Shown in pieces: positions 1 through 63,971 of a stretch of DNA of 63,971 nucleotides. The position numbers were made by a program, and so were the translations under genes. The notes under the pieces were generated by a model. It was given only the letters and a program-made list of their open reading frames with translations, did no database searches and was not told the DNA's origin. This DNA comes from Bacteroidales bacterium (GTDB lineage: Bacteria; Bacteroidota; Bacteroidia; Bacteroidales; UBA7960). Each line of letters begins with the position of its first letter. Positions within the stretch are counted from its first letter, which is position 1. The stretch spans positions 1 through 63,971 of the forward strand of contig PWZB01000136.1 in the NCBI GenBank assembly GCA_003567625.1. Reading direction: 5' to 3'.

Positions 1-1849
1 GGTTATATGGATCCGAATATCTTGTAAAAGGATTCAGAGCCCAGCGTCTTGGGCGGCTGATTCTTTTGCTGTAACTGATCTGTGCGTTCTGATTGTTTTC
101 AAAGCTTCGCCGTATATGAGCGCTGGGAAAAAAGCTGAAATAAGTGTTTCTGAAATCACCATCTTCAATAACGATTTGATCTCCTTCAATAACAGCATGT
201 TCAAGCCTTAACCCACTTTGGATGTTATAGTTGCCCAGGGCAGTCGAATAAATACCGTAAGCCGAGTACCTTTGCTCATCCATGATGAAATGATCAGTAC
301 GACCGGAGTCAATTAAAAACTCGCCATAATCATGGTCAAATTCAAAAAAATCGAATTTGTTGTCGCTGCCCCTGAATATGGTTTGAAAACCTGCTTCAAA
401 TTTGATGTTCTCATTTAATGGGTGGGCATAATCTGCTTCAATCCTGAGATTATAGTAATCTCCGTCGTTATAAGTTTCTTCAAGTATCTCCGGAAGGTCT
501 TCCAGTTCAGCATGGTCATATAGTATCCTTTCAAGCGCCTCTTCCCTGCTGAAATCGGTATTCGAATACCTGGCATCAAAGGTAAATTCACGGTACTCTT
601 CATCAAAATCTCTTTGATATCTTAAAGAATGATCAAAACCGTCACGCATCATCATATTACCGGATGTAATATCTTCCCTGTAATCATCAAACCCGCCAAT
701 TAATGGTAATTGTGAATTGGCAAAGAGATAGTCCTGAAAATCGTCGGCATTTCTTTCCCAGTTACTGTATCTTGTACTGAAGGTGATAGTGTTCTTATCC
801 CTAAAGGTATAATCAATTCCAAGCCGGATATTATAAGTATTCATGCTTCTTTTAAAGTCCATATCCTGGTGATGGTAAGATGTATCTGCTTGTCCTCCGG
901 GGTTTGAGAACCAGCTTGTACGGTCTGATTTGCCCCATCCTTCCATATTAAAGAACCTGCCGCTGGCGTTACCAAAGAAATTAATATTATCAACCGGCCG
1001 GTAGTTAAAGTTCAAAGAGCCGCTGTACCTGTTGTTGGTGCCGGCGCTGATGTTTATCATGCCGTTATATCCCGGTCTTTCTTCTTTTTTTGTAACTATA
1101 TTGATGATACCTGCGGTTCCGTCCGGGTCATATCTTACAGAGGGATTGGTAATAACTTCGATACGATCGATCATTTCGGAGGGTATTTGTTCAAGTACGG
1201 CATCGTCGTCGAGCCCTGTCAAGGCGGACGGCCTGCCGTCAACCAGTATGGTAACGTTCTGGCTGCCCCTCAGACTGACATTTCCGTCGAAATCAACACT
1301 AACCGAAGGTATGTTTTGCATAAGCTCAAGAGCCGTTCCCCCGGCTGCCGTCAGTTCTTGCCCTACGTTTATGACTCTTCTGTCAAGGCCTATCTCCATC
1401 ATTTCGCGGGTGCTCTCAACCACAACTTCTGATAAATACTCTGCAGTTGGGCTTATCTTTATGAGGCCTGTATCATAAACAGGTTCTCCAGGTGTTATTC
1501 TTATACCGTTATATTTATATGCCGGATACCCTACAAACCGTACCTGTATATAATATTGACCCGGAGGTACATTATCCACAATAAACCTGCCATCTTCATC
1601 AGATATGGCACCTGATACCATGACCGAGTCTTTCTCACGGTATAAAACCACACTGGCATACATTAAAGGTTTATCTGTATGTTCATCCATCAACTTTCCC
1701 TGTACAGTGCCAATTCCGGGCAGTGTTCCGTCTCCTCTTCTTCCTTGCTGAGGAGGTTGTTCGGCTGACAACTCTGGAGTGATAAAGGATAATACTAAAA
1801 ATAACCTGATTAAAAAAGGCTTAACCCGCAGTTTAATGTTTCGATCCAT
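1..1849 (-). CDS. TonB-dependent outer-membrane receptor (CarboxypepD_reg-like domain + plug + barrel); 3' end runs off the window
   Basis: Missing from the ORF track because it is open at the window edge. Reverse-complement reading from the ATG at 1849 gives MDRNIKLRVKPFLIRLFLVLSFITPELSAEQPPQQG (signal peptide). Next comes GTVQGKLMDEHTDKPLMYASVVLYREKD...GRFIVDNVPPGQYYIQV, then plug motifs VDFDGNVSLRGSQNVTILVDGRPS and IDRIEVITNPSVRYDPDGTAGIINIVTKK. The frame stays open to position 1. Confidence 0.8.
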   Translation of the reverse strand, partial: MDRNIKLRVKPFLIRLFLVLSFITPELSAEQPPQQGRRGDGTLPGIGTVQGKLMDEHTDKPLMYASVVLYREKDSVMVSGAISDEDGRFIVDNVPPGQYYIQVRFVGYPAYKYNGIRITPGEPVYDTGLIKISPTAEYLSEVVVESTREMMEIGLDRRVINVGQELTAAGGTALELMQNIPSVSVDFDGNVSLRGSQNVTILVDGRPSALTGLDDDAVLEQIPSEMIDRIEVITNPSVRYDPDGTAGIINIVTKKEERPGYNGMINISAGTNNRYSGSLNFNYRPVDNINFFGNASGRFFNMEGWGKSDRTSWFSNPGGQADTSYHHQDMDFKRSMNTYNIRLGIDYTFRDKNTITFSTRYSNWERNADDFQDYLFANSQLPLIGGFDDYREDITSGNMMMRDGFDHSLRYQRDFDEEYREFTFDARYSNTDFSREEALERILYDHAELEDLPEILEETYNDGDYYNLRIEADYAHPLNENIKFEAGFQTIFRGSDNKFDFFEFDHDYGEFLIDSGRTDHFIMDEQRYSAYGIYSTALGNYNIQSGLRLEHAVIEGDQIVIEDGDFRNTYFSFFPSAHIRRSFENNQNAQISYSKRISRPRRWALNPFTRYSDPYN

Positions 1850-2283
1850 CTGTTTTATTCATTTTTTAATTTGATATATTTAAACCTCTTATTGAACTGT
1901 ATCCTAAAGAATATTTTTGATCAAAAAGAATTTGATAATAAGACAAACTATAACGGATAAAGTTTAATTTACTTGCAATTTTTTATATGTTTTATTAAAT
2001 AACGAAACAGATAATTTTTCGTTGTATTTGTACCACTGAAATGAACTGCTTTAAGGTAAAAGAACATGACAGATTAAAAATCAATAATAAAAAGAACACA
2101 TATCTTATTAAATTATTAACAGTTGCCGGGTTGCATGGCTTCAGTTTAGTTAACCGCCTGATTGTTTGTGTTTTAAACAAACATTTTACGAGCCCCGGTT
2201 GTTAATAAAGCGAAACACTTAATGGTTGATATTTTTCAGCTTTGTTATATATTGCGCACCGCAAAAAGAGATAGTGTTATAGA

Positions 2284-4125
2284 ATGACAAATGTTTTGAC
2301 ATATAGCGAAGATAGTATTCGCACACTTGATTGGCGCGAGCATATTCGTATGAGACCGGGCATGTATATCGGTAAACTTGGCGATGGCATTTCTCCCGAT
2401 GATGGAATTTACGTGCTTCTGAAAGAGGTGATTGATAATTCAGTGGATGAATTTATCATGGGTTTTGGAAAAACCATTGAAGTAAAGATAGTTGATAAAG
2501 TTGTTACTGTGAGAGATTTTGGGCGGGGCATTCCACTGGGTAAAGTGGTTGATTGTGTTTCGAAAATCAATACCGGTGCTAAATATGACACTAAGTTATT
2601 CAAAAAGACGGTCGGCTTGAATGGTGTCGGAACGAAAGCCGTGAATGCATTATCGGTAAAATTTAACATTAAATCCATACGTGAAAGTAAAATCAAGGAT
2701 GCCATATTTGAAGATGGCAACCTCGTTGAAGAATCACAGCATGATGATACGGCTCAACGAACAGGAACCGTTGTAACCTTTATGCCTGATGAGAAAATTT
2801 TTGGCAATTACCGTTTTATTGACGAATTTGTTGAGCGGTTATTATGGAATTATGTTTTCCTGCATCGTGGTTTAAAAATCATTTATAACGGCCAACGCTT
2901 ATATTCTGAAAACGGACTCAAAGATCTCCTTGAGAGAAATATTGATTATCCTACTGTTTATCCTGTTGTTCATATTGTTGAAGATGATCTTGAGTTTGCT
3001 TTCACTCACAGTGCTACACAATAAAGTGAAGAGTTTTTTTCTTTTGTTAATGGTCAGCAGACCGTCCAGGGAGGTACTCACCAGGCTGCATTCAGGGAAG
3101 CTTTTATCAAAACGATCAGAGATTTTTATAAAAAAGATTTTGAAGCAAATGACATTAAAACTTCCCTGATCGTGGCATTAAGCATTAAAGTACAAGAACC
3201 GGTTTTTGAATCACAGACAAAAACAAAGCTTGGTTCACAGCATATTGAGCCCGGAGGGACCACCATACGTAATTATATCGGCGAAATTTTGAAAAAGCGA
3301 CTTGATAATTACCTGCACATGAACTCCGATATTGCCGATGCATTGTTGAAAAAAATCCTGCAATCGGAAAAAGATAGAAAAGACCTGGCAAACATCAAAA
3401 AAGTTGCCAGGGAAAGAGTGAAAAAAGCAAATGTACATAACAAGAAACTTCGTGACAGCAAGATTCACTATAATGATAATCATCCCCTGAGGCTTGACAC
3501 TAAGTTGTTCGTTACAGAGGGTGATTCTGCGAGCGGTTCAATAACAAAAGTTCGTGACGTGAATACACAAGCTGTTTTTAGTTTAAAAGGGAAACCTTTG
3601 AATTGCTATGGTTTATCAAAAAAGATAGTCTATGAGAACGAAGAGTTTAACCTGTTACAGGCGGCGCTTAATATAGAAGACTCACTAGAAGACTTGCGTT
3701 ATAATAATATCATTATTGCAACTGATGCCGATGTCGATGGTATGCATATCAGGCTGTTGCTGATAACCTTTTTTCTTCAGTTTTTTCCTGACCTTGTTCG
3801 TAATGGGCATCTTTATATTTTGCAAACGCCATTATTCAGGGTTCGTAATAAGAAGAAAACTATATATTGTTACAGCGAAAATGAAAAAGCCACGGCACTA
3901 AATGAACTTGGAGATAAAGCTGAAATAACCAGGTTTAAAGGGCTTGGCGAAATATCACCTGATGAATTCGGGAATTTTATAGGGGAAAATATACGCTTGG
4001 AACCGGTTATTTTACGTAAGGAAAATGGCATCGGTGATATATTGAACTTTTATATGGGCAAAAATTCTCCTGACAGGCAAAACTTCATAATAAACAACCT
4101 CAGGTTTGACCTGGATATGGTATGA
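2284..4125 (+). pseudogene. parE: DNA topoisomerase IV subunit B (ParE-type type IIA topoisomerase B subunit) interrupted by one in-frame TAA at 3022..3024
   Basis: Track ORFs 2284..3024 and 3172..4125 are in the same frame. Reading through the TAA gives a continuous sequence: ...[36 protein letters not shown]... The N-terminus is YSEDSIRTLDWREHIRMRPGMYIGKLG (GHKL ATPase). TOPRIM blocks are [12 protein letters not shown] and [17 protein letters not shown]. The total of 613 codons is a normal ParE length. Confidence 0.85.
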
Positions 4126-4164
4126 TATTGTGCAGTATTGTGGTGATTGAAGGGAATTGGGTGT

Positions 4165-4259
4165 GGGGTTAATATGGTTAATATGGTTAATATGGTTAAT
4201 ATGGTTGGATGGTTATATGGTTATATGGTTATATGGTTGGATGGTTGGTTATGTGGTTT
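4165..4259. repeat. Degenerate ATGGTT-based tandem repeat (9-nt ATGGTTAAT units, then 8-nt ATGGTTAT / ATGGTTGG units)
   Basis: Direct reading: ggttaat atggttaat atggttaat atggttaat atggttgg atggttat atggttat atggttat atggttgg atggttggtt atgtgg. It lies between the convergent ends of parE and the amidase gene. Confidence 0.9.
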
Positions 4260-4275
4260 TTAGGGTATTAATGAT

Positions 4276-5073
4276 TTATTCTATGAGTTTGAATTTATCC
4301 CAGTCATCTGCCACTTTAAATTTTTCCCGGAAATTATCAAGTTTTTCTCTTGGCATGTTTATGGTTTCTGTTTTTTCTTCATTTGCCTTAATGTCGGATA
4401 AGTTTATACCCAGGGGGTTTATAATGGCTGAATTGCCGGAGTATTCAACATTGTTGCCGTCTTTGCCTGTCCGATTTACACCGATTACATAAGCCTGGTT
4501 TTCTATGGCACGGGCCATAAGCAATACGTTCCACGGATGGCTGCGTGGAGCAGGCCAGTTGGCAATATTGATAATACAATCATAATCAAACCCTGTTTCA
4601 GGGCTGTAAATATTTTTGCACCAAACAGGAAACCGCAGGTCATAACATATCAGCAACAGGAATTTCCAGCCTTTATACTCCACCACAACTCTTTCTTTGC
4701 CGGGGGTATATTTTTTTGTTTCCCCGGCAAATTTAAATAAGTGCTTTTTATCATATTTGTAATGATTTCCGTTGGGCTGCATCCATACCAGGCGGTTGTA
4801 AAACCTGCCATTATCAAGTGTCGGCATGCTACCGACCAGTACAAAGTTTTTTTCTGCAGCCAGTTGCTTCATCCACCGGAAAGTATCTTCCTTATAGGGT
4901 TCGGCATAATCGGCCGGATCCATTGTAAAACCTGTGGTAAACACTTCAGGTAATATAACCAGATCAACAGGCTCATTGATCAGGCTTATTTTTTTTTCAA
5001 ACATTTTCCTGTTGGCTTCGGGGTTTTCCCAGTGAAGCTTTGTCTGAATAATTGAAACTTTTAAATCTTGCAT
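4276..5073 (-). CDS. Carbon-nitrogen hydrolase, YafV-like omega-amidase (2-oxoglutaramate amidase type)
   Basis: Nitrilase-superfamily triad contexts are present: LVILPEVFTTGF (Glu), YDKKHLF (Lys) and LLLICYDLRFP (Cys). I moved the start to the ATG at 5073 (MQDLKVSIIQTKLHWENPEAN). That start overlaps the upstream gene's stop by 13 nt. Confidence 0.75.
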   Translation of the reverse strand: MQDLKVSIIQTKLHWENPEANRKMFEKKISLINEPVDLVILPEVFTTGFTMDPADYAEPYKEDTFRWMKQLAAEKNFVLVGSMPTLDNGRFYNRLVWMQPNGNHYKYDKKHLFKFAGETKKYTPGKERVVVEYKGWKFLLLICYDLRFPVWCKNIYSPETGFDYDCIINIANWPAPRSHPWNVLLMARAIENQAYVIGVNRTGKDGNNVEYSGNSAIINPLGINLSDIKANEEKTETINMPREKLDNFREKFKVADDWDKFKLIE

Positions 5074-6218
5074 AATATTTTGGCTGCTTTTTCGAGTGTT
5101 TCTTCTTTTTTGGCAAAACAAAACCGTAAAGTATTGTTATTTACAGGTTTATTATAAAAAGATGAAACAGGTACCGATCCTATTCCAAATTCTTTAATAA
5201 GTCTTTGTGCAAAATCCATCTCAGGTTCATCGGTTATAGTACTATAATCGAGTAATTGGAAATATGTTCCGAGTGAGGGTATTATTTTAAAACGAGAGTT
5301 ATTAATAAGCTTTACAAACTGATCACGTTTTTCCTGGTAAAATTCTCCCAGTTTTTCATAGTTTGACCTGTTTTTCAGGAATTCGGCAATCGCATGTTGT
5401 ATTGGTGTGTTTGAACAAAATACGATAAACTGGTGCACTTTACGAAACTCTTTCATAAGGTTTTCGGGTGCAAGGCAATATCCTGTTTTCCATCCGGTAG
5501 TATGGAAAGTTTTTCCAAACGAGCATGTTACAAGGCTTCGTTCAGCCAGTGAAGGATAACGGCAAACGCTTTGATGTTCGTAACCGTCAAAGATTATATG
5601 TTCATAAACCTCATCACTGAGAATAATGATGCCGGTGTTTTTTGTGATCTTTTCAAGCTGCATCATATCTTTTGCTGAAAGAATGCTTCCTGTCGGGTTA
5701 TGAGGCGTATTTATTATGATCATCTTGGTTCGTTGATTGAGCAATTTGCGTACTTCGTCCCAATCAATGTGATAATCGGGGATTTTAAGCGGAACGCAAA
5801 CCGGTATTCCGCCATTTAGCTTTATTGCCGGGACGAAACTGTCATAAGCCGGTTCAAAAACGATCACTTCATCTTCTTCCCTTATAAATGCGCTAATGGC
5901 AGTATATAAAGCCTGCGTAGCGCCTGCTGTAACAGTGACTTCCGTTTCAGGGTCGTAAGAAGCCGTGTACATATATTCGGTTTTTTCAGCTATGGCTTCA
6001 CGAAGCTTCATTACTCCCGCTAAAGGTGCATATTGATTATACCCTTTGTGCATGTATTTGGTAACGAGTTCTATTAGTTTTGATGAACATTCAAAATCGG
6101 GAAAACCCTGGGAAAGATTAATAGCATTGTGCTCGTTAGCCATATTTGACATTACGGCAAAAACTGAAATCCCTGTTTTGGGCAATTTTGAGTTTATTAT
6201 TTCCGGAAATGGGTTCAT
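5061..6218 (-). CDS. Class I/II PLP-dependent aminotransferase, YbdL-like (methionine/glutamine transaminase type)
   Basis: SKLPKTGISVFAVMSNMANEHNAINLSQGFPDFECSSKL...GYNQYAPLAGVMKLREAIAEK closely parallels E. coli YbdL as I remember it. The PLP-lysine context is SFGKTFHTTGWKTGY. Confidence 0.75.
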   Translation of the reverse strand: MNPFPEIINSKLPKTGISVFAVMSNMANEHNAINLSQGFPDFECSSKLIELVTKYMHKGYNQYAPLAGVMKLREAIAEKTEYMYTASYDPETEVTVTAGATQALYTAISAFIREEDEVIVFEPAYDSFVPAIKLNGGIPVCVPLKIPDYHIDWDEVRKLLNQRTKMIIINTPHNPTGSILSAKDMMQLEKITKNTGIIILSDEVYEHIIFDGYEHQSVCRYPSLAERSLVTCSFGKTFHTTGWKTGYCLAPENLMKEFRKVHQFIVFCSNTPIQHAIAEFLKNRSNYEKLGEFYQEKRDQFVKLINNSRFKIIPSLGTYFQLLDYSTITDEPEMDFAQRLIKEFGIGSVPVSSFYNKPVNNNTLRFCFAKKEETLEKAAKILCKI

Positions 6219-6439
6219 AATGGTTATTGCTTAATTTTTGTTTATAATAATCATTTTTTATAAGTTTCCGGTTACGAATTTAAAAATTGGATGGCAAGAT
6301 TAATTCTTAACCGGATACTGGTGATTTTTTTATTAATTTTACATTCAACATATCATTTACAAAAATAAAATAAATTTAATAAAAGAAGATGTTTTGTGTT
6401 CTTATAATATGATAGTATTTTTTATTATAATATGTTGCA

Positions 6440-6481
6440 GGTAACTGGTAACGGGAGGCGGTGGGTTAATCGGCAATCGGT
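6440..6481. repeat. G-rich 7-nt periodic array (ggtaact ggtaacg ggaggcg gtgggtt aatcggc aatcggt)
   Basis: Read directly. It lies about 105 nt upstream of pgk with the G-rich strand in the pgk sense orientation. It shares the GGTAACG / AATCGG words with the arrays at 19575..19738 and 38391..38518. Confidence 0.6.
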
Positions 6482-6585
6482 TTAGCTATGTCTGCAGAAC
6501 ACAAAAAACAATTAACAGTTATTTTTCAAGTAATAAAGATTTTTTAATAACCGAATAACGACAAAAATAATTTAATTATAAGCAT

Positions 6586-7779
6586 ATGAAAACAGTTGAA
6601 GATTATAATTTCAGGGGTAAAAAAGCGATTATCAGGGTTGATTTTAATGTACCGTTAGACAGCAACTATAATATTACCGATGATTCGAGGATCAAAGCAG
6701 CACTTCCGACTGTGGAAAAGGTTTTAAAGGACGGTGGTTCGGTGATTTTGATGTCGCATTTGGGTCGTCCGAAGGAAGGTCCGGAGGAGAGGTACTCGTT
6801 AAAACATATAGTTGATCATTTAAGTCGGTTGCTTCAGAGAGAAGTGAAATTTGCAGATGATTGTGTCGGGAATTCGGCTGTTGAAATTGGTGATAACTTA
6901 AAACCGGGCGAAGTCTTATTATTGGAGAATCTCAGGTTTCATAAAGAGGAAACCAAAGGTGACAGGGATTTTGCCAATAAATTGGCTTCTTTGGCTGATG
7001 TTTATGTAAACGATGCTTTTGGAACGGCTCACAGGGCACATGCATCTACAACGGTCATTGCAGAATTTTTTTCTGAAGACAAGATGTTTGGGCTTTTACT
7101 TGCACGTGAACTCAAAAGTATTGAAAAAGTTGTAAAAGACATTAAAAGACCTTATTTGGCGATCATCGGCGGTGCAAAGGTATCAACCAAGATAGACGTT
7201 TTAAATAATATTATTGATAAGGTTGATGACCTGATTATAGGCGGAGGGATGATGTTCACTTTTATTAAGTCGCAGGGAGGAAAAATCGGCAAGAGCCTTG
7301 TAGAAGATGATTACCTGGAGACAGCACGGGAAATGATGTATTATGCAAAATCAAAAAATGTGAATATTCACTTACCTGTTGATGCTGTAATTGCTGATGA
7401 CTTTTCCAATGATGCCAATACCAGGGTTTGCAAAAGCGATCAAATACCTGATGGATGGATGGGTATGGACATTGGTGAAAAAGCACGTCAAAGTTTTTCA
7501 TCCATTATCGGGAATGCCAAAAATATTTTATGGAACGGACCGATGGGTGTGGCTGAAATGGATAAGTTTGTTGCGGGAACAGAATCGATAGTAAAAGCAA
7601 TGGTAGAAGCTACTGAAAAGGGTGCATTTACACTTGTGGGTGGTGGTGATTCGGTAGCAACAATAAACCGGCTTGGCATGGCCGCTAAGGTTAGCTATGT
7701 GAGTACAGGCGGAGGTGCTTTGCTTGAATATATTGAAGGGAAAGAATTGCCGGGTGTAAAGGCAATATTGAAAGATTGA
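6586..7779 (+). CDS. pgk: Phosphoglycerate kinase
   Basis: Full-length 397 aa. Motifs: [62 protein letters not shown]. Confidence 0.95.
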
Positions 7780-8044
7780 ATCCGCTCCGAATTTTTATGC
7801 AGATTCATTCTGGTGATGGGTAATCTTATAAAAAACGGAAATTTGAAAAAATAATATCCAATGAATGGGGAAATCCGAAAAAGCAATGTTTCTTAACTTT
7901 TTCTAATGGGTTTGAAGTTTACTGTTTTTATAAAGATGGTTTAAATCCGGGTTAAAAAAAGGGCAGAATAAATTAACATTTTTAATTTATTAACCTTGAG
8001 TGAAAAGGTTCAATAAAATTATTAAAAAAAACATACTTTGTTAT

Positions 8045-8449
8045 TCAGATATTTTCTTTTTCTTCTTTTTTTTCGATAAGCAGTAAAAGGTCTTCAATAA
8101 CTTTTTGCAGGTATTCAATACATGATTCACTTTTAACGACATAATTAAACACACCTAGTTCCTGTAATTTTGCAACGAGATTAATATCACGTTGTGCTGA
8201 GCATGCTATAACAGGAATTTCAGGATGTTTCTCATTTATTTTTTGTATTAATTCATATCCGTGAATATCGGGCAACATAAGGTCAACAATAACAATATTA
8301 GGCTTTTCATCAATATGATTTAACAGCTCCTGTCCTAAAACGAAATTAGAAATAGTAATATTTTTTATAGAACCAAGGCACAGCTTGAGTAACATTCCCT
8401 CCGTTTTGTTGTCTTCTATAACAAAAACTTTTCTTTTATTTTTATTCAT
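8045..8449 (-). CDS. Single-domain response regulator (CheY-like receiver)
   Basis: 134 aa. It has VFVIEDN, the phospho-acceptor context IVIVDLMLPD, VIACSAQ and YVVKS. There is no output domain. Confidence 0.85.
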   Translation of the reverse strand: MNKNKRKVFVIEDNKTEGMLLKLCLGSIKNITISNFVLGQELLNHIDEKPNIVIVDLMLPDIHGYELIQKINEKHPEIPVIACSAQRDINLVAKLQELGVFNYVVKSESCIEYLQKVIEDLLLLIEKKEEKENI

Positions 8450-8626
8450 ATAATTACAATTAGGGTACTGTCTGTATTATTATTTTTTAAAATCCAAAAG
8501 TCCCATCGTAAAGCTCAATACTGTAGTAAAATAAATGATTTACTTAACATGGCTGCTATATTTATTTACCAAAATTAAATATATTCAATTTCCCCGGCCG
8601 TTTAAAAAATATTTTGGGTAAACTAT

Positions 8627-9079
8627 TTAATTGACAGTAGATAACATACCAACCGCACATCCTTCTAGTCCGTCTTTAAATGTAAATGTTAAACTATATC
8701 GTCCACTCATAGTGACTGGATATTCAATGAACGGGAAATGACGCTTTGTGTTAATATCATAAGTAGTTGCAATTAGCTGATCTCCCCGATAGAGGCTTAT
8801 GACTACTTCCCCGGGCTTGGTTTGGTCATTACAAGCAAATATCCTGTAGGTGGTTCCACGGTTAAGAATAATTTCGTACCTGGTAACACGGGGTGAAGAC
8901 CCTCTTTGAACTTCCCCGTGTTGGACAGGGAAGCTACGGATGAATCTCGCATTACCTAGTTTAGCATGGCAAACATCCGTTAGTTCATCTCCACATTGTG
9001 ATTTTGCTTCGAATGGAATGCAAAATACTGTTAATGTGGCAATAGCCATTGTGAAAAAAAGTTTTTTTATCATAATCAT
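8627..9079 (-). CDS. Small secreted protein of unknown function (signal peptide, four Cys)
   Basis: The N-terminus MIMIKKLFFTMAIATLTVFCIPFEAKSQ is signal-peptide-like. I recognise no family. Its ATG overlaps the upstream stop as ATGA (9076..9079). Confidence 0.55.
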   Translation of the reverse strand: MIMIKKLFFTMAIATLTVFCIPFEAKSQCGDELTDVCHAKLGNARFIRSFPVQHGEVQRGSSPRVTRYEIILNRGTTYRIFACNDQTKPGEVVISLYRGDQLIATTYDINTKRHFPFIEYPVTMSGRYSLTFTFKDGLEGCAVGMLSTVN

Positions 9080-9987
9080 TCGATTATTTTGTTTCGTATA
9101 TATTCAACTTGCTTGCCAATTCCAGCAACTATTTCTTCATCGATATTTACTTCACTTCTTGAATTATCGACAACGACAATATTACCATCAACTTCTTTCA
9201 TAGCCGGTTCTTTATATATATATGTTATTGATACGTTGTCAAACTCTTTTTTCAAATCCATTAAATCAAGGAATAATTCTTCAAAATTAGGATCATTTCG
9301 GTAATTACTCAACAAAAGTAATATATTATCCAGAACGATCTTTTGTTCGCCGATACGTTGGTGGATGCGTTCTTTATTAGTTGGGTAGGTTTCAACCTTA
9401 GTTGCGATATATAAACTTTCTATCCATGTTCCATAGGCGATAAGCACGGAAATGCTGCTTCGGCTCTGGTCTATCAGGTATCGTGTCATACTGTCAAAGC
9501 CACGATTGGTAATATATAACACTGAATCAACATTACGGCTGCTCTCGGATAACTTGTTCAAGGTTTCATAATCAAAAAATTGCCCTATTCGTAAATCATC
9601 AGCCAGATCTTTTACATTACGTAAATATGAAAGCGTGGTAACAGTTCTGTCGTATATGTTCATATAAACCAGGTCTGTGCCATATACGCCGAGGTTTAAT
9701 GCCCTTTTGAAATTGGTGTTGTAATTGTTTATACCGCTGACAGGATTCAGTAATTCCTGAGAATAGATCACGTCAGATTTTTGCAGTAAAACAGACATTT
9801 CAACCGGATTAGGTACCGACGATATCATCTGTCCGACAACTTCATCGGTCATTTTGATATCTTCAGAAATCAGCGTATCGGCAAGAAGGTCTGTAGCTTC
9901 TTCTCTTTTCTCGGGAACACAAGCTGCAAAAAACAATGCTAAAAACCCGGATATTATTAGCATTGATGAAACAATTCTTTGTGTCAT
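9076..9987 (-). CDS. Lipoprotein of unknown function (predicted mostly helical)
   Basis: MTQRIVSSMLIISGFLALFFAAC is a lipobox-type signal peptide. The track ORF extends to a TTG at 10038, which would overlap the ABC gene's stop by 4 nt. I prefer the ATG at 9987. Confidence 0.55.
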   Translation of the reverse strand: MTQRIVSSMLIISGFLALFFAACVPEKREEATDLLADTLISEDIKMTDEVVGQMISSVPNPVEMSVLLQKSDVIYSQELLNPVSGINNYNTNFKRALNLGVYGTDLVYMNIYDRTVTTLSYLRNVKDLADDLRIGQFFDYETLNKLSESSRNVDSVLYITNRGFDSMTRYLIDQSRSSISVLIAYGTWIESLYIATKVETYPTNKERIHQRIGEQKIVLDNILLLLSNYRNDPNFEELFLDLMDLKKEFDNVSITYIYKEPAMKEVDGNIVVVDNSRSEVNIDEEIVAGIGKQVEYIRNKIIE

Positions 9988-10034
9988 GGCAAGTATTTTT
10001 ATGATATTAATACTAAAACTTATTACAAATATAA

Positions 10035-13000
10035 TCAAATTCCCGTTTGTTCTATCAAAAAATCACGTATTTTATTTCTAAATTTATTAATTTTTTGTTT
10101 TATTATAGGGATTGCGTTTTCTGCAAAGAAAATTGTTTTTGAGAATATATGGTAATATAAGGCAAAATATAGTAACAATGTAAAAATCCAAAGTATAATG
10201 AGATTAAAATAGAATGTATCATATAAATTGCCCAAAAAATGTTTTCTTGGTGCCAGGAAGTGTGACCTGAAATTAAATAATCTTTGATCCTGCGGGTCAA
10301 GATATATTGGATCGGTTTTTTGCACCAGGTGGTTATTAAGCCTTACAAGTGGTAATTCAACCATGACATTTTTGACAAAACTTGTAAGGTATTCATTATG
10401 ATAATCATTCATCAGTTGGCGATACTCCTTATGCTTTTCAGGTGTTCTTATCCTTTTTGCAATTTCCTCATCAATTGCATTGTTTACAGTATTAAAACGA
10501 GCCCGGTAAAAATCATTTAATTTTTCCAAATAGCTGGTCAGGCTATCTGCAAGCGAGGGGTTAAACTTGCCGGGTACAAGCTTATTTATTTGATTGAATT
10601 TATAATCGTGATACTGTGTGAATATGCTTTCATGCTCTTTGGTGATTTCATTTCTAAGCAGTTCAAGGTTATCTGCGCAGATAGGCTCTTCGTATCCTTG
10701 CGAAAGCCTGAATTTGTAATCCTCCACATATCTTTTCAGTTCAGGAATATAGTATACATTTTTATAATACAAAGCGCTTTCCAGTTTTCTTCGCGAATAA
10801 AAATCACGGTTATACTTATTGTTAATGTATTGATTAACAACAAGCCCTTCAAAAGCCCATCTTGAAGGCATTATTTCGGCAATAATGGGCACTTTTTCCT
10901 GCCCGCCTCCAATAGCACGGTTTATTTTATCAAAGCTAAACATTGCCCCGGTTAATACCATTTGCGGAATGATTAAAAAGGGAATCAGAATATATATTGT
11001 TATGGCTGAGTTGAAGGCTGAAGAAATATTAAGCCCCAGAACATTTGCAAATGCAGCTAGAGAGAAGAAAACTAACCAATACTCGAAATACATCCCTTTG
11101 ATTCCTAAAATATAATTTCCTACAATAATAAATAAAAATGCCTGGATGGCTGATAATATAAAAAGGATACCTGTTTTGGCGCATAAATAGCTGCTGCGGC
11201 TCAAATTTAAAAACGATTCACGTTTTAGGATTTTCCTGTCTTTGAAAATTTCTTCGGCACTGACGATAAGCCCAAGGAAAAGGGCAACAATGGTGCACAT
11301 GAAGATATAAGGCATGACGTTATCATTATTACGGAAAATATAGACATCAGATGTTGGGTCTTCTACATACCGGATCACGAAAGCAAGCAGAAATCCTAAT
11401 AAAGGAGCTTCAAGCAAGTTAAGTAAAAGGTATTGTTTGTTTGAAATCTTGGAAAAAAAGTCGCGTGAAAAAAATATTTTGTATTGATTCAGCCAATTGG
11501 GTTTTTTGAAAGATTCGGGCAGTTTGTCGAATGCACCTGTTATCTTTTTTACAGGTATTTTATTTTTAAAATGTTCGTACCACTCGGCCGGAGATACTTT
11601 TCGGTTGGCTGTTGGTTGTCCGTACTCATCAACAATTCTTGACTCAATAATGCTGAAAATGGTTTCAGGGTTGACATTACCGCAAGAGGGACATTCACCG
11701 ATATGGCTGTCTATTTGATTGTCAATCTCTTTAAAATATATTGCTGCTTCAACGGGGTTTCCGTAATAAATTTGAAATCCTCCATCATCAAGGATTGTTA
11801 CATTGTCAAACATTTTATAAATTTCGGAGGATGGTTGATGAATAACGACAAATATAAGCTTTCCCCTGACGGTTAATTCCCGCAGAAGTTCCATGACATT
11901 TTCGGAATCGCGTGAGGATAATCCTGATGTTGGTTCATCAACAAACAAAACTGCGGGTTCACGAATCAACTCAAGGCCGATATTCAATCGTTTACGTTGC
12001 CCGCCGCTAATCTCTTTATTAAGGGGGTCTCCTACTTTCAGATTTTTTATGTGCGAAAGGCCCAGGTTGAACAATACTTTGTTTACTTTGTTTTCAATCT
12101 CTTCTTCCGAAAGGCTTTTATATACTAACTTTGTGCTATAATAAAGGTTTTCATAAACGGTAAGTTCTTCAATTAAAAGATCATCTTGAGGAATATATCC
12201 GATGATACCTTTTACAAGGTCACTTTCTTCGTGCAAATCATTAGCGTTTATATATATATATCCCCTGGTCGGTTTTGCCATGCCTGACATCACATTGAGT
12301 AATGTTGTTTTGCCTGACCCGCTGGCTCCCATTATGCCTAACATTTTTCCGGATTGTTCTTCAATGCTGACTTCCCTCAGGCCAATATGACCACTAGGGA
12401 ATCTGTAATGTACTTTATCAATTTTGAAATGTACATTTATTGAGGTATCATCGGATAAAAATTTTGATGCAACATCAGTGTAAAAAATGGGTTTGCCTTT
12501 AGGTTGTTTTATTACACTACCCCTGGCAATCAAGTAAATTTTACGATTATTTATTGGTAAACCGTTCAGTAAAAGTTCCCTGGTCGAAGTATAACGAAGG
12601 AAATAAAGGTCAACACTCTGTATTCGTAAAACAATTATATTTCCTTCAAGTTGAGGGAAAAAAATATGCTTTGCTTTTTTTGTGGGGTTTTTTTTTGAAT
12701 TTATCAGTAAGATTTCCGGAATATCCCAATTTTCGATATTTTCTTCTACTACAAATGTTTCGATAGCTTTATATTCTTCTTTACTTATGTTAAAGACTTC
12801 GGCAGCAGTATCAATAATCGCCATTCTTTGGGGGGTGAATTTTTTGTCTGAATTAACAAGTTCGAATAACCTGACAAGAACAACGATTTTTTGTTTTTGT
12901 GTAAGGGTTTTATTGATTTTTTTGGCTATTCCAAGTGTTTTGACAGAATCTTTAACTGAAGTAAGTTTTGGTTTTTTTTCTTGCTCATTTTCAGAGGCTT

Positions 13001-13175
13001 TTTTATCTCCTACATAGTCATCAAACAGGGCAAGATATTCCTTAACAGAGCTTTCGTTAAGTTGCTGACGAAGAAAATTCTCAACATATACACGTTCGTT
13101 GGTTGACAGGCCAACGTCTTGCTTTGCAATAATTGCAAAGAGCTGCATCAATGCTTTTAGAATTTCTTCACTCAT
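10035..13175 (-). CDS. Fusion protein: N-terminal TerB-like module + unassigned beta-rich region + ABC ATPase + ABC-2-type permease (ABCG-like half transporter)
   Basis: Walker A is GIMGASGSGKTT, the signature is ISGGQRKRLNIGLEL and Walker B is VLFVDEPTSGLSS. Several C-terminal TM helices follow (LLNLLEAPLLGFLLAFVI, IFMCTIVALFLGLIV and others). The N-terminus EILKALMQLFAIIAKQDVGLSTNERVYVENFL resembles TerB/DjlA-N modules; that is pattern recognition only. Confidence 0.8.
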   Translation of the reverse strand: MSEEILKALMQLFAIIAKQDVGLSTNERVYVENFLRQQLNESSVKEYLALFDDYVGDKKASENEQEKKPKLTSVKDSVKTLGIAKKINKTLTQKQKIVVLVRLFELVNSDKKFTPQRMAIIDTAAEVFNISKEEYKAIETFVVEENIENWDIPEILLINSKKNPTKKAKHIFFPQLEGNIIVLRIQSVDLYFLRYTSTRELLLNGLPINNRKIYLIARGSVIKQPKGKPIFYTDVASKFLSDDTSINVHFKIDKVHYRFPSGHIGLREVSIEEQSGKMLGIMGASGSGKTTLLNVMSGMAKPTRGYIYINANDLHEESDLVKGIIGYIPQDDLLIEELTVYENLYYSTKLVYKSLSEEEIENKVNKVLFNLGLSHIKNLKVGDPLNKEISGGQRKRLNIGLELIREPAVLFVDEPTSGLSSRDSENVMELLRELTVRGKLIFVVIHQPSSEIYKMFDNVTILDDGGFQIYYGNPVEAAIYFKEIDNQIDSHIGECPSCGNVNPETIFSIIESRIVDEYGQPTANRKVSPAEWYEHFKNKIPVKKITGAFDKLPESFKKPNWLNQYKIFFSRDFFSKISNKQYLLLNLLEAPLLGFLLAFVIRYVEDPTSDVYIFRNNDNVMPYIFMCTIVALFLGLIVSAEEIFKDRKILKRESFLNLSRSSYLCAKTGILFILSAIQAFLFIIVGNYILGIKGMYFEYWLVFFSLAAFANVLGLNISSAFNSAITIYILIPFLIIPQMVLTGAMFSFDKINRAIGGGQEKVPIIAEIMPSRWAFEGLVVNQYINNKYNRDFYSRRKLESALYYKNVYYIPELKRYVEDYKFRLSQGYEEPICADNLELLRNEITKEHESIFTQYHDYKFNQINKLVPGKFNPSLADSLTSYLEKLNDFYRARFNTVNNAIDEEIAKRIRTPEKHKEYRQLMNDYHNEYLTSFVKNVMVELPLVRLNNHLVQKTDPIYLDPQDQRLFNFRSHFLAPRKHFLGNLYDTFYFNLIILWIFTLLLYFALYYHIFSKTIFFAENAIPIIKQKINKFRNKIRDFLIEQTGI

Positions 13176-13236
13176 TCAGAAGATTTTTATGTAATACAAT
13201 GAAATGCGCTATGATGTAAAAAGGTTTGGCAAAATA

Positions 13237-13611
13237 TTAATAACTATGCATTTCAAATGGAATATCAACAATTTCAGAATATTCTTCACCTGCTTCAAGC
13301 ATATCTTCATCGTCTTCCTGGTAGTACCATTGTACTACCACATCATTACCTTCATTAAGGATGTCTTCAAATTTAAGAAGAATATCCAGAAGGGCTTTAG
13401 AAGACGCTGTATTAAAGTATTCCAGCCTGAATATTACGTTAGTTTTCGGATTAGGATTTTTCCCATATTCTTCAATCCATTGTATAGCCGGAGTGTAAAA
13501 AGTAACCACATCCTCAGGCAACGACCTTCCGGAAAACTCGATTATGTTGTTTTCAGCATCAAGTATTACATTAGGAGTATCATCAGTCCCTTTAATTTTT
13601 ATTACATCCAT
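13237..13611 (-). CDS. SiaC-like regulatory phosphoprotein (DUF1987)
   Basis: 124 aa. IKGTDDTPNVILDAENNIIEFSGRSLPED...IQWIEEY...FRLEYFNTASSKALLDILLKFE...VQWYYQEDDEDMLEAGEEY...PFEM aligns by eye along the whole length of P. aeruginosa SiaC. A Thr is present in the NT(S/A)S motif at residue 68. Confidence 0.8.
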   Translation of the reverse strand: MDVIKIKGTDDTPNVILDAENNIIEFSGRSLPEDVVTFYTPAIQWIEEYGKNPNPKTNVIFRLEYFNTASSKALLDILLKFEDILNEGNDVVVQWYYQEDDEDMLEAGEEYSEIVDIPFEMHSY

Positions 13612-13627
13612 ATTTATAAATTTTAAA

Positions 13628-14209
13628 TTAATCGATACTTCTTGAAATTTTAGTTCTTAAAATAAAAAACCGGTTATTCTCGTCCATTTCTGCAAAATGG
13701 TATTCCAGTTTTTCGCCGGTTTTCCTTGCAATATCAATCAGCCCTAGTCCTGCTCCCCCTTTATCGGATACTGATCCTTCCCTCATTTGTTTCTTAAACA
13801 ATTCTTTCAGGCCTTCTTTATCAAGCTGGTTAATTTTTTCCAATAGAGCTTTAAGTTCAGGCACCCTGTTTTTATCTACAGCATTGCCGGTAATAACCTG
13901 GTATTCATTTTCTTCTTTACCTATTTTACCCACAATAAAAATACCATTACCGTATTGTCCTTTATTACCCTTGTATTCATATTCTTCGGCATGTTTGCTA
14001 AGGTTTTGCAAACATTCAACCATAACATGAAAAACTTTTCTTTTTATCGAGGTATTTTCGCTGTAGCTGTTCATTTTATTTTCAGCCAACGATGTAAAAG
14101 CTTTTGTTATTTGATGCGTTATCTCTCCATCGTAGACTAAAGTGAATTTTTTAGCCATCATATCTTCATGTAAAGAGCAGATTAGCTTCAAGTAGTTTGA
14201 ATTTTCCAT
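13628..14209 (-). CDS. SiaB-like protein kinase (GHKL/anti-sigma-kinase-like)
   Basis: 193 aa. The C-terminal G-box is DKGGAGLGLIDIARKTGEKLEY. Its size and its position immediately upstream of the DUF1987 gene (16-nt gap) match siaB-siaC. Confidence 0.7.
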   Translation of the reverse strand: MENSNYLKLICSLHEDMMAKKFTLVYDGEITHQITKAFTSLAENKMNSYSENTSIKRKVFHVMVECLQNLSKHAEEYEYKGNKGQYGNGIFIVGKIGKEENEYQVITGNAVDKNRVPELKALLEKINQLDKEGLKELFKKQMREGSVSDKGGAGLGLIDIARKTGEKLEYHFAEMDENNRFFILRTKISRSID

Positions 14210-14281
14210 TTTTGTGTTTTTTCAATTATTAAAAATCGAATTTTATTTACGTGCAATTTTACAAAATAAATGTTTATAAAC

Positions 14282-16873
14282 CTAAAATCTAATACCTATC
14301 ATAAGCACATCGTCAATTTGTTTATTATCTCCCAGCCATTTTATATAGTCATTTTTAAAATAAGCTAATACTTGATTCATTGGGATGTCTTTGTTTTTGA
14401 TAATAGCCTCTTTTATTCTTTTCGGGAAATATTTTTTCCCTTCAGGGCCTCCAAATTGGTCTGACAAACCATCGGAGAATATATATATTGCATCACCTTT
14501 TTTAATATCAACAACAAAATTTTCAAACTTGGGTTCCGGTTTTCCTGGCCTGGGTATTCCGCCGATTGCTGTTCTTGTTCCTCTAAATTCTTTCAGGTTT
14601 CCATCACGAACAAGGTATAACGGTCTGTGTGCACCTGCAAACTGCAGTTGCATTTTCTTAGTATTGATTTTGCATAAAGCTATATCCATCCCATCTCTTG
14701 CACTTGCGTCATCAAGGTCTTGTTTAAGAGTTTTTTGAACACCCCGGTGCAATTGACAGAGTATATCGCCAGGATTATGATCTTTTGGCTGACTGACGAT
14801 TTGGTTTATCAAAAAATATCCGATCAAAGAAAGCATAGCACCTGGAACGCCATGTCCGGTACAGTCAATAGCAGAGATAAAAACAGAATCATCTTTTTCG
14901 TATAGCCATGGAAAATCACCGCTAACAATATCTCTTGGTATATAAAACAAAAAGGAATCTGGAAATATGTTTCTTATTTGTTTTTGGTTTGGCAATAATG
15001 CATTTTGAAGCCTGAAGGCATAGTTTATACTATCGGTAATTTTTGCGTTTTTTTCTTTTATTTCCTGTTCAATTTTTTTCAGCTCGGTTATATCATGAAG
15101 GATAAAGAGTATTGTTTCCAGGCGGTCTTCCTCGTTAAATTCGGGAATAGCATTAGCATTGATGATGTGTTGTTCTTCATTGACCGGGAAAGAAATTTCA
15201 GTTTGAACCTTTTGCTTTTTATTTATTACTTTTTCAACTGTTTGATCAATAAATGTTGTTAACTCTTCGCGCAGGTCAACTTCGTTAAGATGTTTTTTGT
15301 GAAACTCTTCTGATTTCAGTTCCGAGTAGCATTCTATAGCCGGGTTGGCATAGAAAAATTGCCTGTTAAGGTCAACCCTGATAATGATATCGGGGCTGTT
15401 GTCGGAGAGCGTTTGCATTTGTCCGCGCATTCGCTGTTCTTTTTCAGCTCTTTTGCGTTCGGTAATGTCGGTAGTATTCAGAAGAAGGCCATTAATAGCG
15501 GGGTCATGCAACAGGTTACGACCGGTCGTTTCCAAAAACATTATCGAACCATGCTTGTTAAGATATGTATATTGAATCTCCTGGGGCTGGTCCGGATTTT
15601 TCAGGAGGTTTTCAAACATCTGGTTTATAGTATTCTGACCTCTTTTGTTAGTACGGTCAAAATCTTTGCCCGCAAACATATCCTCTTCAGTATAACCCAG
15701 TATATTTTTTACTGAAGGGCTGACATATTTTAATTTCTTGTTTTTATCGTATATGGTTATCAGCTCAGATGCATTTTCCAATAAAGAATAAAGCCTTTTC
15801 TGGCTCCGGTTAACTTCTTCTACCTTTTCTTCAAGATTAATGTTTGTTTTTTCGAGCTCTTCTTGTGTAAGACGCATCTCTTCGGCGTTTTGCCGGAGTT
15901 CCTCTTCATTTTCCTTAAGTTCCTGGGTCATTTCCTGCGATTCTTTCAAAAGGCGCTCGGTTTTTTCGGTTATTTTAAGATTATATATGGTTTGGGCTAC
16001 GATTTCAGCAATGCTTTTCACAAATTTTATCTCGTGTTCTTTAAAGCGTTTAAATGATGCGAATTCAAACGCCCCCTGCAGTTTTTCTTCCATAAAAATC
16101 GGTACGATAAGAATACTGTCGGGTTTTTTTTCACCAAGTATTCCGGATGTAATTGAAAGATAATAATCGGGAATTTCCGTACGGTGAACTATATCTCTTT
16201 CAATTGCTGCCTGTCCAACAAGCCCTTCTCCCACTTTTACTTCGCCTTTTAAGTATTTTCGGCGGTTGTATGCATATGAAGCGCTAACATAAAGTTTTTC
16301 AATTTCATCATCATAAATGTGAAAAACACCCTGAACCACATCAATATAATGAATCAAAGCTTCAAGTACTTCCTGAGATAGAATATTTACATCATTGTGT
16401 TTCCTGAGTATCTGGTTGATCTTATCTTTGCCAACCATTTCCCAGTTTTGCAGTGATTCTTTTTGATTGTTTTCGTGCAGTGTATCACGAAGGTTTTGTA
16501 GTGTCTTCCCAAGGGTATCGGATTCATCAGTTATTTCAAAGTCAATATCAAACTGGCCATTACCAATTTTCTCGGCAAATTCAGCAACACGGTTGATATT
16601 CTCGGTTTGGCTAATTAGTTGACCCTGAAGGGTATCGTATTGTTTTTGTAATTCTTCTTTTTTCTCAATTATCAAGTATCCCGTTATGGCAAAAACAATT
16701 GGTATTGTATCAAGTATTATCAATACGGGGTTTTGACGATGTATTTCTAAAATCCCCGATAAAGTAAATTCAATACCGGATTTACTTAATTCTATAATCC
16801 AGGCAAGAAATGGAAAAAGAAATCCTAAACCAAAAAGTAATAAAATAAATTGTTTTTTATTCAAAGACTTCAT
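14282..16873 (-). CDS. Membrane-bound multi-sensor PP2C (SpoIIE-type) phosphatase, SiaA-like: 2 TM + HAMP-like + GAF + coiled coil + 2 PAS + PP2C
   Basis: TM helices lie at residues 8-28 and 49-69. The GAF region includes GEGLVGQAAIERDIV...ILIVPIF. An acidic coiled coil covers residues 305-362. PAS-type segments follow. The C-terminal SpoIIE/PP2C domain shows DIVSGDFPWLY, AIDCTGHGVPGAMLS, IYIFSDGLSDQFGG and DDVLMIGIRF. Confidence 0.85.
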   Translation of the reverse strand: MKSLNKKQFILLLFGLGFLFPFLAWIIELSKSGIEFTLSGILEIHRQNPVLIILDTIPIVFAITGYLIIEKKEELQKQYDTLQGQLISQTENINRVAEFAEKIGNGQFDIDFEITDESDTLGKTLQNLRDTLHENNQKESLQNWEMVGKDKINQILRKHNDVNILSQEVLEALIHYIDVVQGVFHIYDDEIEKLYVSASYAYNRRKYLKGEVKVGEGLVGQAAIERDIVHRTEIPDYYLSITSGILGEKKPDSILIVPIFMEEKLQGAFEFASFKRFKEHEIKFVKSIAEIVAQTIYNLKITEKTERLLKESQEMTQELKENEEELRQNAEEMRLTQEELEKTNINLEEKVEEVNRSQKRLYSLLENASELITIYDKNKKLKYVSPSVKNILGYTEEDMFAGKDFDRTNKRGQNTINQMFENLLKNPDQPQEIQYTYLNKHGSIMFLETTGRNLLHDPAINGLLLNTTDITERKRAEKEQRMRGQMQTLSDNSPDIIIRVDLNRQFFYANPAIECYSELKSEEFHKKHLNEVDLREELTTFIDQTVEKVINKKQKVQTEISFPVNEEQHIINANAIPEFNEEDRLETILFILHDITELKKIEQEIKEKNAKITDSINYAFRLQNALLPNQKQIRNIFPDSFLFYIPRDIVSGDFPWLYEKDDSVFISAIDCTGHGVPGAMLSLIGYFLINQIVSQPKDHNPGDILCQLHRGVQKTLKQDLDDASARDGMDIALCKINTKKMQLQFAGAHRPLYLVRDGNLKEFRGTRTAIGGIPRPGKPEPKFENFVVDIKKGDAIYIFSDGLSDQFGGPEGKKYFPKRIKEAIIKNKDIPMNQVLAYFKNDYIKWLGDNKQIDDVLMIGIRF

Positions 16874-16999
16874 TTTTTAAACCGTCTTATATTCCAGAGC
16901 TTTTTTTACAAATGATTTAATAAAACTTGATTTGATATTCAAAAATAGTGGAATTCAGTTCAATTTTCATTTTTTTTATTAAAAAAATTTAAACTTAAA

Positions 17000-17893
17000 T
17001 TATTGTTTTGCAGTAATATTAATGTTCTCAAAATATTTGCCTATTTCTGCTCCAATGTTTTTAAAAAGATTAATATCATATTTTTCATAGGGCTTAAATG
17101 AAGCTATTTCTATTATACCAAGGATATTTTGTTTCTTTTTATTAGTTATCGGAAAAATAGCCATATTGTTTGGAGTTCCGCTTCCAAGCCCTGAAGAAAC
17201 TGTGATATAGCCTTCCGGGATATTGTCAAGATTAATAGGATCTCCTTGTTTGGCGACCTGTCCGACCAACCCTTCTCCAATCTCAAACTCAAAGATCTTT
17301 TCTTCAGGAATATAATAGGCATACGTTGCCATTAAAACCAATTTATCTTTTTTATTATCTGATTGCTTTAAATACAATTCACCTTGTGCAAGTTCATAAA
17401 ACTTGCCAATACATGACAAAACTGTCTTTGATATTTTTTTTGGGTCTTTGATTTTTGGGATGTTTTCTTTAAAACATTCAATCATTTTTTTTTCTCTTTC
17501 CTCATATTGCTTTTCCAATTGTCTTATACGTTCTTTTTCCTTTTGTGCTTTTTCTTCTTCCGACTCATCTTCCTTTTTTATTGAAGTATATTGATCAGGT
17601 GATTGCCGGTCCGGGATTTTCTTTTTCAATTGCGCCATTAAATTACTCAATTCAATAACAGCAAGAATAAAAAAAGTGGTAAATGGAATAACCAAAAGCA
17701 GGATCATGAAAAGGAATAAATAATAAAATTCTATCTCAACATTAGCGAATTCGGGTGTTTGCGAAAGAGTATCATATATAGCATTGCTGTATCTGAACAA
17801 AAAGAGGGAAAAAATTATCATTACAACCGCCAGAACAAGATATATAATGAATTTTCCGTACCTGAATAATTCCTTAAATTGATTATTTTTCAT
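17000..17893 (-). CDS. Membrane-anchored GAF-domain protein
   Basis: It has two N-terminal TM helices, a Glu/Lys-rich coil (EDESEEEKAQKEKERIRQLEKQYEEREKKM) and a C-terminal GAF-like region (GEGLVGQVAKQGDPINL...MAIFPI...GIIEIASF). Confidence 0.7.
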   Translation of the reverse strand: MKNNQFKELFRYGKFIIYLVLAVVMIIFSLFLFRYSNAIYDTLSQTPEFANVEIEFYYLFLFMILLLVIPFTTFFILAVIELSNLMAQLKKKIPDRQSPDQYTSIKKEDESEEEKAQKEKERIRQLEKQYEEREKKMIECFKENIPKIKDPKKISKTVLSCIGKFYELAQGELYLKQSDNKKDKLVLMATYAYYIPEEKIFEFEIGEGLVGQVAKQGDPINLDNIPEGYITVSSGLGSGTPNNMAIFPITNKKKQNILGIIEIASFKPYEKYDINLFKNIGAEIGKYFENINITAKQ

Positions 17894-18026
17894 TTATAAA
17901 TCTATTGTATTATATATAAAAAATTATGCTGTATTATAATTTTTTAAGCGTTAAAAGTAAACAATTTTGAACTATATTATTAGATATTTTATCAATTTTA
18001 TATTAAATTTTTATTATAATAAAAAA

Positions 18027-18596
18027 CTATTTTTGTAATAATAAATAAAAAAATTTAATTATTTCATCACTTTTAAGAACATAGTCAACATTTTTGGTTT
18101 TATCAATAGCAGCCACCGGCATAGTTGGCATTTGTGCATCTGAGGGATTTTGTACAACCGTGATGCCTCCATAATCCTTTATTTTTTTCAATCCTGAAGC
18201 TCCATCTTTATTTGCGCCTGACAAAACAACACCAACACATTTGTTTTTATAAGCATATCCACCTGTCATAAATGTCAGATCAATACTTGGCCTGGAGTGG
18301 TTAACAGATTGTTCTGTTGATAAAGCAAACGTGCCTGTAAGCTCAATATATAAATGATAATTAGCCGGTGCCAGATATATGTAACCGGATTTGATTTTAT
18401 CTTTGTCAAATGGTTCAACAATAGGCATGTTTGATTTGAAAGACAATGTTTCAACAAAACCATGCCTTACATGTTTTAAACGGTGCAATGCCAAAACTAC
18501 CGGTATGGGATAATCTTTTGGAAGACCTGATATAAGCTTTGTTATGACCTGAAAACTTCCCGCTGACCCCCCAATAATTATCAATTTAATATTCAT
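18027..18596 (-). CDS. cheB: CheB-type protein-glutamate methylesterase, catalytic domain only (no receiver domain)
   Basis: 189 aa. Motifs: IIIGGSAGSFQVI (Ser), VVLALHRLKH (His), VVLSGANKDGASGLKKIKDYGG (Asp region), VVQNPSDAQMPTMP. The ORF begins directly with the catalytic domain. Confidence 0.8.
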   Translation of the reverse strand: MNIKLIIIGGSAGSFQVITKLISGLPKDYPIPVVLALHRLKHVRHGFVETLSFKSNMPIVEPFDKDKIKSGYIYLAPANYHLYIELTGTFALSTEQSVNHSRPSIDLTFMTGGYAYKNKCVGVVLSGANKDGASGLKKIKDYGGITVVQNPSDAQMPTMPVAAIDKTKNVDYVLKSDEIIKFFYLLLQK

Positions 18597-18629
18597 TTAA
18601 ATAATGTATTGCCTGTTATCAATTTATTA

Positions 18630-19475
18630 TCAGCCGGTTTTTTTATAAATTTTTTCGTTTTTGTTTATTTCAGTAAATTTATAATAATCTTTACACCATG
18701 ATATATTTTCCATGTTGCCTACAACTAAATAACCATTATAAGCAAGGTTGTTTGCAAACAGCCCTAAAAGCATTTCCTGATATTGCTGAGTGTAATATAT
18801 AAAAATATTCCTGAAAATTATAACATTAAATCCCCTGATTCTTTGGGCATCCTGGTATTTATAAAGGGAAAATTCAATGTTTTCATATATGTCGTTTTTG
18901 ATCCTGAAACCGTTTTTGACAGGTAAGATATGCCTGGAAAGACTGGCTTTCCCTTCATTGAATCTTTGATAATTAGTTTCGCTTATCTCAATATTTTTGC
19001 TTGAATAAACCCTTTTTTCCAGGTTTTGAATAATAAATTGTGAAATGTCTGTTGCCAGGATTTCGGTCTTATGTTTTAAACCGGCTTCGTTTATTATAAT
19101 TGCGGAGGTTATTAACTCTTCTCCTGATGAGCATCCGGGAATCCATATTTTTATTCGTGTATCTTTCTTATCAAGCGAGGGTAACATTTCATCGCGAAAA
19201 TATCGCCAAAATGCAGGGTCACGAAAAAATTCCGTACACTCTACGTTTATATCACTTAAAAACTTTTCAAAAAAAGTTTTATCAGTAATTAACTTGTCGG
19301 TTAAAGTATCAAAACCTTTTAATTCGTTTATTTGCATAGCCCTTATAATGCTTCTTTTGAAGAAAGTTAATGCAAAACAACCCAAGTCAAAACCATGTGC
19401 TGTTTTAATGGCTTCAATAAGATTCCGGATACCTGAAATACTGATCTCTATCTCCTTGCCTAATTCATTATTCAT
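18630..19475 (-). CDS. cheR: CheR-type protein-glutamate O-methyltransferase
   Basis: 281 aa. The N-terminal helical domain contains TEFFRDPAFW. The SAM-binding block is IWIPGCSSGEELITSAI. FNVIIFRNIFIYY is also present. Confidence 0.8.
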   Translation of the reverse strand: MNNELGKEIEISISGIRNLIEAIKTAHGFDLGCFALTFFKRSIIRAMQINELKGFDTLTDKLITDKTFFEKFLSDINVECTEFFRDPAFWRYFRDEMLPSLDKKDTRIKIWIPGCSSGEELITSAIIINEAGLKHKTEILATDISQFIIQNLEKRVYSSKNIEISETNYQRFNEGKASLSRHILPVKNGFRIKNDIYENIEFSLYKYQDAQRIRGFNVIIFRNIFIYYTQQYQEMLLGLFANNLAYNGYLVVGNMENISWCKDYYKFTEINKNEKIYKKTG

Positions 19476-19574
19476 TTGATATGTCTAAGCGAATTCGCAA
19501 CAAATATACTAAAATTATTATTCCATGAATTCAATTATATCCAATAATAATTAAATAGCCTTAACAATGTCATT

Positions 19575-19738
19575 GAATTACGAAAGTTATCGAATTACGA
19601 ATTTATTACGAATATACGAATTACGAATATTAATTCCGATTACCTGCCGACTGCCGATTGCCGATTGCCGACTGCCGACTGCCGACTGCCGATTGCCGAC
19701 TGCCGTCATACCGATTTACCACCCGCCATCCGTTACCC
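19575..19738. repeat. Composite short-tandem-repeat element: TTACGAA-type AT-rich units, a CCGATTACC joint, then 9 x TGCCGAY heptamers (19645..19707) and a C-rich tail
   Basis: Read directly: tgccgac tgccgat tgccgat tgccgac tgccgac tgccgac tgccgat tgccgac tgccgtc. A 7-nt period is incompatible with coding. Confidence 0.9.
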
Positions 19739-19974
19739 TCAATTATAGTTCGTGAATTAATTTGATTACTATTTTTATATCAATTGATCTGAACTTGCTT
19801 ATTGGTCACTACACACTGGCCTTTAGCAATCCTGTATAACATTGCCGGGAGGGTTATCATGGTTATGGTAATTTCTTAAAGTGATTAACTTTGCATTTCG
19901 TACTTATTTTAATAAAAAGGATTTACAGCAAACTGATAATTTTTATTTGCGGATAAAGGATTTTTGTTAATAAG

Positions 19975-20859
19975 ATGATGTTAGCTGAAAACATAAAATC
20001 ATATTTTCACCTGCACTTTGTGGTTATCCTGCTGGGTTTTACGGCAATTCTGGGCAATCTGATAAGCCTTGAAGCCATGCACTTGGTATGGTATAGAATG
20101 ATGTTTGCTTTCATAGGATTATGGATATTTATTTTAATAAAAAGAAAACCTTATCTGCTTAAAGCCGGGGATATTTTTAAGTTACTTGGAATAGGTGTGA
20201 TAATAGCAATGCACTGGATATTATTTTTTCATGCGATAAAAGTATCGAATGTATCGGTAACACTTGGAGTATTGGCTTCCACTACGCTTTTTACAAGTTT
20301 TATGGAGCCCTTGTTCAACCGGAGGCGAATTTTCTGGCTTGAGGTTTTAATTGGTATTGCTGTAATAGGAGGTCTTTATATTATTTTTCAATTTGAAACC
20401 CATTATTATAAGGGTATATTTTTTGCATTGTTAGCTGCTGTTTTAAGCGGTTTTTTTATCGTAATTAATAAAAAAATAAGCCTGCGTTATGATCCGACAG
20501 TTATAAGTTTTTATGAAATGATTGGAGGTTTTGGCATTATTACGGTTTTTTACATGATAACCGGTGGTTTTGATGTGACGTTTTTTAAAATATCCACATC
20601 TGATTTAATTTACATTTTAATATTAAGTTTTTTATGCACATCATATGCTTTTGCCGCTATTGTAGAGATAATGAAAATATTGTCGGCATTCAATGTTGTT
20701 CTGGCAATTAACATGGAGCCGGTATATGGGATAATCATGGCATTAATAATATTCGGCGAATCTGAGCAAATGTCGCCCGGTTTTTATATTGGAGCAATGA
20801 TAATTATAGCAGCCGTTTTCACCTATCCGGTTTTGAAGCGAAAGTTTTCCATTTTATAA
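19975..20859 (+). CDS. DMT-superfamily (EamA-like) transporter
   Basis: 294 aa with about 10 hydrophobic helices arranged as two similar halves, typical of EamA repeats. Confidence 0.7.
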   Translation: MMLAENIKSYFHLHFVVILLGFTAILGNLISLEAMHLVWYRMMFAFIGLWIFILIKRKPYLLKAGDIFKLLGIGVIIAMHWILFFHAIKVSNVSVTLGVLASTTLFTSFMEPLFNRRRIFWLEVLIGIAVIGGLYIIFQFETHYYKGIFFALLAAVLSGFFIVINKKISLRYDPTVISFYEMIGGFGIITVFYMITGGFDVTFFKISTSDLIYILILSFLCTSYAFAAIVEIMKILSAFNVVLAINMEPVYGIIMALIIFGESEQMSPGFYIGAMIIIAAVFTYPVLKRKFSIL

Positions 20860-21691
20860 TATCCAATAACTTGTCGGATGCCACGGCAATAAATTCTCTG
20901 TTTTTTAATTGAGGTTTATTATATTTAAGGGGTTTTCCGTCAATGACAGACAGAACTTTGCCTCCGGCTGCATTTACAAGGGCATGGCCTGAAGCCGTAT
21001 CCCATTCATACGAATAATTCCCCCGCATATAAATATTAGCCGAGCCTTCGGCTAATAAACAGAATTTCAGGGCACTTCCTTTTTTGATAATTTTTACAGG
21101 AATGTTTTCATTCGCCAGTGATTGAATTATTGAAGCGGTTCTATCGTCCGGATGGGAGCGGCTTACAGCCAAATTAACACGGCTGAAGATATTGTCTGAA
21201 GTAAGTTTATCCGAGTGTTTCAGAATGTTCTCAATATTATTATTTTTAAGGTGTCTTTTAAAATTTTTACAGATGGTTATTTTAAATGCACCTTTACTTA
21301 ACCATCCTAAATATATGATCTCCCGTACGGGTACTGCAGTTACCCCGATCACCGGTACGGAATTTTGAATAAGCCCGATATTGACAGTAAATTCCCCGTT
21401 CTTTTTTATAAATTCTTTTGTTCCGTCAAGCGGATCAACAAGCCACAAAAATTCATGGTTTTTTCTTTTATAATAAGCCATCGATTGGGTTTCTTCGCTG
21501 ATAACAAGAATATTTGTTCTGTTCAGTATTGAAGTGATCGCATTATTTGAGTTTTTGTCTGCAATGGTAATAGGGGTTCCGTCATTTTTGACCTCGAAAT
21601 CAAATTTTTGGTCATATACGGTCAAAATTTCATCTTTAGCTTTCAGTGCTGCTTTTAATGCAAGCATTACCAATGAAGGATAATTTGTCAT
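20819..21691 (-). CDS. cysQ: Inositol-monophosphatase-family enzyme, CysQ-like 3'(2'),5'-bisphosphate nucleotidase
   Basis: Motifs: VISEET, WLVDPLDGTKEF, YEWDTASGHALV. Confidence 0.7.
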   Translation of the reverse strand: MTNYPSLVMLALKAALKAKDEILTVYDQKFDFEVKNDGTPITIADKNSNNAITSILNRTNILVISEETQSMAYYKRKNHEFLWLVDPLDGTKEFIKKNGEFTVNIGLIQNSVPVIGVTAVPVREIIYLGWLSKGAFKITICKNFKRHLKNNNIENILKHSDKLTSDNIFSRVNLAVSRSHPDDRTASIIQSLANENIPVKIIKKGSALKFCLLAEGSANIYMRGNYSYEWDTASGHALVNAAGGKVLSVIDGKPLKYNKPQLKNREFIAVASDKLLDIIKWKTFASKPDR

Positions 21692-21823
21692 ATTAAATTG
21701 AACGGTTAAATCAGTTTGTTAACTTGTCTATTACATCTGCCAGGTGATTTGCTCCGTTAGAGAAATTTACTGTTTTGCAAAAAAACAACTAACCTCAACG
21801 GCTCAAAGAGAAATACCTTTTTC

Positions 21824-21916
21824 GAACCACATAGACATATATGACACATAGTTTTTACATAGAAATATAAATACGGAAACTCTATGTGTTATCCTATGTG
21901 TTCTATATGTGTGTTC
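21824..21916. repeat. Imperfect palindrome built from CACATAG / CTATGTG words (REP-like)
   Basis: gaaccacatagacatatatgacacatag ... ctatgtgttatcctatgtgttctatatgtgtgttc. It lies between the CDF gene's end and the cysQ start. A half copy is at 49598..49630. Confidence 0.75.
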
Positions 21917-21971
21917 AAGCAGCAGAATTTTTTATATAAAATTCATTTTCTTCGCATGACGGCTATGCCAT

Positions 21972-22862
21972 TCACCCGAGCGGCTCAGTATGTACAGAGA
22001 TATGGGTTTTATCGCCGTACTTGTATCTGTATTTTTTTTCAAGAGTAACGGTTATATCATGTGCTTGTTTGACATTTAGATCATTTTTTACTCTTATATG
22101 TATGTCAATGGCAATATTACTGCCTATTTTTCTTGTTTTCAGATTATGCGGATCAAAAACACCGCCAGTTTCGGTTGCAATATTCAGGATTTCCTGTTCA
22201 GTTTTTTTTGGCAGCGAAGTCTCAATAAGTTCAAGGATTGATTCTCTCAGAATATTAAAGCTGGTGATAAAAATAAATACACTGATTATGATAGCTGCCA
22301 GGGGGTCAAGGATGGTCCAGCGCGGGCCTAGAAAAATAGCGCCACCAATTCCTGCAAGTGTTCCCAGCGATGAATATACGTCGGTACGGTGGTGCCAGGC
22401 GTTTGCAATTAATACCTGGCTGTTGATTTGTTTGCCCTTTCTTAATGTATATCTGTAAATTATTTCTTTAATAACAATTGATACTATTGCGGCATAGAAA
22501 GCAATATTTCCGGGGCTGTCAATTGAGCCTGCCTGTATATATTCATATATTTTTTTTCCTCCCGAATATAAAATACCTGCGCCAACCACTATAAGGACAC
22601 CGCCAACAAAAGCAGTAGCCAGGGTTTCTATTTTACCATGTCCATATTTATGGTTTTGGTCGCTGGGTTTTGCTGCCACTTTTAAGCTGCCCAGAACAAC
22701 AAGGTCGGTTGAAAAGTCACTTACAGAGTGTATGCCATCGGCAATCATTGCCGAACTGCGTCCCAAAAAACCGGCAACAAGCTTAAAAACAGTAAGTAGA
22801 AGGTTGGTAAAAAACCCAATCCATGTTACCTTTTTTGCAACTTTTGATTGATGTTTATCCAT
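21972..22862 (-). CDS. Cation diffusion facilitator (CDF) family metal efflux transporter
   Basis: 296 aa. It has six TM helices with HSVSDFSTD and HHRTDVYSS metal-site motifs, plus a C-terminal cytoplasmic domain. Confidence 0.8.
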   Translation of the reverse strand: MDKHQSKVAKKVTWIGFFTNLLLTVFKLVAGFLGRSSAMIADGIHSVSDFSTDLVVLGSLKVAAKPSDQNHKYGHGKIETLATAFVGGVLIVVGAGILYSGGKKIYEYIQAGSIDSPGNIAFYAAIVSIVIKEIIYRYTLRKGKQINSQVLIANAWHHRTDVYSSLGTLAGIGGAIFLGPRWTILDPLAAIIISVFIFITSFNILRESILELIETSLPKKTEQEILNIATETGGVFDPHNLKTRKIGSNIAIDIHIRVKNDLNVKQAHDITVTLEKKYRYKYGDKTHISVHTEPLG

Positions 22863-22877
22863 GTATTATAATAAAAA

Positions 22878-24137
22878 TCACCCTCCGAAATCATCCATAT
22901 CAATGTTTTCTTCCGGAACACCCAGCTCGTCCAGCATTTTAAGGACAGCGTCATTCATCAATGGCGGTCCGCAAATGTAATACTCTATTTCTTCGGGTTT
23001 GGGATGTTTGCCCAGGTAATTATCCAGTACTACCTGGTGAATAAATCCCGTATAACCATTCCAGTTATCTTCGGGCATAGGTTCTGACAGGGCTATATGA
23101 AATTTGAAGTTGGGGAATTTTTTCTCAATTTCGATAAAATCATTTTCGTAAAATATTTCCCTTTTTGAACGTGCGCCATACCAGTATGATACTTTTCGAT
23201 TTGTATTTAAAGTATAAAAAAGATGGAAAATATGAGATCTGAGCGGAGCCATACCTGCGCCGCCACCTATATAGACCATTTCTTTGCCGGTGTCCTTAAT
23301 AAAGAATTCGCCGTAAGGGCCTGATATGGTAATTTTGTCAGCGGGTTTACGTGAGAAGATGTATGTAGAACAGATTCCCGGGTTTACTTTCATAAAGCGG
23401 TTTTTCTTTCTATTCCACGGAGGTGTGGCTATGCGTACATTCAGCTTGATAATGTTTCCTTCAGCCGGATGGTTTGCCATAGAATAAGCCCTGAAAACAG
23501 GCTCCGGATTGATCATCTTCAGATCCCATATATTAAGCTTATCCCAGTCTTCACGAAATTCTTCTTCAACATGAATATCTTTAAAATCAATTTCACAAGG
23601 CGGCACATCAACCTGGATATATCCGCCGGGTTTAAAATCAAGGCTTTCGCCTTCGGGTAGCCTGACAACAAATTCTTTGATGAAGGTGGCGACATTTTTA
23701 TTGGAAAGCACCTCACATTCCATTTTTTTGATATCGAATATCTCTTCGGGTATTTTTAATTCCAGGTCTTGCCTTACTTTTACCTGGCAGGCTAATCGCC
23801 AATTATCCAATATTTCTCTTCTTGTAAAATAACCTACTTCTGTAGAAAGTATATCGCCTGCCCCGGATAATACCTGGCACTTACACATTGCGCATGTACC
23901 AACTCCGCCACAAGCACTGGGCAGATAAATTTCACTGTTGGAAAGAGTAGTAAGCAGTGTGTCTCCAGCATAAACTTCATGCTCTCTGTCTTCATTAATG
24001 TTGATTTTGACCGGGCCACTCGGAACTAGCTTTGACCGTGCATATAATAAAAGAGAAACGATGGTCAGTATTATGAATAAAAATATCAAAATACTGAGCA
24101 AAATAATCGTACCGCTGCTTATTTCAATTAATATCAT
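22878..24137 (-). CDS. nqrF: Na+-translocating NADH:quinone oxidoreductase subunit F
   Basis: An N-terminal TM helix is followed by 2Fe-2S ferredoxin cysteines (PSACGGVGTCAMCKC). The FAD/NAD-binding domain shows RAYSMANHP and GGGAGMAPLRSH. Confidence 0.92.
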   Translation of the reverse strand: MILIEISSGTIILLSILIFLFIILTIVSLLLYARSKLVPSGPVKININEDREHEVYAGDTLLTTLSNSEIYLPSACGGVGTCAMCKCQVLSGAGDILSTEVGYFTRREILDNWRLACQVKVRQDLELKIPEEIFDIKKMECEVLSNKNVATFIKEFVVRLPEGESLDFKPGGYIQVDVPPCEIDFKDIHVEEEFREDWDKLNIWDLKMINPEPVFRAYSMANHPAEGNIIKLNVRIATPPWNRKKNRFMKVNPGICSTYIFSRKPADKITISGPYGEFFIKDTGKEMVYIGGGAGMAPLRSHIFHLFYTLNTNRKVSYWYGARSKREIFYENDFIEIEKKFPNFKFHIALSEPMPEDNWNGYTGFIHQVVLDNYLGKHPKPEEIEYYICGPPLMNDAVLKMLDELGVPEENIDMDDFGG

Positions 24138-24229
24138 AGCTTTTTTGTTATCAATTCCGCATATTGCGGGTCTGTTTTATTGATATTTTTTTATTTACAA
24201 TATATTATTTCCCAATCTGTACTTATCTT

Positions 24230-24847
24230 TTATAGTTCAATACCCATAAAACTCATAAAAGCAATACTCATCAGGCCTGTAATTATAAATGCTATTCCCA
24301 GTCCTCTTAATGGAGGCAGGACATTGGAATACCTGATTTTTTCACGGATTGCGGCTATGCCGGCAATAGCCAGGAAAAACCCGACACCGCTTCCCAATCC
24401 GAATGAAGCAACTTCGGCAAGGTTGGCATAATTGCGTTCCTGCATGAAGAGCGAACTGCCTAAAATAGCACAGTTTACTGCAATTAGCGGGAGAAAGATA
24501 CCGAGTGAGTTATGTAAAGTAGGGCTGAACTTTTCTATTATCATCTCTACAAGCTGTACCATAGATGCAATAACGGCAATGAACATGATGAAGGTAAGAA
24601 ATGACAGGTCAACTTCGGCAAATCCGGGCCCCAGCCATGATAAAGAGCCACGGCCAAGCAAATAATTTTCTATCAGATAATTAATAGGAACGGTTATGCC
24701 AAGTACAAAGATTACAGCGAAACCTAAACCTATGGAGGTTTTTACCGTCCTGGATACGGCAAGATAGGAGCACATACCGAGAAAATATGCTAATACAAGG
24801 TTGTCAATAAAAATTGACCTGACGAATATGTTTACCAACTCTTCCAT
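24230..24847 (-). CDS. nqrE: Na+-NQR subunit E
   Basis: 205-aa polytopic membrane protein. Motifs such as IFIDNLVLAYFLGMCSYLAVS match the NqrE/RnfA family, and it sits in the expected operon position. Confidence 0.9.
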   Translation of the reverse strand: MEELVNIFVRSIFIDNLVLAYFLGMCSYLAVSRTVKTSIGLGFAVIFVLGITVPINYLIENYLLGRGSLSWLGPGFAEVDLSFLTFIMFIAVIASMVQLVEMIIEKFSPTLHNSLGIFLPLIAVNCAILGSSLFMQERNYANLAEVASFGLGSGVGFFLAIAGIAAIREKIRYSNVLPPLRGLGIAFIITGLMSIAFMSFMGIEL

Positions 24848-24895
24848 AGTTTATATTTTATATTGTTAATAACAGTTTTTCTCAATTAAATTTGG

Positions 24896-25555
24896 TTAAC
24901 TGGCATCAATAAGTTCCTTATCACGGCTTCTGTGAATCCAGATGATCACTCCGACAGTTATAAGCGCCATAGGTGGCAATATGAACAAGCCGTTGTTTTC
25001 ATAACCGATTCTGTAAAAAATATCCGGTATTATCTGTACGTTCATAAGGGTGCCTGCCCCAAATAACTCGCGAACTGCTGCAACAGCCAGTAAAATGGCA
25101 CCATAACCGGCTGCGTTGCCAATACCATCCAAGAATGAAGGCCAGGCTTTATTGTATAGGGCAAAACCTTCGAGCCTTCCCATTATGATACAATTGGTTA
25201 TGATCAGTCCTACAAATATTGACAATTGCCGGCTGACATCGTACATATAGGCTTTAAGTACCTGGTCAACGATGATTACCAAAGATGCAATGACTGTCAG
25301 CTGTACAATTATGCGAATACGCTGTGGTATCGTATTTCTTAACAAGGATATAATAACATTGGCTAAACCCATTACTGCAACAACTGATATAGCCAAAACC
25401 AATGACGGCTTCAATTGTACTGTAACTGCCAGGATTGAGCATATACCCAAAACCTGTATAGTTATAGGATTGTCTTTGCCAATTGGATTTGATAGAAGTT
25501 TTTTGTTTTTGTAAGAAAATAATGGTTCTTTATTATTATTTATGTTCTCACTCAT
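24896..25555 (-). CDS. nqrD: Na+-NQR subunit D
   Basis: NqrD/RnfE-type membrane protein (NPITIQVLGICSILAVT). I moved the start to the ATG at 25555 (MSENINNNKEPLF), which overlaps the nqrC stop by 8 nt. Confidence 0.88.
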   Translation of the reverse strand: MSENINNNKEPLFSYKNKKLLSNPIGKDNPITIQVLGICSILAVTVQLKPSLVLAISVVAVMGLANVIISLLRNTIPQRIRIIVQLTVIASLVIIVDQVLKAYMYDVSRQLSIFVGLIITNCIIMGRLEGFALYNKAWPSFLDGIGNAAGYGAILLAVAAVRELFGAGTLMNVQIIPDIFYRIGYENNGLFILPPMALITVGVIIWIHRSRDKELIDAS

Positions 25556-26255
25556 AGTTTTTTTGTTTATAAAAATAGGGTTTGTAAACTTTAATTCCAT
25601 CATATAACATTTTTGACACCCCATTGCAGGTCATTGTTCCACCTGTAATAGCATCAACTCCGTGAGGATCATCAGGATCAGCACCCTCTCTTAAAACTTT
25701 AACAGAACGATAATTGCCTTGCTGGTCAAAAATTTTTTTTCCTTTGAACTGGTTTTCGAAGTGTTTTTCGGCAATTTGAGAGCCTAAACCGGGAGTTTCG
25801 CTTGCATGATCAAAGTTGGCTCCCGCTATGGTATTAAAATCGGATTTTAAGCTGATATATCCCCATATTGCACCCCACAATCCTGCACCCCTTAAAGGCA
25901 GAATATAATATGTTTCATTTTCTGCTTCTGCAATATATAAAGGCATTTGGCGTTCAGACAATTCTTTGCGTATCTCATCCTGTAAATCTACTTCAAAAGC
26001 ATCTCCTTCTATTTCTTCACCTTCGTGGTTTAATATTTTGGTTTGGACAATATAATCGTAAAAAACATTTTCCGATTCTTCTCTTTCTACTTCAATATTT
26101 ATGGATGCAAGAATATTTTGCATTTTTTCCAAACGTATGTTTCTTTCCTGTTTTGGTTGCAGCAGTGTTGCCAAAAGTGAAAGAATAAGCGCAACAACAA
26201 CAACCATTATCGAAGCGTAAATAAAAATATATTTATTACTGTAACCTTTTGCCAT
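25548..26255 (-). CDS. nqrC: Na+-NQR subunit C (FMN-binding)
   Basis: It has a single N-terminal TM helix. The flavinylation-site context VDAITGGTMTCNGV parallels Vibrio VDGLSGATLTSNGV. Confidence 0.9.
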   Translation of the reverse strand: MAKGYSNKYIFIYASIMVVVVALILSLLATLLQPKQERNIRLEKMQNILASINIEVEREESENVFYDYIVQTKILNHEGEEIEGDAFEVDLQDEIRKELSERQMPLYIAEAENETYYILPLRGAGLWGAIWGYISLKSDFNTIAGANFDHASETPGLGSQIAEKHFENQFKGKKIFDQQGNYRSVKVLREGADPDDPHGVDAITGGTMTCNGVSKMLYDGIKVYKPYFYKQKNYE

Positions 26256-26267
26256 TTTATTAATAAT

Positions 26268-27452
26268 TTAGGGTTTTTTCTCTTTGACATTTATTTGCGC
26301 TTTTCTTAATCTTTTCATTCTTCTTTTAATATTTGCTTGCACTACATAGTGGTCAATGAGTGGAGCGAAAACATTCATCATAAGTATTGCAAGCATCACT
26401 CCGCCGGGGAATCCGGGGTTTACAACCCTGATAAGTATGGTTAGCACACCTATCAAAAAACCGTATATGTATTTACCGTGAGGTGTTTGTGATGCCGTTA
26501 CCGGGTCTGTAGCCATATATACTGCACCGAACGCAAATGCTCCTAAAAGCAAGTGCTGATGAACAGGTATCATCATATATTCGTTAAGAGCTATTATGTT
26601 GAACAGACCTGCCATAAAGATACCACCGGCAAAGACACTGATTATTATTCTCAAACTGGCAACGCCCGTTATTGCCAGGAATAATCCTCCCAGCATAATA
26701 GCGGCAAACGAAGTTTCGCCGATAACCCCGGGCATATTCCCTAAAAACATGTTAAAGTCTGATGGAAGAGCTTCCATCTTTCCTTCGGCAACCAACGAAA
26801 GCGGCGTCACACCCGAATAACCGTCAACCAGTTGATGGCCTTCCTGTAGCCTGGTATAAGTATATACTTCGCCTGATAAATAAGCAGGATAACCAAAAAG
26901 AATAAAAGCGCGTGACAGAAGTGCCGGATTGACTATATTCATACCCGTACCGCCGAATATTTCCTTGCCTATTATTACAGCAAAAATATTTGCAACGGCA
27001 ACCATCCATAAAGGTACGGTGGCCGGTAGTATCAGGACTACCAACATGCCCGTCACAAGAAAACCTTCATTTACTTCTTTATCGTGGATTACGGCAAAAA
27101 GAAATTCAGTAGCCAAACCTGACAGATATGACACAATAATGATAGGTAAAATCAGCATAAAGCCAAAAGCAAAAGATTCCCAGATTGCAGGTTCAATACC
27201 CACAGCTTGATAATACTGATAACCTGTGTTCCAAATTCCAACTAACAAAGGCGGGATAAGTGCTATGATAACATATACCATAGTACGTTTCATGTCAATG
27301 GCATCCCGGATATGACTGCCTTTTGTGGTGGTTTTTTCAGGTACGAACAAAAAGGTGTCAAATGCCTCCCATGCACGGCGAAACCTGCCAAACCTCGCAC
27401 CTTTATAAAAGTGAGGTCTTATTTTATCTCTTATGTTTTTTATAACTTTCAA
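26268..27452 (-). CDS. nqrB: Na+-NQR subunit B
   Basis: 394-aa polytopic protein with the flavinylation context VDGYSGVTPLS. The start appears to be a TTG (reverse complement of 27450..27452), because the conserved N-terminus KVIKNIRDKIRPHF...FDTFLFVP begins there. Confidence 0.9.
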   Translation of the reverse strand: MKVIKNIRDKIRPHFYKGARFGRFRRAWEAFDTFLFVPEKTTTKGSHIRDAIDMKRTMVYVIIALIPPLLVGIWNTGYQYYQAVGIEPAIWESFAFGFMLILPIIIVSYLSGLATEFLFAVIHDKEVNEGFLVTGMLVVLILPATVPLWMVAVANIFAVIIGKEIFGGTGMNIVNPALLSRAFILFGYPAYLSGEVYTYTRLQEGHQLVDGYSGVTPLSLVAEGKMEALPSDFNMFLGNMPGVIGETSFAAIMLGGLFLAITGVASLRIIISVFAGGIFMAGLFNIIALNEYMMIPVHQHLLLGAFAFGAVYMATDPVTASQTPHGKYIYGFLIGVLTILIRVVNPGFPGGVMLAILMMNVFAPLIDHYVVQANIKRRMKRLRKAQINVKEKKP

Positions 27453-27507
27453 TTTGTAATAAAATTTATTGTTGACAAAAATTTTACGTTTTCAAAACAA
27501 TTAATAA

Positions 27508-28872
27508 TCAGCTTAATTCTTTTTGCAGGGCATCAAGGCCCTCCCTTATTAAGGATTGTACTTCAATTTTTGAAGTACAGACAAATTCACATAATGCCAG
27601 ATCCTCTGGAGCGACTTCGTAAATACCCAGTTTTTCCATAAGCTCAATGTCATTGATCATAATGGCTTTGATAAGATATACGGGATAGATATCCATCGGC
27701 AGAACTTTTTCATATTGTCCGCTGATGACAAAAGCACGGTTTCCCCCATGCATGTTGGTATCTATACGATATTTTTTCCACGGCATGAGATATGAAAAAA
27801 GTGTCCTGGAGGCACTGTATTTGTTGATTTTAGGAAACAGCCATCCCACAAATTCAGGCTTATTGCCTTCCGGTATAACCGTCACCTGCGAATCATAAAA
27901 ACCTATGAAGCCTTCCCTTTTGCTCTTAGAGCCTGTAAGTACATTACCACTTATAAAGCGTAGCGAAGACATATCTTCGGTCGTTAAATTATTTTTTATA
28001 AGGCTTTCAATTGAAGCTCCTTGTTTAACTCTCCAATATCTTGGTTTTAAAACTTCTGAACCGGTTAATGCAATGATCTTTGTGCTGTCATAGATACCTT
28101 TTTCAAATAATTTGCCTATCATAACTACACTTTGCACATCGGTGTACCAAACAATATCACCCATATTTACCGGGTCTATGTGATGTATCTGAATTCCCAC
28201 ATTGCCGGCAGGATGTGGGCCTGAGAACCTGTGTATTTCAACACCTTTGGCATGTGTAAAACTTTTACTTATTGTATTTGGCTCATTAATTGACAAATGC
28301 ACTTTTCCGTTAGTAAGCCTGGTTAAGGCATCAAGCCCGGTTTGGAACGTATGTTCGTCATGACCGTTGATGATAAAGTCAAGATCAGGCGCTAAGGGTG
28401 CCGAATCAAAAGCTGATATGAATATTGATTTTGGTATGTCTTCAGAATTGGCTATAACAGAATAAGGTCGTTGCATTATGGTCGCCCACAATCCACTAGC
28501 TAAGAGTTTTTCTATTATTTTGTCACGGCTCAGGGTCTTAGGATCAGCACTTCCAAAATCCAGGTATTCATCTTCTACATCCGGTTCAATCCTGGCTTCC
28601 AATATCCTTCTTTTCTCTCCCCTGGCAATACCGGTAAATTGTCCGCTAACCGGTGAAGTAAGTATTATCTTTTCATCATATTTGTTATAGAAAAGAGGAG
28701 ATCCGGCTTTAACCCGTTCGCCGTCTTTTACAAGCATCTTTGGCACTATTCCATGAAAATCGGGAGGCTTAACCGCATAGGTAGCTGACCTGTCAGCATT
28801 GGTAAGTATTTTTTCAGCTTCTCCCTTCAGGGGAATATTTAATCCTTTCCTGATCCTGATTGTTTTTGACAT
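27508..28872 (-). CDS. nqrA: Na+-NQR subunit A
   Basis: MSKTIRIRKGLNIPLKGEAEK is a typical NqrA N-terminus. I prefer the ATG at 28872 over the track's TTG at 28905. Confidence 0.9.
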   Translation of the reverse strand: MSKTIRIRKGLNIPLKGEAEKILTNADRSATYAVKPPDFHGIVPKMLVKDGERVKAGSPLFYNKYDEKIILTSPVSGQFTGIARGEKRRILEARIEPDVEDEYLDFGSADPKTLSRDKIIEKLLASGLWATIMQRPYSVIANSEDIPKSIFISAFDSAPLAPDLDFIINGHDEHTFQTGLDALTRLTNGKVHLSINEPNTISKSFTHAKGVEIHRFSGPHPAGNVGIQIHHIDPVNMGDIVWYTDVQSVVMIGKLFEKGIYDSTKIIALTGSEVLKPRYWRVKQGASIESLIKNNLTTEDMSSLRFISGNVLTGSKSKREGFIGFYDSQVTVIPEGNKPEFVGWLFPKINKYSASRTLFSYLMPWKKYRIDTNMHGGNRAFVISGQYEKVLPMDIYPVYLIKAIMINDIELMEKLGIYEVAPEDLALCEFVCTSKIEVQSLIREGLDALQKELS

Positions 28873-29007
28873 TTTATTAATTTTATATTTCTTTTTCTTA
28901 GGCAAAAATATTTATTATTTCATATAATTGAAATTTTTTTCGGAAAAATAACGTTTCAAAAACAATGTTTACATAATACTAATTGTAAAATCAAATAAAT
29001 AAATAAA

Positions 29008-30402
29008 ATGCAAAATATTAAACTTTTGAATTTACCGGTAATTGTCATTGTTATTTTAGTTTTGTTTTATAGTGAACCTTCAAAGGCCGAAAATCCATCC
29101 CGGCAATATTCCGAAGAGATGGATAATTATTCGGGTGAAGCTTTATCCGGGTCATATGATCAGCCCGAAGTTGATTATTTTCACCCTGATTATTTACGCT
29201 ATGGGAATTATGTTTACAAAAAAAACATCCGCACGGTTTTATTAAACAAGAAAGGCTGGGATTTTTCGCCTGCTATGATTAAGTTCGGAAGTGACGAGAA
29301 ACTTGTATTACGTTTTGACGACCTTGACGCTGACCACAAGCCATATTATTATACCATAATTCATTGTGATGCCAAATGGCGGCCTTCCGATTTGCAACCT
29401 TATGAATATATTGATGGGTTTTATGATGACAGGGTCCGGGAATTCAGCCATTCTTTTAATACACAAGTACGATACACCAATTACAGGGTGGAATTTCCAA
29501 ACCAGAATATGCGTCCGAAAATTCCCGGAAACTATTTAATTAAGGTATTTCTGGATAATGACAGGGAAAACCTGGTGCTTACAAGAAAATTCATGGTTTA
29601 CGAACAGAAGGTTACTGTTTCCGGCGAAGTTCATATGGCTACCCGGGTATCATTAAGGGATTTTAAACAGGAACTCAACTTTTCGATAAATGCTCATCAA
29701 TACAGAATAGATGATCCATACAGGGATATAACTGTAATTATTAAGCAAAACGGCAGGTGGGATAATGTAATTCATGAATTGCAACCAAGGTCGTTTTCAA
29801 ACAACATTCTTAAATATGATTATGAATCAGAAATATTATTTGATGGAGGTAATGAGTTTAGATATTTTGATACTAAAAGCCTGAAACATTCAACGGCCAT
29901 GATAGATGAGATAGAATATAAGCCTGCTTACAGGGAAGTCTTCCTCAGGAAAGACTTCAGCAGGATGAATAAGAGGTATGTGTTTGAACATGATATTAAC
30001 GGCAGGTTTTATATACAAAATGAGTATGGATATAATCAGCATCTTGAGTCGGATTATGCCATGGTTCATTTTACTTTATCCATGCCGGTTCCGCTGGCAA
30101 ATGGCAATGTTTACCTGTCAGGGGAATTTACTGACTGGAACTATACCAAATCAAACAGGATGGATTACAATTACCGGGAAAATGCTTACCAGGCTTCACT
30201 TCTGCTGAAACAAGGATATTACAACTATATGTATATGTTTTTGGAAGATGGACGGGATAATCCTGATATTACTATGATTGAGGGTAATCATTCGGACACT
30301 GAAAACGCATATACGATACTGGTATATCATCGCCGTCCGGGTACTTTTTTTGACCGGCTTGTTGGGATGAAACATATAAATATTCATGATGATGAGAGAT
30401 AG
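29008..30402 (+). CDS. DUF5103-family protein (T9SS plug-protein-like)
   Basis: A signal peptide is followed by IRTVLLNKKGWDFSPAMIKFGSDEKLVLRFDDLDADHKPYYYTIIHCDAKWRPSDLQPYEYIDGF. This matches my memory of the DUF5103 / T9SS_plug first domain and was not checked by search. Confidence 0.55.
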   Translation: MQNIKLLNLPVIVIVILVLFYSEPSKAENPSRQYSEEMDNYSGEALSGSYDQPEVDYFHPDYLRYGNYVYKKNIRTVLLNKKGWDFSPAMIKFGSDEKLVLRFDDLDADHKPYYYTIIHCDAKWRPSDLQPYEYIDGFYDDRVREFSHSFNTQVRYTNYRVEFPNQNMRPKIPGNYLIKVFLDNDRENLVLTRKFMVYEQKVTVSGEVHMATRVSLRDFKQELNFSINAHQYRIDDPYRDITVIIKQNGRWDNVIHELQPRSFSNNILKYDYESEILFDGGNEFRYFDTKSLKHSTAMIDEIEYKPAYREVFLRKDFSRMNKRYVFEHDINGRFYIQNEYGYNQHLESDYAMVHFTLSMPVPLANGNVYLSGEFTDWNYTKSNRMDYNYRENAYQASLLLKQGYYNYMYMFLEDGRDNPDITMIEGNHSDTENAYTILVYHRRPGTFFDRLVGMKHINIHDDER

Positions 30403-30429
30403 ATAGCAACACTTTATGTTTACGGATGC

Positions 30430-30465
30430 CATCTTTACCAAAGGTTTAAAGCTTTGGCAAAGATG
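30430..30465. terminator. Hairpin between convergent genes (candidate bidirectional terminator)
   Basis: CATCTTTACCAAAG (30430..30443), an 8-nt loop, then CTTTGGCAAAGATG (30452..30465). The stem is 14 bp with one mismatch. It sits between the DUF5103 stop (30402) and the thiS stop (30476). Confidence 0.45.
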
Positions 30466-30475
30466 ATATTAATGT

Positions 30476-30682
30476 TTAACCACCAGCCAAAAGGTGAATT
30501 ACAGAAACGTTATCGTTGTTACGAATCACAGCTTTGTTGTAATCTTTTTTTTTCACGACCTTACCATTTATCTTAACAACCAATAATTTAAAAGTGAATC
30601 TTTTTAAATCCAAGAGTTCCTGTACAGTAATTTCATCATGTCCTTCAATTTCTTCGGTCTTGTTGTTTAGTGTGATTCTCAT
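30476..30682 (-). CDS. thiS: ThiS/MoaD-family ubiquitin-like sulfur-carrier protein (C-terminal Gly-Gly)
   Basis: 68 aa. MRITLNNKTEEIEGHDEITVQELLDL...NDNVSVIHLLAGG has the beta-grasp ThiS pattern and ends in GG. Confidence 0.7.
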   Translation of the reverse strand: MRITLNNKTEEIEGHDEITVQELLDLKRFTFKLLVVKINGKVVKKKDYNKAVIRNNDNVSVIHLLAGG

Positions 30683-30709
30683 GGTAAAAATATGGTGCTG
30701 AATTAAAAA

Positions 30710-31228
30710 CTATAAAAAAGACTTTCTTGCTTCAGATTTTAAAAATTCAATAACTTTAATAGTAGCAGGTTTACCGGTGCTTACTTCAAGAATTTTTTTG
30801 CTTAGATCTGTTGAGGTAGCTTTTTCACCGAGTTGTCCGGCAGAAGTGTTTATCTGACTGATTATCTCTTCTTTGGCATTTTTGACCATCTCCCAGGCTT
30901 TGGATGATACGTATAGTTGCTGTGAAAGATTGTGGTCAAACTCATCGCGGATAGCTCTTATCAGTGTGCCGTGAAACTGAGCAGCAGACATCTTATGGTC
31001 GTGGACGCGAATGATAAGGTTCCTTGGCGATATGCGCTCAAGCAATAAGATAATCCGTTCGTAGGCCTGCATACGTAATGGTAGTGATACTTTGTGTTTT
31101 TCTTCCAGCATGTTTATCTGGCGTTTTTTTATCTCCTGGGCAAAAAACTCCTTTAATACCAAATAAACCGTTAAAAAAACCACTAAAGCAGGAATAGCAT
31201 ACTTTAATGTTCCAAGTATATCTGTCAT
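30710..31228 (-). CDS. Membrane-anchored hypothetical protein
   Basis: One N-terminal TM helix (LKYAIPALVVFLTVYLVL) followed by a helical domain. I recognise no family. I prefer the ATG at 31228 over the track's TTG at 31252. Confidence 0.5.
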   Translation of the reverse strand: MTDILGTLKYAIPALVVFLTVYLVLKEFFAQEIKKRQINMLEEKHKVSLPLRMQAYERIILLLERISPRNLIIRVHDHKMSAAQFHGTLIRAIRDEFDHNLSQQLYVSSKAWEMVKNAKEEIISQINTSAGQLGEKATSTDLSKKILEVSTGKPATIKVIEFLKSEARKSFL

Positions 31229-31685
31229 TTTTTTTATGTTGGTAAATATCAACCGCTAAATTAAAAAAGCTGATGAAACTGATCACTATTTTAATATTCT
31301 TTTTGTTTTGGTTAAATTATATTGCTTTGTATTCATTATTGGTTTGTTGAACCCGCAAAAAAAGGCTTTTTGGACTTTTTACAGTTTGCCCGATTTAATA
31401 TTGTAGGATCTTTAGGATAAGTGCAATCACTGTATGATCCAGCCTTTAGCCCGGTATAGCAATGACTCCCCCGAATTAATTAACAATTTCAGTCAACCAT
31501 TAATCAATTATTTTTAATTTGCTAAATTTGCTGACTCGCAAGAGTCACTCCTTAAATTTAAATAAAATTTTGTGATGATTAAGGGATGGGCTACGGCAAA
31601 TAAGGCTTATAATTTTATGATGTGCATTCATCAGCCGGGTTTTACATTATTTTAATTAATTCTAAAACATAAAATCAATACAATT

Positions 31686-32879
31686 ATGACTGTTTTATCG
31701 AAGCGGATAGAAAGGTTATCGGAATCTGAGACGTTGGCAATGGCTCAAAGAAGCCGTGAATTGAAGGCAGAGGGATTTGATGTGATCAACCTGAGCCTGG
31801 GAGAGCCCGATTTTTATACTCCTTATAGTATAAAAGAGGCTGCAAAAAAAGGAATTGATGAAAACCATACTTTTTACACACCTGTAAATGGTTATTTGGA
31901 TTTACGCCAGAGTATATGTGATAAATTAAAAAGAGACAATGACCTTGATTATTCTCCTGAACAAATTGTGGTTTCAACAGGGGCCAAACAGGCTGTAGCC
32001 AACTCTGTACTTTGCCTTACTGACCCGGGGCAGGAGGCTGTTATTCCTGCACCATACTGGGTGAGTTATAAGGATATTGCCGCGATGGCTGAAGTTGACG
32101 GAGTATATATCAGGGCGGCTATAGAGAATGATTTCAAAATAACTGCTGAACAATTGGAAAAAGCGATAACACCCAGTACAAGGTTATTTATTTTTTCCAG
32201 TCCCTGCAACCCGACCGGGTCGGTTTATACGAAACATGAATTAAGGCAGCTTGCTGAAGTTTTTGAGCGAAACCCTCATGTCTTTATTATTTCAGATGAA
32301 ATTTATGAGCATATAAATTTTATGGGTAAACACGAAAGTATTGCTCAATTTGAGAATATTCGTTCAAGGGTAATTTTGGTAAACGGCGTTTCAAAAGGGT
32401 TTTGCATGACCGGATGGAGACTGGGCTATATGGCTGCAAGTAAGGAGATAGCCAAAGCCTGTACGAAACTCCAGGGGCAGTTTACATCAGGAGCATCAAG
32501 TGTTTCACAAAGGGCTGCCTTGAAGGCAATGAAAACAGACCCCCTCGAAACTAAACATATGCTTGAAAAATTCAAGGAAAGACGCGATTTGGTATTGGAA
32601 ATGTTGAAAGATATCCCGCAGTTAAAAACCAATCTTCCCCAAGGAGCCTTTTATATCTTCCCGGACATAAGCGCTTATCTTGGGAAATCAGATGAGAAAA
32701 GCACTATTGCCAGCTCTAAGGATTTGTGTATGTATATACTCAATAAGGCAAATGTGGCAGTTGTGCCCGGTGAGGCTTTCGGTGATCCTAATTGTATAAG
32801 GATATCTTATGCTACCTCAGAGAAACTGCTTATTGAAGCGATAAGAAGAATAAAAGATGCTTTGGCAAAATTAACTTAA
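31686..32879 (+). CDS. PLP-dependent aminotransferase (aspartate aminotransferase type)
   Basis: 397 aa. Motifs: INLSLGEPDFYTP, NPTGSVYT, and the PLP-Lys context NGVSKGFCMTGWRLGY. Confidence 0.8.
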   Translation: MTVLSKRIERLSESETLAMAQRSRELKAEGFDVINLSLGEPDFYTPYSIKEAAKKGIDENHTFYTPVNGYLDLRQSICDKLKRDNDLDYSPEQIVVSTGAKQAVANSVLCLTDPGQEAVIPAPYWVSYKDIAAMAEVDGVYIRAAIENDFKITAEQLEKAITPSTRLFIFSSPCNPTGSVYTKHELRQLAEVFERNPHVFIISDEIYEHINFMGKHESIAQFENIRSRVILVNGVSKGFCMTGWRLGYMAASKEIAKACTKLQGQFTSGASSVSQRAALKAMKTDPLETKHMLEKFKERRDLVLEMLKDIPQLKTNLPQGAFYIFPDISAYLGKSDEKSTIASSKDLCMYILNKANVAVVPGEAFGDPNCIRISYATSEKLLIEAIRRIKDALAKLT

Positions 32880-32891
32880 TAACCCTTGAAT

Positions 32892-33908
32892 ATGGAAAAT
32901 CTTAATATGGTAAAAGATGTCTTTAATAGTTTTAACAAACTTAAAGCATTGATAATCGGTGATGTAATGATAGATTCCTATTTATGGGGAAGGGTTAATC
33001 GTATTTCGCCGGAAGCACCTGTACCCATAGTAGCACTTGATAAACGTGAATATAGATTGGGTGGAGCTGCTAATGTCGCTCTAAATATTAAAAGCCTGGG
33101 AGCCACACCACTATTATTTTCAGCTATAGGTCAAGACGATAAAAGCGAGCTTTTTCTTGAACTTATGGAAAAGGAAAACCTTGATACAACCGGAATTATT
33201 AAAAGTCCCCACAGATTGACTACAACAAAGTTTCGCGTTATGGGAAACAATATGCAGTTGCTACGTGTGGATGAGGAATCTATGATTAAATTGCAGAATG
33301 ATGAAATGACATCATTGATGAAAATAATTAATAACATGGTGGAAAAGAAAAATGTGGATGTCATTATCTTTCAGGATTATGATAAAGGTGTTATTTCTCA
33401 ACAACTTATTTTAAGCGTTGTAAGTTTAGCTAATGCAAATAATATACCCGTTGTGGTTGACCCTAAAAAAAACAATTTCTTGTTTTACCGTAACGTGGCA
33501 CTATTCAAGCCTAATCTGAAAGAGTTGAAAGAAGGTTTGAAAATTGATGTTGATATTGATGAGAATGAACAGTTGGAAATAGCTGTACATAAGCTTGTTG
33601 ACAAAATCAAGGCAACAATGGTCTTACTAACTTTATCGGACAGGGGAGTATTGGTTTGCAGCAGATCCGACGATCGCAGGTCATATAATTACCGCAGGAT
33701 TCCGGCACATGTAAGAAAGATATCGGATGTTTCAGGAGCCGGCGATACAGTTATTGCGGTGGCAGCTCTCTGTACCGCCATAAGCCTGGAGCCGGAAATG
33801 ACAGCCGAGTTGTCGAATATGGCCGGCGGACTTGTATGCGAACATGCGGGCGTAGTGCCTGTGAACAAAGAGAAACTTATGGAAGAAACTGTTAAATTGT
33901 TTTGTTAA
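32892..33908 (+). CDS. PfkB-family sugar kinase, RfaE/HldE domain-I-like (D-glycero-beta-D-manno-heptose-7-phosphate kinase); no adenylyltransferase domain
   Basis: ALIIGDVMIDSYLWGRVNRISPEAPVPIV...EYRLGGAANVALNIKSLGA, with a C-terminal DVSGAGDTVIA. I prefer the ATG at 32892 over the TTG at 32886. Confidence 0.7.
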   Translation: MENLNMVKDVFNSFNKLKALIIGDVMIDSYLWGRVNRISPEAPVPIVALDKREYRLGGAANVALNIKSLGATPLLFSAIGQDDKSELFLELMEKENLDTTGIIKSPHRLTTTKFRVMGNNMQLLRVDEESMIKLQNDEMTSLMKIINNMVEKKNVDVIIFQDYDKGVISQQLILSVVSLANANNIPVVVDPKKNNFLFYRNVALFKPNLKELKEGLKIDVDIDENEQLEIAVHKLVDKIKATMVLLTLSDRGVLVCSRSDDRRSYNYRRIPAHVRKISDVSGAGDTVIAVAALCTAISLEPEMTAELSNMAGGLVCEHAGVVPVNKEKLMEETVKLFC

Positions 33909-34193
33909 CTGAAAAGTAACTTTAATATAACACTTTCGTCTTGTTTTTGGAAAGTTGTTTATGCCCCTCATATAGCGGAATATATTTCGGGTGATAGATT
34001 GTTCAGCTTTGTAATGAAGAGGATAATGAGTAACGAGTTGACAGGTTAGGTGTTGGACGATAAGTGTTGGAACATATTTTTAAATTGCTGTTAATTATTT
34101 ACTGTCAACCCATAATCTAATAAACCATTTATAATATCGTTAATTAAATACCGTTTAATCCATATATTTTTTGTTTCAAAAAACATATTAAGT

Positions 34194-34952
34194 ATGTCCG
34201 GATCAAAAAAACAACTTACCTCTTTATTATTCGTAATGATTATTATGGCATGTTTCTCTTCTGATATGTTATCACAAAATCACAGGCCAGTCAAAAATTT
34301 ACCCCAATATGATTACAGACCGTATCATTTTGGTTTTTTACTTGGTTTGAATAAAATGGATTTTGCACTCAAACCTATTGAAGATTTGAACAACCTGGAT
34401 ATGAACATTCCCGGTCATAGATTTGATACTCTTTATTCGGTGCTTGCCAGGCCTGAGTACGGTTTTAATATAGGTATCGTTTCAAATTTAAAACTTGGTC
34501 AGAAATTCGATCTCAGATTTATACCTACTCTTTCTTTTGGTGACAGAAACATCACGTATGAAGGTGTTACAGAAGAAGGTAATACATTGGTTCGCAATCA
34601 GAAAATTGAATCTACCCTTCTTGACTTTCCATTGCATGTTAAATATAAATCCGTAAGGATGACCAATACAAGGGTGTACGTTATCGGTGGATTCAGGTAT
34701 AGTCATGACCTTGCTTCTGATGAAGACAAAGATGACCCCGATGCCGAAGTCTTTGCCAGGGTTTTAAGAAATGATTTTTATTATGAGCTGGGAGTAGGCT
34801 TTGATCATTATTTTTATTATTTTAAATTTTCAACCGAAATTAAAGCATCTTTTGGATTGAGAGATTTATTAAAATATGAGAACACGGTGTATACCAATTC
34901 CATAGACAGGCTCAATTCGCAAATAATTCAAATTTCTTTCCTCTTTGAGTAG
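34194..34952 (+). CDS. Outer-membrane beta-barrel protein, PorT/SprT-like
   Basis: It has a signal peptide, alternating beta-strand patterns, a size of about 250 aa and a terminal aromatic residue (ISFLFE). It resembles the PorT family. This is pattern recognition only. Confidence 0.45.
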   Translation: MSGSKKQLTSLLFVMIIMACFSSDMLSQNHRPVKNLPQYDYRPYHFGFLLGLNKMDFALKPIEDLNNLDMNIPGHRFDTLYSVLARPEYGFNIGIVSNLKLGQKFDLRFIPTLSFGDRNITYEGVTEEGNTLVRNQKIESTLLDFPLHVKYKSVRMTNTRVYVIGGFRYSHDLASDEDKDDPDAEVFARVLRNDFYYELGVGFDHYFYYFKFSTEIKASFGLRDLLKYENTVYTNSIDRLNSQIIQISFLFE

Positions 34953-35086
34953 AGTTGAAAATCAAGCCGGTATATTTTTTAATTGTTGTGAATTATTTTT
35001 TCTTGAAATAAAAAAATAGATAAAAGGCACAGAATTTGATATAAATTTTTTGCCGGACTTTTATATTACTTAAATTTCTAAATTGA

Positions 35087-35225
35087 AATTTAATTACTCA
35101 CATAATGTTTAATATTATTTGTGTTCATGGTCTCGCTACGCTCGGCAGTCATTTGTGTTTTGGAATTTACTCACAGAGTGTTTAATTATATTGTGTTCGT
35201 TGTCTCGCTCCGCTCGGCAGTGTTC
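35087..35225. repeat. Two tandem copies (offset about 72-73 nt) of an intergenic repeat ending in GTCTCGCTNCGCTCGGCAGT
   Basis: actcacataatgtttaatattatttgtgttcatggtctcgctacgctcggcagt is followed by actcacagagtgtttaattatattgtgttcgttgtctcgctccgctcggcagt. A third copy is at 46712..46780. Confidence 0.85.
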
Positions 35226-35279
35226 TTTTATAATTCGTTTTAGAATTTCAGGTATTAATTACATAAAAATAGATGACGT

Positions 35280-36053
35280 ATGAAAAAAATAATAATAACC
35301 ATTGTTTTGCTTCCTGTTGTGTTATCAGTTTTTGGTAAAAGCCCTATGGGAAAGACATGGGTTGTTTTTTTGGAGAACTCAAAGTATGAGGTGTATGAAA
35401 ACCTTGAGCAGACCGAACGTGATATAGAGTTGATGAAAAAGGCCCTTGAAAATTACATAATTGATAGCGTTATTCATAAAAAGAATCTTGCTAAAAACCA
35501 AATGGAGGAGTTTTTTTATGCGCAATTACGGGATATGATAAGAGAAAACCAGGTTAATTCACTTATGATATGGTATGCCGGACATGGTAAATATATTGAC
35601 AATACAGGATACTGGCTGCCTGTTGACGCACGTGTTGATGATATAACAGCACTTTATAACATTAATTACCTCAGGGAAGCTTTACTGGCTTATTCTGAAT
35701 ATCTTAAACATACCTTGGTAGTGACCGATGCTGGTGAGTCGGGGCCGACATTTTACCAGGCTATGCGTTCAATACCACAAAACAGGCATTGTGATGAAAT
35801 TACCGTAACAAAATACAGCTCATCACAAACCATCGTTTCATCAGGATATGGATTTGCACCGGAGCCATCTGTATTTACAAGAACTTTTGCTACATTGCTG
35901 ACTCACAATATAAATCCCTGCTTACCTATCGAAAATATCGTAAATCAGCTTATCATGGTTGCATCACGCAACAACCAGCCTATACCGCGATTTGGCAAAA
36001 TAACCGGCATGCAGGACGAAGGAGGTACGTTCTTTTTTATTAAAAAATATTAG
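35280..36053 (+). CDS. Secreted caspase-fold (peptidase C14-like) protein with Gly at the catalytic Cys position
   Basis: The signal peptide is MKKIIITIVLLPVVLSVFG. The caspase-like order of motifs is VVFLENSKYEVYENL, MIWYAGHGKY (His102), YWLPVDA, then LVVTDAGESG where DAC.SG is expected (Gly152, codon GGT at 35733..35735). Confidence 0.55.
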   Translation: MKKIIITIVLLPVVLSVFGKSPMGKTWVVFLENSKYEVYENLEQTERDIELMKKALENYIIDSVIHKKNLAKNQMEEFFYAQLRDMIRENQVNSLMIWYAGHGKYIDNTGYWLPVDARVDDITALYNINYLREALLAYSEYLKHTLVVTDAGESGPTFYQAMRSIPQNRHCDEITVTKYSSSQTIVSSGYGFAPEPSVFTRTFATLLTHNINPCLPIENIVNQLIMVASRNNQPIPRFGKITGMQDEGGTFFFIKKY

Positions 36054-36102
36054 AGTTAATTTATTATATTAATCCGGCAAACGAAACGGTAATAAAAAAC
36101 AT

Positions 36103-37110
36103 ATGAATATGAATCTGTTAAAACTTGTTTTTATCTCAACTATTGTCATTTTAGCCTCATGTAAACGTGATGGACATCCTGAACGTTTGATGCAAATCAG
36201 GGGAGAGATTTTCGGCACTTACTATGCCGTATCTTATTATTGCACCGACGGCCATGTTTATGAAAAAGAAATAGACAGCCTTCTCAATGATTTTAACCAA
36301 TCAATGTCTTATTATGTTGAAAATTCCTTGATCTCAAAGATCAACCGAAATGACACCAGCATAATGGATGGTTATTTCAGCGTCGTTCTTCAAAGGTCTT
36401 TGGAAATATATGAAAAAACAGACGGTGCATTTGATGTTACGGTAGCGCCACTCGTTAATGCCTGGGGATTCGGCTTCGCAAGCAAAAAAGATATGACACA
36501 ACAAAAGGTGGACAGCCTGCTTCAATTTACAGGTTTAAATATGGTGTTTATTGACGGCAACAGTGTTATGAAACATGACCAACGGGTACAATTCGACTTT
36601 AATGCCATAGCTAAAGGCTATGCTTCCGATTTGGTCGCAGGGTTGCTGGAATCGAAAGGAATAAAATCCTACCTGGTTGATATCGGCGGCGATCTTATAG
36701 TAGGTGATGTTAAACCGGATGGCTCAAAATGGAGGATAGCCCTTGAACGCCCTGCTGAAAAATATGATGACCCGCAGGAATATGACCATATTGTTGAAGT
36801 CATAAACCGTGCAGCTGCAACATCTGGCAGCTACCGCAGATACTACGAAAAAAACGGACAAAGATACTCGCACACCATAGACCCGAAATCAGGATACCCG
36901 GTTCAAAATAACCTTCTCAGCGTTACAGTCTTTGCAAATGACTGTATGACAGCTGACGCCTATGCAACAGCTTTTATGGTTATGGGGAAGGAAAAAGCAA
37001 GGGGTTTTGCCGAAAAAAGAGACGACCTGGAGGCGTTTTTTATCTTCTCAAAAAATATGGATGAGTTTGGTGTTTATGCCACTATAGGACTTGAGGTGGA
37101 AGAAAAGTAA
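36103..37110 (+). CDS. apbE: FAD:protein FMN transferase (ApbE), lipoprotein
   Basis: The lipobox is VILASC. Motifs: GAFDVTVAPLVNAWGFG, FNAIAKGYASD, YLVDIGGDL, ATSGSYRRY, SHTIDPKSGYP, ADAYATAF. Confidence 0.88.
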   Translation: MNMNLLKLVFISTIVILASCKRDGHPERLMQIRGEIFGTYYAVSYYCTDGHVYEKEIDSLLNDFNQSMSYYVENSLISKINRNDTSIMDGYFSVVLQRSLEIYEKTDGAFDVTVAPLVNAWGFGFASKKDMTQQKVDSLLQFTGLNMVFIDGNSVMKHDQRVQFDFNAIAKGYASDLVAGLLESKGIKSYLVDIGGDLIVGDVKPDGSKWRIALERPAEKYDDPQEYDHIVEVINRAAATSGSYRRYYEKNGQRYSHTIDPKSGYPVQNNLLSVTVFANDCMTADAYATAFMVMGKEKARGFAEKRDDLEAFFIFSKNMDEFGVYATIGLEVEEK

Positions 37111-37185
37111 GATAACTTAATCTGTATTGTTGTATAAATCCTAACAATAATTTTGGAAATAACAAATAACAAATAAATTCCAAAT

Positions 37186-37250
37186 CTCAATTACAAAAAT
37201 TCCAAAACCGGATTGTTCAGGACATTGGGTTTTAGAAAATTGTAATTAAC
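37186..37250. repeat. AT-rich imperfect palindrome between the convergent apbE and the small Cys-rich ORF
   Basis: tcaattacaaaaattccaaaacc ... gggttttagaaaattgtaattaa. It is flanked by the outer pairing ggaaataacaaataacaaataa / ttatttgtttcc. It may act as a bidirectional terminator or a REP-like element. Confidence 0.3.
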
Positions 37251-37284
37251 CTTGTTATATGTTTTTTATTTGTTTCCGATACAT

Positions 37285-37497
37285 TTAATCCTGTTCTTTC
37301 TCCTCAACATTTTCAACATTATCACACTCTTCGGGTGCATTTTTCCGGCAGGTGCATTTTGCAGCCTTGCCCGTAACAGGATCGAAAGAATTATGGCATG
37401 TACGGGTAAACTCGCCGCCACGCTTGACAAACATCTTTATGGCTATGCCTGCTATAGCTATTGCTATTAATATGATCGCGAGCAAGAAGATTTCCAT
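37285..37497 (-). CDS. Small single-TM Cys-rich protein, possibly an NqrM-like Na+-NQR maturation factor
   Basis: Sequence: MEIFLLAIILIAIAIAGIAIKMFVKRGGEFTRTCHNSFDPVTGKAAKCTCRKNAPEECDN.... It has one TM helix and a C...CxC...C cluster. Its size, topology and Cys pattern recall NqrM (DUF539), and it sits next to apbE. The start is taken at the internal ATG at 37497. Confidence 0.35.
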   Translation of the reverse strand: MEIFLLAIILIAIAIAGIAIKMFVKRGGEFTRTCHNSFDPVTGKAAKCTCRKNAPEECDNVENVEEKEQD

Positions 37498-37724
37498 GAT
37501 TGATATAAACTTTTTAAAGAACGGCAAATATAATAAGTTAAAAAATAAAATAAAACACTGTATTTCAAAAATCAAAGGTGGAGCTATCTTACAGTGAGAT
37601 GTTTTCCAAGCCCTGGAAAACAGGAAAAAAATCTTATTAGCTTAGTAATTTTTTTACTTCATCATTCGTTAATCGTTAATCAATATTCGTTGCCATCTAT
37701 ACCCACTTAAACCTCTGAGGTATA

Positions 37725-38206
37725 GTCATTTCGAACGAAACGCCAGTGGAGTGAGAAATCCCGATATAGAACCGGAAGGCGTTTTAAAAATTTAAACCTT
37801 TTTTTGTGATTGAATAAATTGTCATTTTACATCGGACACATAAATTTAGATCTGAAAATTTTTTAAAGGGAATATGCCGTCTTACAGGCTGAAAGCCTGC
37901 CAGAACAAAGCCCGGGGCAAAGCCCTGTGGTATAAAGCCCCCACATAACCCATCAGCCTGAAGGGCTGAAAGAAAATTAGTCTTCTCCACGAGACCCTTC
38001 ACTCCGCTATCGCTCCGTTCAGGGTGACAGTGCCATTGGTTATATAGTGGGGAGGGAGCAGCGGCGGCTCAGCCGCCGCTGCTCCCTCCCCCTCTCTATA
38101 AAAACCGCCTGTCATCCTGAGCGAAGCGCCAGCGTAGCGAAGGAACTCGTTGAAGGACAGTCAAAGCCTGACCGAAGCGCCAGCGTAGCGAAGGAACTCG
38201 TTGAAG
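37725..38206. repeat. Cluster of REP-like elements of the GTCAYYYTGA..CGAAGCG..AGCGAAGGAAYTC family (4 copies), plus GC-rich mini-hairpins
   Basis: Copies lie at 37725..37762 (+), 37992..38029 (-) and 38111..38206 (+, two tandem). The tandem pair has an identical 34-nt core cgaagcgccagcgtagcgaaggaactcgttgaag at 38122..38155 and 38173..38206. Mini-hairpins are CAGGCT-gaa-AGCCTG (37885..37899) and CAGCC-tgaag-GGCTG (37954..37968). Confidence 0.8.
38049..38091. repeat. Perfect 43-nt GC-rich palindrome (21-nt arms around a single central C)
   Basis: ggggagggagcagcggcggct c agccgccgctgctccctcccc. The arms are exact reverse complements. Confidence 0.95.
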
Positions 38207-38390
38207 AAAAATTGCAATGAAATTCAAATTACCACTATATTTAAAACAGCAAAAATACCATGCCCGTTCCCTGAAAAAGTAAAAATATCAATCTCTCTCA
38301 AAACACTAAATAACTAAAACCTTACGTTAAGCAAAAGAGCAACTGTATAATGGTGACGGGTTTACCCCGTTGGATTTATTTTTATCCAGG

Positions 38391-38518
38391 GGTGACGGGT
38401 GACGGGTGACGGGTGACGGGTAACGGGTAATCAGTAATCGGTATATTGTATTCTTCGTAATTCGTAAATTCGTAACAGATTCGTTATTCGATACAATAAT
38501 TCTTCGTAATTCGACAAT
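38391..38518. repeat. Composite short-tandem-repeat element: GGTGACG heptamers x4, decaying into GGTAACG / GGTAATC / AGTAATC, then TTCGTAA-type AT-rich units
   Basis: ggtgacg ggtgacg ggtgacg ggtgacg ggtaacg ggtaatc agtaatc (38391..38439), then ttcttcgtaattcgtaaattcgtaacagattcgttattcgatacaataattcttcgtaattcgacaat. It ends 28 nt before the ATG at 38547. Confidence 0.9.
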
Positions 38519-38546
38519 ATCAGAACTTTAAATACATTTTATACGT

Positions 38547-39275
38547 ATGAAAAAAGATGACACTATCCGCCTGAATAAGTACATTGCCAACGCCGGAGTA
38601 TGCAGCCGCCGTCAGGCAGACATTCTTATCAGCACGGGTGCCATCAAGGTCAATGGTAAAGTTGTTACCGAACTGGGAACAAAAATAAAACCCGGTGATG
38701 TGGTTCACTACGACGGTGAACTGCTGAAGCCGGAAAAAAATGTTTATATCTTGCTAAATAAACCTAAAGATTACATCACTACTACCGATGACCCGCGGGC
38801 AAGAAAAACTGTTATGCAACTGGTAAAAAACGCTTCCAGTGAGAGGGTCTATCCCGTTGGCAGGCTTGACAGGAATACAACAGGCTTGCTGTTGCTGACC
38901 AATGACGGCGAGATGGCCAAAAAACTAATGCATCCAAAACATGGAAACAAAAAGATCTACCACGTAGTTTTGGATAAAGGTGTTACAAAAGATGATATGA
39001 ATAAAATAGTAAAAGGTGTTAAACTGGAAAATACGACCGTGGCAGCTGACAACATAGCTTATGCCGGCAATGGCCAAACTAAAAAGGAGGTAGGTATCGA
39101 AATACACTCAGGACAAAACCGCGTTGTGAGAAGGATATTCGAAAAACTGGGATATAAGGTCATAAAGCTTGACAGGGAAATGTTTGCAGGATTGACAAAA
39201 AAAAACCTGCCCAGGGGCAAATACCGGTTACTCACTAAAAACGAAATAAATTTTTTAAAAATGAGCTCGGGGTGA
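38547..39275 (+). CDS. Pseudouridine synthase, RsuA/RluB family (S4 domain + catalytic domain)
   Basis: The S4 domain is IRLNKYIANAGVCSRRQADILISTGAIKVNGKVV. The catalytic motif is VYPVGRLDRNTTGLLLLTNDGEMAKKL. Confidence 0.88.
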   Translation: MKKDDTIRLNKYIANAGVCSRRQADILISTGAIKVNGKVVTELGTKIKPGDVVHYDGELLKPEKNVYILLNKPKDYITTTDDPRARKTVMQLVKNASSERVYPVGRLDRNTTGLLLLTNDGEMAKKLMHPKHGNKKIYHVVLDKGVTKDDMNKIVKGVKLENTTVAADNIAYAGNGQTKKEVGIEIHSGQNRVVRRIFEKLGYKVIKLDREMFAGLTKKNLPRGKYRLLTKNEINFLKMSSG

Positions 39276-39377
39276 TAATTTTGCAGCTTACTTTTATAAT
39301 AAATTTTAAAGGATTGTGTTTATCACTAATAAACTTCAGGCCCAAAACCCGTTGCCCTTTTTACAAAGGAATAACAA

Positions 39378-41990
39378 ATGAACAATAAATTCAGCCGTAA
39401 TATAAAGTTGATACTTCAATTTATCAGGATTGCATTGATATCAGGCATCATATTTATAGTGTTGCTTTTGATAGCCGGAGCTGTGCTGACATATATATAC
39501 CGTGACGAAGCAAAGGATTTGATAATACAATCGCTTAACCGAAACCTGAAAACCGAGATACATGTGGGCAACATACAGTTTGACCTGTTCAGACGTTTAC
39601 CCAACGCATCACTTACCTTTGAGGATGTAACAGTATTCGAAGTATCACCCCGTGAAAACAAAGACACACTTATCAAAGCTCATCGTGTATATTTTCAGTT
39701 CAGTATCATTGACCTTATTCGCAGGAACTACAAAATAAAAAGGTTGGATATTTCAGGGGGAAAGTTTATGCCCGTAGATTATGATGATGGTACCAATAAC
39801 TATATATTTTGGCATGTCAGTGAAGAAAAGCCCGTAAATGATCTTGAATTTGATCTGCAACGCATAGACCTGAAAGATTTTAAGATAGATTATAAAAACC
39901 ACAGACAAAAAAGCAGGTACCATGTTTATATGGCAGACAGCCGTATGTCGGGAAAGTTCAGCCGCGCCGACTATAACCTGAACATCGGCAGCAGAATGAA
40001 AATCAATGAGCTTGTTATTGACGGATCATCCTTTTTATCAAACAGGGACGTTGACCTTGATTTAAGAATTTCAGTTAAAGATAATATCATTTACGAATTC
40101 GAAAAAGGATTGGTGAAACTGAGCGGTAATTCTTTTGAAATAGCAGGATATGTAAAAAATGAAAAACCCGGCAGCTACCTTGATTTGACGATAAATGGTA
40201 AAGACATCAGTTTGCAAAACCTTATAAATGACCTTCCTGAAACATGGAAAAAACATTTTGAAGGATACCGCAGTCGCGGCAATTTATACTTTAATGCCGC
40301 GGTTAAAGGGAGATCATCAAATGTTGAAAATCCTTATATTTCAGCAGATTTTGGACTTGAAAACGGGAGCCTTAATGACCGTAAACTTGACCTGCATCTT
40401 GATAAAATTAGCTTTGAAGCACAATTCAACAATGGCTCACGCAGAACACTTGCTTCCTCTTCACTGATTGTCGAAGATTTTAATGTTCTTATCAATAAGG
40501 GCAAAATCAACAGCGATTTCATAATTTCCGATTTTATGGATCCTTTGCTGGTAATAAATGCCAATGCTGATATTGAAGTGCGGGACTTCATTAATCTTTT
40601 CAAGCTAAAGAATTTTGAATCGGCATCCGGTCAGATGTTGTTTGATATTGGTTTTGAAAGCAGGTTGAACAAATTAGGTGCAAAGAACGGCAATAGCAGG
40701 GGTGAGTTTTTTGCATCTGCCACCTCGGGAAGCCTTCAAATAGAAGATGTGCATTTTGTTTTAAAAGATGACAGGAATGAATACAGCAATCTTAACGGTT
40801 TTTTCCATTTCAATGATAACGATTTGATGATTAAATACTTTCAGGGCATGATAGCCGACAATGACTTTGCTATGAAAGGATATTTCAGAAACATTTTGCC
40901 TTACCTCTTCCATGAAGACCAGCGTATGATTGTTGATGCAAGTTTTGTATCAGATAAATTCAACCTTGACCAATTGCTCAGGGAGAGAGATTCGGATGCT
41001 GATACAACATATAATCTGACATTTTCTGACAGGGTGGATTTTCACCTGCTGGCTGATATCGGTCATTTTAGTTTCAGGAAATTTGATGCTACTGACATGA
41101 GAGGGATATTGCAAATGAGAAACAAAAAGTTTATGGCTACCGATATATCTTTTAATTCTATGAATGGAAAATTTGAAGGAAGTGTGTTTATTGACGGCAC
41201 AAATGATGATATCTTGCAGATGGGTTGTGATGCCTGGCTTTATAATGTTGATGCTCAGCAAATGTTTTACCAGTTTGGTAATTTCGGGCAAACAGGTATT
41301 AAGGACGAGAATATAAGAGGAAATATCACCGCAGATCTTCAATTTACATCAAGCTGGTCACCAAACCTTGAAATAGATTGGCAAACTCTTGAAACCACAG
41401 CCGATATCAGGATAGAAGATGGTGAACTTGTTGACTATAAACCTTTGCTGGCTTTGTCAAGGTTTTTGAGAGTGGAAGACCTTGAACATGTGATATTTTC
41501 AACATTGCATAATAAGATCCGCATTAAAGACCGCAAGATTATAATTCCCGATATGGAAATCAATTCCAGTGCTGTCAATATCAAGTTGTCGGGAGAACAT
41601 ACTTTTAAAAATGAAATAGATTATCGTTTGCAAATATTACTTTCTGAATTGCTGGCACAAAAGAGACGTCAACGCAGGAACCCGCAGGAGCAATATGGAG
41701 ATATCATTGATGACGGCCTGGGGCGTACGACACTGTTTTTGCACTTAACCGGAACTATTGATGACCCGGTATTCAGGTATGACTACCAGGGTGTAAGAGA
41801 AAAAATAAGAGATGATCTTCAACAGGAAAGGCAAGAATTGCGCCGTATATTAAAAGATGAATTTAGTTGGATCATACCCGGTGAACAAAAATATGAAGAA
41901 GACACGGTAATGATTAAAAGAAGAAAAGAGATGGAACGTATTAAAAAACAAGAAGAAGGGGAGTTCGTAATTGAATTTGATGATTTTTAA
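39378..41990 (+). CDS. AsmA-family outer-membrane biogenesis protein
   Basis: 870 aa with an N-terminal TM anchor (LISGIIFIVLLLIAGAVLTYIY) and a long beta-rich body. The C-terminal region (KIIIPDMEINSSAVNIKLSGEHTFKNEIDYRL) is typical of AsmA-like C-termini. Confidence 0.65.
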   Translation: MNNKFSRNIKLILQFIRIALISGIIFIVLLLIAGAVLTYIYRDEAKDLIIQSLNRNLKTEIHVGNIQFDLFRRLPNASLTFEDVTVFEVSPRENKDTLIKAHRVYFQFSIIDLIRRNYKIKRLDISGGKFMPVDYDDGTNNYIFWHVSEEKPVNDLEFDLQRIDLKDFKIDYKNHRQKSRYHVYMADSRMSGKFSRADYNLNIGSRMKINELVIDGSSFLSNRDVDLDLRISVKDNIIYEFEKGLVKLSGNSFEIAGYVKNEKPGSYLDLTINGKDISLQNLINDLPETWKKHFEGYRSRGNLYFNAAVKGRSSNVENPYISADFGLENGSLNDRKLDLHLDKISFEAQFNNGSRRTLASSSLIVEDFNVLINKGKINSDFIISDFMDPLLVINANADIEVRDFINLFKLKNFESASGQMLFDIGFESRLNKLGAKNGNSRGEFFASATSGSLQIEDVHFVLKDDRNEYSNLNGFFHFNDNDLMIKYFQGMIADNDFAMKGYFRNILPYLFHEDQRMIVDASFVSDKFNLDQLLRERDSDADTTYNLTFSDRVDFHLLADIGHFSFRKFDATDMRGILQMRNKKFMATDISFNSMNGKFEGSVFIDGTNDDILQMGCDAWLYNVDAQQMFYQFGNFGQTGIKDENIRGNITADLQFTSSWSPNLEIDWQTLETTADIRIEDGELVDYKPLLALSRFLRVEDLEHVIFSTLHNKIRIKDRKIIIPDMEINSSAVNIKLSGEHTFKNEIDYRLQILLSELLAQKRRQRRNPQEQYGDIIDDGLGRTTLFLHLTGTIDDPVFRYDYQGVREKIRDDLQQERQELRRILKDEFSWIIPGEQKYEEDTVMIKRRKEMERIKKQEEGEFVIEFDDF

Positions 41991-42078
41991 TTGACCTTGT
42001 TTTTTATAAAACCCGGAGAATATCCGGAACCCTGAAGCTTTCAGGGGTTTAAAAAAACACAAAAAAAACTGATTAACA

Positions 42079-43590
42079 GTGGAAATATATCGTCGTAAAC
42101 AACGCTGGAAGCTGATCTTGCTTGGCATTGCCGCAGCAATAGTTATAGCTTCATTATGGTATACCGATATCATAGTAAAACAGATATCAATTGACGAAAG
42201 GCAGAAAGTATCGTTATGGGCTGATGCTATTCAGAAAAGAGCCACACTGGTAAAATATATGGAAAACTTTTTTGAAAAGATCAAGGACGAGGAGCGCAAA
42301 CGGGTAGAGATCTGGGCTGAAGCCACAAGAAGGATATTGGTAGCCAGAACGGAAGAAGAGCTTACCTTTTATGTCAACATCATTGAAAGTAACACTAATA
42401 TACCGGTATTACATGTGGATGATGAAGATGATATCATTACCGGAAGAAACCTTGAAAGCAGATTTGAAGACGCCGAAGTTTTTGAAGGTGAAATAAAAGA
42501 AGTTTTCAGCCAGTACCCACCCATTTCTATCAAATATAACGGTGTCACCGAATATCTTTACTACCGGGATTCAAGGCTCTTTACAGAGTTGCGTAGCGTA
42601 CTCGAGGATTTGATTGACTCCTTCATTGAAGAAATTGTGATAAGCTCGGCTAATGTGCCTGTCATAGTTACAGACAGCACAAAAACAAAAATCATTGCGC
42701 ATGGAAATGTTGATAAACTTCAACCAGATGATTCCTATTCCGTGAAACAGACAATTGCCTCAATGAGAGATAAAAACCCGCCTATTTCAATTGACCTGCC
42801 AACCCATGGCACTTGTCATGTGTTTTATACTAATTCCTTTCTGCTGACTCAACTTAAATATTACCCAATCGCACAATTTCTGGTGATAGGGATATTCTTG
42901 TTCGTATCATATGTGTTGTTTAGTATGGCTCGTGACGCCGAACAAAACCAGGTATGGGTCGGAATGTCAAAAGAAACCGCCCACCAACTCGGAACACCCC
43001 TGTCGTCATTGATGGCCTGGCTCGAAATGATCAAATTAAAAGGTACGGATGAAAATACAGTCAATGAAATGCAGAACGATATAAAACGTCTTGTAAACAT
43101 TACCGAACGTTTTTCTAAGATAGGCTCACCTCCGCTTCTGATAAAATCGGATTTAGTATCAATTGTTAATCAAGCAGTGGGGTATCTGAAAAAAAGATTG
43201 TCGAAAAATACCCGGTTTATAGTTAATGCTGTTCCTGAAAATAAAAATATTGAAGTCCCCGTAAATCCAAACCTCTTTGAATGGGTTATTGAAAATATTT
43301 GTAAAAATGCAGTCGATGCAATGGGTGGTAACGGTGCCATAACAATAGATATCTCAGAACAGAAAAAATATGTAATTGTTGATATTACCGACAGCGGAAA
43401 AGGAATACCAAAATCTAAGTTTAGCAACGTATTTAAACCCGGCTTTACAAGCAAAAAACACGGTTGGGGGCTTGGCTTGTCTCTTTCCAAAAGAATAATC
43501 GAAAACTATCATAAAGGACGTTTGTTTGTGAAAAGAAGCCAGGTAAATAAAGGAACAACTTTCAGAATAATGCTTAAGAAGGATGTATGA
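42079..43590 (+). CDS. Sensor histidine kinase (2 TM + periplasmic region + HisKA + HATPase_c)
   Basis: GTG start. H-box: SKETAHQLGTPLSSLMAWLE. N-box: ENICKNAVDAM. G-boxes: DITDSGKGIP and GWGLGLSLSKRI. Confidence 0.85.
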   Translation: MEIYRRKQRWKLILLGIAAAIVIASLWYTDIIVKQISIDERQKVSLWADAIQKRATLVKYMENFFEKIKDEERKRVEIWAEATRRILVARTEEELTFYVNIIESNTNIPVLHVDDEDDIITGRNLESRFEDAEVFEGEIKEVFSQYPPISIKYNGVTEYLYYRDSRLFTELRSVLEDLIDSFIEEIVISSANVPVIVTDSTKTKIIAHGNVDKLQPDDSYSVKQTIASMRDKNPPISIDLPTHGTCHVFYTNSFLLTQLKYYPIAQFLVIGIFLFVSYVLFSMARDAEQNQVWVGMSKETAHQLGTPLSSLMAWLEMIKLKGTDENTVNEMQNDIKRLVNITERFSKIGSPPLLIKSDLVSIVNQAVGYLKKRLSKNTRFIVNAVPENKNIEVPVNPNLFEWVIENICKNAVDAMGGNGAITIDISEQKKYVIVDITDSGKGIPKSKFSNVFKPGFTSKKHGWGLGLSLSKRIIENYHKGRLFVKRSQVNKGTTFRIMLKKDV

Positions 43591-43778
43591 TCATGCCGGT
43601 GCGGGAATTCAAATTTCCGGGTTACCAAAAATTTTCTTGAATTCCGAACTACTCGTGCTTTCATTTGTTTTATTATTAAAAAAGAATAATTGAACACAGA
43701 TTATTCTGATGCTTTGATTTTGCCCGGTGTATGTATACATTGATTTTTAATCCGTGATTATCGGCCAAATCCGTGTTA

Positions 43779-43840
43779 ACCCTGTGGAATAAGTTTTTAA
43801 TAATAACATCAGGAAAAATAAAGTTTTATTCCACAGGGTA
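43779..43840. promoter_or_regulatory. 14-bp perfect inverted repeat immediately upstream of copA (operator candidate or member of a dispersed hairpin family)
   Basis: ACCCTGTGGAATAA (43779..43792), 34 nt, then TTATTCCACAGGGT (43827..43840). It ends 5 nt before the GTG at 43846 and 35 nt before the ATG at 43876. Confidence 0.4.
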
Positions 43841-43875
43841 AATTCGTGTTTCATCCAGAAGATAAGATCTTGCAA

Positions 43876-45999
43876 ATGAACAATAAAACATATAAAACAG
43901 TAACTCTAAAAGTTGAGGGCATGACCTGCACCAATTGTGCATTGAGCGTTCGTAAGCAACTTGAAAAATCAGGTTTTAAGAACGTTGATGTGGATTTTGC
44001 CACCGGTGACGTCAGGTTTGAGACAGATGACGAAAGCCTTGTTCCTGATGCGAAAAGCAATATTAAATCTCTTGGTTATAAGGTTGCAGATAGAGTCAAG
44101 CCGGAGGAGGCTAAAAAGGGACTGTTGTTGATTGAAAAGAAGTTCTGGTTCAGCTTTGTGCTTACAGTACCCTTGGTGGTTGCGATGTTCTTGCCTCTCG
44201 GCTTTTTGCATGATGATATTTTTCAGCTTGTATTAACGATCCCTGTTTATACGATCGGCGTATGGCATTTTGGCGGTAGTGCTTTCAGAAGCCTGAGAGC
44301 CGGTTATACAAATATGGATGTGCTTATATTCCTTGGTACCACCGCTGCGTTTGTCTATAGCCTTACAGGCACGATCTACCAAATGGGGCACCAATATATG
44401 TTTTATGAAACATCAGCAAGTATTATAACCATTGTGCTTCTTGGCAACATGCTTGAGCAACGTTCAGTGAAAAAGACTACCGGTGCTATTGATGAATTGG
44501 CACGTATGCAGAAAAACATTGCCAAGAGATTAATAGATGATACTAAAAACATACAGGAAAAAATTGAAGAAGTTGATGCAGAAAGCATACAACCGGGTGA
44601 GGCTGTTTTGGTAAACACAGGTGATTCAGTACCTGTTGACGGAGAAATATACTGGGGGCATGGTTCAATCGACGAATCTATGATATCAGGCGAAAGCCTT
44701 CCTGTTGACAAGCAGGAAGGGGATAAAGTGATAGGGGGAACCGTATTGGTTGCGGGCAATATAAAAGTCAGGGCAACAGCCACCGGCCAAGATACGGTAC
44801 TGTCGCAAATAATTGAACTGGTAAAAAATGCCCGGCGAGATAAACCTAAAATGCAAAACCTGGCAGACAAGATATCATCAATATTTGTTCCGCTTGTTGT
44901 GGGTATTGCAATATTAACCGTCATTGGCTGGTTTTTCGTAGCAGGCCTGGAGTTTAAAGATTCATTGATGCGTGGTGTAGCCGTGCTGGTGATTGCGTGC
45001 CCCTGTGCACTGGGACTTGCAATACCAACAGCCGTTGTTGTCGGTTTGGGAAGAGCAGCTAAAACCGGGATACTGATCAAAGGAGGAAGCACATTCGATA
45101 AGTTTCCGGCTATTGATAAAATCATTTTTGATAAAACAGGAACTTTGACCAGCGGTAAATTTATTATAAAAAGATTTGAAAGTTTTGGAGAAAGCCGGGA
45201 AAAGGTCGAAAAGATAGTTTGCAGCCTTGAAAAGCATTCGTCGCATCCCATTGCCAAAGCGATAGTGAGCCGCCTGAACGTAAAGGACACCATTAACTTC
45301 GTTGAAGTTGATGAAGAAAAAGGACTGGGTATTAAAGCTGTTGATGCGGATGGCAACACTTATATTGCCGGCTCTTATAAGATCGCTTCACATCTGACTG
45401 ACGATAATACTCATAATGTATATGTTTTGATGAATGACAAATTAATAGGCTGGCTTGATATTGAAGATGAGATAAAGCCTGAAGCAAAAGGGACAATAGA
45501 CTTTTTTAAACGAAGAAATATTGAGACAATACTTTTAAGTGGCGACAGGGCGAGCCGGTGCAATGAAATAGCTGCCCGGCTGGGCATTGAAAAAGTCTAT
45601 TCAGAAAAGATGCCGCAGGAGAAATATCAGCTTATAGAAGAGTTGTCAGCAAAACACAAAGTGGTAATGGTAGGTGATGGCATTAATGATGCGCCTGCAT
45701 TGTCAAAAGCATTTCTTGGTGTGTCAATGAGTGATGCTACACAGGTGGCCGTAAAGTCGGCCGAAGTGATATTACTTAAAGGCAACCTTAAACTTCTGAA
45801 AAATGCTTTTTCTATGAGCCGGATAACTTTACGCACAATCAAAGAAAACCTCTTCTGGGCATTCTTTTATAACGTGATGGCTATACCGCTGGCGATCATT
45901 GGCATGCTAAGCCCAATGATAGCTGCGTTTGCAATGGTCGTGTCGGATATTATTGTTGTGCTTAACTCCATCAGGCTAAAAAGAAGAAAACTGGCTTGA
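43876..45999 (+). CDS. copA: Heavy-metal (Cu+/Ag+-type) translocating P1B-type ATPase
   Basis: HMA domain: KVEGMTCTNCALSV. TM metal site: CPCALGLA. Other motifs: DKTGTLT and GDGINDAPAL. I prefer the ATG at 43876 over the track's GTG at 43846. Confidence 0.9.
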   Translation: MNNKTYKTVTLKVEGMTCTNCALSVRKQLEKSGFKNVDVDFATGDVRFETDDESLVPDAKSNIKSLGYKVADRVKPEEAKKGLLLIEKKFWFSFVLTVPLVVAMFLPLGFLHDDIFQLVLTIPVYTIGVWHFGGSAFRSLRAGYTNMDVLIFLGTTAAFVYSLTGTIYQMGHQYMFYETSASIITIVLLGNMLEQRSVKKTTGAIDELARMQKNIAKRLIDDTKNIQEKIEEVDAESIQPGEAVLVNTGDSVPVDGEIYWGHGSIDESMISGESLPVDKQEGDKVIGGTVLVAGNIKVRATATGQDTVLSQIIELVKNARRDKPKMQNLADKISSIFVPLVVGIAILTVIGWFFVAGLEFKDSLMRGVAVLVIACPCALGLAIPTAVVVGLGRAAKTGILIKGGSTFDKFPAIDKIIFDKTGTLTSGKFIIKRFESFGESREKVEKIVCSLEKHSSHPIAKAIVSRLNVKDTINFVEVDEEKGLGIKAVDADGNTYIAGSYKIASHLTDDNTHNVYVLMNDKLIGWLDIEDEIKPEAKGTIDFFKRRNIETILLSGDRASRCNEIAARLGIEKVYSEKMPQEKYQLIEELSAKHKVVMVGDGINDAPALSKAFLGVSMSDATQVAVKSAEVILLKGNLKLLKNAFSMSRITLRTIKENLFWAFFYNVMAIPLAIIGMLSPMIAAFAMVVSDIIVVLNSIRLKRRKLA

Positions 46000-46067
46000 A
46001 AAATATAAAAAAATATTATTTTTGATGTTCAAATCAAATCTTTTTCTAATTTTAATTATTAACAGAT

Positions 46068-46271
46068 GAGACCACTCTAAAAAGTCCAAAAATATTATTT
46101 CCCGCAGATTTCGCTGATATGCGCAGATTATAAATTCATGATAATCAATTAAATTTATCAGCGAAAATCTGCGATTTACCCTGTTGGATATTTGCTTTTT
46201 ATAAATTCCCGTTTTTTATAAATTTATCCAACGGGGTGAATCTGCGGGAAAACATTTTTTAGAGTAGTCTC
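46068..46271. mobile_element. MITE-like nested-palindrome element (204 bp) with 16-bp terminal inverted repeats and flanking 6-bp direct repeats
   Basis: The left TIR is GAGACCACTCTAAAAA (46068..46083). The right TIR is TTTTTAGAGTAGTCTC (46256..46271), with one mismatch. ACAGAT flanks both ends (46062..46067 and 46272..46277). An internal perfect 13-bp pair is tttcccgcagatt / aatctgcgggaaa, and there are two internal hairpins. No ORF. Confidence 0.55.
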
Positions 46272-46305
46272 ACAGATAAAGTACGTATTACTAAAAAGAA
46301 ATTGT

Positions 46306-46539
46306 ATGGAAATCAAAGTTCTAGGACCAGGATGTTACAGATGCCGCCAGCTTGAAAAAATCACAGAGAAAGCTGTTGAAGAGCTCGGCATAGAAGCACA
46401 TATCACAAAGGTAGATGATATGGATAAAATATTGAGTTATGGCATTTCACGCACACCGGGGTTGGTAGTTGACGGTAAAGTTGCTCTTAGCGGAAGAATT
46501 CCGGATGTTGATGAAGTAAAAAAGCTTTTGAAAGCATAA
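46306..46539 (+). CDS. Thioredoxin-fold small protein (redox-active disulfide protein 2 / Thioredoxin_3 type)
   Basis: 77 aa. MEIKVLGPGCYRCRQLEK (CxxC) ... RTPGLVVDGKV. Confidence 0.8.
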   Translation: MEIKVLGPGCYRCRQLEKITEKAVEELGIEAHITKVDDMDKILSYGISRTPGLVVDGKVALSGRIPDVDEVKKLLKA

Positions 46540-46607
46540 TTTGTAATACATCTAATATTAAACAAACCCGGTTATGCCAAAAATAACAAATCCCAAAAAT
46601 CAAATTC

Positions 46608-46641
46608 ACCCTTTGTTAAATAAAAAAACATTTAACAGGGT
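46608..46641. repeat. Hairpin of the ACCCYnTGT..AT / AT..ACAGGGT family
   Basis: accctttgttaaat aaaaaaac atttaacagggt, followed by aaattc as at 43841. Confidence 0.5.
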
Positions 46642-46711
46642 AAATTCTAATTTTTAAAATCTCAATGACCCAAATAACCCAGGTTCGAAATTTGAATAAT
46701 TGAAATTTGTT

Positions 46712-46780
46712 ATTTATTTACTTACATAATGTTTAATTTTATATGTGTTCGTAGTCTCGTTTCGCTCGGCAGTTATTTGA
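46712..46780. repeat. Third copy of the 35087..35225 repeat family
   Basis: tatttacttacataatgtttaattttatatgtgttcgtagtctcgtttcgctcggcagttatttg. It has the same orientation as the downstream + strand gene at 46851. Confidence 0.8.
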
Positions 46781-46850
46781 TGCTTATTATTTGATTTTTT
46801 TAGTAACTAACATTATTGATTGAATACTATCAACTCATGCACTGCTTAAC

Positions 46851-48161
46851 ATGGAATTAAAGAAAGAACTAAAGATACTCTTTTGGATAATCGTTTTTTT
46901 TCTTTTTGCATATTACATGCCATTGGAGATTGGTGATTTCAGGACTGCCATCATAGCTTCACTGGATCTCACTCGCTGGTATGCCCGGGAGCATGTGATT
47001 TTATGCCTTATACCGGCTTTTTTTATTGCCGGGGTAATTGCCGTATTCGTCAACCAGGCGGCAGTGATAAAATATTTCGGGGCTAATGCCAAAAAGTGGT
47101 TGTCTTATTCTATAGCATCGGTTTCAGGTACTATCCTGGCAGTATGTTCCTGTACCATATTACCGCTTTTTTCCAGTATTCATAAACGTGGTGCGGGGAT
47201 AGGTCCGGCGGTTGCTTTCTTGTATTCAGGCCCGGCGATCAATATTCTTGCAATAATCTTAACTGCACGTATCCTGGGTTGGGAGATCGGCTTGGCACGT
47301 ATAATTGGCGCAGTGGTTTTTGCTGTGATTATTGGCTTGATAATGAGTTTAATATACCGGAAAGAGGAAAAGGTCAAGGCGGAGGAACAGATGAATGTGG
47401 AAGTACCTCCCGAAGCACGGCCATTGTGGCAAACTTCATTGCATTTCTTTATTCTCGTATTGATACTTATAGTTGCTAATTGGGGTGAGCCTGCCGAAGG
47501 TGTAACAACCGGCTTTTGGCATTTTATATGGTCAAATAAGTGGACAATTGTTGCTTTGTTGGGTGTTTTCTTCGTTTATTCATTGATTGATATACTGAAA
47601 ATAAACTGGCAATGGGTTGCTTTGGCATCCATACCGGTTCTTGCCAGTTCATGGTTTACCGCTAACCCTGTTATTCCATTCTTGTTGGCTATAGCAGGTC
47701 TTTCAGTAATAACACTACTGCATGGAGGAGAAAACAGGGAATGGACATTATCAACATGGGATTTCGCCAAACAAATACTTCCATTATTGGCTCTTGGAGT
47801 TATTGTTGCCGGGTTTTTGCTTGGCTCAACGCATGGAGATACCGATATACCCGGAATAATACCCGATAAATGGATAACTTCCATGGTCGGTGGCAATTCT
47901 TTACTTGCCAATTTATTTGCATCTGTAATAGGTGCATTCATGTACTTTGCCACCCTAACCGAAATACCTATTTTGCAAGGATTGCTCGCGTCAGGTATGG
48001 GTAAAGGACCGGCCCTTGCACTACTTCTTGCAGGACCATCACTTTCACTACCAAACATGCTTGTCATTCGAAGCGTCATGGGAACACAGAAAACCGTTGT
48101 CTATGCACTTCTCGTGGTTGTAATGGCAACAATCTCGGGGCTGGTGTTTGGAGCGATATGA
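46851..48161 (+). CDS. Polytopic permease of the ArsP/DUF318 type
   Basis: 436 aa, about 10-12 TM helices, with a CSC motif (GTILAVCSCTILPLF). It is paired with a small thioredoxin-fold gene, as is common for this family. Confidence 0.65.
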   Translation: MELKKELKILFWIIVFFLFAYYMPLEIGDFRTAIIASLDLTRWYAREHVILCLIPAFFIAGVIAVFVNQAAVIKYFGANAKKWLSYSIASVSGTILAVCSCTILPLFSSIHKRGAGIGPAVAFLYSGPAINILAIILTARILGWEIGLARIIGAVVFAVIIGLIMSLIYRKEEKVKAEEQMNVEVPPEARPLWQTSLHFFILVLILIVANWGEPAEGVTTGFWHFIWSNKWTIVALLGVFFVYSLIDILKINWQWVALASIPVLASSWFTANPVIPFLLAIAGLSVITLLHGGENREWTLSTWDFAKQILPLLALGVIVAGFLLGSTHGDTDIPGIIPDKWITSMVGGNSLLANLFASVIGAFMYFATLTEIPILQGLLASGMGKGPALALLLAGPSLSLPNMLVIRSVMGTQKTVVYALLVVVMATISGLVFGAI

Positions 48162-48197
48162 TGCAGGGAGATGATCGGTAACCGGTAACCTGCTAAA

Positions 48198-49145
48198 TCA
48201 GAAATAGACCAAATGAACCCTCCATCCGTACTTTCGATTATACTCCAGGGCAGGTGCAGGAAATTTTACGAAATCAAAAGCCTTAAACAGTATAGTAAGA
48301 AACCGGGAGTCAGTATCTATTTGTGAAAAGTCGATATCAGGAGCCAAAAACCATTGCCTGTACCTTTGCATTTCAGGGAGAGGTTGGCCGTTATGCTCAG
48401 AAGGATTTTCAACACTGCCAAGCATCCCGTTGGCACTGTAGCCTATTGCCATGTTAAGCCATGGAGGGAATATCTCTCTTTTTTGTGAAAACATGTTCAT
48501 ATTTGCCGACAACCAAAAGGTCATGCCGTTATAATCTTTCAGCATATGTTCGGCCAGGTTTTTACCTAACAAGTCAGGTCTGTACTCCGGCAAGCCGCTG
48601 CTTGTATAAGAATATCTAACCTTTACTTTTTGCGATTTCCATGCTACTTGCTGGAGATAAAACAATCCTGAACCTGAAAAATTTGCTGCCTGGTCGCCCC
48701 ACGAGAAGCCCCATTCTTTTGAAAAGCCGTCAAGGATTTCAATGGTTGTCAAAAAAAGCGTACCGGTAATGCTCCCGTATAATGCACTTTGCCTGTTGCT
48801 CAAACCTGCCCAGCGAAATGTTGCAGCACTGGCAGCACTGAAATGATAAGCCGAAGCCACATGCCCAAGTTTATCCATCTGCTTCCAGTGCTTGTTATCA
48901 TTGAAAAAATGAAAAGATGTACGTGGATAATTACTATACCACATCTGATCAAGTAAGATCATAGTACCTGCTAAAGCAACGGTTTTGCCTCCAACCAGCC
49001 AGGACAAACGCTTATTGTCAACAACAGAACTATCACGTTTGTGAAACTTTAAGTAAACCTCTGAAAAGTGATTTGAAACACCACCAAAACAATCATTGAC
49101 CAAAAAAAATATCAATCCAAATGCAAAAGTTTTAATCAATATCAT
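48198..49145 (-). CDS. DUF2279-like secreted/lipoprotein of unknown function
   Basis: A signal peptide is followed by WYSNYPRTSFHFFNDNKHWKQMDKLGHVASAYHFS, which matches my memory of DUF2279. Confidence 0.4.
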   Translation of the reverse strand: MILIKTFAFGLIFFLVNDCFGGVSNHFSEVYLKFHKRDSSVVDNKRLSWLVGGKTVALAGTMILLDQMWYSNYPRTSFHFFNDNKHWKQMDKLGHVASAYHFSAASAATFRWAGLSNRQSALYGSITGTLFLTTIEILDGFSKEWGFSWGDQAANFSGSGLFYLQQVAWKSQKVKVRYSYTSSGLPEYRPDLLGKNLAEHMLKDYNGMTFWLSANMNMFSQKREIFPPWLNMAIGYSANGMLGSVENPSEHNGQPLPEMQRYRQWFLAPDIDFSQIDTDSRFLTILFKAFDFVKFPAPALEYNRKYGWRVHLVYF

Positions 49146-49597
49146 GTGTGAGATTGATTTAATTTGTTGTTTTTTCGGAAGTTATAACAATAATAATTTA
49201 TTTATAACCTTACCGTTTCATTACATAAATTGTGTAACTTTGTTTTTTGGTTAATGTTCACCCAGCCAGATAATCTCTCAAATGGTGAAGTATTATTTTA
49301 ACTTCAAAATATCTGACGGGTAAATATTGCAATTTTTTTTGCAAGGAGGGAGTAAAATTAATCTTAATTTATTAAGACAAAAAGAAAAATTTATCACACT
49401 GACCGGTAAAACAAAGTAACATGCAGATATTGAGCAATATAACACAAACAATTAGCGTATAAAATGACAATAAAAAATATCATTAAGCAAGGACAAAAAC
49501 TTTAGTTAATGAAATTTACCCTGATTTGCCAATGGAATAAATTAACACCCTATGTGCTTCAAAAAAAACTATATATAACATTCAAAACAAATAAATT

Positions 49598-49630
49598 GAA
49601 CCACATAGACACATAGTTTTCACATAGTTC
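49598..49630. repeat. Half copy of the CACATAG repeat (see 21824..21916)
   Basis: gaaccacatagacacatagttttcacatagttc. The first 14 nt are identical to 21824..21837. Confidence 0.7.
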
Positions 49631-49720
49631 ATTTAAATATAAGCTATTTGAAAAAATAATTAAAGTAATGACGTTAATAGAAATCAGTTTAGCAGTTTAA
49701 CATTTTGAAAGCTATGAATT

Positions 49721-51037
49721 ATGTTCACAAAAAAATTGAAGTATTTTGAGTTTGGCATTCATTCAGACAAAGGCAAGGTCAAAGACATGAATTTTGACGG
49801 TTATTCTGCTTTTGAGTCGTCTAACGGTTATGTCTTTGTGTTGTGTGATGGTAATGATGAGCTGGGAGCAAAAGCCAGAGATATTGCATTAGAGCGTATT
49901 AGGTATTTTATGGATAGGGAATACATAGAAGACCCGTTTGAGGCTGTCCAATCCTCTTTGATATATACAGGTGGTTATATATATAAACATATTACAGCGC
50001 AGGATGAAAAATACAAAAACATGATGGTAAGCTGCTTATGTGTTTTGATAAGGGATAATAAGATATACTATTCTTCATTAGGCAATTGTCATATGTTTTT
50101 TTATACAGGTAAGGGATTTTATCAGTTAACACCGGAGACTTCAGATGATATTCATTTTATGCAGGGGCACGGTATGACTGAAAAAATGTTTCTTGGTAAT
50201 GACAGGGTTTCTGCTCCATTTGTTTGTGAAAAGCCTTTAGTCCCGTTAAATGGTGACATGATACTTATGTGTACTGACGGTTTGTATGATTACATTAGCG
50301 AAAAAAACATAAAAAAGATTATTTCTGATCCAATGCCCGTTCATACAAAAGCCAGCCGGCTGGGTGATATGGCAAATGACGCCGGTGGCATAGATAATGT
50401 ATCAGTACAGATTATTTCATTTTATAATCTTGATCATAATATTCGTGAATTTGTGCCGGCGGAGCAACCACAAAAGAAAGATTTACCCAAGATCGCAAAA
50501 ATTAACTTTACAGGTAATTCTTTATGGAATAAAATTATTATCGGAGTAATGCTGGTGATAGCCGGATATTTATTTTACGATATGTTTTTATTTAATCCGC
50601 GACCATCTGTAGACCTGAAAGGTCATGAAGAAGCACCGGTGGCCGACACATTAACTGAGTCTGAACCTTTACCGGAAGAAAGGTTTGGCCAAACTGTTAA
50701 TGTTAAATCAATATTGAACTATTTTGCGCCTGCCGATACAATATACCGGGTTAAGAGTGGTGATACATGGGGTAGTATATACCGGAAGTTTGAAGTGTGT
50801 TCATGGTTTATTCGCAGCCATGAGCATAATACCGGAAAATTTGACCGAAAAGATGACCCGGTTGCCGGAAGAAAAATTACAATACCTCTTATTTATTCGG
50901 CAAATCCAAAATATAATCCTAGATTTTACAAAGAGTTTACTACAGATAAAGTTGGCACTGCATGTCAGCATGCCGGCGAAGATTATATTGAAGAGTTTCA
51001 TCAAAATCTTAAACAACGTTACCTGAAGCAAGAATAA
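49721..51037 (+). CDS. PP2C-family Ser/Thr phosphatase + single TM helix + C-terminal LysM domain
   Basis: PP2C blocks: GIHSDKGKVKDMNFDGY, VFVLCDGNDELG, ILMCTDGLYDYIS, GGIDNVSVQIISF. TM helix: IIIGVMLVIAGYLFYDMFLF. LysM domain: YRVKSGDTWGSIYRKF...GRKITIP. Confidence 0.75.
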   Translation: MFTKKLKYFEFGIHSDKGKVKDMNFDGYSAFESSNGYVFVLCDGNDELGAKARDIALERIRYFMDREYIEDPFEAVQSSLIYTGGYIYKHITAQDEKYKNMMVSCLCVLIRDNKIYYSSLGNCHMFFYTGKGFYQLTPETSDDIHFMQGHGMTEKMFLGNDRVSAPFVCEKPLVPLNGDMILMCTDGLYDYISEKNIKKIISDPMPVHTKASRLGDMANDAGGIDNVSVQIISFYNLDHNIREFVPAEQPQKKDLPKIAKINFTGNSLWNKIIIGVMLVIAGYLFYDMFLFNPRPSVDLKGHEEAPVADTLTESEPLPEERFGQTVNVKSILNYFAPADTIYRVKSGDTWGSIYRKFEVCSWFIRSHEHNTGKFDRKDDPVAGRKITIPLIYSANPKYNPRFYKEFTTDKVGTACQHAGEDYIEEFHQNLKQRYLKQE

Positions 51038-51053
51038 CAAAGTAATTAAATTA

Positions 51054-52043
51054 ATGAACAGGCTAAGCAAAAAGAACGGCAGGATATTAATTGCAGATAA
51101 CGTCCATCCTATAGTAAATGAAAGACTCCGCAACCTGGGTTTCGAATGTACTGAGCGGCTTAATATTTCATATAATCAATTACTTGATGAGATAACCGAT
51201 TGCAAAGGCATTATTATTCGAAGTTCTTTTAACCTGAAAAAAGATTTTTTTGATGCAGCCAGGGAACTGGTTTTTGTCGGAAGAATAGGAAGCGGGCTGG
51301 AGATCATTGATGTTGAATACGCGGCAACCCTTGGGATCCACTGTATCAATTCGCCTGAAGGAAACCGTGATGCTGTCGGCGAACATGCGTTAGGCTTGTT
51401 GCTTGCCCTGATGAACAATATTTGCAAAGCAGATAAGGAAATAAGAGAAGGCAAATGGCTGAGGGAACAAAACCGTGGTTTCGAAATAATGGGCTCTACC
51501 ATCGGGATAATAGGTTATGGTAATACTGGCAGTGCTTTTGCACAAAGACTTGCCGGGTTCGAAGCTGATGTTATTGCCTATGATAAATATAAATCGGGCT
51601 TTGGCAATCAATATGTCGAGGAAACAACACTTGAGGATATTTTTAAAAGAACCGATATCCTTAGCATGCATGTCCCTCTCACTAAAGAAACACACTATAT
51701 GGTAAATGAAAATTTCCTGGAAAAATTTCGCAAATCAATATATTTTATTAATACTTCACGTGGTTATGTTGTTGATACCGCAGGCCTTGTGAATGCCATG
51801 AAAAATAATAAAGTTAAAGGTGCGGCACTTGATGTGCTGGAATATGAAAGCGCTTCGTTTGAAACCCTTAATCCGGGTAAAAGACCCGCACCTTTAAGAT
51901 ACCTCGTTGAAAGTAATAAAGTCGTTTTGTCACCTCATGTTGCAGGAGTTACATTCGAATCGCAATACAAACTGGCTGATGTATTGTGCCAAAAAATAGA
52001 ATCTCTTTTTAGCTCAAAGCAGTCAGAAAACAACTGCAGGTAA
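51054..52043 (+). CDS. D-isomer-specific 2-hydroxyacid dehydrogenase (phosphoglycerate dehydrogenase-like)
   Basis: Rossmann motif IGIIGYGNTGSAFAQRL. Catalytic-region motifs: INTSRG, ALDVLEYE, SPHVAG. Confidence 0.8.
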   Translation: MNRLSKKNGRILIADNVHPIVNERLRNLGFECTERLNISYNQLLDEITDCKGIIIRSSFNLKKDFFDAARELVFVGRIGSGLEIIDVEYAATLGIHCINSPEGNRDAVGEHALGLLLALMNNICKADKEIREGKWLREQNRGFEIMGSTIGIIGYGNTGSAFAQRLAGFEADVIAYDKYKSGFGNQYVEETTLEDIFKRTDILSMHVPLTKETHYMVNENFLEKFRKSIYFINTSRGYVVDTAGLVNAMKNNKVKGAALDVLEYESASFETLNPGKRPAPLRYLVESNKVVLSPHVAGVTFESQYKLADVLCQKIESLFSSKQSENNCR

Positions 52044-52173
52044 TCAACCCAAAACATTTCTTAAGTTTTTTGTTTATAAACATAGGGATGATCCAAAAAA
52101 AAATAGTATATTTGGATTTCCTGTTTGATAAATCATTATCGTTGATTCTTAAGGCAGAAATCGGTGAGTTTTT

Positions 52174-52443
52174 ATGAAGAAGTGTGCTCAGCTAACAATA
52201 CGAGGAAAAGTTCAGAATATTGGTTTCAGGTACAACGCGCAGATAGTTGCAAATGAATACAACATAAGCGGTTATGTAAAAAACATGCGTGACGGTAGTG
52301 TGTTTGTTGAAGCTGAAGGTGAAGAATCTGACCTGGAAAAGTTTATAAGCTGGTGCAGGAAAGGTCCCGCCTGGTCAGATGTAGAAAAAGTGGATGTTTT
52401 GTATGTCCCGTTAAATGACTATTCCGGTTTTAAGATTCGTTAA
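52174..52443 (+). CDS. Acylphosphatase
   Basis: 89 aa. LTIRGKVQNIGFRYNAQ...GYVKNMRDGSVFVEAEG...KGP. Confidence 0.85.
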   Translation: MKKCAQLTIRGKVQNIGFRYNAQIVANEYNISGYVKNMRDGSVFVEAEGEESDLEKFISWCRKGPAWSDVEKVDVLYVPLNDYSGFKIR

Positions 52444-52738
52444 TGCTTTATTTGTTATAGTAGAAATGATTTTGATAATTAATTATCAAGTTATTTATTA
52501 TTCTTTTTCACAACTGTCCAATTAAAATATTTTGAAACGTATGGATATTAATATTGATAACAATTCTTTAAATTTGACTGTTGGTGGGAATATTGACATT
52601 TATTTTATGCCACTAACTCTAACATGAAGATTCACTAAGAATCTGGCAAACAACCATTATGCTTTGTGGCTCTTGATGTTTGTGTCTTAGTAGATATAAT
52701 TAATTTTATTTGAACAGTATTGATTTTTTTAAAAAACA

Positions 52739-63971: not shown

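Follow-up and report, generated by a model that had tools for sequence, protein, structure and literature searches.

SiaABCD of Pseudomonas aeruginosa comprises a PP2C phosphatase, the SiaB kinase and SiaC, with the diguanylate cyclase SiaD as output (PMC7647112, PMC8457831), and regulation of 'adjacent proteins' by DUF1987 proteins has already been put forward as a general idea (PMC8457831). In the MlaFEDB lipid transporter, which is of the MCE type and has a different TMD fold from ABCG-type exporters, the small single-domain STAS protein MlaB is encoded with the transporter, binds the MlaF ATPase and is its proposed regulator. It has a conserved Thr where other STAS proteins are phosphorylated; no kinase or phosphatase is known for it, and phosphoregulation was explicitly left as an open question (PMC7367683). 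The PknF-regulated Rv1747 of Mycobacterium tuberculosis is an NBD-first ABCG-like exporter with two canonical FHA domains, whose own linker is phosphorylated by a Hanks-type kinase and whose gene adjoins its own Ser/Thr phospho-signalling genes (PMC3138270, PMC5549992). In the RsbK/RsbM/RsbY sigma-B pathway of Bacillus cereus, the orphan methyltransferase RsbM, which has no esterase, modifies the post-GAF helix of RsbK, a histidine kinase acting via a receiver-PP2C protein on the sigma-factor switch (PMC4574943, PMC12848376).

The window, which is the whole 63,971-nt stretch of Bacteroidales DNA analysed here, contains a cluster with the SiaABCD gene order, in which Thr68 of SiaC and the kinase catalytic segment are shared and the output gene likewise follows siaC directly. 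In contrast to SiaD, the proposed output is an ABCG-type exporter, and no GGDEF gene is present in the window. The phosphatase, moreover, has a GAF domain, two PAS domains and a Glu-rich signalling helix, the locus has additional genes for CheR, CheB and a TM-GAF protein, and the alpha-3 helix of SiaC is far more acidic than in P. aeruginosa (EDDEDMLEAGEE versus RRNERVAELAEE). Wsp-type pathways also use CheR/CheB-type adaptation, for the control of surface and biofilm physiology rather than flagella, and consist of an MCP, CheA, CheW and a response-regulator diguanylate cyclase. The locus would resemble them in applying chemotaxis-style adaptation to a non-motility output, but none of these parts occurs in the window. 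SiaC resembles MlaB; however, a dedicated kinase/phosphatase pair is encoded beside it and its binding to the transporter is predicted. As with Rv1747, an N-terminal FHA-type domain precedes the NBD and phospho-signalling genes adjoin the exporter gene, but there is one minimal FHA-like fold without canonical pThr residues, a TerB-like domain stands before it, and phosphorylation would fall on a separate, STAS-like protein. As in RsbK/RsbM, a methyltransferase would act on a helix just behind a GAF domain in the sensor of a partner switch; the differences are that the candidate methylatable helix belongs to the PP2C phosphatase, that CheR is paired with a dedicated CheB and that a transporter is the proposed output. 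No wiring of SiaABC and CheR/CheB to an ABC exporter was described in the literature searched.

Ten minus-strand ORFs were found by ORF listing and domain searches between 8045 and 19475 (Table 1), at the coordinates of a first-pass annotation, and the co-directional genes and domains it had listed agreed with the Pfam and NCBIfam matches, apart from a HAMP domain (see below). As it had also stated, no opposite-strand gene interrupts these 11.4 kb; the opposite-strand ORFs are mere shadows overlapping genes whose family matches are strong. No GGDEF, EAL, HD-GYP, MCP-signal, CheA or CheW domain was returned when the remaining window ORFs (90 aa or longer) were scanned with Pfam, in agreement with the claimed absence of the first three from the window. 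The interpretation offered in that annotation, in which the partner switch gates the transporter with methylation as a second input, was partly supported: the synteny, the co-occurrence of CheR/CheB, the spacer and the absence of GGDEF, EAL and HD-GYP genes agreed with it. On the other side, the unit comprised nine genes and not ten, the HAMP domain was unconfirmed, direct gating by SiaC is deduced from gene order and comparative patterns, and the cassette is missing from part of the transporter loci.

Table 1. Features of the cluster and of its upstream region, by position in the window.
Feature	Position	Strand	Basis or remark
Single-domain response regulator	8045..8449	-	PF00072, 66 bits; lineage-specific neighbour
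150-aa secreted Cys protein	8627..9079	-	Signal peptide; conserved QC..C...C...GC pattern
303-aa lipoprotein	9076..9987	-	Invariant lipobox Cys; universal transporter partner
ABC half-transporter fusion, 1046 aa	10035..13175	-	Pfam TerB + ABC_tran + ABC2_membrane
Last TM of ABC fusion	10140-10220	-	Hydropathy, K/R-rich tail
Inferred periplasmic domain of ABC fusion, ~240 residues	10221-10940	-	Hydropathy, K/R-rich tail
ABC-2/ABCG-type TMD of ABC fusion	10941-11495	-	Pfam ABC2_membrane
NBD of ABC fusion	11736-12428	-	Pfam ABC_tran
FHA-like domain of ABC fusion	12441-12728	-	Foldseek matches to FHA domains 5yyz, 4jon, 5fwh
TerB-like domain of ABC fusion	12741-13175	-	Pfam TerB; Foldseek match to TerB-like 2h5n
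Basic helix of TerB-like domain, candidate SiaC docking site	12888..12965	-	aa 71-96, LTSVKDSVKTLGIAKKINKTLTQKQK; contains L71, K89
siaC-ABC spacer, 61 nt	13176..13236	-	No terminator, no promoter signal
SiaC-family STAS-like phosphoprotein (DUF1987)	13237..13611	-	PF09345, 141 bits
SiaB-family protein kinase	13628..14209	-	NF038262, 171 bits (cutoff 85); DUF6272
SiaA-like sensor phosphatase: 2 TM, (HAMP-like?), GAF, signalling helix, PAS, PAS, PP2C	14282..16873	-	Pfam/NCBIfam
Signalling helix, candidate CheR/CheB methylation sites	15794..15961, EE core 15857-15907	-	aa 305-360, between GAF and PAS
Membrane-anchored GAF protein (TM-GAF)	17000..17893	-	GAF_2, E=1.4e-8; TMs 15-33, 62-80
cheB, methylesterase catalytic domain, without receiver	18027..18596	-	PF01339, 158 bits, residues 6-181 of 189
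cheR, SAM-dependent protein-glutamate methyltransferase	18630..19475	-	PF01739, 113 bits; first cassette gene
Candidate Bacteroidota-type -7 promoter box, TATATTTG	19501..19508	-	25 nt upstream of cheR start codon

Throughout Bacteroidales and Cytophagales the nine genes recur in identical order between flanking genes that are unrelated, an arrangement far beyond chance. The response regulator, preceded here by a 177-nt spacer with predicted secondary structure, has a downstream counterpart in just 2 of the 74 related loci; the conserved core was therefore counted as nine genes, with this lineage-specific gene excluded. It was found that siaC lies directly upstream of the ABC gene, at less than 400 nt, in 54 of 80 species-representative ABC loci. 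Conversely, the ABC gene is directly downstream of close SiaC genes in 58/74 loci, and adjacent but convergent in two more. Gene order is conserved between taxonomic orders that share 47-50% identity in the ABC gene. Two deep clades whose flanking regions are unrelated both retain the linkage, and gain or loss occurred at least twice. Three rearranged loci still keep the same gene set, and in four minimal loci siaC, or siaB-siaC, remains beside the ABC gene. The Sia-ABC linkage is thus conserved from both sides and is not chance. The neighbourhoods examined spanned about 20 kb per locus, a scope that leaves distal SiaC targets, such as a GGDEF protein, outside it.

The cassette is missing altogether from about one third of the transporter loci and is therefore an accessory regulator, the three-gene transport core being the older part. 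On balance, the locus is best explained as a modular Bacteroidota system, with a transport core formed by an ABCG-type half-transporter, a periplasmic lipoprotein and a small secreted Cys protein, and with a six-gene regulatory cassette (cheR, cheB, TM-GAF, siaA-like, siaB and siaC) directly upstream of it in a large subset of lineages.

Cassette and core are probably co-transcribed. The siaC-ABC spacer, where a terminator or independent promoter had been considered, contains no hairpin (MFE -0.7 kcal/mol), no Bacteroidota -7 box (TAnnTTTG) and no minus-strand terminator-like site; in relatives its median length is 50 nt, with a promoter-like box in 2/56. The -7 box before cheR is a consensus match only. 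One related locus has the same box at the same distance in a spacer otherwise unrelated to that of the window, and a -7-like box precedes the first cheR gene in 6 of 30 loci. Since the lipoprotein gene is preceded by a promoter-like box in 22/49 loci, the unit may be transcribed as more than one mRNA.

Alignment of the SiaB-family kinase with SiaB of P. aeruginosa (PDB 6kko_A, E=1.4e-15) showed that the E..QN catalytic segment is kept, and the kinase gene is directly upstream of siaC in 59/63 loci. A gapless alignment was obtained between SiaC and its P. aeruginosa homolog (PDB 6kko, E=3e-14; YFNTAS versus YLNTSS). The phospho-acceptor Thr68 (codon 13408-13410) is Thr in 59 of 60 sequences and Ser in the remaining one. 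In the phosphatase, two TMs (9-27 and 51-69) are followed by GAF (160-296), two PAS (356-479 and 485-599) and SpoIIE/PP2C (661-863) domains. The HAMP domain previously assigned to it remained unconfirmed, with no Pfam match in residues 1-160 even at E<=0.1. The NCBIfam SiaA profile covers residues 596-863 only (160 bits against a cutoff of 700), and the window proteins stay below the NCBIfam equivalog cut-offs for SiaA, SiaB and SiaC. Homology of the three proteins to those of P. aeruginosa is evident and the catalytic and acceptor residues are kept, from which the same activities are predicted.

Gene order and comparative patterns point, with slight preference, to a mechanism in which SiaC would control the exporter according to its phosphorylation, and methylation would adjust the SiaA-like phosphatase. 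The membrane-anchored GAF/PAS/PP2C phosphatase and the SiaB kinase would set Thr68 phosphorylation, and SiaC would bind the transporter on its cytoplasmic side, most likely at the TerB/FHA-like module near the basic helix 71-96, switching export on or off post-translationally. CheR and the receiver-less CheB would reversibly methylate heptad-spaced Glu-Glu pairs of the GAF-PAS signalling helix in the SiaA-like protein, and likewise on the corresponding helix of accessory sensors that lack an output. The switch would thereby acquire an adaptation or gain-setting input, as RsbM does on the RsbK S-helix.

The strict co-occurrence of cheR/cheB with Sia genes (34/39 loci, against 0/18 without them) was in accordance with the coupling first suggested. 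The SAM motif GCSSGEE of CheR is kept in 50 orthologs, and the CheB segments GGSAGS, LHR and SGAN.DG are conserved in 39. The signalling helix is gap-free across 41 orthologs (consensus NAEEMRATQEEL), with Glu-Glu pairs at 323/324, 331/332 and 338/339, spaced by seven residues. Its consensus NAEEMRAT agrees with the classical EExxA[S/T] methylation motif, and a neighbouring CheB-CheR fusion protein bears NEELQxT heptads. Pairs 331/332 and 338/339 are intact in 53 and 54, respectively, of the 61 loci with cheB/R and in none of the 6 without, and the pairs of a paralogous sensor in 17/17 against 0/5; the cheR/cheB-less loci represent about two lineages, the Fisher p-values are not phylogenetically corrected, and in four of these loci the upstream view ends at the fetched flank. 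Both sensor paralogs are without EE pairs wherever cheR/cheB are missing. The pairs are replaced specifically, and the rest of the helix stays conserved. Because of this loss, the helix is the likely CheR/CheB target, the methylation itself being deduced from motif and co-occurrence. It is doubtful that the motif is only a structural feature of the helix and that the enzymes serve another substrate, be it the output-less Cache/4HB-HAMP-GAF-PAS sensors only, TM-GAF, the transporter or unlinked CheB-CheR hybrid kinases. In favour of this reading, Glu-richness is common among signalling helices, the accessory sensors have an even cleaner EE motif, and the association has about two independent lineages behind it; yet the window cluster has no accessory sensor and keeps cheR, cheB and the EE helix, the replacement is specific to the pairs, and CheR-type methylation of a post-GAF S-helix has precedent (PMC4574943, PMC12848376). 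The TM-GAF gene, found in 36 loci, is always located between cheB and siaA, but its linker (residues 90-150) is variable and gappy and is therefore an unlikely methyl-acceptor.

The closest solved sequences to the ABC fusion are ABCG1 and ABCG2, aligned over residues 264-753, which places the transporter in the ABCG type. Its N-terminal roughly 270 residues had been considered to have no transport role; in agreement, about 250 residues were modelled by AlphaFold (pLDDT 83) as a TerB-like bundle and an FHA-like fold. The module occurs in this transporter family only: all 661 representative clusters matched at E<=1e-10 carry it at residues 1-263. It is also found on transporters without SiaC and is therefore not a dedicated SiaC receiver. 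Sia-linked and Sia-less transporters diverge most in this module, and L71 and K89 are the sole two positions in 1046 aa that separate them. In a nested Sia-less subclade the module is enriched for relaxed positions (8/72 versus 8/264, OR 4.0, p=0.009), most radically at L71 and T72. The helix carrying these residues may be the SiaC docking site, by analogy with the basic SiaD stalk helix bound by SiaC in P. aeruginosa (PMC8457831). Mirror-tree analysis of SiaC against candidate partner domains gave partial correlations of 0.09-0.28 throughout, with no domain singled out.

By analogy with the P. aeruginosa system, unphosphorylated SiaC would be the binder. The reverse, with the phosphorylated form as active ligand and the FHA-like domain as its reader, is unlikely. 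In its favour, this fold stands immediately before the NBD, SiaC is a phosphothreonine protein with conserved Thr68, the domain has the highest, though weak, partial correlation with SiaC among the ABC domains, its loop residue P225 is relaxed in the Sia-less subclade, and in Rv1747 the FHA domains mediate positive regulation by Ser/Thr phosphorylation (PMC3138270, PMC5549992). On the other hand, the canonical phosphothreonine-binding Arg and His are replaced ('GR' is G178-N, 'SxxH' is S187-V-D-L190), eight strands are present instead of eleven, Pfam FHA gives no match, Sia-less transporters have the domain as well, and phosphorylation abolishes SiaC binding in the characterised system (PMC8457831).

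It is also quite unlikely that the transporter is the input, reporting its transport state to SiaA/B/C like a Bce-type 'flux-sensing' ABC, with the SiaC target elsewhere. The presence of the TerB/FHA-like module on Sia-less transporters implies that it predates the cassette, and no transcription factor or other obvious output gene is encoded in the cluster, as judged from local neighbourhoods. However, siaC sits where the siaD-preceding gene sits in Pseudomonas, so that the ABC gene occupies the output slot of siaA-siaB-siaC-output; the tightest linkage to the ABC gene is that of siaC, not of the sensor gene siaA, as the minimal loci also show; and the SiaA-like protein has GAF and PAS sensor domains of its own. 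Adjacency by chance or expression convenience, with signalling and transporter uncoupled, is very unlikely: transporter loci without a cassette and five loci with SiaC homologs in other contexts speak for it, but the linkage is two-way, survives rearrangement and sequence divergence among unrelated flanks, and constraint is relaxed specifically in the ABC N-terminal domains where the cassette is absent.

The topology of the ABC fusion, including the large periplasmic domain, was deduced from hydropathy and the K/R-rich tail. The lipoprotein gene adjoins the ABC gene in 67 loci. Its overlap with the ABC gene, as first annotated, was not retained, since the start at 9987 in the NCBI gene call (303 aa) leaves a 47-nt gap. 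No Pfam or PDB sequence match was obtained for the lipoprotein; its model is a helical bundle with a small beta-sheet (pLDDT 82) of no known fold (best Foldseek E=0.4). The 150-aa Cys protein, also without family or PDB match, is the third member of the transport core and belongs to the same family as 'c11' in loci ordered lipoprotein-c11-ABC. From the ABCG fold and the periplasmic partners, it may be guessed that an envelope lipid or other hydrophobic surface component is exported.

The ORF call for 8045-19475 returned ten genes on the minus strand, with the same coordinates as the first-pass annotation had read from the sequence. Their domain matches are compiled in the table, together with the occurrence and spacing of the genes in related loci. 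Three details of that reading had to be revised. The HAMP domain assigned to the phosphatase was undetected by Pfam in its N-terminus even at E ≤ 0.1, and the lipoprotein gene had been given a start other than that of the 303-aa NCBI call. The receiver had been counted as a cluster member, a view that its occurrence in only 2 of 74 related loci does not support. The catalytic motifs were conserved in both CheR and CheB. The surroundings of the cluster were ordinary Bacteroidota genes (Nqr operon, T9SS plug, T9SS cargo proteins, metal transporters), and Rfam and tRNA scans gave no match anywhere in the window.

Genes of the cluster, with supporting matches, occurrence in related loci (tblastn) and median gap before the gene in relatives
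Gene product	Position	Strand	Evidence	Related loci with gene	Median gap (nt)
CheR	18630-19475	minus	PF01739, 113 bits	35/57	
CheB, methylesterase catalytic domain, receiver-less, 189 aa	18027-18596	minus	PF01339, 158 bits	35/58	7
TM-GAF, two-TM GAF protein	17000-17893	minus	Pfam/NCBIfam		4
SiaA-like, 863 aa: two TM helices, GAF, two PAS, C-terminal PP2C (SpoIIE)	14282-16873	minus	NCBIfam SiaA match	43/65	16
SiaB-family kinase	13628-14209	minus	NF038262, 171 bits vs cutoff 85	50/75	36
SiaC-family (DUF1987) protein	13237-13611	minus	PF09345, 141 bits	54/80 (≤400 nt upstream of ABC gene, same strand)	19
ABC fusion, 1046 aa: TerB + ABC_tran + ABC2_membrane	10035-13175	minus	Pfam/NCBIfam		50
Lipoprotein, 303 aa	start 9987	minus	NCBI gene call; no family		64
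Small secreted Cys protein		minus			13
Stand-alone receiver	8045-8449	minus	Pfam/NCBIfam	2/74	

The SiaC-like protein aligned without gaps to Pseudomonas aeruginosa SiaC (PDB 6kko_C, E=3e-14), with YFNTAS over YLNTSS, and the phospho-acceptor Thr68 of the family was kept in 59/60 sequences. The SiaB-like kinase aligned to P. aeruginosa SiaB (PDB 6kko_A), and the catalytic E..QN segment, which carries the catalytic Glu, was conserved. In the SiaA-like protein, the PP2C/SpoIIE domain scored 66 bits. The NCBIfam SiaA model scored 160 bits over residues 596-863, where the equivalog cutoff is 700; in its N-terminal architecture the protein was different. The equivalog cutoffs were also missed by the kinase (kinase_SiaB, 89 bits against 225) and by the SiaC-like protein (phos_prot_SiaC, 88 against 150). 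Since SiaD is absent and these cutoffs are unmet, the cluster is not a strict SiaABCD member. It shares with that system a SiaC-family protein with Thr68 and a SiaB-family kinase, and its mode of action very probably resembles that of a SiaABC partner switch. The difference lies in the gene after siaC, which in the window, as in 58/74 related loci, encodes the TerB/ABC fusion and not the diguanylate cyclase SiaD. The other 35 ORFs of the window were scanned with Pfam, which bore out the claim that GGDEF, EAL and HD-GYP domains are absent from the window.

The ABC fusion belongs to a large, well-conserved Bacteroidota family of more than 120 database clusters with 56-86% identity, all of about 1020-1060 aa. 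In contigs carrying ABC homologs of 85%, 70% and 57% identity, the order cheR-cheB-TMGAF-siaA-siaB-siaC-ABC-lipoprotein-small protein was kept and the flanking genes differed. Related loci were sampled as one genome per GTDB species, which yielded 80 loci from Bacteroidales, Cytophagales, Flavobacteriales and Chitinophagales. Gene presence was scored by tblastn with the window proteins, the denominators being the loci with enough sequence to judge. CheB and CheR were both present in 34/39 SiaC-positive loci with at least 7.5 kb upstream, and either of them in 0/18 SiaC-negative loci. In the reverse test, in which a SiaC alignment was searched against metagenome contigs, the ABC gene directly followed 58 of 74 close SiaC genes and adjoined 2 further ones convergently; SiaB lay immediately upstream of SiaC in 59/63. 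The synteny between the siaABC-like genes and the ABC gene in relatives was thus seen from both sides (54/80 ABC loci with SiaC upstream, 58/74 SiaC genes with ABC downstream). Chance adjacency of the signalling genes and the transporter was considered and rejected.

Clustering of the ORFs resolved the loci into a universal three-gene transport core, consisting of the ABC fusion, the lipoprotein and the small Cys protein, and a six-gene regulatory cassette found upstream of it in a large subset. The core is ordered ABC-lipoprotein-small, or lipoprotein-small-ABC in one clade without Sia genes. The set of genes was retained despite rearrangement in three loci (L018, L157, L159). In minimal loci only siaC (L059) or siaB-siaC (L048, L075, L082) was kept, and of the cassette genes SiaC is the one with the closest tie to the ABC gene. 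Some Bacteroidales loci with and without the cassette had the same genes downstream. In the ABC tree, one Sia-less subclade was nested inside the Sia-linked Bacteroidales and a second Sia-less clade was placed between Bacteroidales and Cytophagales, so the cassette was gained or lost at least twice. Despite this gain or loss it was retained in two deep lineages. Cultured carriers of ABC loci were Flexithrix dorotheae DSM 6795, Saccharicrinis sp. 156, Marinilabiliaceae JC017, Catalimonadaceae JC749, Cesiribacteraceae YIM B00369 and Fulvivirga kasyanovii; such strains, e.g. Flexithrix dorotheae and Saccharicrinis, make the cluster open to genetics.

Three further contigs were noted. A short metagenome contig (L156, 661-1941) carried three tandem SiaC paralogs, with 51%, 45% and 41% identity to the window SiaC and no ABC gene in view. 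In L130 (657-2762), a close SiaB-SiaC pair was followed 3 nt on by a class II aldolase/adducin-domain protein of at least 374 aa, cut by the contig end, which replaces the ABC transporter. A contig of 5.9 kb that had been binned as 'Candidatus Planktophila lacus' (Actinomycetota; L020, CALPOI020000156.1) encoded a Bacteroidota-type TerB-ABC protein (54% identity) preceded by a SiaC fragment, and is probably mis-binned.

Spacing across the cluster is operon-like. The 61-nt siaC-ABC spacer was checked for a terminator or promoter and showed neither a hairpin (MFE -0.7) nor a Bacteroidota -7 box; such a box preceded the ABC gene in only 2/56 relatives. A sigma-70 promoter scan gave 60 sites against 56 expected and was uninformative, so the Bacteroidota TAnnTTTG box was used instead. 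In the window, as in L003, the relative with 70% identity, a TATATTTG box precedes the cheR start by 25 nt. A TAnnTTTG box was found 10-80 nt before the lipoprotein gene in 22/49 loci (in the window 38 nt upstream, in the spacer 9988-10034), which suggests that the lipoprotein and small-protein genes may also be expressed independently, from an internal promoter. Two heptanucleotide tandem repeats were noted upstream of cheR, (GAATTAC)x7.6 at 19575-19628 and (CTGCCGA)x8.9 at 19644-19705. They are missing from the corresponding spacer of L003 and are possibly a contingency or regulatory element.

By domain order and homology, the transporter is assigned to the ABCG-type (ABC-2) exporters. The NBD precedes the TMD (ABC_tran 110 bits, ABC2_membrane 76 bits), TIGR00955 matched with 246 bits, which is below its cutoff, and the closest solved sequences were ABCG1, ABCG2 and Cdr1. 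The alignment to ABCG1/ABCG2 (E~1e-47 over query 264-753) stops at about residue 752-753, just past the fifth TM. Hydropathy placed five TMs at 583-742 and a final one at ~990-1010, with a K/R-rich tail behind it. The predicted topology puts residues ~745-985 in the periplasm, as a domain at the position of the ABCG 'EL3' loop; the lipoprotein and the small secreted protein would share this compartment with it. These two partners gave nothing significant in sequence-profile searches of PDB and Pfam. The lipoprotein model (pLDDT 82) showed a helical bundle and a four-strand sheet with no fold match by Foldseek (best E-value 0.4), and hence gave no hint at the substrate.

The N-terminal module of the transporter was modelled with AlphaFold, using an alignment assembled from truncated database proteins (residues 1-262; pLDDT 83, pTM 0.79). 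The model comprised a helical TerB-like bundle at 3-143 and an eight-strand beta domain at 155-230. TerB (PF05099) scored 37.2 bits against a cutoff of 24.4, and Foldseek matched the helical part to the TerB-like PG1108 (2h5n, TM 0.64). The beta domain matched FHA domains of MEK1 (5yyz, 3.2 A over 74 columns), CEP170 (4jon, 2.6 A over 76) and EssC (5fwh, 2.2 A over 70), with probability about 1.0 each, and Rad53 FHA1 was also among the matches; the matches of the N-terminal model were consistent although their E-values were weak (0.04-0.1). Pfam found no FHA match in residues 145-262 even at E ≤ 0.1. The phosphothreonine-binding Arg and His were not conserved at the expected positions, only S187 and N204-G205 being kept, and for these reasons 'FHA-like' refers here to the fold alone. 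In an exhaustive profile search at E ≤ 1e-10, 661 representative clusters had the module; its position was residues ~1-263 throughout, in proteins of ~1000-1100 aa or truncated fragments, which indicates that it is dedicated to this transporter family.

Three comparative tests converge, indirectly, on this module as the predicted contact of SiaC. Identity between the Sia-linked and Sia-less classes, relative to identity within the Sia-linked class, was lowest for TerB (0.77) and the FHA-like domain (0.81), the other regions giving 0.88-0.93. Clean class-separating positions numbered 2 of 1046, L71 and K89, both within the basic helix LTSVKDSVKTLGIAKKINKTLTQKQK. In a phylogenetically matched comparison, the residues taken were those with at least 93% invariance among 30 transporters of Sia-linked Bacteroidales, and they were scored as changed when at least 5/7 of the nested Sia-less subclade differed. 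Changes amounted to 5/53 in TerB, 3/19 in the FHA-like domain, 6/122 in the NBD, 1/25 in the linker, 0/84 in the TMD and 0/26 in the periplasmic domain, or, pooled, to 8/72 in the N-terminal module and 8/264 in all other regions together (OR 4.0, p=0.009). L71, T72 and P225 were altered most radically. Mirror-tree co-evolution of SiaC with individual transporter domains singled out no domain. In P. aeruginosa, unphosphorylated SiaC binds the basic helical stalk of SiaD via Thr68 and the acidic alpha-2/alpha-3 helices, and phosphorylation blocks this binding (PMC8457831). The alpha-3 helix of the cluster SiaC (EDDEDMLEAGEE) is more acidic than that of P. aeruginosa SiaC. By analogy, docking of SiaC on transporter helix residues 71-96 in a mode like that of the SiaD stalk is plausible, purely as a prediction. 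A rival, less likely reading assigns the contact to the FHA-like domain, which would read phospho-SiaC; the Foldseek matches and the change at P225 in that domain are in line with it, and the lack of the canonical Arg and His speaks against it.

The candidate substrate of CheR and CheB is the signalling helix of the SiaA-like phosphatase. This helix (residues 305-360, 56 residues between GAF and PAS) was gap-free in 41 orthologs and carries E/Q pairs at 323/324, 331/332 and 338/339, spaced exactly seven residues. The classical MCP methylation motif is E-E-x-x-A-S/T, and the helix consensus NAEEMRATQEEL fits it. Pair 331/332 was intact in 53/61 and pair 338/339 in 54/61 loci with cheB/cheR upstream, against 0/6 without for each pair (Fisher p 3e-5 and 1.7e-5, ignoring kinship), the six loci representing about two lineages and, in four of them, the absence of cheR/cheB being judged within the fetched flank only. 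The rest of the helix was conserved in all six; L029 does lack cheR/cheB, the ORFs upstream of its cluster being unrelated. Many relatives also encode accessory output-less sensors (Cache or 4HB_MCP, then HAMP, GAF, PAS and PAS, with no PP2C). In these, taken as an independent control, both EE pairs were intact in 17/17 loci with cheR/cheB against 0/5 without (p=3.8e-5, ignoring kinship). The pattern points to the EE pairs of the SiaA-like helix as predicted methylation sites.

The rival view, that CheR/CheB act on another substrate, can draw on these same accessory sensors; the loss of both pairs on the phosphatase helix in loci without the enzymes favours the phosphatase. The TM-GAF linker was ruled out as methyl-acceptor, being variable and gappy and for this reason an unlikely substrate. 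An extra cheR paired with an accessory sensor was observed upstream of the cassette at L012 913-4130, and also in L007, L013-L016, L023, L026, L030 and L032 (all Bacteroidales). The EE-heptad helix of the accessory sensors is very clean: QEEEMRQNMEEMQATQEE. In L003 a 1243-aa CheB-CheR-PAS fusion with five [S/T]NEELQx heptads lies directly downstream of the cluster (region 15417-21333), followed by a receiver gene and a receiver-guanylate/adenylate cyclase gene.

A precedent for the helix as methyl-acceptor is found in Bacillus cereus, where RsbM methylates the S-helix after the GAF domain of the sensor kinase RsbK, upstream of a partner switch, and has no cognate esterase (PMC4574943); the CheR association is noted in PMC12848376. 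The SiaA-like helix shares with RsbK a conserved post-GAF position, heptad-spaced Glu and an adjoining gene for a CheR-type methyltransferase. In contrast to RsbM, a dedicated CheB is encoded here, and modification of the predicted sites is thereby implied to be reversible. The CheR and CheB catalytic domains are shared with chemotaxis. Unlike there, the cluster CheB lacks a CheA-controlled receiver, and Pfam gave no match to MCP-signal, CheA or CheW, either among the window ORFs or within the conserved cluster.

Based on these comparisons, in the most likely mechanism the membrane-anchored GAF/PAS phosphatase would sense signals, and CheR/CheB methylation of its signalling helix would tune the sensing. 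The balance between the PP2C domain and the SiaB kinase, whose activities are predicted from homology, would set the phosphorylation of SiaC Thr68. By binding or releasing the TerB/FHA-like/NBD region on the cytoplasmic side of the ABCG-type transporter, SiaC would then gate export by the transporter-lipoprotein-small protein complex. Our more tentative proposal is that non-flagellated Bacteroidota may possess an adaptive circuit free of MCP, CheA and CheW, in which a CheR/CheB-methylated PP2C sensor phosphatase, via SiaB/SiaC, post-translationally gates an ABCG-type envelope exporter with periplasmic partners. Alternatively, the transporter may be an input to the switch, as in Bce-type flux sensing. 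The position of the ABC gene, which is that of the output gene siaD in Pseudomonas, favours the transporter as output. That the genes are merely co-expressed is the weakest rival; the linkage in both directions and the excess of changes in the N-terminal module of Sia-less transporters speak against it.

The cluster joins four features, each of them known from another system: the SiaABC switch, control of an ABC ATPase by a STAS-like protein, an FHA-bearing exporter and a methylatable helix. A STAS-like protein is proposed to regulate an ABC ATPase in MlaB-MlaF, as predicted by analogy for the cluster SiaC, and an FHA-bearing ABC exporter is found in Rv1747, which is under Ser/Thr phospho-control (PMC3138270). 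Phosphoregulation of ABC transporters by small STAS-type proteins was left open for MlaFB (PMC7367683), and DUF1987 proteins have been suggested only in general terms to modulate 'adjacent proteins' (PMC8457831). In full-text searches of the literature, neither SiaC/DUF1987 together with an ABC transporter, nor a partner switch that controls such a transporter, nor this wiring for CheB-CheR fusions was found described. The cluster represents a natural case of a STAS-type protein that has a dedicated kinase and phosphatase and is genetically linked to a transporter, and it would give the SiaABC switch an output beyond c-di-GMP control. It also defines a widespread envelope transporter family and two partner proteins without known family. 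If the proposal is true, the cluster would provide the first case of an ABC transporter controlled by a STAS-like protein that is itself phospho-regulated, and the phosphatase would be the first substrate of a CheR/CheB pair that is neither an MCP nor a kinase. CheR and CheB genes are widespread in Bacteroidota, and to our knowledge Bacteroidota of this kind lack flagella and chemoreceptors. For these orphan enzymes, specific Glu pairs on a signalling helix now offer a concrete candidate substrate.

Elsewhere in the window, an in-frame TAA at about 3022-3024 interrupts a gyrB/parE-like gene at 2284-4125 (plus strand). In a related locus (L001) the ortholog is intact (613 aa) and aligns in a single frame over 2284-4122 with 86% identity; a nonsense mutation, a pseudogene or an assembly error could each account for the split. 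The region 37111-38547 contains no ORF of at least 100 aa, and a 96-aa Cys-rich single-TM ORF lies at 37285-37575 (minus strand), beside apbE. The peptide 'RSASVAKELVE' is duplicated at 38047-38220, which indicates a short direct DNA repeat. A T9SS plug-protein gene is located at 29008-30402, and the regions 52739-57205 and 60958-62217 encode two homologs of Porphyromonas-type peptidyl-arginine deiminase, which carry T9SS C-terminal sorting domains, together with a bacterial serpin.

Follow-up and report, generated by a model that had tools for sequence, protein, structure and literature searches.

A SiaABC-like phospho-switch encoded between CheR/CheB homologues and an ABCG-type exporter in Bacteroidota

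Results

A conserved gene cluster encodes relatives of SiaA, SiaB and SiaC

Judging from their sequences, three neighboring genes in the window analyzed here, i.e. the 63,971 nucleotides of contig PWZB01000136.1 from a Bacteroidales bacterium (assembly GCA_003567625.1), encode a phospho-switch that is genuinely related to SiaA/SiaB/SiaC of Pseudomonas. We propose, at what we take to be even chances, that they form a SiaABC-type partner switch with the ABCG-type exporter encoded downstream as its output and with CheR/CheB adapting the receptor-phosphatase. In P. aeruginosa SiaABCD, a partner switch composed of a PP2C phosphatase, a kinase and a DUF1987 protein controls the diguanylate cyclase SiaD. 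Here, the genes for CheR, CheB, a 2TM-GAF protein, SiaA, SiaB, SiaC, a 1046-aa exporter, a lipoprotein and a small secreted protein follow each other co-directionally in this order from 19475 to 8627 (Table 1), with short gaps of 16, 61 and 72 nt and a 4-nt overlap. This co-directional cluster of 9–10 genes is strongly conserved in ~80 Bacteroidota genomes, including Bacteroidales, Cytophagales (the complete genome of Fulvivirga maritima), a Flavobacteriales MAG, and others.

Table 1 Features of the cluster and its flanks, with positions in the window
Feature	Positions	Strand	Characteristics
Single-domain response-regulator receiver, 134 aa	8045..8449	-	PF00072, 66 bits
Small secreted Cys-containing protein, 150 aa	8627..9079	-	Signal peptide; hydrophobic N-terminus
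Lipoprotein, 303 aa from ATG at 9987	9076..9987	-	Cys23 invariant; fold unlike PDB entries
Half-transporter, 1046 aa, proposed switch output	10035..13175	-	TerB-like, FHA-like, ABC ATPase, ABC-2/ABCG membrane domain
SiaC-family (DUF1987) regulatory phosphoprotein, 124 aa	13237..13611	-	PF09345 and SiaC structures
Thr68 codon, predicted phospho-acceptor	13408..13410	-	Aligns with SiaC T68
SiaB-family protein kinase, 193 aa	13628..14209	-	NF038262, PF19788, PDB 6kko_A
SiaA-like receptor phosphatase, 863 aa	14282..16873	-	2TM, HAMP-like segment, GAF, EE[LM] heptad coiled coil, PAS, PAS, PP2C
2TM-coiled coil-GAF protein, 297 aa	17000..17893	-	Paralogue of SiaA N-terminal sensor module, without output domain
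CheB-type methylesterase, 189 aa	18027..18596	-	Catalytic domain only, no receiver; PF01339, 157.6 bits, whole model
CheR-type protein-glutamate methyltransferase, 281 aa, first cluster gene	18630..19475	-	PF01739 CheR, 113 bits
Intergenic region upstream of cheR, likely promoter region	19476..19974	.	Repeats

The 124-aa protein matches the Pfam model PF09345 (SiaC) at model positions 1–120 of 120 (141.3 bits; cut-off 24.5) as well as the SiaC crystal chains 6kko_C and 6k4f_U (E=3.3e-14), and its residues 4–122 align without gaps to P. aeruginosa SiaC with 30% identity. The numbering was checked with the 12 SiaC residues that PMC8457831 lists as contacts to SiaD; each of them was found at the expected letter, and residue i of the 124-aa protein therefore corresponds to SiaC residue i; with this shared numbering and the gapless alignment, Thr68 in YFNTASS is equivalent to the SiaC phospho-acceptor T68. 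Compared to 6kko_C, the N-T-S motif at the start of helix alpha2 retains N67 and T68, with Ala in place of S69. The YFNTAS motif is present in 80/80 orthologues, Thr68 is invariant in the ortholog alignment, and the SiaC-family gene is the most conserved of the cluster (median ortholog identity 65% vs 30–60% for its neighbors). The residues that contact SiaD in SiaC have fared differently: four of the 12 are kept and eight are changed, including the swaps D29 to R and R103 to D, and these replacement residues are themselves invariant within Bacteroidota. Such changed but conserved positions would fit a different, conserved partner.

The 193-aa protein scores above the cut-off with the NCBIfam model NF038262 (SiaB_fam_kinase; 171.2 bits, cut-off 85), has a Pfam match to PF19788 (DUF6272; 143 bits), and matches the SiaB structure 6kko_A (E=1.4e-15) with the E..N and GAGLGL motifs of the ATP site aligned. 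siaB is found in 73/73 loci at a median distance of 15 nt from siaC, and here the gap is 16 nt. The 863-aa SiaA-like protein, whose gene is present in 65/66 loci, has two TM helices at its N-terminus followed by the Pfam domains GAF (160–296), PAS (372–472), PAS (485–599) and SpoIIE/PP2C (661–863); its C-terminus matches the crystal structure of the SiaA PP2C domain (6k4e; E=4.8e-34) with the GDF, DC.GHG, DG..DQ and DD motifs aligned. Scores with the NCBIfam equivalogs were lower than the cut-offs for SiaC proper (NF038265; 88.3 bits, cut-off 150), SiaB proper (NF038264; 89.4 bits, cut-off 225) and SiaA (NF038263; 160.3 bits, cut-off 700). The match to the last of these is confined to the final 268 residues, and the first 600 residues are 2TM-GAF-PAS-PAS instead of following the periplasmic domain-HAMP-PP2C architecture of the full-length SiaA equivalog. 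No equivalog cut-off is reached by any of the three; these proteins are family members and not orthologues in function.

An earlier note on this DNA had assigned three minus-strand open reading frames to the SiaC, SiaB and SiaA-PP2C families, and its coordinates proved exact and its family assignments were confirmed; the searches that it called for with the DUF1987 and SiaB family models gave the significant matches described above (PF09345 and NF038262). Its reading of the 124-aa protein as SiaC along the whole length, with the phospho-acceptor Thr68 kept, agrees with the full-length Pfam match and the alignments. The SiaB-like kinase that it placed 16 nt upstream and the GAF and two PAS domains that it saw as additions to SiaA were likewise recovered.

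An ABC exporter occupies the siaD position

Among the open reading frames >150 aa of the window there is no GG[DE]EF motif, nor is there one in 81 related loci totaling 1.33 Mb of flanking sequence (as distinct from whole genomes), and few or no GGDEF genes have been reported in Bacteroidetes (PMC7288161). The earlier statements that SiaD is not linked and that Bacteroidota have little c-di-GMP signaling thus stand. The unit delimited in the earlier note, 13237–16873, is genuine as a trio but was drawn too narrowly, being the middle of an operon spanning approximately 8627–19475; the note also left the output open, and it missed the exporter in the siaD position and the upstream CheR/CheB genes.

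In 76/79 loci, the exporter gene comes directly after siaC, at a median distance of 41 nt. Its product consists of TerB-like helices (1–150), an FHA-like beta-sandwich (~155–240), ABC_tran (266–417) and, in the C-terminal half, ABC2_membrane (564–783), with TM1–5 at 583–742, a loop of ~240 aa and the last TM helix at ~990–1010. Pfam thus recognizes TerB, ABC_tran and ABC2_membrane in one polypeptide with the ATPase N-terminal to the ABC-2 membrane domain, an architecture that places the protein in the ABCG/ABC-2 class, export itself being predicted; the match to TIGR00955 (246 bits) is below the cut-off of 736. An AF2 model of residues 1–264 (pLDDT 87) has the eleven-stranded beta-sandwich fold of FHA domains. 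In Foldseek searches with this model, FHA domains were the top PDB matches (probability 0.97–1.0, but E-values only 0.02–0.3), the TerB-like PG1108 was matched as well, and the sequence profile of the domain matches the MEK1 FHA domain (E=0.012). Of the FHA consensus, the domain keeps no more than the structural LNG turn and a single Ser; the canonical phosphate-binding residues (GR, SxxH, NGT) are not conserved, among them the Arg, the His and the NGT Asn. Because these phosphothreonine-binding residues are not conserved and Pfam FHA (PF00498) gave no match even at E<=1, we refer to the domain as FHA-like, and it is unlikely that it reads phosphorylated Thr68. The N-terminal helix of the exporter (residues 1–22) is 92% identical across 69 orthologues compared to 68% for the ATPase domain.

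Two loci have deviating arrangements of the exporter module. L016 has neither the GAF-PAS phosphatase nor CheR/CheB but encodes a 7TMR-DISM PP2C protein downstream, and SiaB, SiaC (in two copies), exporter, lipoprotein and secreted protein are still contiguous; in L083, the exporter module lies without SiaBC beside a LytTR two-component system. These arrangements suggest that the exporter module is the effector and that its inputs are exchangeable. Two further loci have SiaB-SiaC without the exporter, and one of them, L074, has a giant secreted protein and a PorP/SprF-like gene instead.

Receptors, CheR/CheB and flanking genes

The 297-aa protein, which has TM helices at 15–33 and 62–80 and a Pfam GAF_2 domain at 151–285, is encoded in 55/60 loci, and for some of its orthologues the best match is the N-terminal part of SiaA. 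EE[LM] heptads in a coiled coil, which resemble the NEEL heptads of CheB-CheR fusion proteins, occur in 53/65 SiaA orthologues and 24/40 output-less paralogues compared to 8/560 other open reading frames. CheR contains the SAM-site motif GCSSGEE, and its gene lies upstream in 55 of the 58 related loci that extend far enough; cheB is found in 53/58 loci. Heptad motif and CheB presence are associated (p=0.0008, uncorrected), an association that is weak and rests on near-miss sequences; in an exploratory analysis, the highest partial correlation of evolutionary distances for CheB was with the SiaA sensor region (0.56). CheR and CheB are the only chemotaxis-type proteins in the clusters of the window and of Fulvivirga, in which no match to MCPsignal, CheW or Hpt/CheA was detected.

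The lipoprotein gene is present in 65/67 loci. Its product has no Pfam, NCBIfam or PDB sequence match, and its homologues are all annotated as hypothetical; the AF2 model (pLDDT 85), a helical bundle with a four-stranded sheet and a C-terminal helix, has no fold match in the PDB. We consider it probably an accessory of the exporter. The gene for the small secreted protein shares 4 nt with the lipoprotein gene and is found in 63/66 loci, and the protein has no Pfam, NCBIfam or PDB match. The receiver gene is linked in the closest relatives only (12 loci), often followed by a gene for a CheB-CheR-PAS fusion protein. Upstream of cheR lie a 7-nt tandem repeat (19644–19705) and TTCGTAAT repeats, which are absent from related loci, and a promoter scan returned no more sites than expected by chance.

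Discussion

By homology, the SiaA-like PP2C membrane receptor-phosphatase would dephosphorylate the DUF1987 protein at Thr68 and a dedicated GHKL-like, SiaB-like kinase would rephosphorylate it; the genomic context suggests that the output would be the ABCG-type exporter encoded immediately downstream and not a diguanylate cyclase. In analogy with SiaC-SiaD, unphosphorylated SiaC would bind the N-terminal module of the exporter, which is conserved and cytoplasmic, i.e. the TerB-like helices and the FHA-like sandwich, and in this way may change its ATPase and transport activity, and the lipoprotein and small secreted protein may work with the exporter in the envelope. We infer the direct SiaC-exporter contact from synteny, modularity and surface conservation, and DUF1987 proteins have been suggested to modulate adjacent proteins (PMC8457831). 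On the input side, we speculate that CheR and CheB add methyl groups to, and remove them from, glutamates of the EE[LM] heptad coiled coil in SiaA and in its output-less paralogues, so that the phosphatase input would adapt in the manner of a chemoreceptor.

STAS-like partner-switch proteins of RsbV/SpoIIAA-type systems often act on unlinked targets, and the switch could therefore be real but its target, e.g. a diguanylate cyclase or other enzyme, a transcription factor or an anti-sigma factor, encoded elsewhere, with the exporter merely co-transcribed or indirectly regulated. This possibility, which we consider unlikely yet the most serious of the alternatives, would accommodate the two loci with SiaB-SiaC but no exporter, the occurrence of the exporter module without SiaBC, and the weak exploratory distance correlations of SiaC with the exporter NBD (0.24) and N-terminal module (0.14), an analysis that also missed the known SiaB-SiaC pair (0.07). 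It has to contend with the adjacency of siaC and the exporter gene across several bacterial orders and even after a change of phosphatase type, the lack of GG[DE]EF motifs in the 1.33 Mb of flanking sequence, and the rarity of GGDEF genes in Bacteroidetes (PMC7288161).

Two other arrangements appear less probable still, both to a similar degree. Some ABC transporters sense flux and report to kinases, and TerB-family domains are regarded as sensors of ligands or metals; the exporter might thus be an input, with its TerB-like domain or its transport reporting ligand or flux to SiaABC and the switch acting on something else. The exploratory partial correlation of distances between its N-terminal module and the SiaA sensor region (r 0.40) is in line with this idea, but SiaA, the usual input point of such switches, already has five sensor-type domains, the exporter gene takes the position of that of the output SiaD in Pseudomonas, and the switch would be left without an output. 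Alternatively, SiaC could bind CheR/CheB or the coiled-coil stalks of SiaA, of the 2TM-GAF protein or of the HAMP-GAF-PAS paralogues without output, and so serve as a feedback element within the sensory module. In Pseudomonas, the stalk to which SiaC binds consists of parallel helices (PMC8457831), coiled coils are conserved in the receptors of the cluster, and the highest partial correlation of SiaC is with the PP2C domain (0.33), though this is its known enzyme-substrate partner. The SiaB-SiaC-exporter core nevertheless survives in L016, which lacks these receptors as well as CheR/CheB, and feedback alone would provide no physiological output.

The proposed switch with the exporter as output shares with P. 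aeruginosa SiaABCD (PA0172-PA0169) the three protein families and the order phosphatase-kinase-phosphoprotein-output, the PP2C and kinase motifs, and T68 and N67 in the gapless alignment. It differs by the exporter in place of a linked SiaD/GGDEF protein, by GAF and two PAS domains instead of the periplasmic domain-HAMP input of Pseudomonas SiaA, by the addition of CheR, CheB and output-less receptor paralogues, by scores under the equivalog cut-offs for all three proteins, and by the eight changed SiaD-contact residues. The logic is that of the RsbU/RsbV/RsbW- and HptB-HsbR-HsbA-type systems, in which a small alpha/beta phosphoprotein is the substrate of both a sensor-linked PP2C and a small kinase and binds its target when unphosphorylated; in contrast to these types, the phosphoprotein is DUF1987 and not STAS, although SiaC is structurally STAS-like (PMC7647112, PMC8457831), the kinase is DUF6272/SiaB and not RsbW-like, with nothing to suggest that it sequesters a sigma factor in addition, and the proposed target is a transporter. 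A precedent for an FHA-bearing ABC exporter under Ser/Thr phosphorylation and a small binding protein is the ABCG-type Rv1747 of Mycobacterium tuberculosis, with the Ser/Thr kinase PknF as its regulator and Rv2623 as the binding protein (PMC3138270, PMC5549992). Both are half-transporters in which the ATPase precedes an ABC-2-type membrane domain and follows cytoplasmic regulatory domains of the FHA fold, and both genes adjoin that of a Ser/Thr phospho-signaling partner. Here, however, there is a single divergent FHA-like domain, without a Pfam FHA match or conserved phosphate-binding residues and preceded by the TerB-like domain, and a SiaB-type GHKL-like kinase would act on a separate small protein, where Rv1747 has a Hanks kinase that targets the linker of the transporter itself. 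Finally, the cluster resembles chemotaxis-type adaptation and the CheB-CheR-PAS fusions of Bacteroidota in having CheR/CheB catalytic domains with intact motifs beside membrane receptors with HAMP-like segments and Glu-rich heptad coiled coils, yet its proteins lack an MCP signaling domain, CheA and CheW, the CheB of the window lacks a receiver domain, the receptor output is a PP2C phosphatase, and receptor methylation is hypothetical.

In the literature searched, no paper describes a SiaABC variant with an ABC exporter, and Bacteroidota are not known to have a flagellar chemotaxis pathway. Tentatively, and with clearly less confidence than in the switch itself, we suggest that the cluster represents an undescribed Bacteroidota sensory pathway in which CheR/CheB-adapted non-MCP receptors (HAMP-GAF-coiled coil-PAS), a receptor-borne PP2C and a DUF1987 switch would directly gate an ABCG-type exporter and its envelope accessories. 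If so, a sensory pathway would control the export of a surface or matrix component, which may be tied to gliding or biofilm behavior.

A SiaABC-like switch without SiaD

The three open reading frames of the earlier note lie on the minus strand and encode proteins of 863, 193 and 124 aa, with gaps of 72 nt between siaA and siaB and 16 nt between siaB and siaC, and the similarity of the 124-aa protein to P. aeruginosa SiaC was confirmed. Specifically, this SiaC-like protein scored 141.3 bits over the entire PF09345 model (the SiaC family, formerly DUF1987; gathering score 24.5) and aligned without gaps over residues 4-122 to crystallised SiaC (6kko, 6k4f; E=3.3e-14, 30% identity). To check the numbering, we used the SiaC residues that contact the c-di-GMP cyclase SiaD (Q10, D29, Y31, Y65, N67, T68, S69, I71, M75, R103, L107, E110; PMC8457831). 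Because 12/12 of these sit on the expected letters of the aligned SiaC, residue i of the window protein corresponds to residue i of SiaC, and Thr68 is therefore the equivalent of the phospho-acceptor T68, in agreement with the earlier note. The kinase suggested to lie upstream was also recovered: the 193-aa protein scored 171.2 bits against the NCBIfam SiaB-family kinase model (cut-off 85), and the E..N and GAGLGL motifs of the ATP site are in register between it and the SiaB structure. HMM searches with the DUF1987 and SiaB models thus placed both proteins above the cut-offs. Likewise, the SiaA-like protein carries the GAF, two PAS and PP2C domains described previously, and its PP2C domain could be aligned to the crystallised PP2C domain of SiaA (E=4.8e-34), including the Asp motifs that bind metal. 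Because none of the three proteins (0/3) reached the NCBIfam equivalog (same-function) cut-offs for SiaA, SiaB and SiaC proper, we count them on these scores as family members rather than functional orthologues. No GG[DE]EF motif was detected in any sizeable open reading frame of the window or across 81 related loci (1.33 Mb in total), supporting the earlier claim that no SiaD is linked to the switch; the accompanying remark that c-di-GMP signalling is sparse in Bacteroidota agrees with a report of few or no GGDEF genes in Bacteroidetes (PMC7288161).

Features of the window and their occurrence in related loci (counted only in loci with enough flanking sequence)
Feature	Position	Strand	Description	Related loci
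TonB-dependent receptor-like outer-membrane protein	2-1849	-	Cut by the window start	
gyrB/parE-like gene	2284-4125	+	One continuous frame but for a single in-frame stop; HATPase_c in 2284-3024; DNA_gyraseB, Toprim and GyrB_C in 3172-4125	
Single in-frame TAA of the gyrB/parE-like gene	3022-3024	+		
Tandem repeat GGTTATAT x 9.5	4167-4246		Just downstream of the gyrB-like gene	
Receiver gene	8045-8449		Single-domain	
Secreted protein			~150 aa; gene ends the unit at 8627	63/66
Lipoprotein	9076-9987	-	303 aa from the ATG at 9987, start as in homologues	65/67
Exporter (ABC gene)	10035-13175	-	1046 aa; TerB 8-138, ABC ATPase 266-417, ABC-2 membrane domain 564-783 (Pfam)	76/79 directly 3' of siaC (77 if the tandem siaC duplication of locus L016 is allowed)
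SiaC-like	13237-13611	-	124 aa; PF09345	
Thr68 codon	13408-13410	-	Within YFNTASS; counterpart of SiaC T68	
SiaB-like kinase	13628-14209	-	193 aa; NCBIfam SiaB-family kinase model	73/73 before siaC
SiaA-like	14282-16873	-	863 aa; two N-terminal TM helices, GAF, two PAS, C-terminal SpoIIE/PP2C	65/66
2TM-GAF protein	17000-17893	-	297 aa	55/60
CheB	18027-18596		No receiver domain	53/58
CheR	18630-19475		Gene begins the unit at 19475	55/58
Intergenic region	19585-19705		Upstream of cheR	
Tandem repeat CTGCCGA x 8.9	19644-19705		7-nt unit, beside several TTCGTAAT repeats	
Flanking genes	19975-24137		EamA transporter, inositol-monophosphatase-family, cation-diffusion facilitator, 2Fe-2S/FAD/NAD oxidoreductase	
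Tandem repeat GGGTGAC x 5.6	38390-38428			

The switch genes are part of a conserved cluster in Bacteroidota

Relatives of the SiaC-like protein number in the thousands; the closest 120 are 66-97% identical and all single-domain, those with a named source come from Bacteroidota, and none has an annotation more specific than 'DUF1987 domain-containing protein'. The window copy is present on a soda-lake sediment metagenome contig, and a metagenome-assembled Bacteroidales genome from a soda lake (L002) is the closest one. Scanning GTDB at one genome per species, we recovered at least 554 relatives, and in the best 80 loci, which we examined, the common co-directional order is CheR, CheB, 2TM-GAF, SiaA, SiaB, SiaC, the 1046-aa ABC protein, the ~300-aa protein and the ~150-aa protein, optionally preceded by a pair consisting of CheR and an output-less HAMP-GAF-PAS-PAS receptor. 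Median gaps among the related loci are 15 nt between siaB and siaC and 41 nt between siaC and the ABC gene. Fulvivirga maritima, a cultured member of the Cytophagales with a complete genome (CP089980), has the identical order with independent Pfam labels; further carriers are Anaerophaga thermohalophila DSM 12881 and Plebeiibacterium sediminum.

Linkage of the receiver gene is limited to the closest relatives. Downstream of the cluster in close relatives, a receiver gene of this kind is followed by a gene for a 1240-1270-aa CheB-CheR-PAS fusion with five NEEL heptads (15837-19655 in L005; similar fusion genes in L006-L008, L011 and L013), and none lies beside the receiver gene in the window. 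The flanks are ordinary, the EamA and inositol-phosphatase genes being syntenic in the closest relatives only. The TAA in the gyrB/parE-like gene could mean that this is a pseudogene or is recoded, or could stem from an error in sequencing or assembly.

The intergenic region upstream of cheR is the probable promoter region of the cluster. Its CTGCCGA and TTCGTAAT repeats are absent from 81/81 related loci and might be a slipped-strand (phase-variation) tract or an array of binding sites. Scans for promoters and terminators yielded sites no commoner than chance, and no Rfam family was matched at gathering score.

An ABC exporter occupies the position of siaD

The protein encoded directly downstream of the SiaC-like protein most resembles ABCG-type 'pigment precursor permease' transporters and has five transmembrane helices within residues 583-742, a loop of ~240 aa and a final transmembrane helix near residue 1000. 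A confident AlphaFold2 model of residues 1-264 (77 homologues; pLDDT 87.2) contains a helical domain (1-150) and a beta-sandwich (~155-240). In Foldseek searches of the PDB with this model, FHA domains led the matches (Rad53 FHA1, MEK1, CEP170, EssC, DgcB; probability 0.97-1.0, E 0.02-0.3), and the helical part matched the TerB-like protein PG1108. A sequence profile of the sandwich alone matched the MEK1 FHA domain at E=0.012, the aligned part comprising only the structural LNG turn. Because the phosphothreonine-binding residues (Gly-Arg, Ser-x-x-His and the Asn of NGT) are not conserved in the sandwich and the Pfam FHA model does not match the exporter, we term the modelled domain FHA-like in fold, do not assume that it reads phosphothreonine, and dropped as our default the idea that it is a reader of phosphorylated Thr68. 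In 69 orthologues, residues 1-22 are 92% identical to the window protein, compared with 68% for the ATPase and 67% for the membrane domain, and this higher identity marks them as a predicted, functionally constrained cytoplasmic surface. As a candidate anti-phage defence system the locus was rejected, PADLOC yielding generic ABC-ATPase matches only.

The genes for the ~300-aa and ~150-aa proteins overlap by 4 nt. Because Cys23 follows a hydrophobic leader and is invariant in the ~300-aa protein and its homologues, we regard this protein as a lipoprotein. It had no sequence match in Pfam, NCBIfam or the PDB; its confident AlphaFold model (pLDDT 85) shows a helical bundle and a small sheet with no significant Foldseek match among PDB folds (best E=0.68), and this predicted fold may be absent so far from the PDB. 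The 150-aa protein, which starts with a signal peptide and contains conserved cysteines, also lacked matches in Pfam, NCBIfam and the PDB.

CheR, CheB and paralogues of the SiaA sensor region

Both CheR and CheB clearly belong to their families, whereas neither CheA nor CheW nor an MCP signalling domain was found among the cluster proteins. The 2TM-GAF protein and a ~790-aa receptor encoded in many loci are paralogues of the sensor part of SiaA that lack the phosphatase. In the SiaA-like protein, a Glu-rich heptad coiled coil (residues ~310-350), TQELKENEEELRQNAEEMRLTQEELEK, lies between the GAF and the first PAS domain and resembles the NEEL heptads of the CheB-CheR-PAS fusions encoded beside some clusters; the receptor paralogues carry a similar segment. 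A three-heptad [EQ][EQ][LMI] pattern was present in 53/65 SiaA orthologues and 24/40 output-less paralogues, and in 8/560 other long open reading frames. We set aside an apparent association of the pattern with the presence of CheB (Fisher p=0.0008, uncorrected), since the sequences scored as lacking it miss it by a single residue and the loci share ancestry. We hypothesize that CheR and CheB would methylate the receptor coiled coils, leading to adaptation.

Proposed mechanism and target of the SiaC-like protein

By homology, we propose with high confidence that the SiaB-like kinase would phosphorylate T68 of the SiaC-like protein and that the PP2C domain of the SiaA-like protein would strip this phosphate under control of its membrane, HAMP-like, GAF and PAS input. 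By analogy with Pseudomonas, unphosphorylated SiaC would be the binding form. As its target, genomic context suggests the exporter encoded downstream, a reading that we hold to have about an even chance of being correct. This reading is favoured because the exporter stands where siaD would be in almost every locus and in several orders, and because inputs appear exchangeable around a constant effector module. L016 lacks the GAF-PAS phosphatase and CheR/CheB and has a 7TMR-DISM PP2C protein encoded elsewhere in the locus, but its genes for SiaB, two SiaC copies, exporter, lipoprotein and secreted protein are still contiguous; L083 has the exporter and lipoprotein but no SiaBC, and a LytTR two-component system lies beside them. 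The reading is also favoured because the SiaD-contact surface of SiaC is largely altered: 4/12 contact residues are kept, and residues 29 and 103 have the opposite charge, the new residues being invariant within Bacteroidota, as would be expected if SiaC had another partner that is itself conserved. The dedicated, highly conserved cytoplasmic regulatory module of the exporter argues in the same direction, as does the precedent of Rv1747, an FHA-bearing ABCG-type exporter controlled by Ser/Thr phosphorylation and by the binding of a small protein (PMC3138270, PMC5549992). In an exploratory comparison of evolutionary distances, partial correlations were 0.33 for SiaC-PP2C (positive control), 0.24 for SiaC-ATPase and 0.14 for SiaC-N-terminal module; these values are too noisy to count for or against the exporter, as the known pair SiaB-SiaC gave only 0.07.

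We also considered that the SiaC target is unlinked to the cluster. Two loci have SiaB-SiaC without the exporter, as this alternative would allow, and in one of them, L074, the place of the exporter after SiaB-SiaC is taken by genes for a 1474-aa secreted protein and a PorP/SprF-like protein; given the near-constant position of the exporter in the remaining loci, we regard an unlinked target as unlikely, if well worth considering. It appears improbable that the exporter is an input of the switch rather than its output, and we give a similarly small chance to feedback by SiaC inside the sensory module. The exporter as target remains our preferred reading.

Several related loci deviate in their gene content. 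L074 (1163-6268) and L083 (1-3845) encode giant secreted or adhesin-like proteins of 1474 aa and 7373 aa (CHU_C sorting domain), adjoining SiaB-SiaC in L074 and the TerB-ABC exporter in L083, with a PorP/SprF-type gene beside each; this hints at a possible tie to type IX secretion or gliding adhesins. In L016 (9998-10789), siaC is in tandem duplicate with the Thr kept in both copies, L042 (16104-16466) encodes an additional, distant paralogue of the DUF1987 family in which Gly replaces Thr (YLNGSS), and L085 (7395-8552) encodes a 385-aa protein with two SiaB/DUF6272 modules.

Relation to known systems and significance

To our knowledge, SiaABC is known solely as a c-di-GMP/biofilm switch in Pseudomonas. 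SiaABCD is the closest system, with all three families encoded in the same order and the acceptor Thr in common; the window cluster differs in output, in sensor architecture and in the added CheR/CheB genes, and it falls outside SiaABCD on the defining output, SiaD being absent. In the literature searched, DUF1987 is barely mentioned, and we found no SiaABC-like system of Bacteroidota and no link to an ABC transporter or to CheR/CheB; the structural paper on SiaC proposed DUF1987 proteins as general regulators of 'adjacent proteins' (PMC8457831). We conclude that the genes from cheR to the 150-aa gene are a real, widely conserved signalling-export cluster without prior description in the literature searched. 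The cluster defines four uncharacterised families, i.e. the TerB/FHA-like ABC exporter, the lipoprotein, the small secreted protein and the 2TM-GAF protein, and suggests what the CheR/CheB genes might do in Bacteroidota without flagella, where their presence is unexplained. Because cultured species such as F. maritima, A. thermohalophila and P. sediminum carry it, the cluster is experimentally tractable. It provides a concrete and widespread test case for control of a transporter, an entirely different class of output, by a DUF1987 protein in a phylum that is largely without c-di-GMP signalling.

Follow-up and report, generated by a model that had tools for sequence, protein, structure and literature searches.

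In textbook accounts, chemotaxis owes its memory to the reversible methylation of glutamate residues, which outside methyl-accepting chemotaxis proteins (MCPs) has, to our knowledge, been shown for one sensor only, RsbK; RsbM is a methyltransferase of the CheR type. The 63,971-nt contig of a Bacteroidales bacterium analysed here (PWZB01000136.1, hereafter the window) carries a gene cluster headed by cheR and cheB and, according to its open reading frames and their Pfam matches, encodes no MCP, CheA or CheW, as had been claimed in an earlier reading made from the letters alone (the sequence-only reading). The question raised by this locus is which protein the two enzymes act on.

Gene content of the cluster and its two modifying enzymes

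The features of the cluster are listed in Table 1. The cheR, cheB, TM-GAF and sensor genes were all found on the minus strand, at coordinates that agreed with those of the sequence-only reading. The proposed search for MCP, CheA and CheW genes was run on the whole 2.38-Mb assembly (199 contigs, 88.9% complete), in which profile searches detected no MCPsignal domain (PF00015) and no CheW domain; the absence of CheA is also covered, because the CheW-domain search would catch CheA. In this 88.9% complete genome, an MCP on which CheR and CheB could act is lacking.

Table 1. Coordinates of the cluster genes and of the sequence elements discussed in the text
Feature	Position (nt)	Strand	Description
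TATATTTG	19501..19508	-	Fits TAnnTTTG, the Bacteroidota -7 promoter motif; 25 nt before the cheR ATG
cheR	18630..19475	-	Stand-alone protein-glutamate O-methyltransferase, 281 aa; Pfam CheR
cheB	18027..18596	-	Methylesterase/deamidase catalytic domain only, 189 aa; Pfam CheB_methylest
TM-GAF gene	17000..17893	-	297 aa, two TM, variable charged linker, GAF; Pfam GAF_2
SiaA-like sensor phosphatase	14282..16873	-	863 aa; Pfam GAF/PAS/SpoIIE
Single continuous helix, residues 279-366 of the sensor	15776..16039	-	Joins the last GAF helix to PAS1; DSSP on AF2
Candidate methyl-accepting core, residues 317-339 of the sensor	15857..15925	-	Register read from sequence
SiaB-family protein kinase	13628..14209	-	NCBIfam SiaB_fam_kinase, Pfam DUF6272
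SiaC-family phosphoprotein	13237..13611	-	Pfam SiaC
TerB-ABC exporter	10035..13175	-	Pfam ABC_tran + ABC2_membrane, N-terminal TerB-like domain
Overlapping downstream gene pair (320 aa, 150 aa)	8627..10038	-	ORFs; end of the nine-gene unit

The cheR product matched PF01739 (CheR) at 113 bits (cut-off, 27), and its SAM-binding motifs (IWIPGCSSGEE, ATDIS, and FRNIFIYY) and FFRD arginine aligned with the solved CheR structures 5ftw and 1af7; it scored below the NCBIfam equivalog of chemotaxis CheR, NF007902 (53 versus 435). The cheB product, the sole CheB detected in the genome by profile search, matched PF01339 (CheB_methylest) at 158 bits over residues 6-181 of 189, with Ser11, His38, and Asp131 aligned to the catalytic triad of the solved CheB structures 3sft and 1chd, and fell below the cut-offs for the chemotaxis CheB subfamilies of NCBIfam. 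Judged by these alignments, both enzymes look catalytically intact. Because the catalytic domain already spans residues 6-181, this CheB has no N-terminal receiver domain, as the sequence-only reading had stated, and nearly all of the closest 150 CheB representatives were about 190 aa in length. Receiver-less CheB is also known from the F3 class of Campylobacterota (PMC9239204).

Glu-rich coils in the TM-GAF protein and in the sensor had been put forward as plausible non-MCP methylation substrates. Both quoted peptides were found in the translations, and sensor residues 305-362 corresponded exactly to nt 15961..15788. The TM-GAF gene always lies between cheB and the sensor gene in related loci, and the GAF domains of its product and of the sensor belong to one subfamily. 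Among 19 orthologues compared, the GAF domain of the TM-GAF protein was conserved but the charged linker (EDESEEEK...) was not; the TM-GAF 'coil' was not confirmed as a conserved feature, and its linker is a poor candidate substrate.

The sensor consists of two TM helices, a HAMP-like segment, GAF, a long helix, two consecutive PAS domains, and PP2C. Its output domain matched SpoIIE/PP2C at 66 bits (Pfam), and HisKA, HATPase, and MCPsignal (PF00015) were not found in it by Pfam. The metal-binding motifs D670-x-T-G-H-G, D801-G-x-x-D805, and D854-D855 were invariant in 49 relatives. Comparison with NCBIfam SiaA (NF038263) gave 160 bits (cut-off, 700), with the PP2C part only being matched. The next two products were assigned to the SiaB-family kinases (NF038262, 171 bits; cut-off, 85) and to SiaC (PF09345, 141 bits), the latter reaching only 88 of the 150 bits that the NCBIfam SiaC equivalog requires. 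By these profile matches the sensor, SiaA-like over its PP2C part only, is the predicted SiaA of a SiaA/SiaB/SiaC partner switch, which the sequence-only reading had not recognised, and SiaC is the presumed substrate of both phosphatase and kinase. SiaA of Pseudomonas aeruginosa is not known to have an associated CheR or CheB. No GGDEF domain or SiaD diguanylate cyclase gene was found in the cluster (Pfam), and in related loci the TerB-ABC exporter gene always follows siaC. The two downstream proteins of 320 and 150 aa gave no Pfam or NCBIfam match; this gene pair is kept in related loci and closes the nine-gene unit.

The sensor helix and its glutamate heptads

In the AF2 model of the sensor (mean pLDDT, 82), residues 279-366 were assigned by DSSP to one helix of 88 residues, with pLDDT dropping to approximately 45 over residues 338-368 of the monomer. 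In the core of this helix, heptad position a is occupied by L319/L326/M333/L340 and position d by N322/N329/T336, and positions f-g carry the pairs Q317-E318, E324-E325, E331-E332, and E338-E339. The sensor family comprises more than 120 sequence clusters, and among 120 relatives the conservation was 1.00 for E318, E324, and E339, 0.98 for E331 and E332, and 0.96 for E338, with Q and E interchanging at positions 317 and 325. The conserved core includes the exposed positions b, c, e, f, and g, as expected of a docking and modification site; the entire helix, not the Glu pairs alone, was conserved in these relatives. Two orthologues in loci that keep cheR and cheB (L010 and L022) have nevertheless lost several EE pairs, the remnants being NEEKL/NAEAM/TQKEL and QQAEL/NAVEM, respectively. 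The strict 10-residue consensus of MCP methylation sites is [ASTG][ASTG]xx[EQ][EQ]xx[ASTG][ASTG]. When compared by eye with this consensus, the sites of the sensor coil did not fit it; one site in most orthologues, EEMRAT, fits the older Glu-Glu-X-X-Ala-Ser/Thr form, and its version in the window is EEMRLT.

A likeness of the sensor coil to the (S/T)NEEL-repeat linker of CheB-CheR-PAS kinases had been pointed out in the sequence-only reading. Such a linker exists and has a heptad design in common with the sensor coil (a = L/M, d = T/N, f-g = EE). The pattern [S/T/N]-x-E-E-[LMIV]-x-x, searched with two or more repeats in register, was present in all 16 CheB-CheR fusion kinases and in four of the 5,133 open frames of the assembly (0.05 expected from shuffles), so the resemblance is real at the pattern level. 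The matches within the genome were to GAF-coil proteins only, and the pattern search found no heptad EE pairs in the other proteins of the cluster. In the proposed profile comparison the similarity was weak: an HMM built from the 16 fusion-kinase coils did not retrieve the sensor of the window at E ≤ 10, and it scored two of the paralogous receptors described below with E values of no better than 0.001 and 0.015. GAF-coil kinases in five genomes free of CheR and CheB keep one to three acidic f-g pairs (TNEEL, QKEEV), which indicates that part of the pattern is intrinsic to helices of this type.

Distribution in related genomes and candidate substrates

Loci anchored on CheB were collected from metagenome-assembled genomes of Bacteroidales, Tenuifilaceae, Flavobacteriales, and Tunicatimonas. 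The order cheR-cheB-TMGAF-siaA-like-siaB-siaC-TerB/ABC-x-x was kept in 18 of 25 loci, and four more (L006, L013, L016, and L018) ended at a contig edge with the retained genes in the same order; cheR orthologues head the cluster in the related loci examined. The nine-gene order was found again in two genomes obtained independently with the coil profile and in all three divergent sensor homologues inspected. In 13 loci a second receptor-like GAF-coil-PAS protein is encoded just upstream of cheR-cheB; a second cheR flanks it in ten of these, and in the other three (L016, L018, and L020) the contig ends before the corresponding position. The orthologue of this second cheR in the genome analysed here is on contig C138.

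On this evidence, the locus probably encodes a sensory module of the MAC2 type (methyl-accepting coiled coil, by its published description), with a SiaA-like PP2C phosphatase as output rather than a histidine kinase. In the proposed mechanism, signals would arrive at the HAMP-GAF part, by which the sensor sits at the membrane, and be passed through helix residues 279-366 and the two PAS domains to PP2C, which would dephosphorylate SiaC, with SiaB rephosphorylating it. The phosphorylation state of SiaC would in turn control a partner, for which the neighbouring TerB-ABC exporter is the likeliest candidate. CheR would methylate the exposed f-g glutamates of the pairs Q317/E318, E324/E325, E331/E332, and E338/E339, and the receiver-less CheB would strip the methyl groups and may deamidate Gln sites. 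Neutralisation of charge would be expected to shift the packing of the helix and to reset the phosphatase output. The outcome would be adaptation, or control of gain, that does not rely on feedback from CheA; if feedback occurs, it would consist in conformation-dependent access of CheR and CheB to the helix.

The genome also encodes five further GAF-coil proteins without output domain and two further CheRs, none of which had been mentioned in the sequence-only reading. The five paralogues have the layout (dCache, 4HB-like or 2-TM)-HAMP-GAF-coil, to which four add PAS, and carry the repeat SEEMxAQ EEEMRQN MEEMxAT QEEM with fully conserved EE pairs. The core EE-x-RQN-x-EE-xxx-T-x-EE is common to the sensor and these receptor-like proteins and is invariant or nearly so in both families. 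The cluster enzymes and the two further CheRs would probably act on the receptor-like proteins as well, which as candidate substrates rank at least as high. An unlikely alternative is that CheR and CheB modify only these output-less proteins, which would then signal to a sensor whose coil is an unmethylated homologous helix. It would accord with the cleaner receptor repeat, with the fusion-kinase coil profile scoring two receptors and not the sensor, with the pairs lost in L010 and L022, and with the expanded clusters, in which the receptor gene and not the sensor gene lies directly between two cheR genes. The receptor paralogue is, however, absent from the operon here and in the nearest relatives, in which cheR-cheB are still tied to the sensor, and the sensor family keeps the core RQN-x-EE-M-xx-T-x-EE just as invariant.

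It appears more doubtful still that the coil is an ordinary S-helix and that the two enzymes either modify another product of the cluster, for example SiaC, the TM-GAF protein, or the exporter with its TerB domain, or have a role other than on protein glutamate. Such a reading would explain the EE heptads retained by GAF-coil kinases in CheR/CheB-free genomes, conservation of the whole helix beyond its Glu pairs, and a likeness to MAC1 coils that is confined to the pattern level. Against it stand the unconserved TM-GAF linker, the confinement of heptad EE pairs to GAF-coil proteins, the experimental precedent of RsbK, which is precisely a post-GAF helix, and the occurrence of CheB in 29 of the 34 genomes that carry the GAF-coil module versus 210 of 401 overall (52% background). 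That the enzymes serve canonical chemoreceptors merely missing from an assembly of 88.9% completeness in 199 contigs is very improbable: several cluster-bearing genomes do carry 5-18 MCPs, and in one complete genome from the same taxonomic order a full MCP-CheA-CheW-CheR-CheD-CheB operon is immediately followed by the cluster, but che operons, where present, bring their own REC-CheB and CheR, the nearest CheB relatives are all receiver-less, MCPsignal and CheW matches are zero here, MCPsignal matches are likewise zero in the cluster genomes G001, G003, G005, G017, and G018 (the locus of the last ending after cheB), and 27 of 33 other genomes with the module, almost all complete, have no MCP.

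Relation to known systems

RsbK/RsbM was the only experimental case of such methylation found in the literature, and the idea advanced in the sequence-only reading had, unknown to it, been published both for this pair and for MAC proteins. MAC systems including class MAC2 are named in Wuichet & Zhulin 2010 (Sci Signal 3:ra50), MAC1 and MAC2 models are defined in MiST3 (PMC6943060), and MAC proteins were described as receptor and kinase combined and as not experimentally characterized as of 2022 (10.1101/2022.05.07.491037). As in MAC2, stand-alone cheR and cheB genes neighbour a sensor gene whose product has a Glu-rich heptad coil and no MCP signalling domain, and many carrier genomes lack other chemotaxis genes; in the window the two genes lie two genes upstream of the sensor in one operon. 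With the MAC1 fusion proteins the sensor has the heptad design in common (16/16), the coil HMM giving no significant match to it. Unlike in MAC proteins, there is no kinase domain, the output being a SiaA-type PP2C that leads to the SiaB/SiaC switch and an ABC exporter, and the five paralogues lack an output domain altogether. What appears to be new here is a PP2C/partner-switch output for a MAC-type system predicted in 2010.

In Bacillus cereus, the S-helix after HAMP-GAF of RsbK is methylated by RsbM, and a PP2C partner switch lies downstream of this sensor (PMC4574943, where RsbM is also discussed against chemotaxis CheB); the RsbK-RsbM-RsbY sigma-B module was reported by Chen et al. 2012 (Environ Microbiol 14:2788; PMC4574943). 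The HAMP-like/GAF/helix architecture is similar by description rather than by alignment, cheR is adjacent in the cluster here, and both pathways end in a PP2C phosphatase and partner switch. RsbK is, however, a hybrid histidine kinase with phosphotransfer to the PP2C protein RsbY, whereas helix and PP2C are in one polypeptide here; RsbM is not paired with an esterase, unlike the CheR of this cluster with its receiver-less CheB; and the sigma-B module uses a STAS/anti-sigma switch in place of SiaB/SiaC. The gene order of PP2C phosphatase, SiaB-family kinase, and SiaC is that of SiaABCD of P. aeruginosa (Chen et al. 2020 EMBO J 39:e103412; 2021 eLife 10:e67289, cited in PMC9239204), but the locus has the TerB-ABC exporter in place of the SiaD diguanylate cyclase, and its phosphatase and P. 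aeruginosa SiaA have unrelated input parts (NF038263, 160 versus 700, PP2C part only). Adaptation of Tar/Tsr likewise involves homologous CheR/CheB enzymes and Glu/Gln pairs at 7-residue spacing on an exposed side of a dimeric helix that follows HAMP; unlike canonical MCP adaptation, the system here has no MCP signalling hairpin, CheA, CheW, or CheB receiver, and polar N/T at d and an EE pair at f-g distinguish its sites from canonical MCP sites. Overall, the absence of MCPs, the intact enzymes, the synteny, and the linker design upheld the sequence-only reading, and the TM-GAF linker and the profile match did not.

The cluster offers a compact test case, widely conserved in several orders of Bacteroidota, in which one polypeptide joins the putative methyl-accepting helix to a PP2C domain whose predicted action on SiaC is easy to assay, the genes of the two modifying enzymes lie close by, and many carriers are free of confounding MCPs. 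If methylation were shown, methylation-based adaptation would reach Ser/Thr phospho-switches, and the 'orphan' CheR/CheB genes that are common among non-motile Bacteroidota would gain a function. A broader and rather speculative reading, which we hold to be improbable, is that the genome runs a complete chemoreceptor-like network without MCP, CheA, or CheW. The five output-less receptors would pair or cluster with the PP2C-bearing family member, the phosphatase would take the role of CheA and SiaB/SiaC that of the response regulator, adaptation would be provided by three CheRs and one receiver-less CheB, and the behaviour controlled would be TerB-ABC export, not motility.

A promoter motif had also been claimed upstream of cheR. 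The motif TATATTTG is indeed present at 19508..19501 of the minus strand. The window contains 79 copies of TAnnTTTG where 93 would be expected, so that the match itself is uninformative and its position alone speaks for a cheR promoter; the placement of TATATTTG is suggestive of such a promoter.

Gene cluster and its CheR and CheB enzymes

Nine co-directional genes were read as ORFs on the minus strand of the window, and the peptides and coordinates quoted by the sequence-only reading were correct on re-reading of the sequence. According to the Pfam and NCBIfam identities of its neighbors (table), the PP2C sensor was therefore assigned as the phosphatase of a partner switch of the SiaA/SiaB/SiaC type (SiaABCD, cited in PMC9239204). 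The cluster differs from a SiaA-type switch in that the input region of the sensor is unrelated and much larger, and in that diguanylate cyclase is lacking.

Coordinates of the cluster genes in the window and of related genes on other contigs (C-numbers) of the same assembly
Feature	Contig	Position	Strand	Assignment
cheR	window	19475..18630	-	CheR (Pfam, 113 bits)
cheB	window	18596..18027	-	CheB catalytic domain from residue 6 (Pfam/NCBIfam)
two-TM GAF protein	window	17893..17000	-	GAF (Pfam)
sensor, 863 aa	window	16873..14282	-	GAF, two PAS, SpoIIE/PP2C (Pfam)
SiaB-family kinase, 193 aa	window	14209..13628	-	171 bits (cut-off 85)
SiaC-family phosphoprotein, 124 aa	window	13611..13237	-	141 bits
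ABC exporter, 1046 aa	window	13175..10035	-	N-terminal TerB domain (Pfam)
two small overlapping genes	window	10038..8627	-	ORFs
receptor	C18	6869-8833		GAF-EE coil, no output
receptor	C18	8903-11233		GAF-EE coil, no output
receptor	C26	18164-20632		GAF-EE coil, no output
receptor	C156	15610-17454		GAF-EE coil, no output
receptor, split gene	C114 + C111	1-976 + 4605-5630		GAF-EE coil, no output
second CheR	C138	11727-12584		stand-alone CheR
third CheR	C159	1639-2466		stand-alone CheR

The SAM-binding motifs are kept in CheR of the window, and Ser11, His38 and Asp131 of CheB align with the catalytic triad of solved CheB structures. CheB was confirmed to be receiver-less, its catalytic domain leaving no room for a receiver at the N-terminus. 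Among the best 150 CheB relatives listed from a search of 1.8 billion proteins, almost all are about 190 aa and a few are CheB-CheB or CheB-CheR fusions; thus, receiver-less stand-alone CheB constitutes a large family of its own. A receiver-less CheB/CheR pair (42% identity) also occurs in another context (L027:7769-10980): two single-domain receivers and a REC-coil-HisKA kinase come before it, and after it comes a membrane protein truncated by the contig end.

The assembly (2.38 Mb, 199 contigs, 88.9% complete) contains a single CheB, that of the window, and three CheRs. The C138 CheR is an orthologue (about 50% identity) of a second CheR encoded in expanded clusters (see below), and the nearest match of the C159 CheR is a CheB-CheR fusion kinase, in its CheR domain; none of the neighbors of either gene was informative. 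The absence of MCP, CheA and CheW, previously noted for the window, extends to the whole assembly, where zero MCPsignal and zero CheW-domain matches were obtained; CheA is also excluded because no CheW-domain match was present.

The sensor helix as candidate methylation target

Two Glu-rich coils had been proposed as substrates of CheR/CheB. The helix of the PP2C sensor stood, well supported by comparative evidence, but the linker of the TM-GAF protein did not: it is charged, but neither its sequence nor its length is conserved in 19 orthologues, and it was ruled out as a specific substrate, being variable while the GAF domain is conserved.

In the AlphaFold2 model of the sensor (49 sequences; mean pLDDT, 82), residues 279-366 form one helix running from the last GAF helix to PAS1. 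The pLDDT is about 45 over residues 338-368, as would be expected when a dimeric coil is modelled as a monomer. The sequence has an exact seven-residue spacing of L319, L326, M333, L340, L347, V354 and L361; with this series set at a, the d positions hold polar residues (N322, N329, T336, T343) and positions f-g are occupied by Q317-E318, E324-E325, E331-E332, E338-E339 and E352-E353. The Glu pairs are 96-100% conserved in 120 sensor relatives (58-100% identity), as are most of the remaining helix residues, including the exposed R327, Q328, N329, A330, T336 and N344, and Q/E interchange is found at 314, 317, 325 and 352.

The methylation-site consensus of MCPs is [ASTG][ASTG]xx[EQ][EQ]xx[ASTG][ASTG]. 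By eye, the sensor helix does not conform to this strict site type, and the older EExxA(S/T) form is matched only by EEMRAT, in most sensor orthologues. In the sensor orthologues of loci L010 and L022, several EE pairs are lost with cheR and cheB kept. The L010 orthologue (L010:11653-14253; 83% identical to that of the window) carries one substitution in each of three Glu pairs (NEEKL, NAEAM, TQKEL), which could mean natural "neutralisation" or relaxed constraint.

A search of all open frames of the genome for heptad EE pairs yielded four additional proteins, whose core is SQKQ-AEEM-RAQ-EEEM-RQN-MEEM-HAT-QEEM. A profile of the GAF end plus coil (the module) gave seven matches, two of which are halves of one gene on C114 and C111, whose contig ends overlap in sequence; therefore, the genome encodes six GAF-coil proteins, namely the PP2C sensor and five receptor-like proteins without enzymatic output. 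The sensory parts of the five are dCache, 4HB-like or two-TM, then HAMP, and a PAS domain follows the coil in four of them (all except the C156 protein). The sensor and receptor families align gap-free over 78 residues, and share an invariant or nearly invariant core, E-E-x-R-Q-N-x-E-E-x-x-x-T-x-E-E.

The coil had also been likened to the linker of CheB-CheR fusion kinases. Such a linker exists: 16 fusion proteins of the phylum contain runs such as SQEELKSTNEEMQSANEELQSTNEELTTSKEEMQSLNEELQTVNQEL just ahead of PAS domains, and their heptad LQSTNEE and MRLTQEE or LRQNAEE of the window follow one design, with L/M at a, T/N at d and EE at f-g. The heptad pattern [STN]xEE[LMIV]xx, in at least two repeats in register, matches 16/16 fusions, and in the window's genome 4 of 5,133 ORFs (three receptors and the sensor) versus 0.05 from shuffles. 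At the profile level, an HMM of the 16 fusion coils matched the C26 (E = 0.001) and C18 (E = 0.015) receptors weakly and did not list the window protein; its top match, an OmpA-like coiled coil of strongly biased composition, is unrelated. The likeness is therefore kept at the pattern level, as a shared design rather than demonstrated homology.

Distribution of the cluster and of the GAF-coil module

Scanning of one CheB-bearing genome per species gave 25 loci, with the full order cheR-cheB-TMGAF-sensor-siaB-siaC-TerB/ABC-x(-x) in 18; four more (L006, L013, L016, L018) end at contig edges, all their retained genes being in the same order. The host MAGs of the syntenic loci belong to Bacteroidales, Tenuifilaceae, "Rikenellaceae", Flavobacteriales and Tunicatimonas. 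Identical gene order was found in two additional genomes detected with the coil profile, and beside three divergent sensor homologues chosen from 120 clusters. In 13 loci, a receptor-like protein (periplasmic sensor, TM, HAMP, GAF, coil and PAS, without output domain) is encoded just upstream of cheR-cheB, and is preceded by a second cheR in 10 of these; the contigs of the other three (L016, L018, L020) end short of that position. The exporter gene always follows siaC. The TerB-like domain at the N-terminus of the exporter, located about 250 residues before Walker A, is a candidate SiaC docking site that would replace the missing diguanylate cyclase.

Four carriers of the CheB-anchored cluster (genomes G001, G003, G005, G017) are MCP-free, as is G018, whose locus ends after cheB; the remaining carriers have 1 to 18 MCPs. 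The complete genome G268, from the same order, has a full che operon (MCP-Hpt-CheA-CheW-CheW-CheR-HK-CheD-CheB(REC), HK being an HK-like protein) immediately upstream of the cluster and on its strand (L031/L037, G268:C1:2362001-2396000). After the operon come the gene of a cytoplasmic GAF-coil-PAS protein, two cheR copies, the receiver-less cheB and then the remaining cluster genes. This adjacency may be a trace of the module's origin or a functional link; a general tie of the cluster to che operons was rejected, as the adjacency is absent from 25 other loci and is regarded as lineage-specific.

In a sample of 401 genomes from across the phylum, the module was found in 34 and CheB in 210. CheB is present in 29 of the 34 module-bearing genomes, and 27 of the 33 module-bearing genomes other than that of the window are MCP-free. 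Strict dependence of the module on CheB was rejected, since five genomes with weaker module matches have neither CheB nor CheR. The proteins matched there are kinases of GAF-coil-HisKA architecture, and their coils hold fewer EE pairs. Their helices open alike (LLxQSQSLTDELRRTNEEL...) and have no RQN-x-EEM-xx-T-x-EE run; one to three acidic f-g pairs persist. Because of these pairs, part of the acidic pattern is intrinsic to the helix type, with or without methylation enzymes, which is the main caveat to the sensor helix as a CheR/CheB target.

Relation to known systems and upstream region

Methyl-accepting coiled-coil (MAC) systems have CheB and CheR fused (MAC1) or encoded alongside (MAC2) (MiST3, PMC6943060; preprint 10.1101/2022.05.07.491037), and models for both are part of MiST3 (PMC6943060). 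According to the 2022 preprint, MAC proteins combine receptor and kinase functions and are not experimentally characterized (10.1101/2022.05.07.491037). In Bacillus cereus, the methyltransferase RsbM methylates the S-helix after CHASE3-HAMP-GAF of the hybrid kinase RsbK, which represses a pathway leading through RsbY, a PP2C, into a partner switch; RsbM differs in having no paired esterase (PMC4574943). A literature search found no paper joining CheR/CheB to a SiaABC-type switch or to a PP2C-fused helix.

We consider the finding real: comparison of homologues supports the sensor helix well as the likely CheR/CheB target, and from this we infer methylation itself. The idea is known in kind, matching MAC2 and the RsbK/RsbM precedent. 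The predicted wiring is new, with the helix fused to a SiaA-type phosphatase that would drive a SiaB/SiaC switch beside an ABC exporter, together with a family of putative output-less receptor paralogues and extra CheRs in genomes without MCPs.

The -7 promoter motif TATATTTG proposed upstream of cheR was found at 19508..19501, but TAnnTTTG shows no enrichment across the window (79 occurrences vs. 93 expected). A second match, TATTTTTG (16940-16947, minus strand), lies inside the 126-nt gap between the TM-GAF and sensor genes and could be an internal promoter. Between cheR and a divergent transporter gene, the 500-nt interval contains a tract of 7-nt repeats (19575-19738) that read GTCGGCA/ATCGGCA on the cheR strand, preceded by AT-rich repeats of the TTCGTAA type.

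Follow-up and report, generated by a model that had tools for sequence, protein, structure and literature searches.

The heptamer feature upstream of an rluB-type pseudouridine synthase gene, at 38391-38518, is the middle of an insertion of about 200 bp (38346-38546). On balance, we read it as a genus-specific insertion of STRR-like heptamer repeats, a solo arm of a PF05635 cassette (see below), which supplies the start codon of the gene and probably a promoter as well, its heptamer arrays being probably passive. The window analysed, contig C92 of 63,971 nucleotides, comes from a Bacteroidales genome of 2.38 Mb (199 contigs, 37.5% GC; G000 here), which was compared with its sister species G001-G004 and with wider sets of genomes.

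Composition of the element at rluB

The initial annotation had described G-rich heptamers followed by an AT-rich block, and direct reading and TRF bear out its account of the sequence. On the plus strand, four copies of GGTGACG (38391-38418) decay via GGTAACG, GGTAATC and AGTAATC; GTAATCGG is found at 38434-38441, followed by an AT-rich block of the TTCGTAA type and by TACATTTT at 38533-38540, exactly 6 nt before the ATG at 38547. Head-to-tail 7-nt units are present, by TRF, at both loci considered in the window, rluB and cheR. The span originally marked is the core of the element; the inserted repeat unit is larger, reaching from about 38346 to the ATG. As Table 1 shows, its parts can be assigned to slots S1 to S4 of a wider family. 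The rluB copy has five S1 units, two S2 units and no S3, and in its final S4 unit the TTCG lies 19 nt before the -7-like box.

The palindrome at 38361-38392 is nested in the S1 array, and its deletion restores a perfect GGTGACG register. Its family, TTTACCCCGTTRRAT-loop-ATYYAACGGGGTGAA, has about 23 loci in the genome, typically inside heptamer arrays. A further copy lies elsewhere in the window, at 46178-46237.

The stretch 38389-38427 matches the sequence motif of a G-quadruplex, in which four or more G3 tracts are separated by loops of 1-7 nt. Rfam gave no match in the window at the gathering score and, in permissive mode, only sub-threshold noise for 37500-38600 and four sister elements. 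A structured cis-acting RNA was rejected, the RNA fold of the element being no better than that of shuffled sequences (z = +0.34).

Table 1. Features of the two window loci and of the PF05635 cassettes in the same genome
Feature	Position	Strand	Basis or remark
cheR-side slot S4 (TTCGTAA block), without leader module	19575..19635	-	sequence reading
cheR-side GGTAATCGG joint, S3 (GTCGGCA/ATCGGCA)x8.9 and single S2/S1 units GGTAAATCGGTAT, GGGTAACGG	19637..19740	-	TRF score 103 (19644-19705, 92% matches)
native cheR -7 box TATATTTG	19501..19508	-	kept in sister species G002-G004 with its surroundings
probable ancestral rluB promoter: TTG, 21 nt, TATATTTA	38212..38243	+	sequence reading, putative; ends 16 nt before ancestral ATG 38260
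decayed remnant of RluB Lys-rich N-terminal extension	38260..38345	+	aligns to intact 5' coding sequence of G004, G003 and G002
whole inserted composite heptamer element	38346..38546	+	gap in G004/G003/G002 alignment; genome-wide repeat coverage bounds
nested 32-nt small palindrome TTTACCCCGTTGGAT..ATCCAGGGG	38361..38392	+	direct reading
slot S1, (GGGTGAC)x4 + GGGTAAC; canonical G3N4 quadruplex motif on sense strand	38390..38428	+	TRF score 71 (period 7, 5.6 copies, 96% matches)
slot S2, decaying GGTAATC, AGTAATC, GGTATAT, TGTATTC in 7-nt register; holds GTAATCGG joint	38426..38449	+	direct reading
slot S4, AT-rich: TTCGTAA, TTCGTTA, TTCGATA, TTCGACA	38451..38516	+	about 18 non-coding genome loci; 82% identical to cheR copy
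leader module ATATCAGAACTTTAAATACATTTTATACGT	38517..38546	+	18 copies with at most 5 mismatches; promoter role putative
rluB-type pseudouridine synthase, N-terminally shortened, 242 aa	38547..39275	+	Pfam S4 + PseudoU_synth_2
C74 cassette: (AACGGGT)x11 (cut by contig end), leader-like TATATTTTATACAAATG, PF05635 gene, (ACCCGTT)x4			
C9 cassette: inverted GAGGTGA/GTTGTGA arms			
C76 cassette: inverted octamer arms TGATGGTT and ATCAAACC			
C59: CAAATAA and TTATTTG arms, same-orientation array between			only partly an inverted-array cassette

The ancestral rluB gene and the effect of the insertion

The rluB orthologues of all four sister species, G001-G004, are open frames of 284-299 aa in which a Lys-rich N-terminal extension of 40-45 aa precedes the body of the protein. 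In G000 the corresponding DNA survives as a remnant, unique in the genome, that reads ATG CCC GTT CCC TGA and therefore stops at codon 5. Aligned with G004, G003 and G002, the element stands in for about 45 nt of ancestral coding sequence, and the bounds given by genome-wide repeat coverage are those of the alignment gap, ending at the ATG. Since an in-frame TAA at 38529-38531 rules out starts farther upstream, the ATG at 38547 is the first possible start of rluB; the S4 domain of RluB begins at residue 8. Together, the replaced coding sequence, the stop in the remnant and this TAA indicate that the element truncated RluB and supplies its start codon. The alignments establish the rluB copy as derived, an insertion into ancestral coding sequence, the element contributing the sole ATG from which the S4 domain is retained. 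A short related element (GGGTAAC, a leader-like stretch, then ATG) precedes the full-length rluB of G002, while orthologue comparison revealed no such element at rluB in G003, G004 or G001.

A -33/-7 pair is the promoter consensus of Bacteroidota, and the geometry of 38212-38243, just ahead of the ancestral start, fits it. To judge by its sequence, this apparently intact ancestral promoter could still drive transcription through the element.

Comparison of the filled and empty sites showed neither TIR nor TSD around the rluB composite, about 45 nt of target having been lost, and a MITE was ruled out on this ground. Mobilisation by IS200/IS605 or RAYT enzymes was also set aside: PF01797 is found in 22 of 25 relatives irrespective of the element, and the end hairpins of the single PF01797 copy in G000 are unrelated to it. 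Two metagenome junction scans gave no match, and the exact RluB protein had no match on record.

The copy at cheR

The second copy in the window lies upstream of cheR (18630-19475, minus strand). In the orientation of this gene, the GTCGGCA/ATCGGCA array is followed by GGTAATCGG and then by the TTCGTAA block. A whole-genome BLAST aligns the AT-rich blocks of the two loci over 60 nt with 82% identity (E = 8.5e-10). The pattern is not a matter of chance: there is an excess of period-7 repeats in the genome, and TTCGTAATTCG occurs at 24 sites, nearly all of them behind G-rich heptamer arrays. A JGI soda-lake sediment contig carries sequence identical to the cheR copy and breaks off inside the adjacent array.

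The cheR copy ends 66 nt upstream of the native TATATTTG box and is absent from the cheR spacers of G002 and G003. G004 has instead a leader-type element in this spacer, aimed at a divergent gene of the EamA family. Given the conservation of the native box, the distance to it and the absence of the element in two sister species, the cheR copy is unlikely to be a promoter of cheR.

A family of elements with fixed module order

The genome-wide search suggested by the initial annotation takes the element well beyond the window, the 24 TTCGTAATTCG sites falling into about 18 non-coding loci. The modules come in one order, which comparison of the copies establishes: sometimes a palindrome, then S1 (GGGTGAC/GGGTAAC), S2 (GGTAATC/GGTATTC), S3 (of GTCGGCA, GGCAGTT or AGCCGGC type, depending on the copy), ATTAAATA and S4. 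GGTAATC arrays recur in the S2 position of other copies. The TTCGTAA units of S4 end in TTCGATA, after which comes either a short 'CATTAA' end or the leader CAGAACTTTAAATACATTTTATAC and an ATG; about half of the family copies end in this 30-nt leader abutting a start codon.

The modular element first proposed, with a conserved part and an expandable heptamer part, is recognisable in this chain, but the single variable slot is replaced by the ordered series S1-S4. Nor do the window loci carry different heptamers in a common variable half: rluB has an expanded S1, cheR an expanded S3 with single S1 and S2 units. Because module order is fixed in the family, the two loci differ in which slot has expanded and not in how one slot is filled.

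The S4 modules also have a preferred direction. With our own ORF caller, 12 of the 14 modules that could be scored aim at a gene start; two additional loci were mis-assigned by the caller and by eye also aim at starts. The anticipated orientation bias is thereby upheld, TTCGTAA modules facing gene starts in 14 of 16 cases (one-sided binomial p ~0.002).

BLAST with 38340-38546 finds 22-23 places in each of the congeners G002, G003 and G004, one in G001 and next to none in 36 further genomes from the family and order. By this measure the element family is a genus-wide and genus-specific modular repeat, and insertion polymorphism among its species is established by the site comparisons above. Heptamer arrays as such are more widely scattered. 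Of 400 other Bacteroidota genomes, 6 contain (GGGTRAC)3, and about a dozen genomes have the reversed control pattern, also in arrays, which indicates that arrays are sporadic across the phylum. Searching all species for GGTAATCGG..TTCGTAATTCG yielded 43 loci, where by our estimate chance alone would give about 34, and the search is informative only for genomes with several matches. These are MAGs of soda-lake Bacteroidales, plus a single MAG from the Chloroflexota in which arrays running from GGTAATC to TTCGTAA are present at five loci. Among the MAGs sharing elements are Bacteroidales bacterium CSSed10_172R1 and CSSed165cm_83.

Period-7 arrays across the genome

Exact tandem repeats of at least three copies occur at 42 loci for a unit of 7 nt, against 3, 14 and 9 loci for units of 6, 8 and 9 nt, which establishes the period-7 excess at the sequence level. 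There are 321 period-7 TRF rows at a score of 30 or more and over 50 canonical heptamer units. Arrays are intergenic in 132 of 147 cases, in a genome that is 84% coding according to the simple ORF caller of our own from which all gene calls behind these statistics derive. Of 398 contig ends, 28 lie inside heptamer arrays, so that true copy numbers are underestimated. Such arrays break short-read assemblies and create spurious ORFs and altered gene ends, and annotators should expect them.

That heptamer arrays in general mark promoters was rejected. Where an array-bearing spacer has called genes at both ends, the genes are convergent in 15 of 75 cases, and the orientation of the G-rich strand relative to flanking genes is divided only 48 to 35. 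The same convergent spacers tell against a proposal that we consider improbable, namely that the arrays, and chiefly the TTCGTAA block immediately before -33, are binding sites of a DNA- or RNA-binding regulator (a transcription factor, or an OB-fold protein of the CSP/S1 type whose domains each take one heptamer) and the element a regulatory module. In its favour are the bias of the TTCGTAA module towards gene starts, a block conserved at 35-100 nt ahead of the ATG of several genes, published proposals on heptamer repeats beside start codons (PMC4679880) and the modest promoter effects seen in Nostoc (bioRxiv 10.1101/2022.06.06.494920). However, at rluB, cheR, pdxA, lepA and holA the sister species have no arrays or have different units, the genes downstream have unrelated functions, 7-bp units without gaps fall out of phase with the helix, and dozens of unrelated heptamer units are present in the one genome. 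At individual loci the heptamer arrays probably play no regulatory part.

Association with PF05635 cassettes

PF05635 is the '23S rRNA intervening-sequence protein', a small four-helix bundle. Tandem arrays bracket four of the five PF05635 genes in G000, three of them as clear inverted pairs of arms (C74, C9 and C76 in Table 1), and the association of arrays with these genes is established to this extent by sequence. The units involved link the cassettes to the window: GGGTRAC, the S1 unit of rluB, forms the arms at C74 and at its orthologues in G002 (C43) and G003 (C73), and a PF05635 gene in another genus (G019:C3) has a left arm of GGTAATC/GGTGATC, which is the S2 unit. The leader is found at one of the five genes in G000, for which the rough chance is about 0.05, and the roughly 85 nt that precede the cassette gene of G002 agree, by eye, to about 85% with the leader-bearing element of lepA. 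Neither window locus has a PF05635 gene or an inverted partner arm within 1.5 kb. As S1 and S2 arrays serve as cassette arms, and one cassette has the leader, the likeliest reading of the copies at rluB and cheR is as solo left arms.

The C74 cassette has at least 11 arm units and its orthologues 3-4, a comparison that establishes variable arm length at an orthologous locus. The initial annotation had recommended comparing heptamer identity and copy number; copy number varies in these arms, and arrays are not conserved at orthologous loci. Such variation is what a contingency locus would display, in which changes in copy number, or a G-quadruplex of (GGGTGAC)n, tune or switch rluB through the context of its promoter. 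The rluB array (GGGTGAC)4GGGTAACGGG is indeed a canonical quadruplex motif, G-rich heptamer arrays contribute most of the 25 such motifs in the genome (0-2 in shuffled sequence) and GGGAATC heptamers fold into quadruplexes in vitro (PMC4692102). We nevertheless think this very unlikely. The arrays are outside ORFs and stop short of the -7 boxes by at least 30 nt at rluB and 66 nt at cheR, which is not the placement of a phase-variable tract; being upstream of the putative -33, and neither between promoter elements nor in an ORF, they leave promoter spacing and reading frame unaltered when their length changes. Furthermore, rluB is a housekeeping gene with no obvious gain from switching.

The leader module and start codons

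Fourteen of the 18 leader copies have an ATG within 1-3 nt that opens an ORF of 125-777 aa. Genes abutted in this way include lepA, pdxA, holA and ridA-like and pncA-like genes, all identified from N-terminal sequences only. Sister species again provide comparisons. The NfeD-like gene lacks the element in G003, where the protein is 92% identical, and the junction lies at ATGAAA; its empty site and that of lepA join exactly at the start codon. At holA, G002 has the leader only and G003 nothing, while the pepA-pdxA spacer is occupied by S3, S4 and leader in G000 and by (GGGCATA)x9 with further heptamers in G004, and is free of repeats in G003 and G002.

Genome-wide, TAnnTTT[ACT] followed by 6 nt and an ATG is seen at about 40 genes against a background of about 10, whereas canonical TAnnTTTG boxes are usually 15-50 nt upstream; the -7-like box TACATTTT is without the terminal G of TAnnTTTG. 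This fixed 6-nt geometry between box and ATG suggests a promoter yielding leaderless or near-leaderless mRNA, and the leader is probably a promoter of Bacteroidota type giving such an mRNA for rluB. If it proves an active promoter, a selfish repeat would have been co-opted to restart genes.

The occurrence of the leader at only one of five PF05635 genes means that it could be a separate element. In one such scheme, the leader and its flanking modules would form an independent small mobile element targeting ATGAAA, the arrays being unrelated microsatellites and the link with PF05635 falling away. At lepA, a 150-nt palindrome-bearing element does lie between two copies of ATGAAA in G000, where all four sister species have a single ATGAAA and an empty site (...ttttgcaggctATGAAAAAA), and ten leader copies have the palindrome ATGAAACCCTCAT..ATGAGGGTTCCAT in place of heptamer arrays. 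Seven or eight copies, however, stand directly behind ordered heptamer slots, and at C74 and G002:C43 the arm is combined with a leader-type upstream region and the gene as a single conserved unit, so we hold this scheme to be unlikely.

In our preferred reading, slippage-prone 7-nt arrays (GGGTGAC/GGGTAAC, GGTAATC, GTCGGCA-type, TTCGTAA) are chained in fixed order and would expand and contract by replication slippage, riding along with the element. The rluB and cheR copies would be half-cassettes shed from selfish PF05635 cassettes. Insertion into the 5' coding region of rluB displaced the Lys-rich tail, leaving the element to provide the only ATG that retains the S4 domain and, probably, a promoter through the -7-like box 6 nt before it.

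A bolder version, tentative and in our view unlikely, has selfish PF05635 cassettes shedding 'promoter plus start codon' heads, which insert at ATGAAA starts or create them, and so re-heading about 14 genes, rluB, lepA, pdxA and holA among them. The heptamer period would then stem from the chemistry of insertion, for example from repeated 7-bp target duplications amplified by slippage. If true, this would explain the preference of bacteria for heptamer repeats.

Comparison with known repeats

Heptamer repeats of the STRR type have been known since 1990 and, to our knowledge, have no accepted origin or function. Mazel and co-workers reportedly described them in that year as short tandemly repeated repetitive heptanucleotide sequences of heterocystous cyanobacteria. 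Canonical cyanobacterial units are CCCCAGT, TTGGTCA and CAACAGT.

The initial annotation knew of no described function for this class of element, but STRR-like heptamer repeats are already on record, in cyanobacteria, Xanthomonas, Beggiatoaceae and a few Bacteroidetes (PMC4679880, PMC4692102). Like the cyanobacterial STRR sequences, those described here are tandem 7-nt units of many families, intergenic and often near start codons. One family is even shared: (GACCAAT)n, with TTGGTCA/GACCAAT arrays at four loci of G000 and up to seven copies, is the reverse-complement rotation of TTGGTCA and equals the recO repeat GAC(C/T)AAT of Nostoc (bioRxiv 10.1101/2022.06.06.494920). They differ in their host, a soda-lake member of the Bacteroidota, in the fixed chain of slots ending in a leader/start-codon module and in the absence of CCCCAGT and CAACAGT arrays from G000.

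Direct repeats of TAACTGA have been described in marine Beggiatoaceae, cyanobacteria and five Bacteroidetes (MacGregor 2015, PMC4679880). They, too, are intergenic heptamers, forward just upstream of start codons and sporadic in phylogeny; in Bacteroidetes they are mixed with other heptamers, and they are missing from the shorter spacers of close relatives. In G000, by contrast, the AT-rich TTCGTAA block and the non-repetitive leader are nearest the ATG, and tandem TAACTGA of two or more copies does not occur.

A further parallel is with the quadruplex-forming heptamers GGGAATC and GGGGAYT of Xanthomonas and Nostoc (Rehm et al. 2015, PMC4692102), which are likewise intergenic G3N4 arrays of variable length, sometimes in inverted pairs. 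Here, however, the unit is GGGTGAC/GGGTAAC, it fills one slot of a composite, and the quadruplex is predicted from the motif.

Published relatives of the PF05635 cassettes are the protein-coding rRNA intervening sequences of Coxiella and Leptospira. Unlike such cassettes, the window loci are solo arms fused to host genes, with neither gene nor partner arm. Small dispersed repeats are said to be nested in Nostoc heptamer arrays, according to Elhai and co-workers in 2008. With these, and with the BIMEs and REPs of enterobacteria, the present elements share a modular, ordered mosaic structure and, at 38361-38392, a palindrome whose excision restores register. They depart from BIMEs and REPs in showing no correlation with RAYT/Y1 transposases, given the spread of PF01797 noted above, and in their outward-facing leader/start module.

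Since sister species keep the empty site, the element can be seen to truncate a conserved housekeeping protein and donate a new start. The rluB locus is accordingly a clean natural experiment on heptamer repeats, in a genome whose arrays can be linked to PF05635 cassettes, and gives concrete constructs with which to address the effects of heptamer arrays on transcription in Bacteroidota. What it adds to the known heptamer repeats is an ordered multi-slot architecture, a leader/start module and a housekeeping gene that has been re-headed.

Insertion at gene boundaries

At lepA, the start in the source genome coincides exactly with the site of a palindrome-type element flanked by two copies of ATGAAA; in four sister species the site is empty and carries a single ATGAAA. 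The element is made up of a palindrome, an AT-rich body of 85 nt and the leader, the 30-nt module that abuts the ATG. The source genome contains ten such elements, palindrome plus leader, and the loop of some of them holds an extra 68-nt insert.

In one case a gene's 3' end is affected too. At C179:21089-21200 of the source genome an upstream ORF, labelled aminopeptidase-like by eye, reads into a heptamer element and its stop is the TAA within TTCGTAA, so that the element has rewritten the C-terminus and stop codon of a gene.

Across the source genome, the box TAnnTTT[ACT] lies exactly 6 nt 5' of ATG in around 40 genes, compared with a background of around 10 for each spacing. Leader-module copies account for only some 15 of the 40 or so. 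The excess suggests a leaderless or near-leaderless gene class in this lineage.

Features in the window and elsewhere
Feature	Location	Details
Palindrome (ATGAAACCCTCAT..ATGAGGGTTCCAT) + leader element	C29:8354-8486 (locus L090), at lepA, outside window	150 nt
PF05635 gene, inverted octamer arms	C76:5614-6178	TGATGGTT / ATCAAACC
ORFs within inverted heptamer arrays	C146:1180-2223; C180:44-878; C59:4947-5800	292, 242 and 230 aa
Palindrome ACCCTGTTGGAT..ATCCAACGGGGT	window 46178-46237	core of ‘MITE-like’ element
Perfect GC-rich palindrome (21-nt arms), then two 40-nt direct repeats (CCTGAGCGAAGCGCCAGCGTAGCGAAGGAACTCGTTGAAG)	window 38049-38091 and 38116-38206	
Octamer tandem array (GGTTATAT)	window 4167-4246	x9.5, 90% matches
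GGTAATC/GGTAACT to TTCGTAA/ATTCGCT arrays	L035:3190-3300; L037:1820-1910	Chloroflexota MAG S1bins75

Other repeats and bracketed genes

The MITE-like palindrome and the hairpin nested in the heptamer array of the rluB element form one family of some 23 loci. The spacer at 37500-38220 is a mosaic of further repeat families, among them the 40-nt repeat, which has about 10 more copies across the genome. An Acido-Lenti-1 RNA match from Rfam at 37885-37929 (minus strand) is sub-threshold: it scores 27.1 bits (E = 7.7e-4), whereas the gathering score is 37. The window's octamer array lies directly downstream of a parE-like ORF.

The PF05635 cassette on C76 of the source genome sits between two efflux operon genes. 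The second of these, downstream of the cassette, is HlyD/CusB-like, and the right arm falls within the 5' part of its coding sequence. Besides PF05635 genes, ORFs of ordinary size are also found between inverted heptamer arrays in this genome.

Heptamers in a distant phylum

In the high-GC Chloroflexota MAG, GGTAATC/GGTAACT arrays run into TTCGTAA/ATTCGCT arrays at no fewer than five intergenic loci; the same heptamers therefore neighbour each other in a distant phylum as well.
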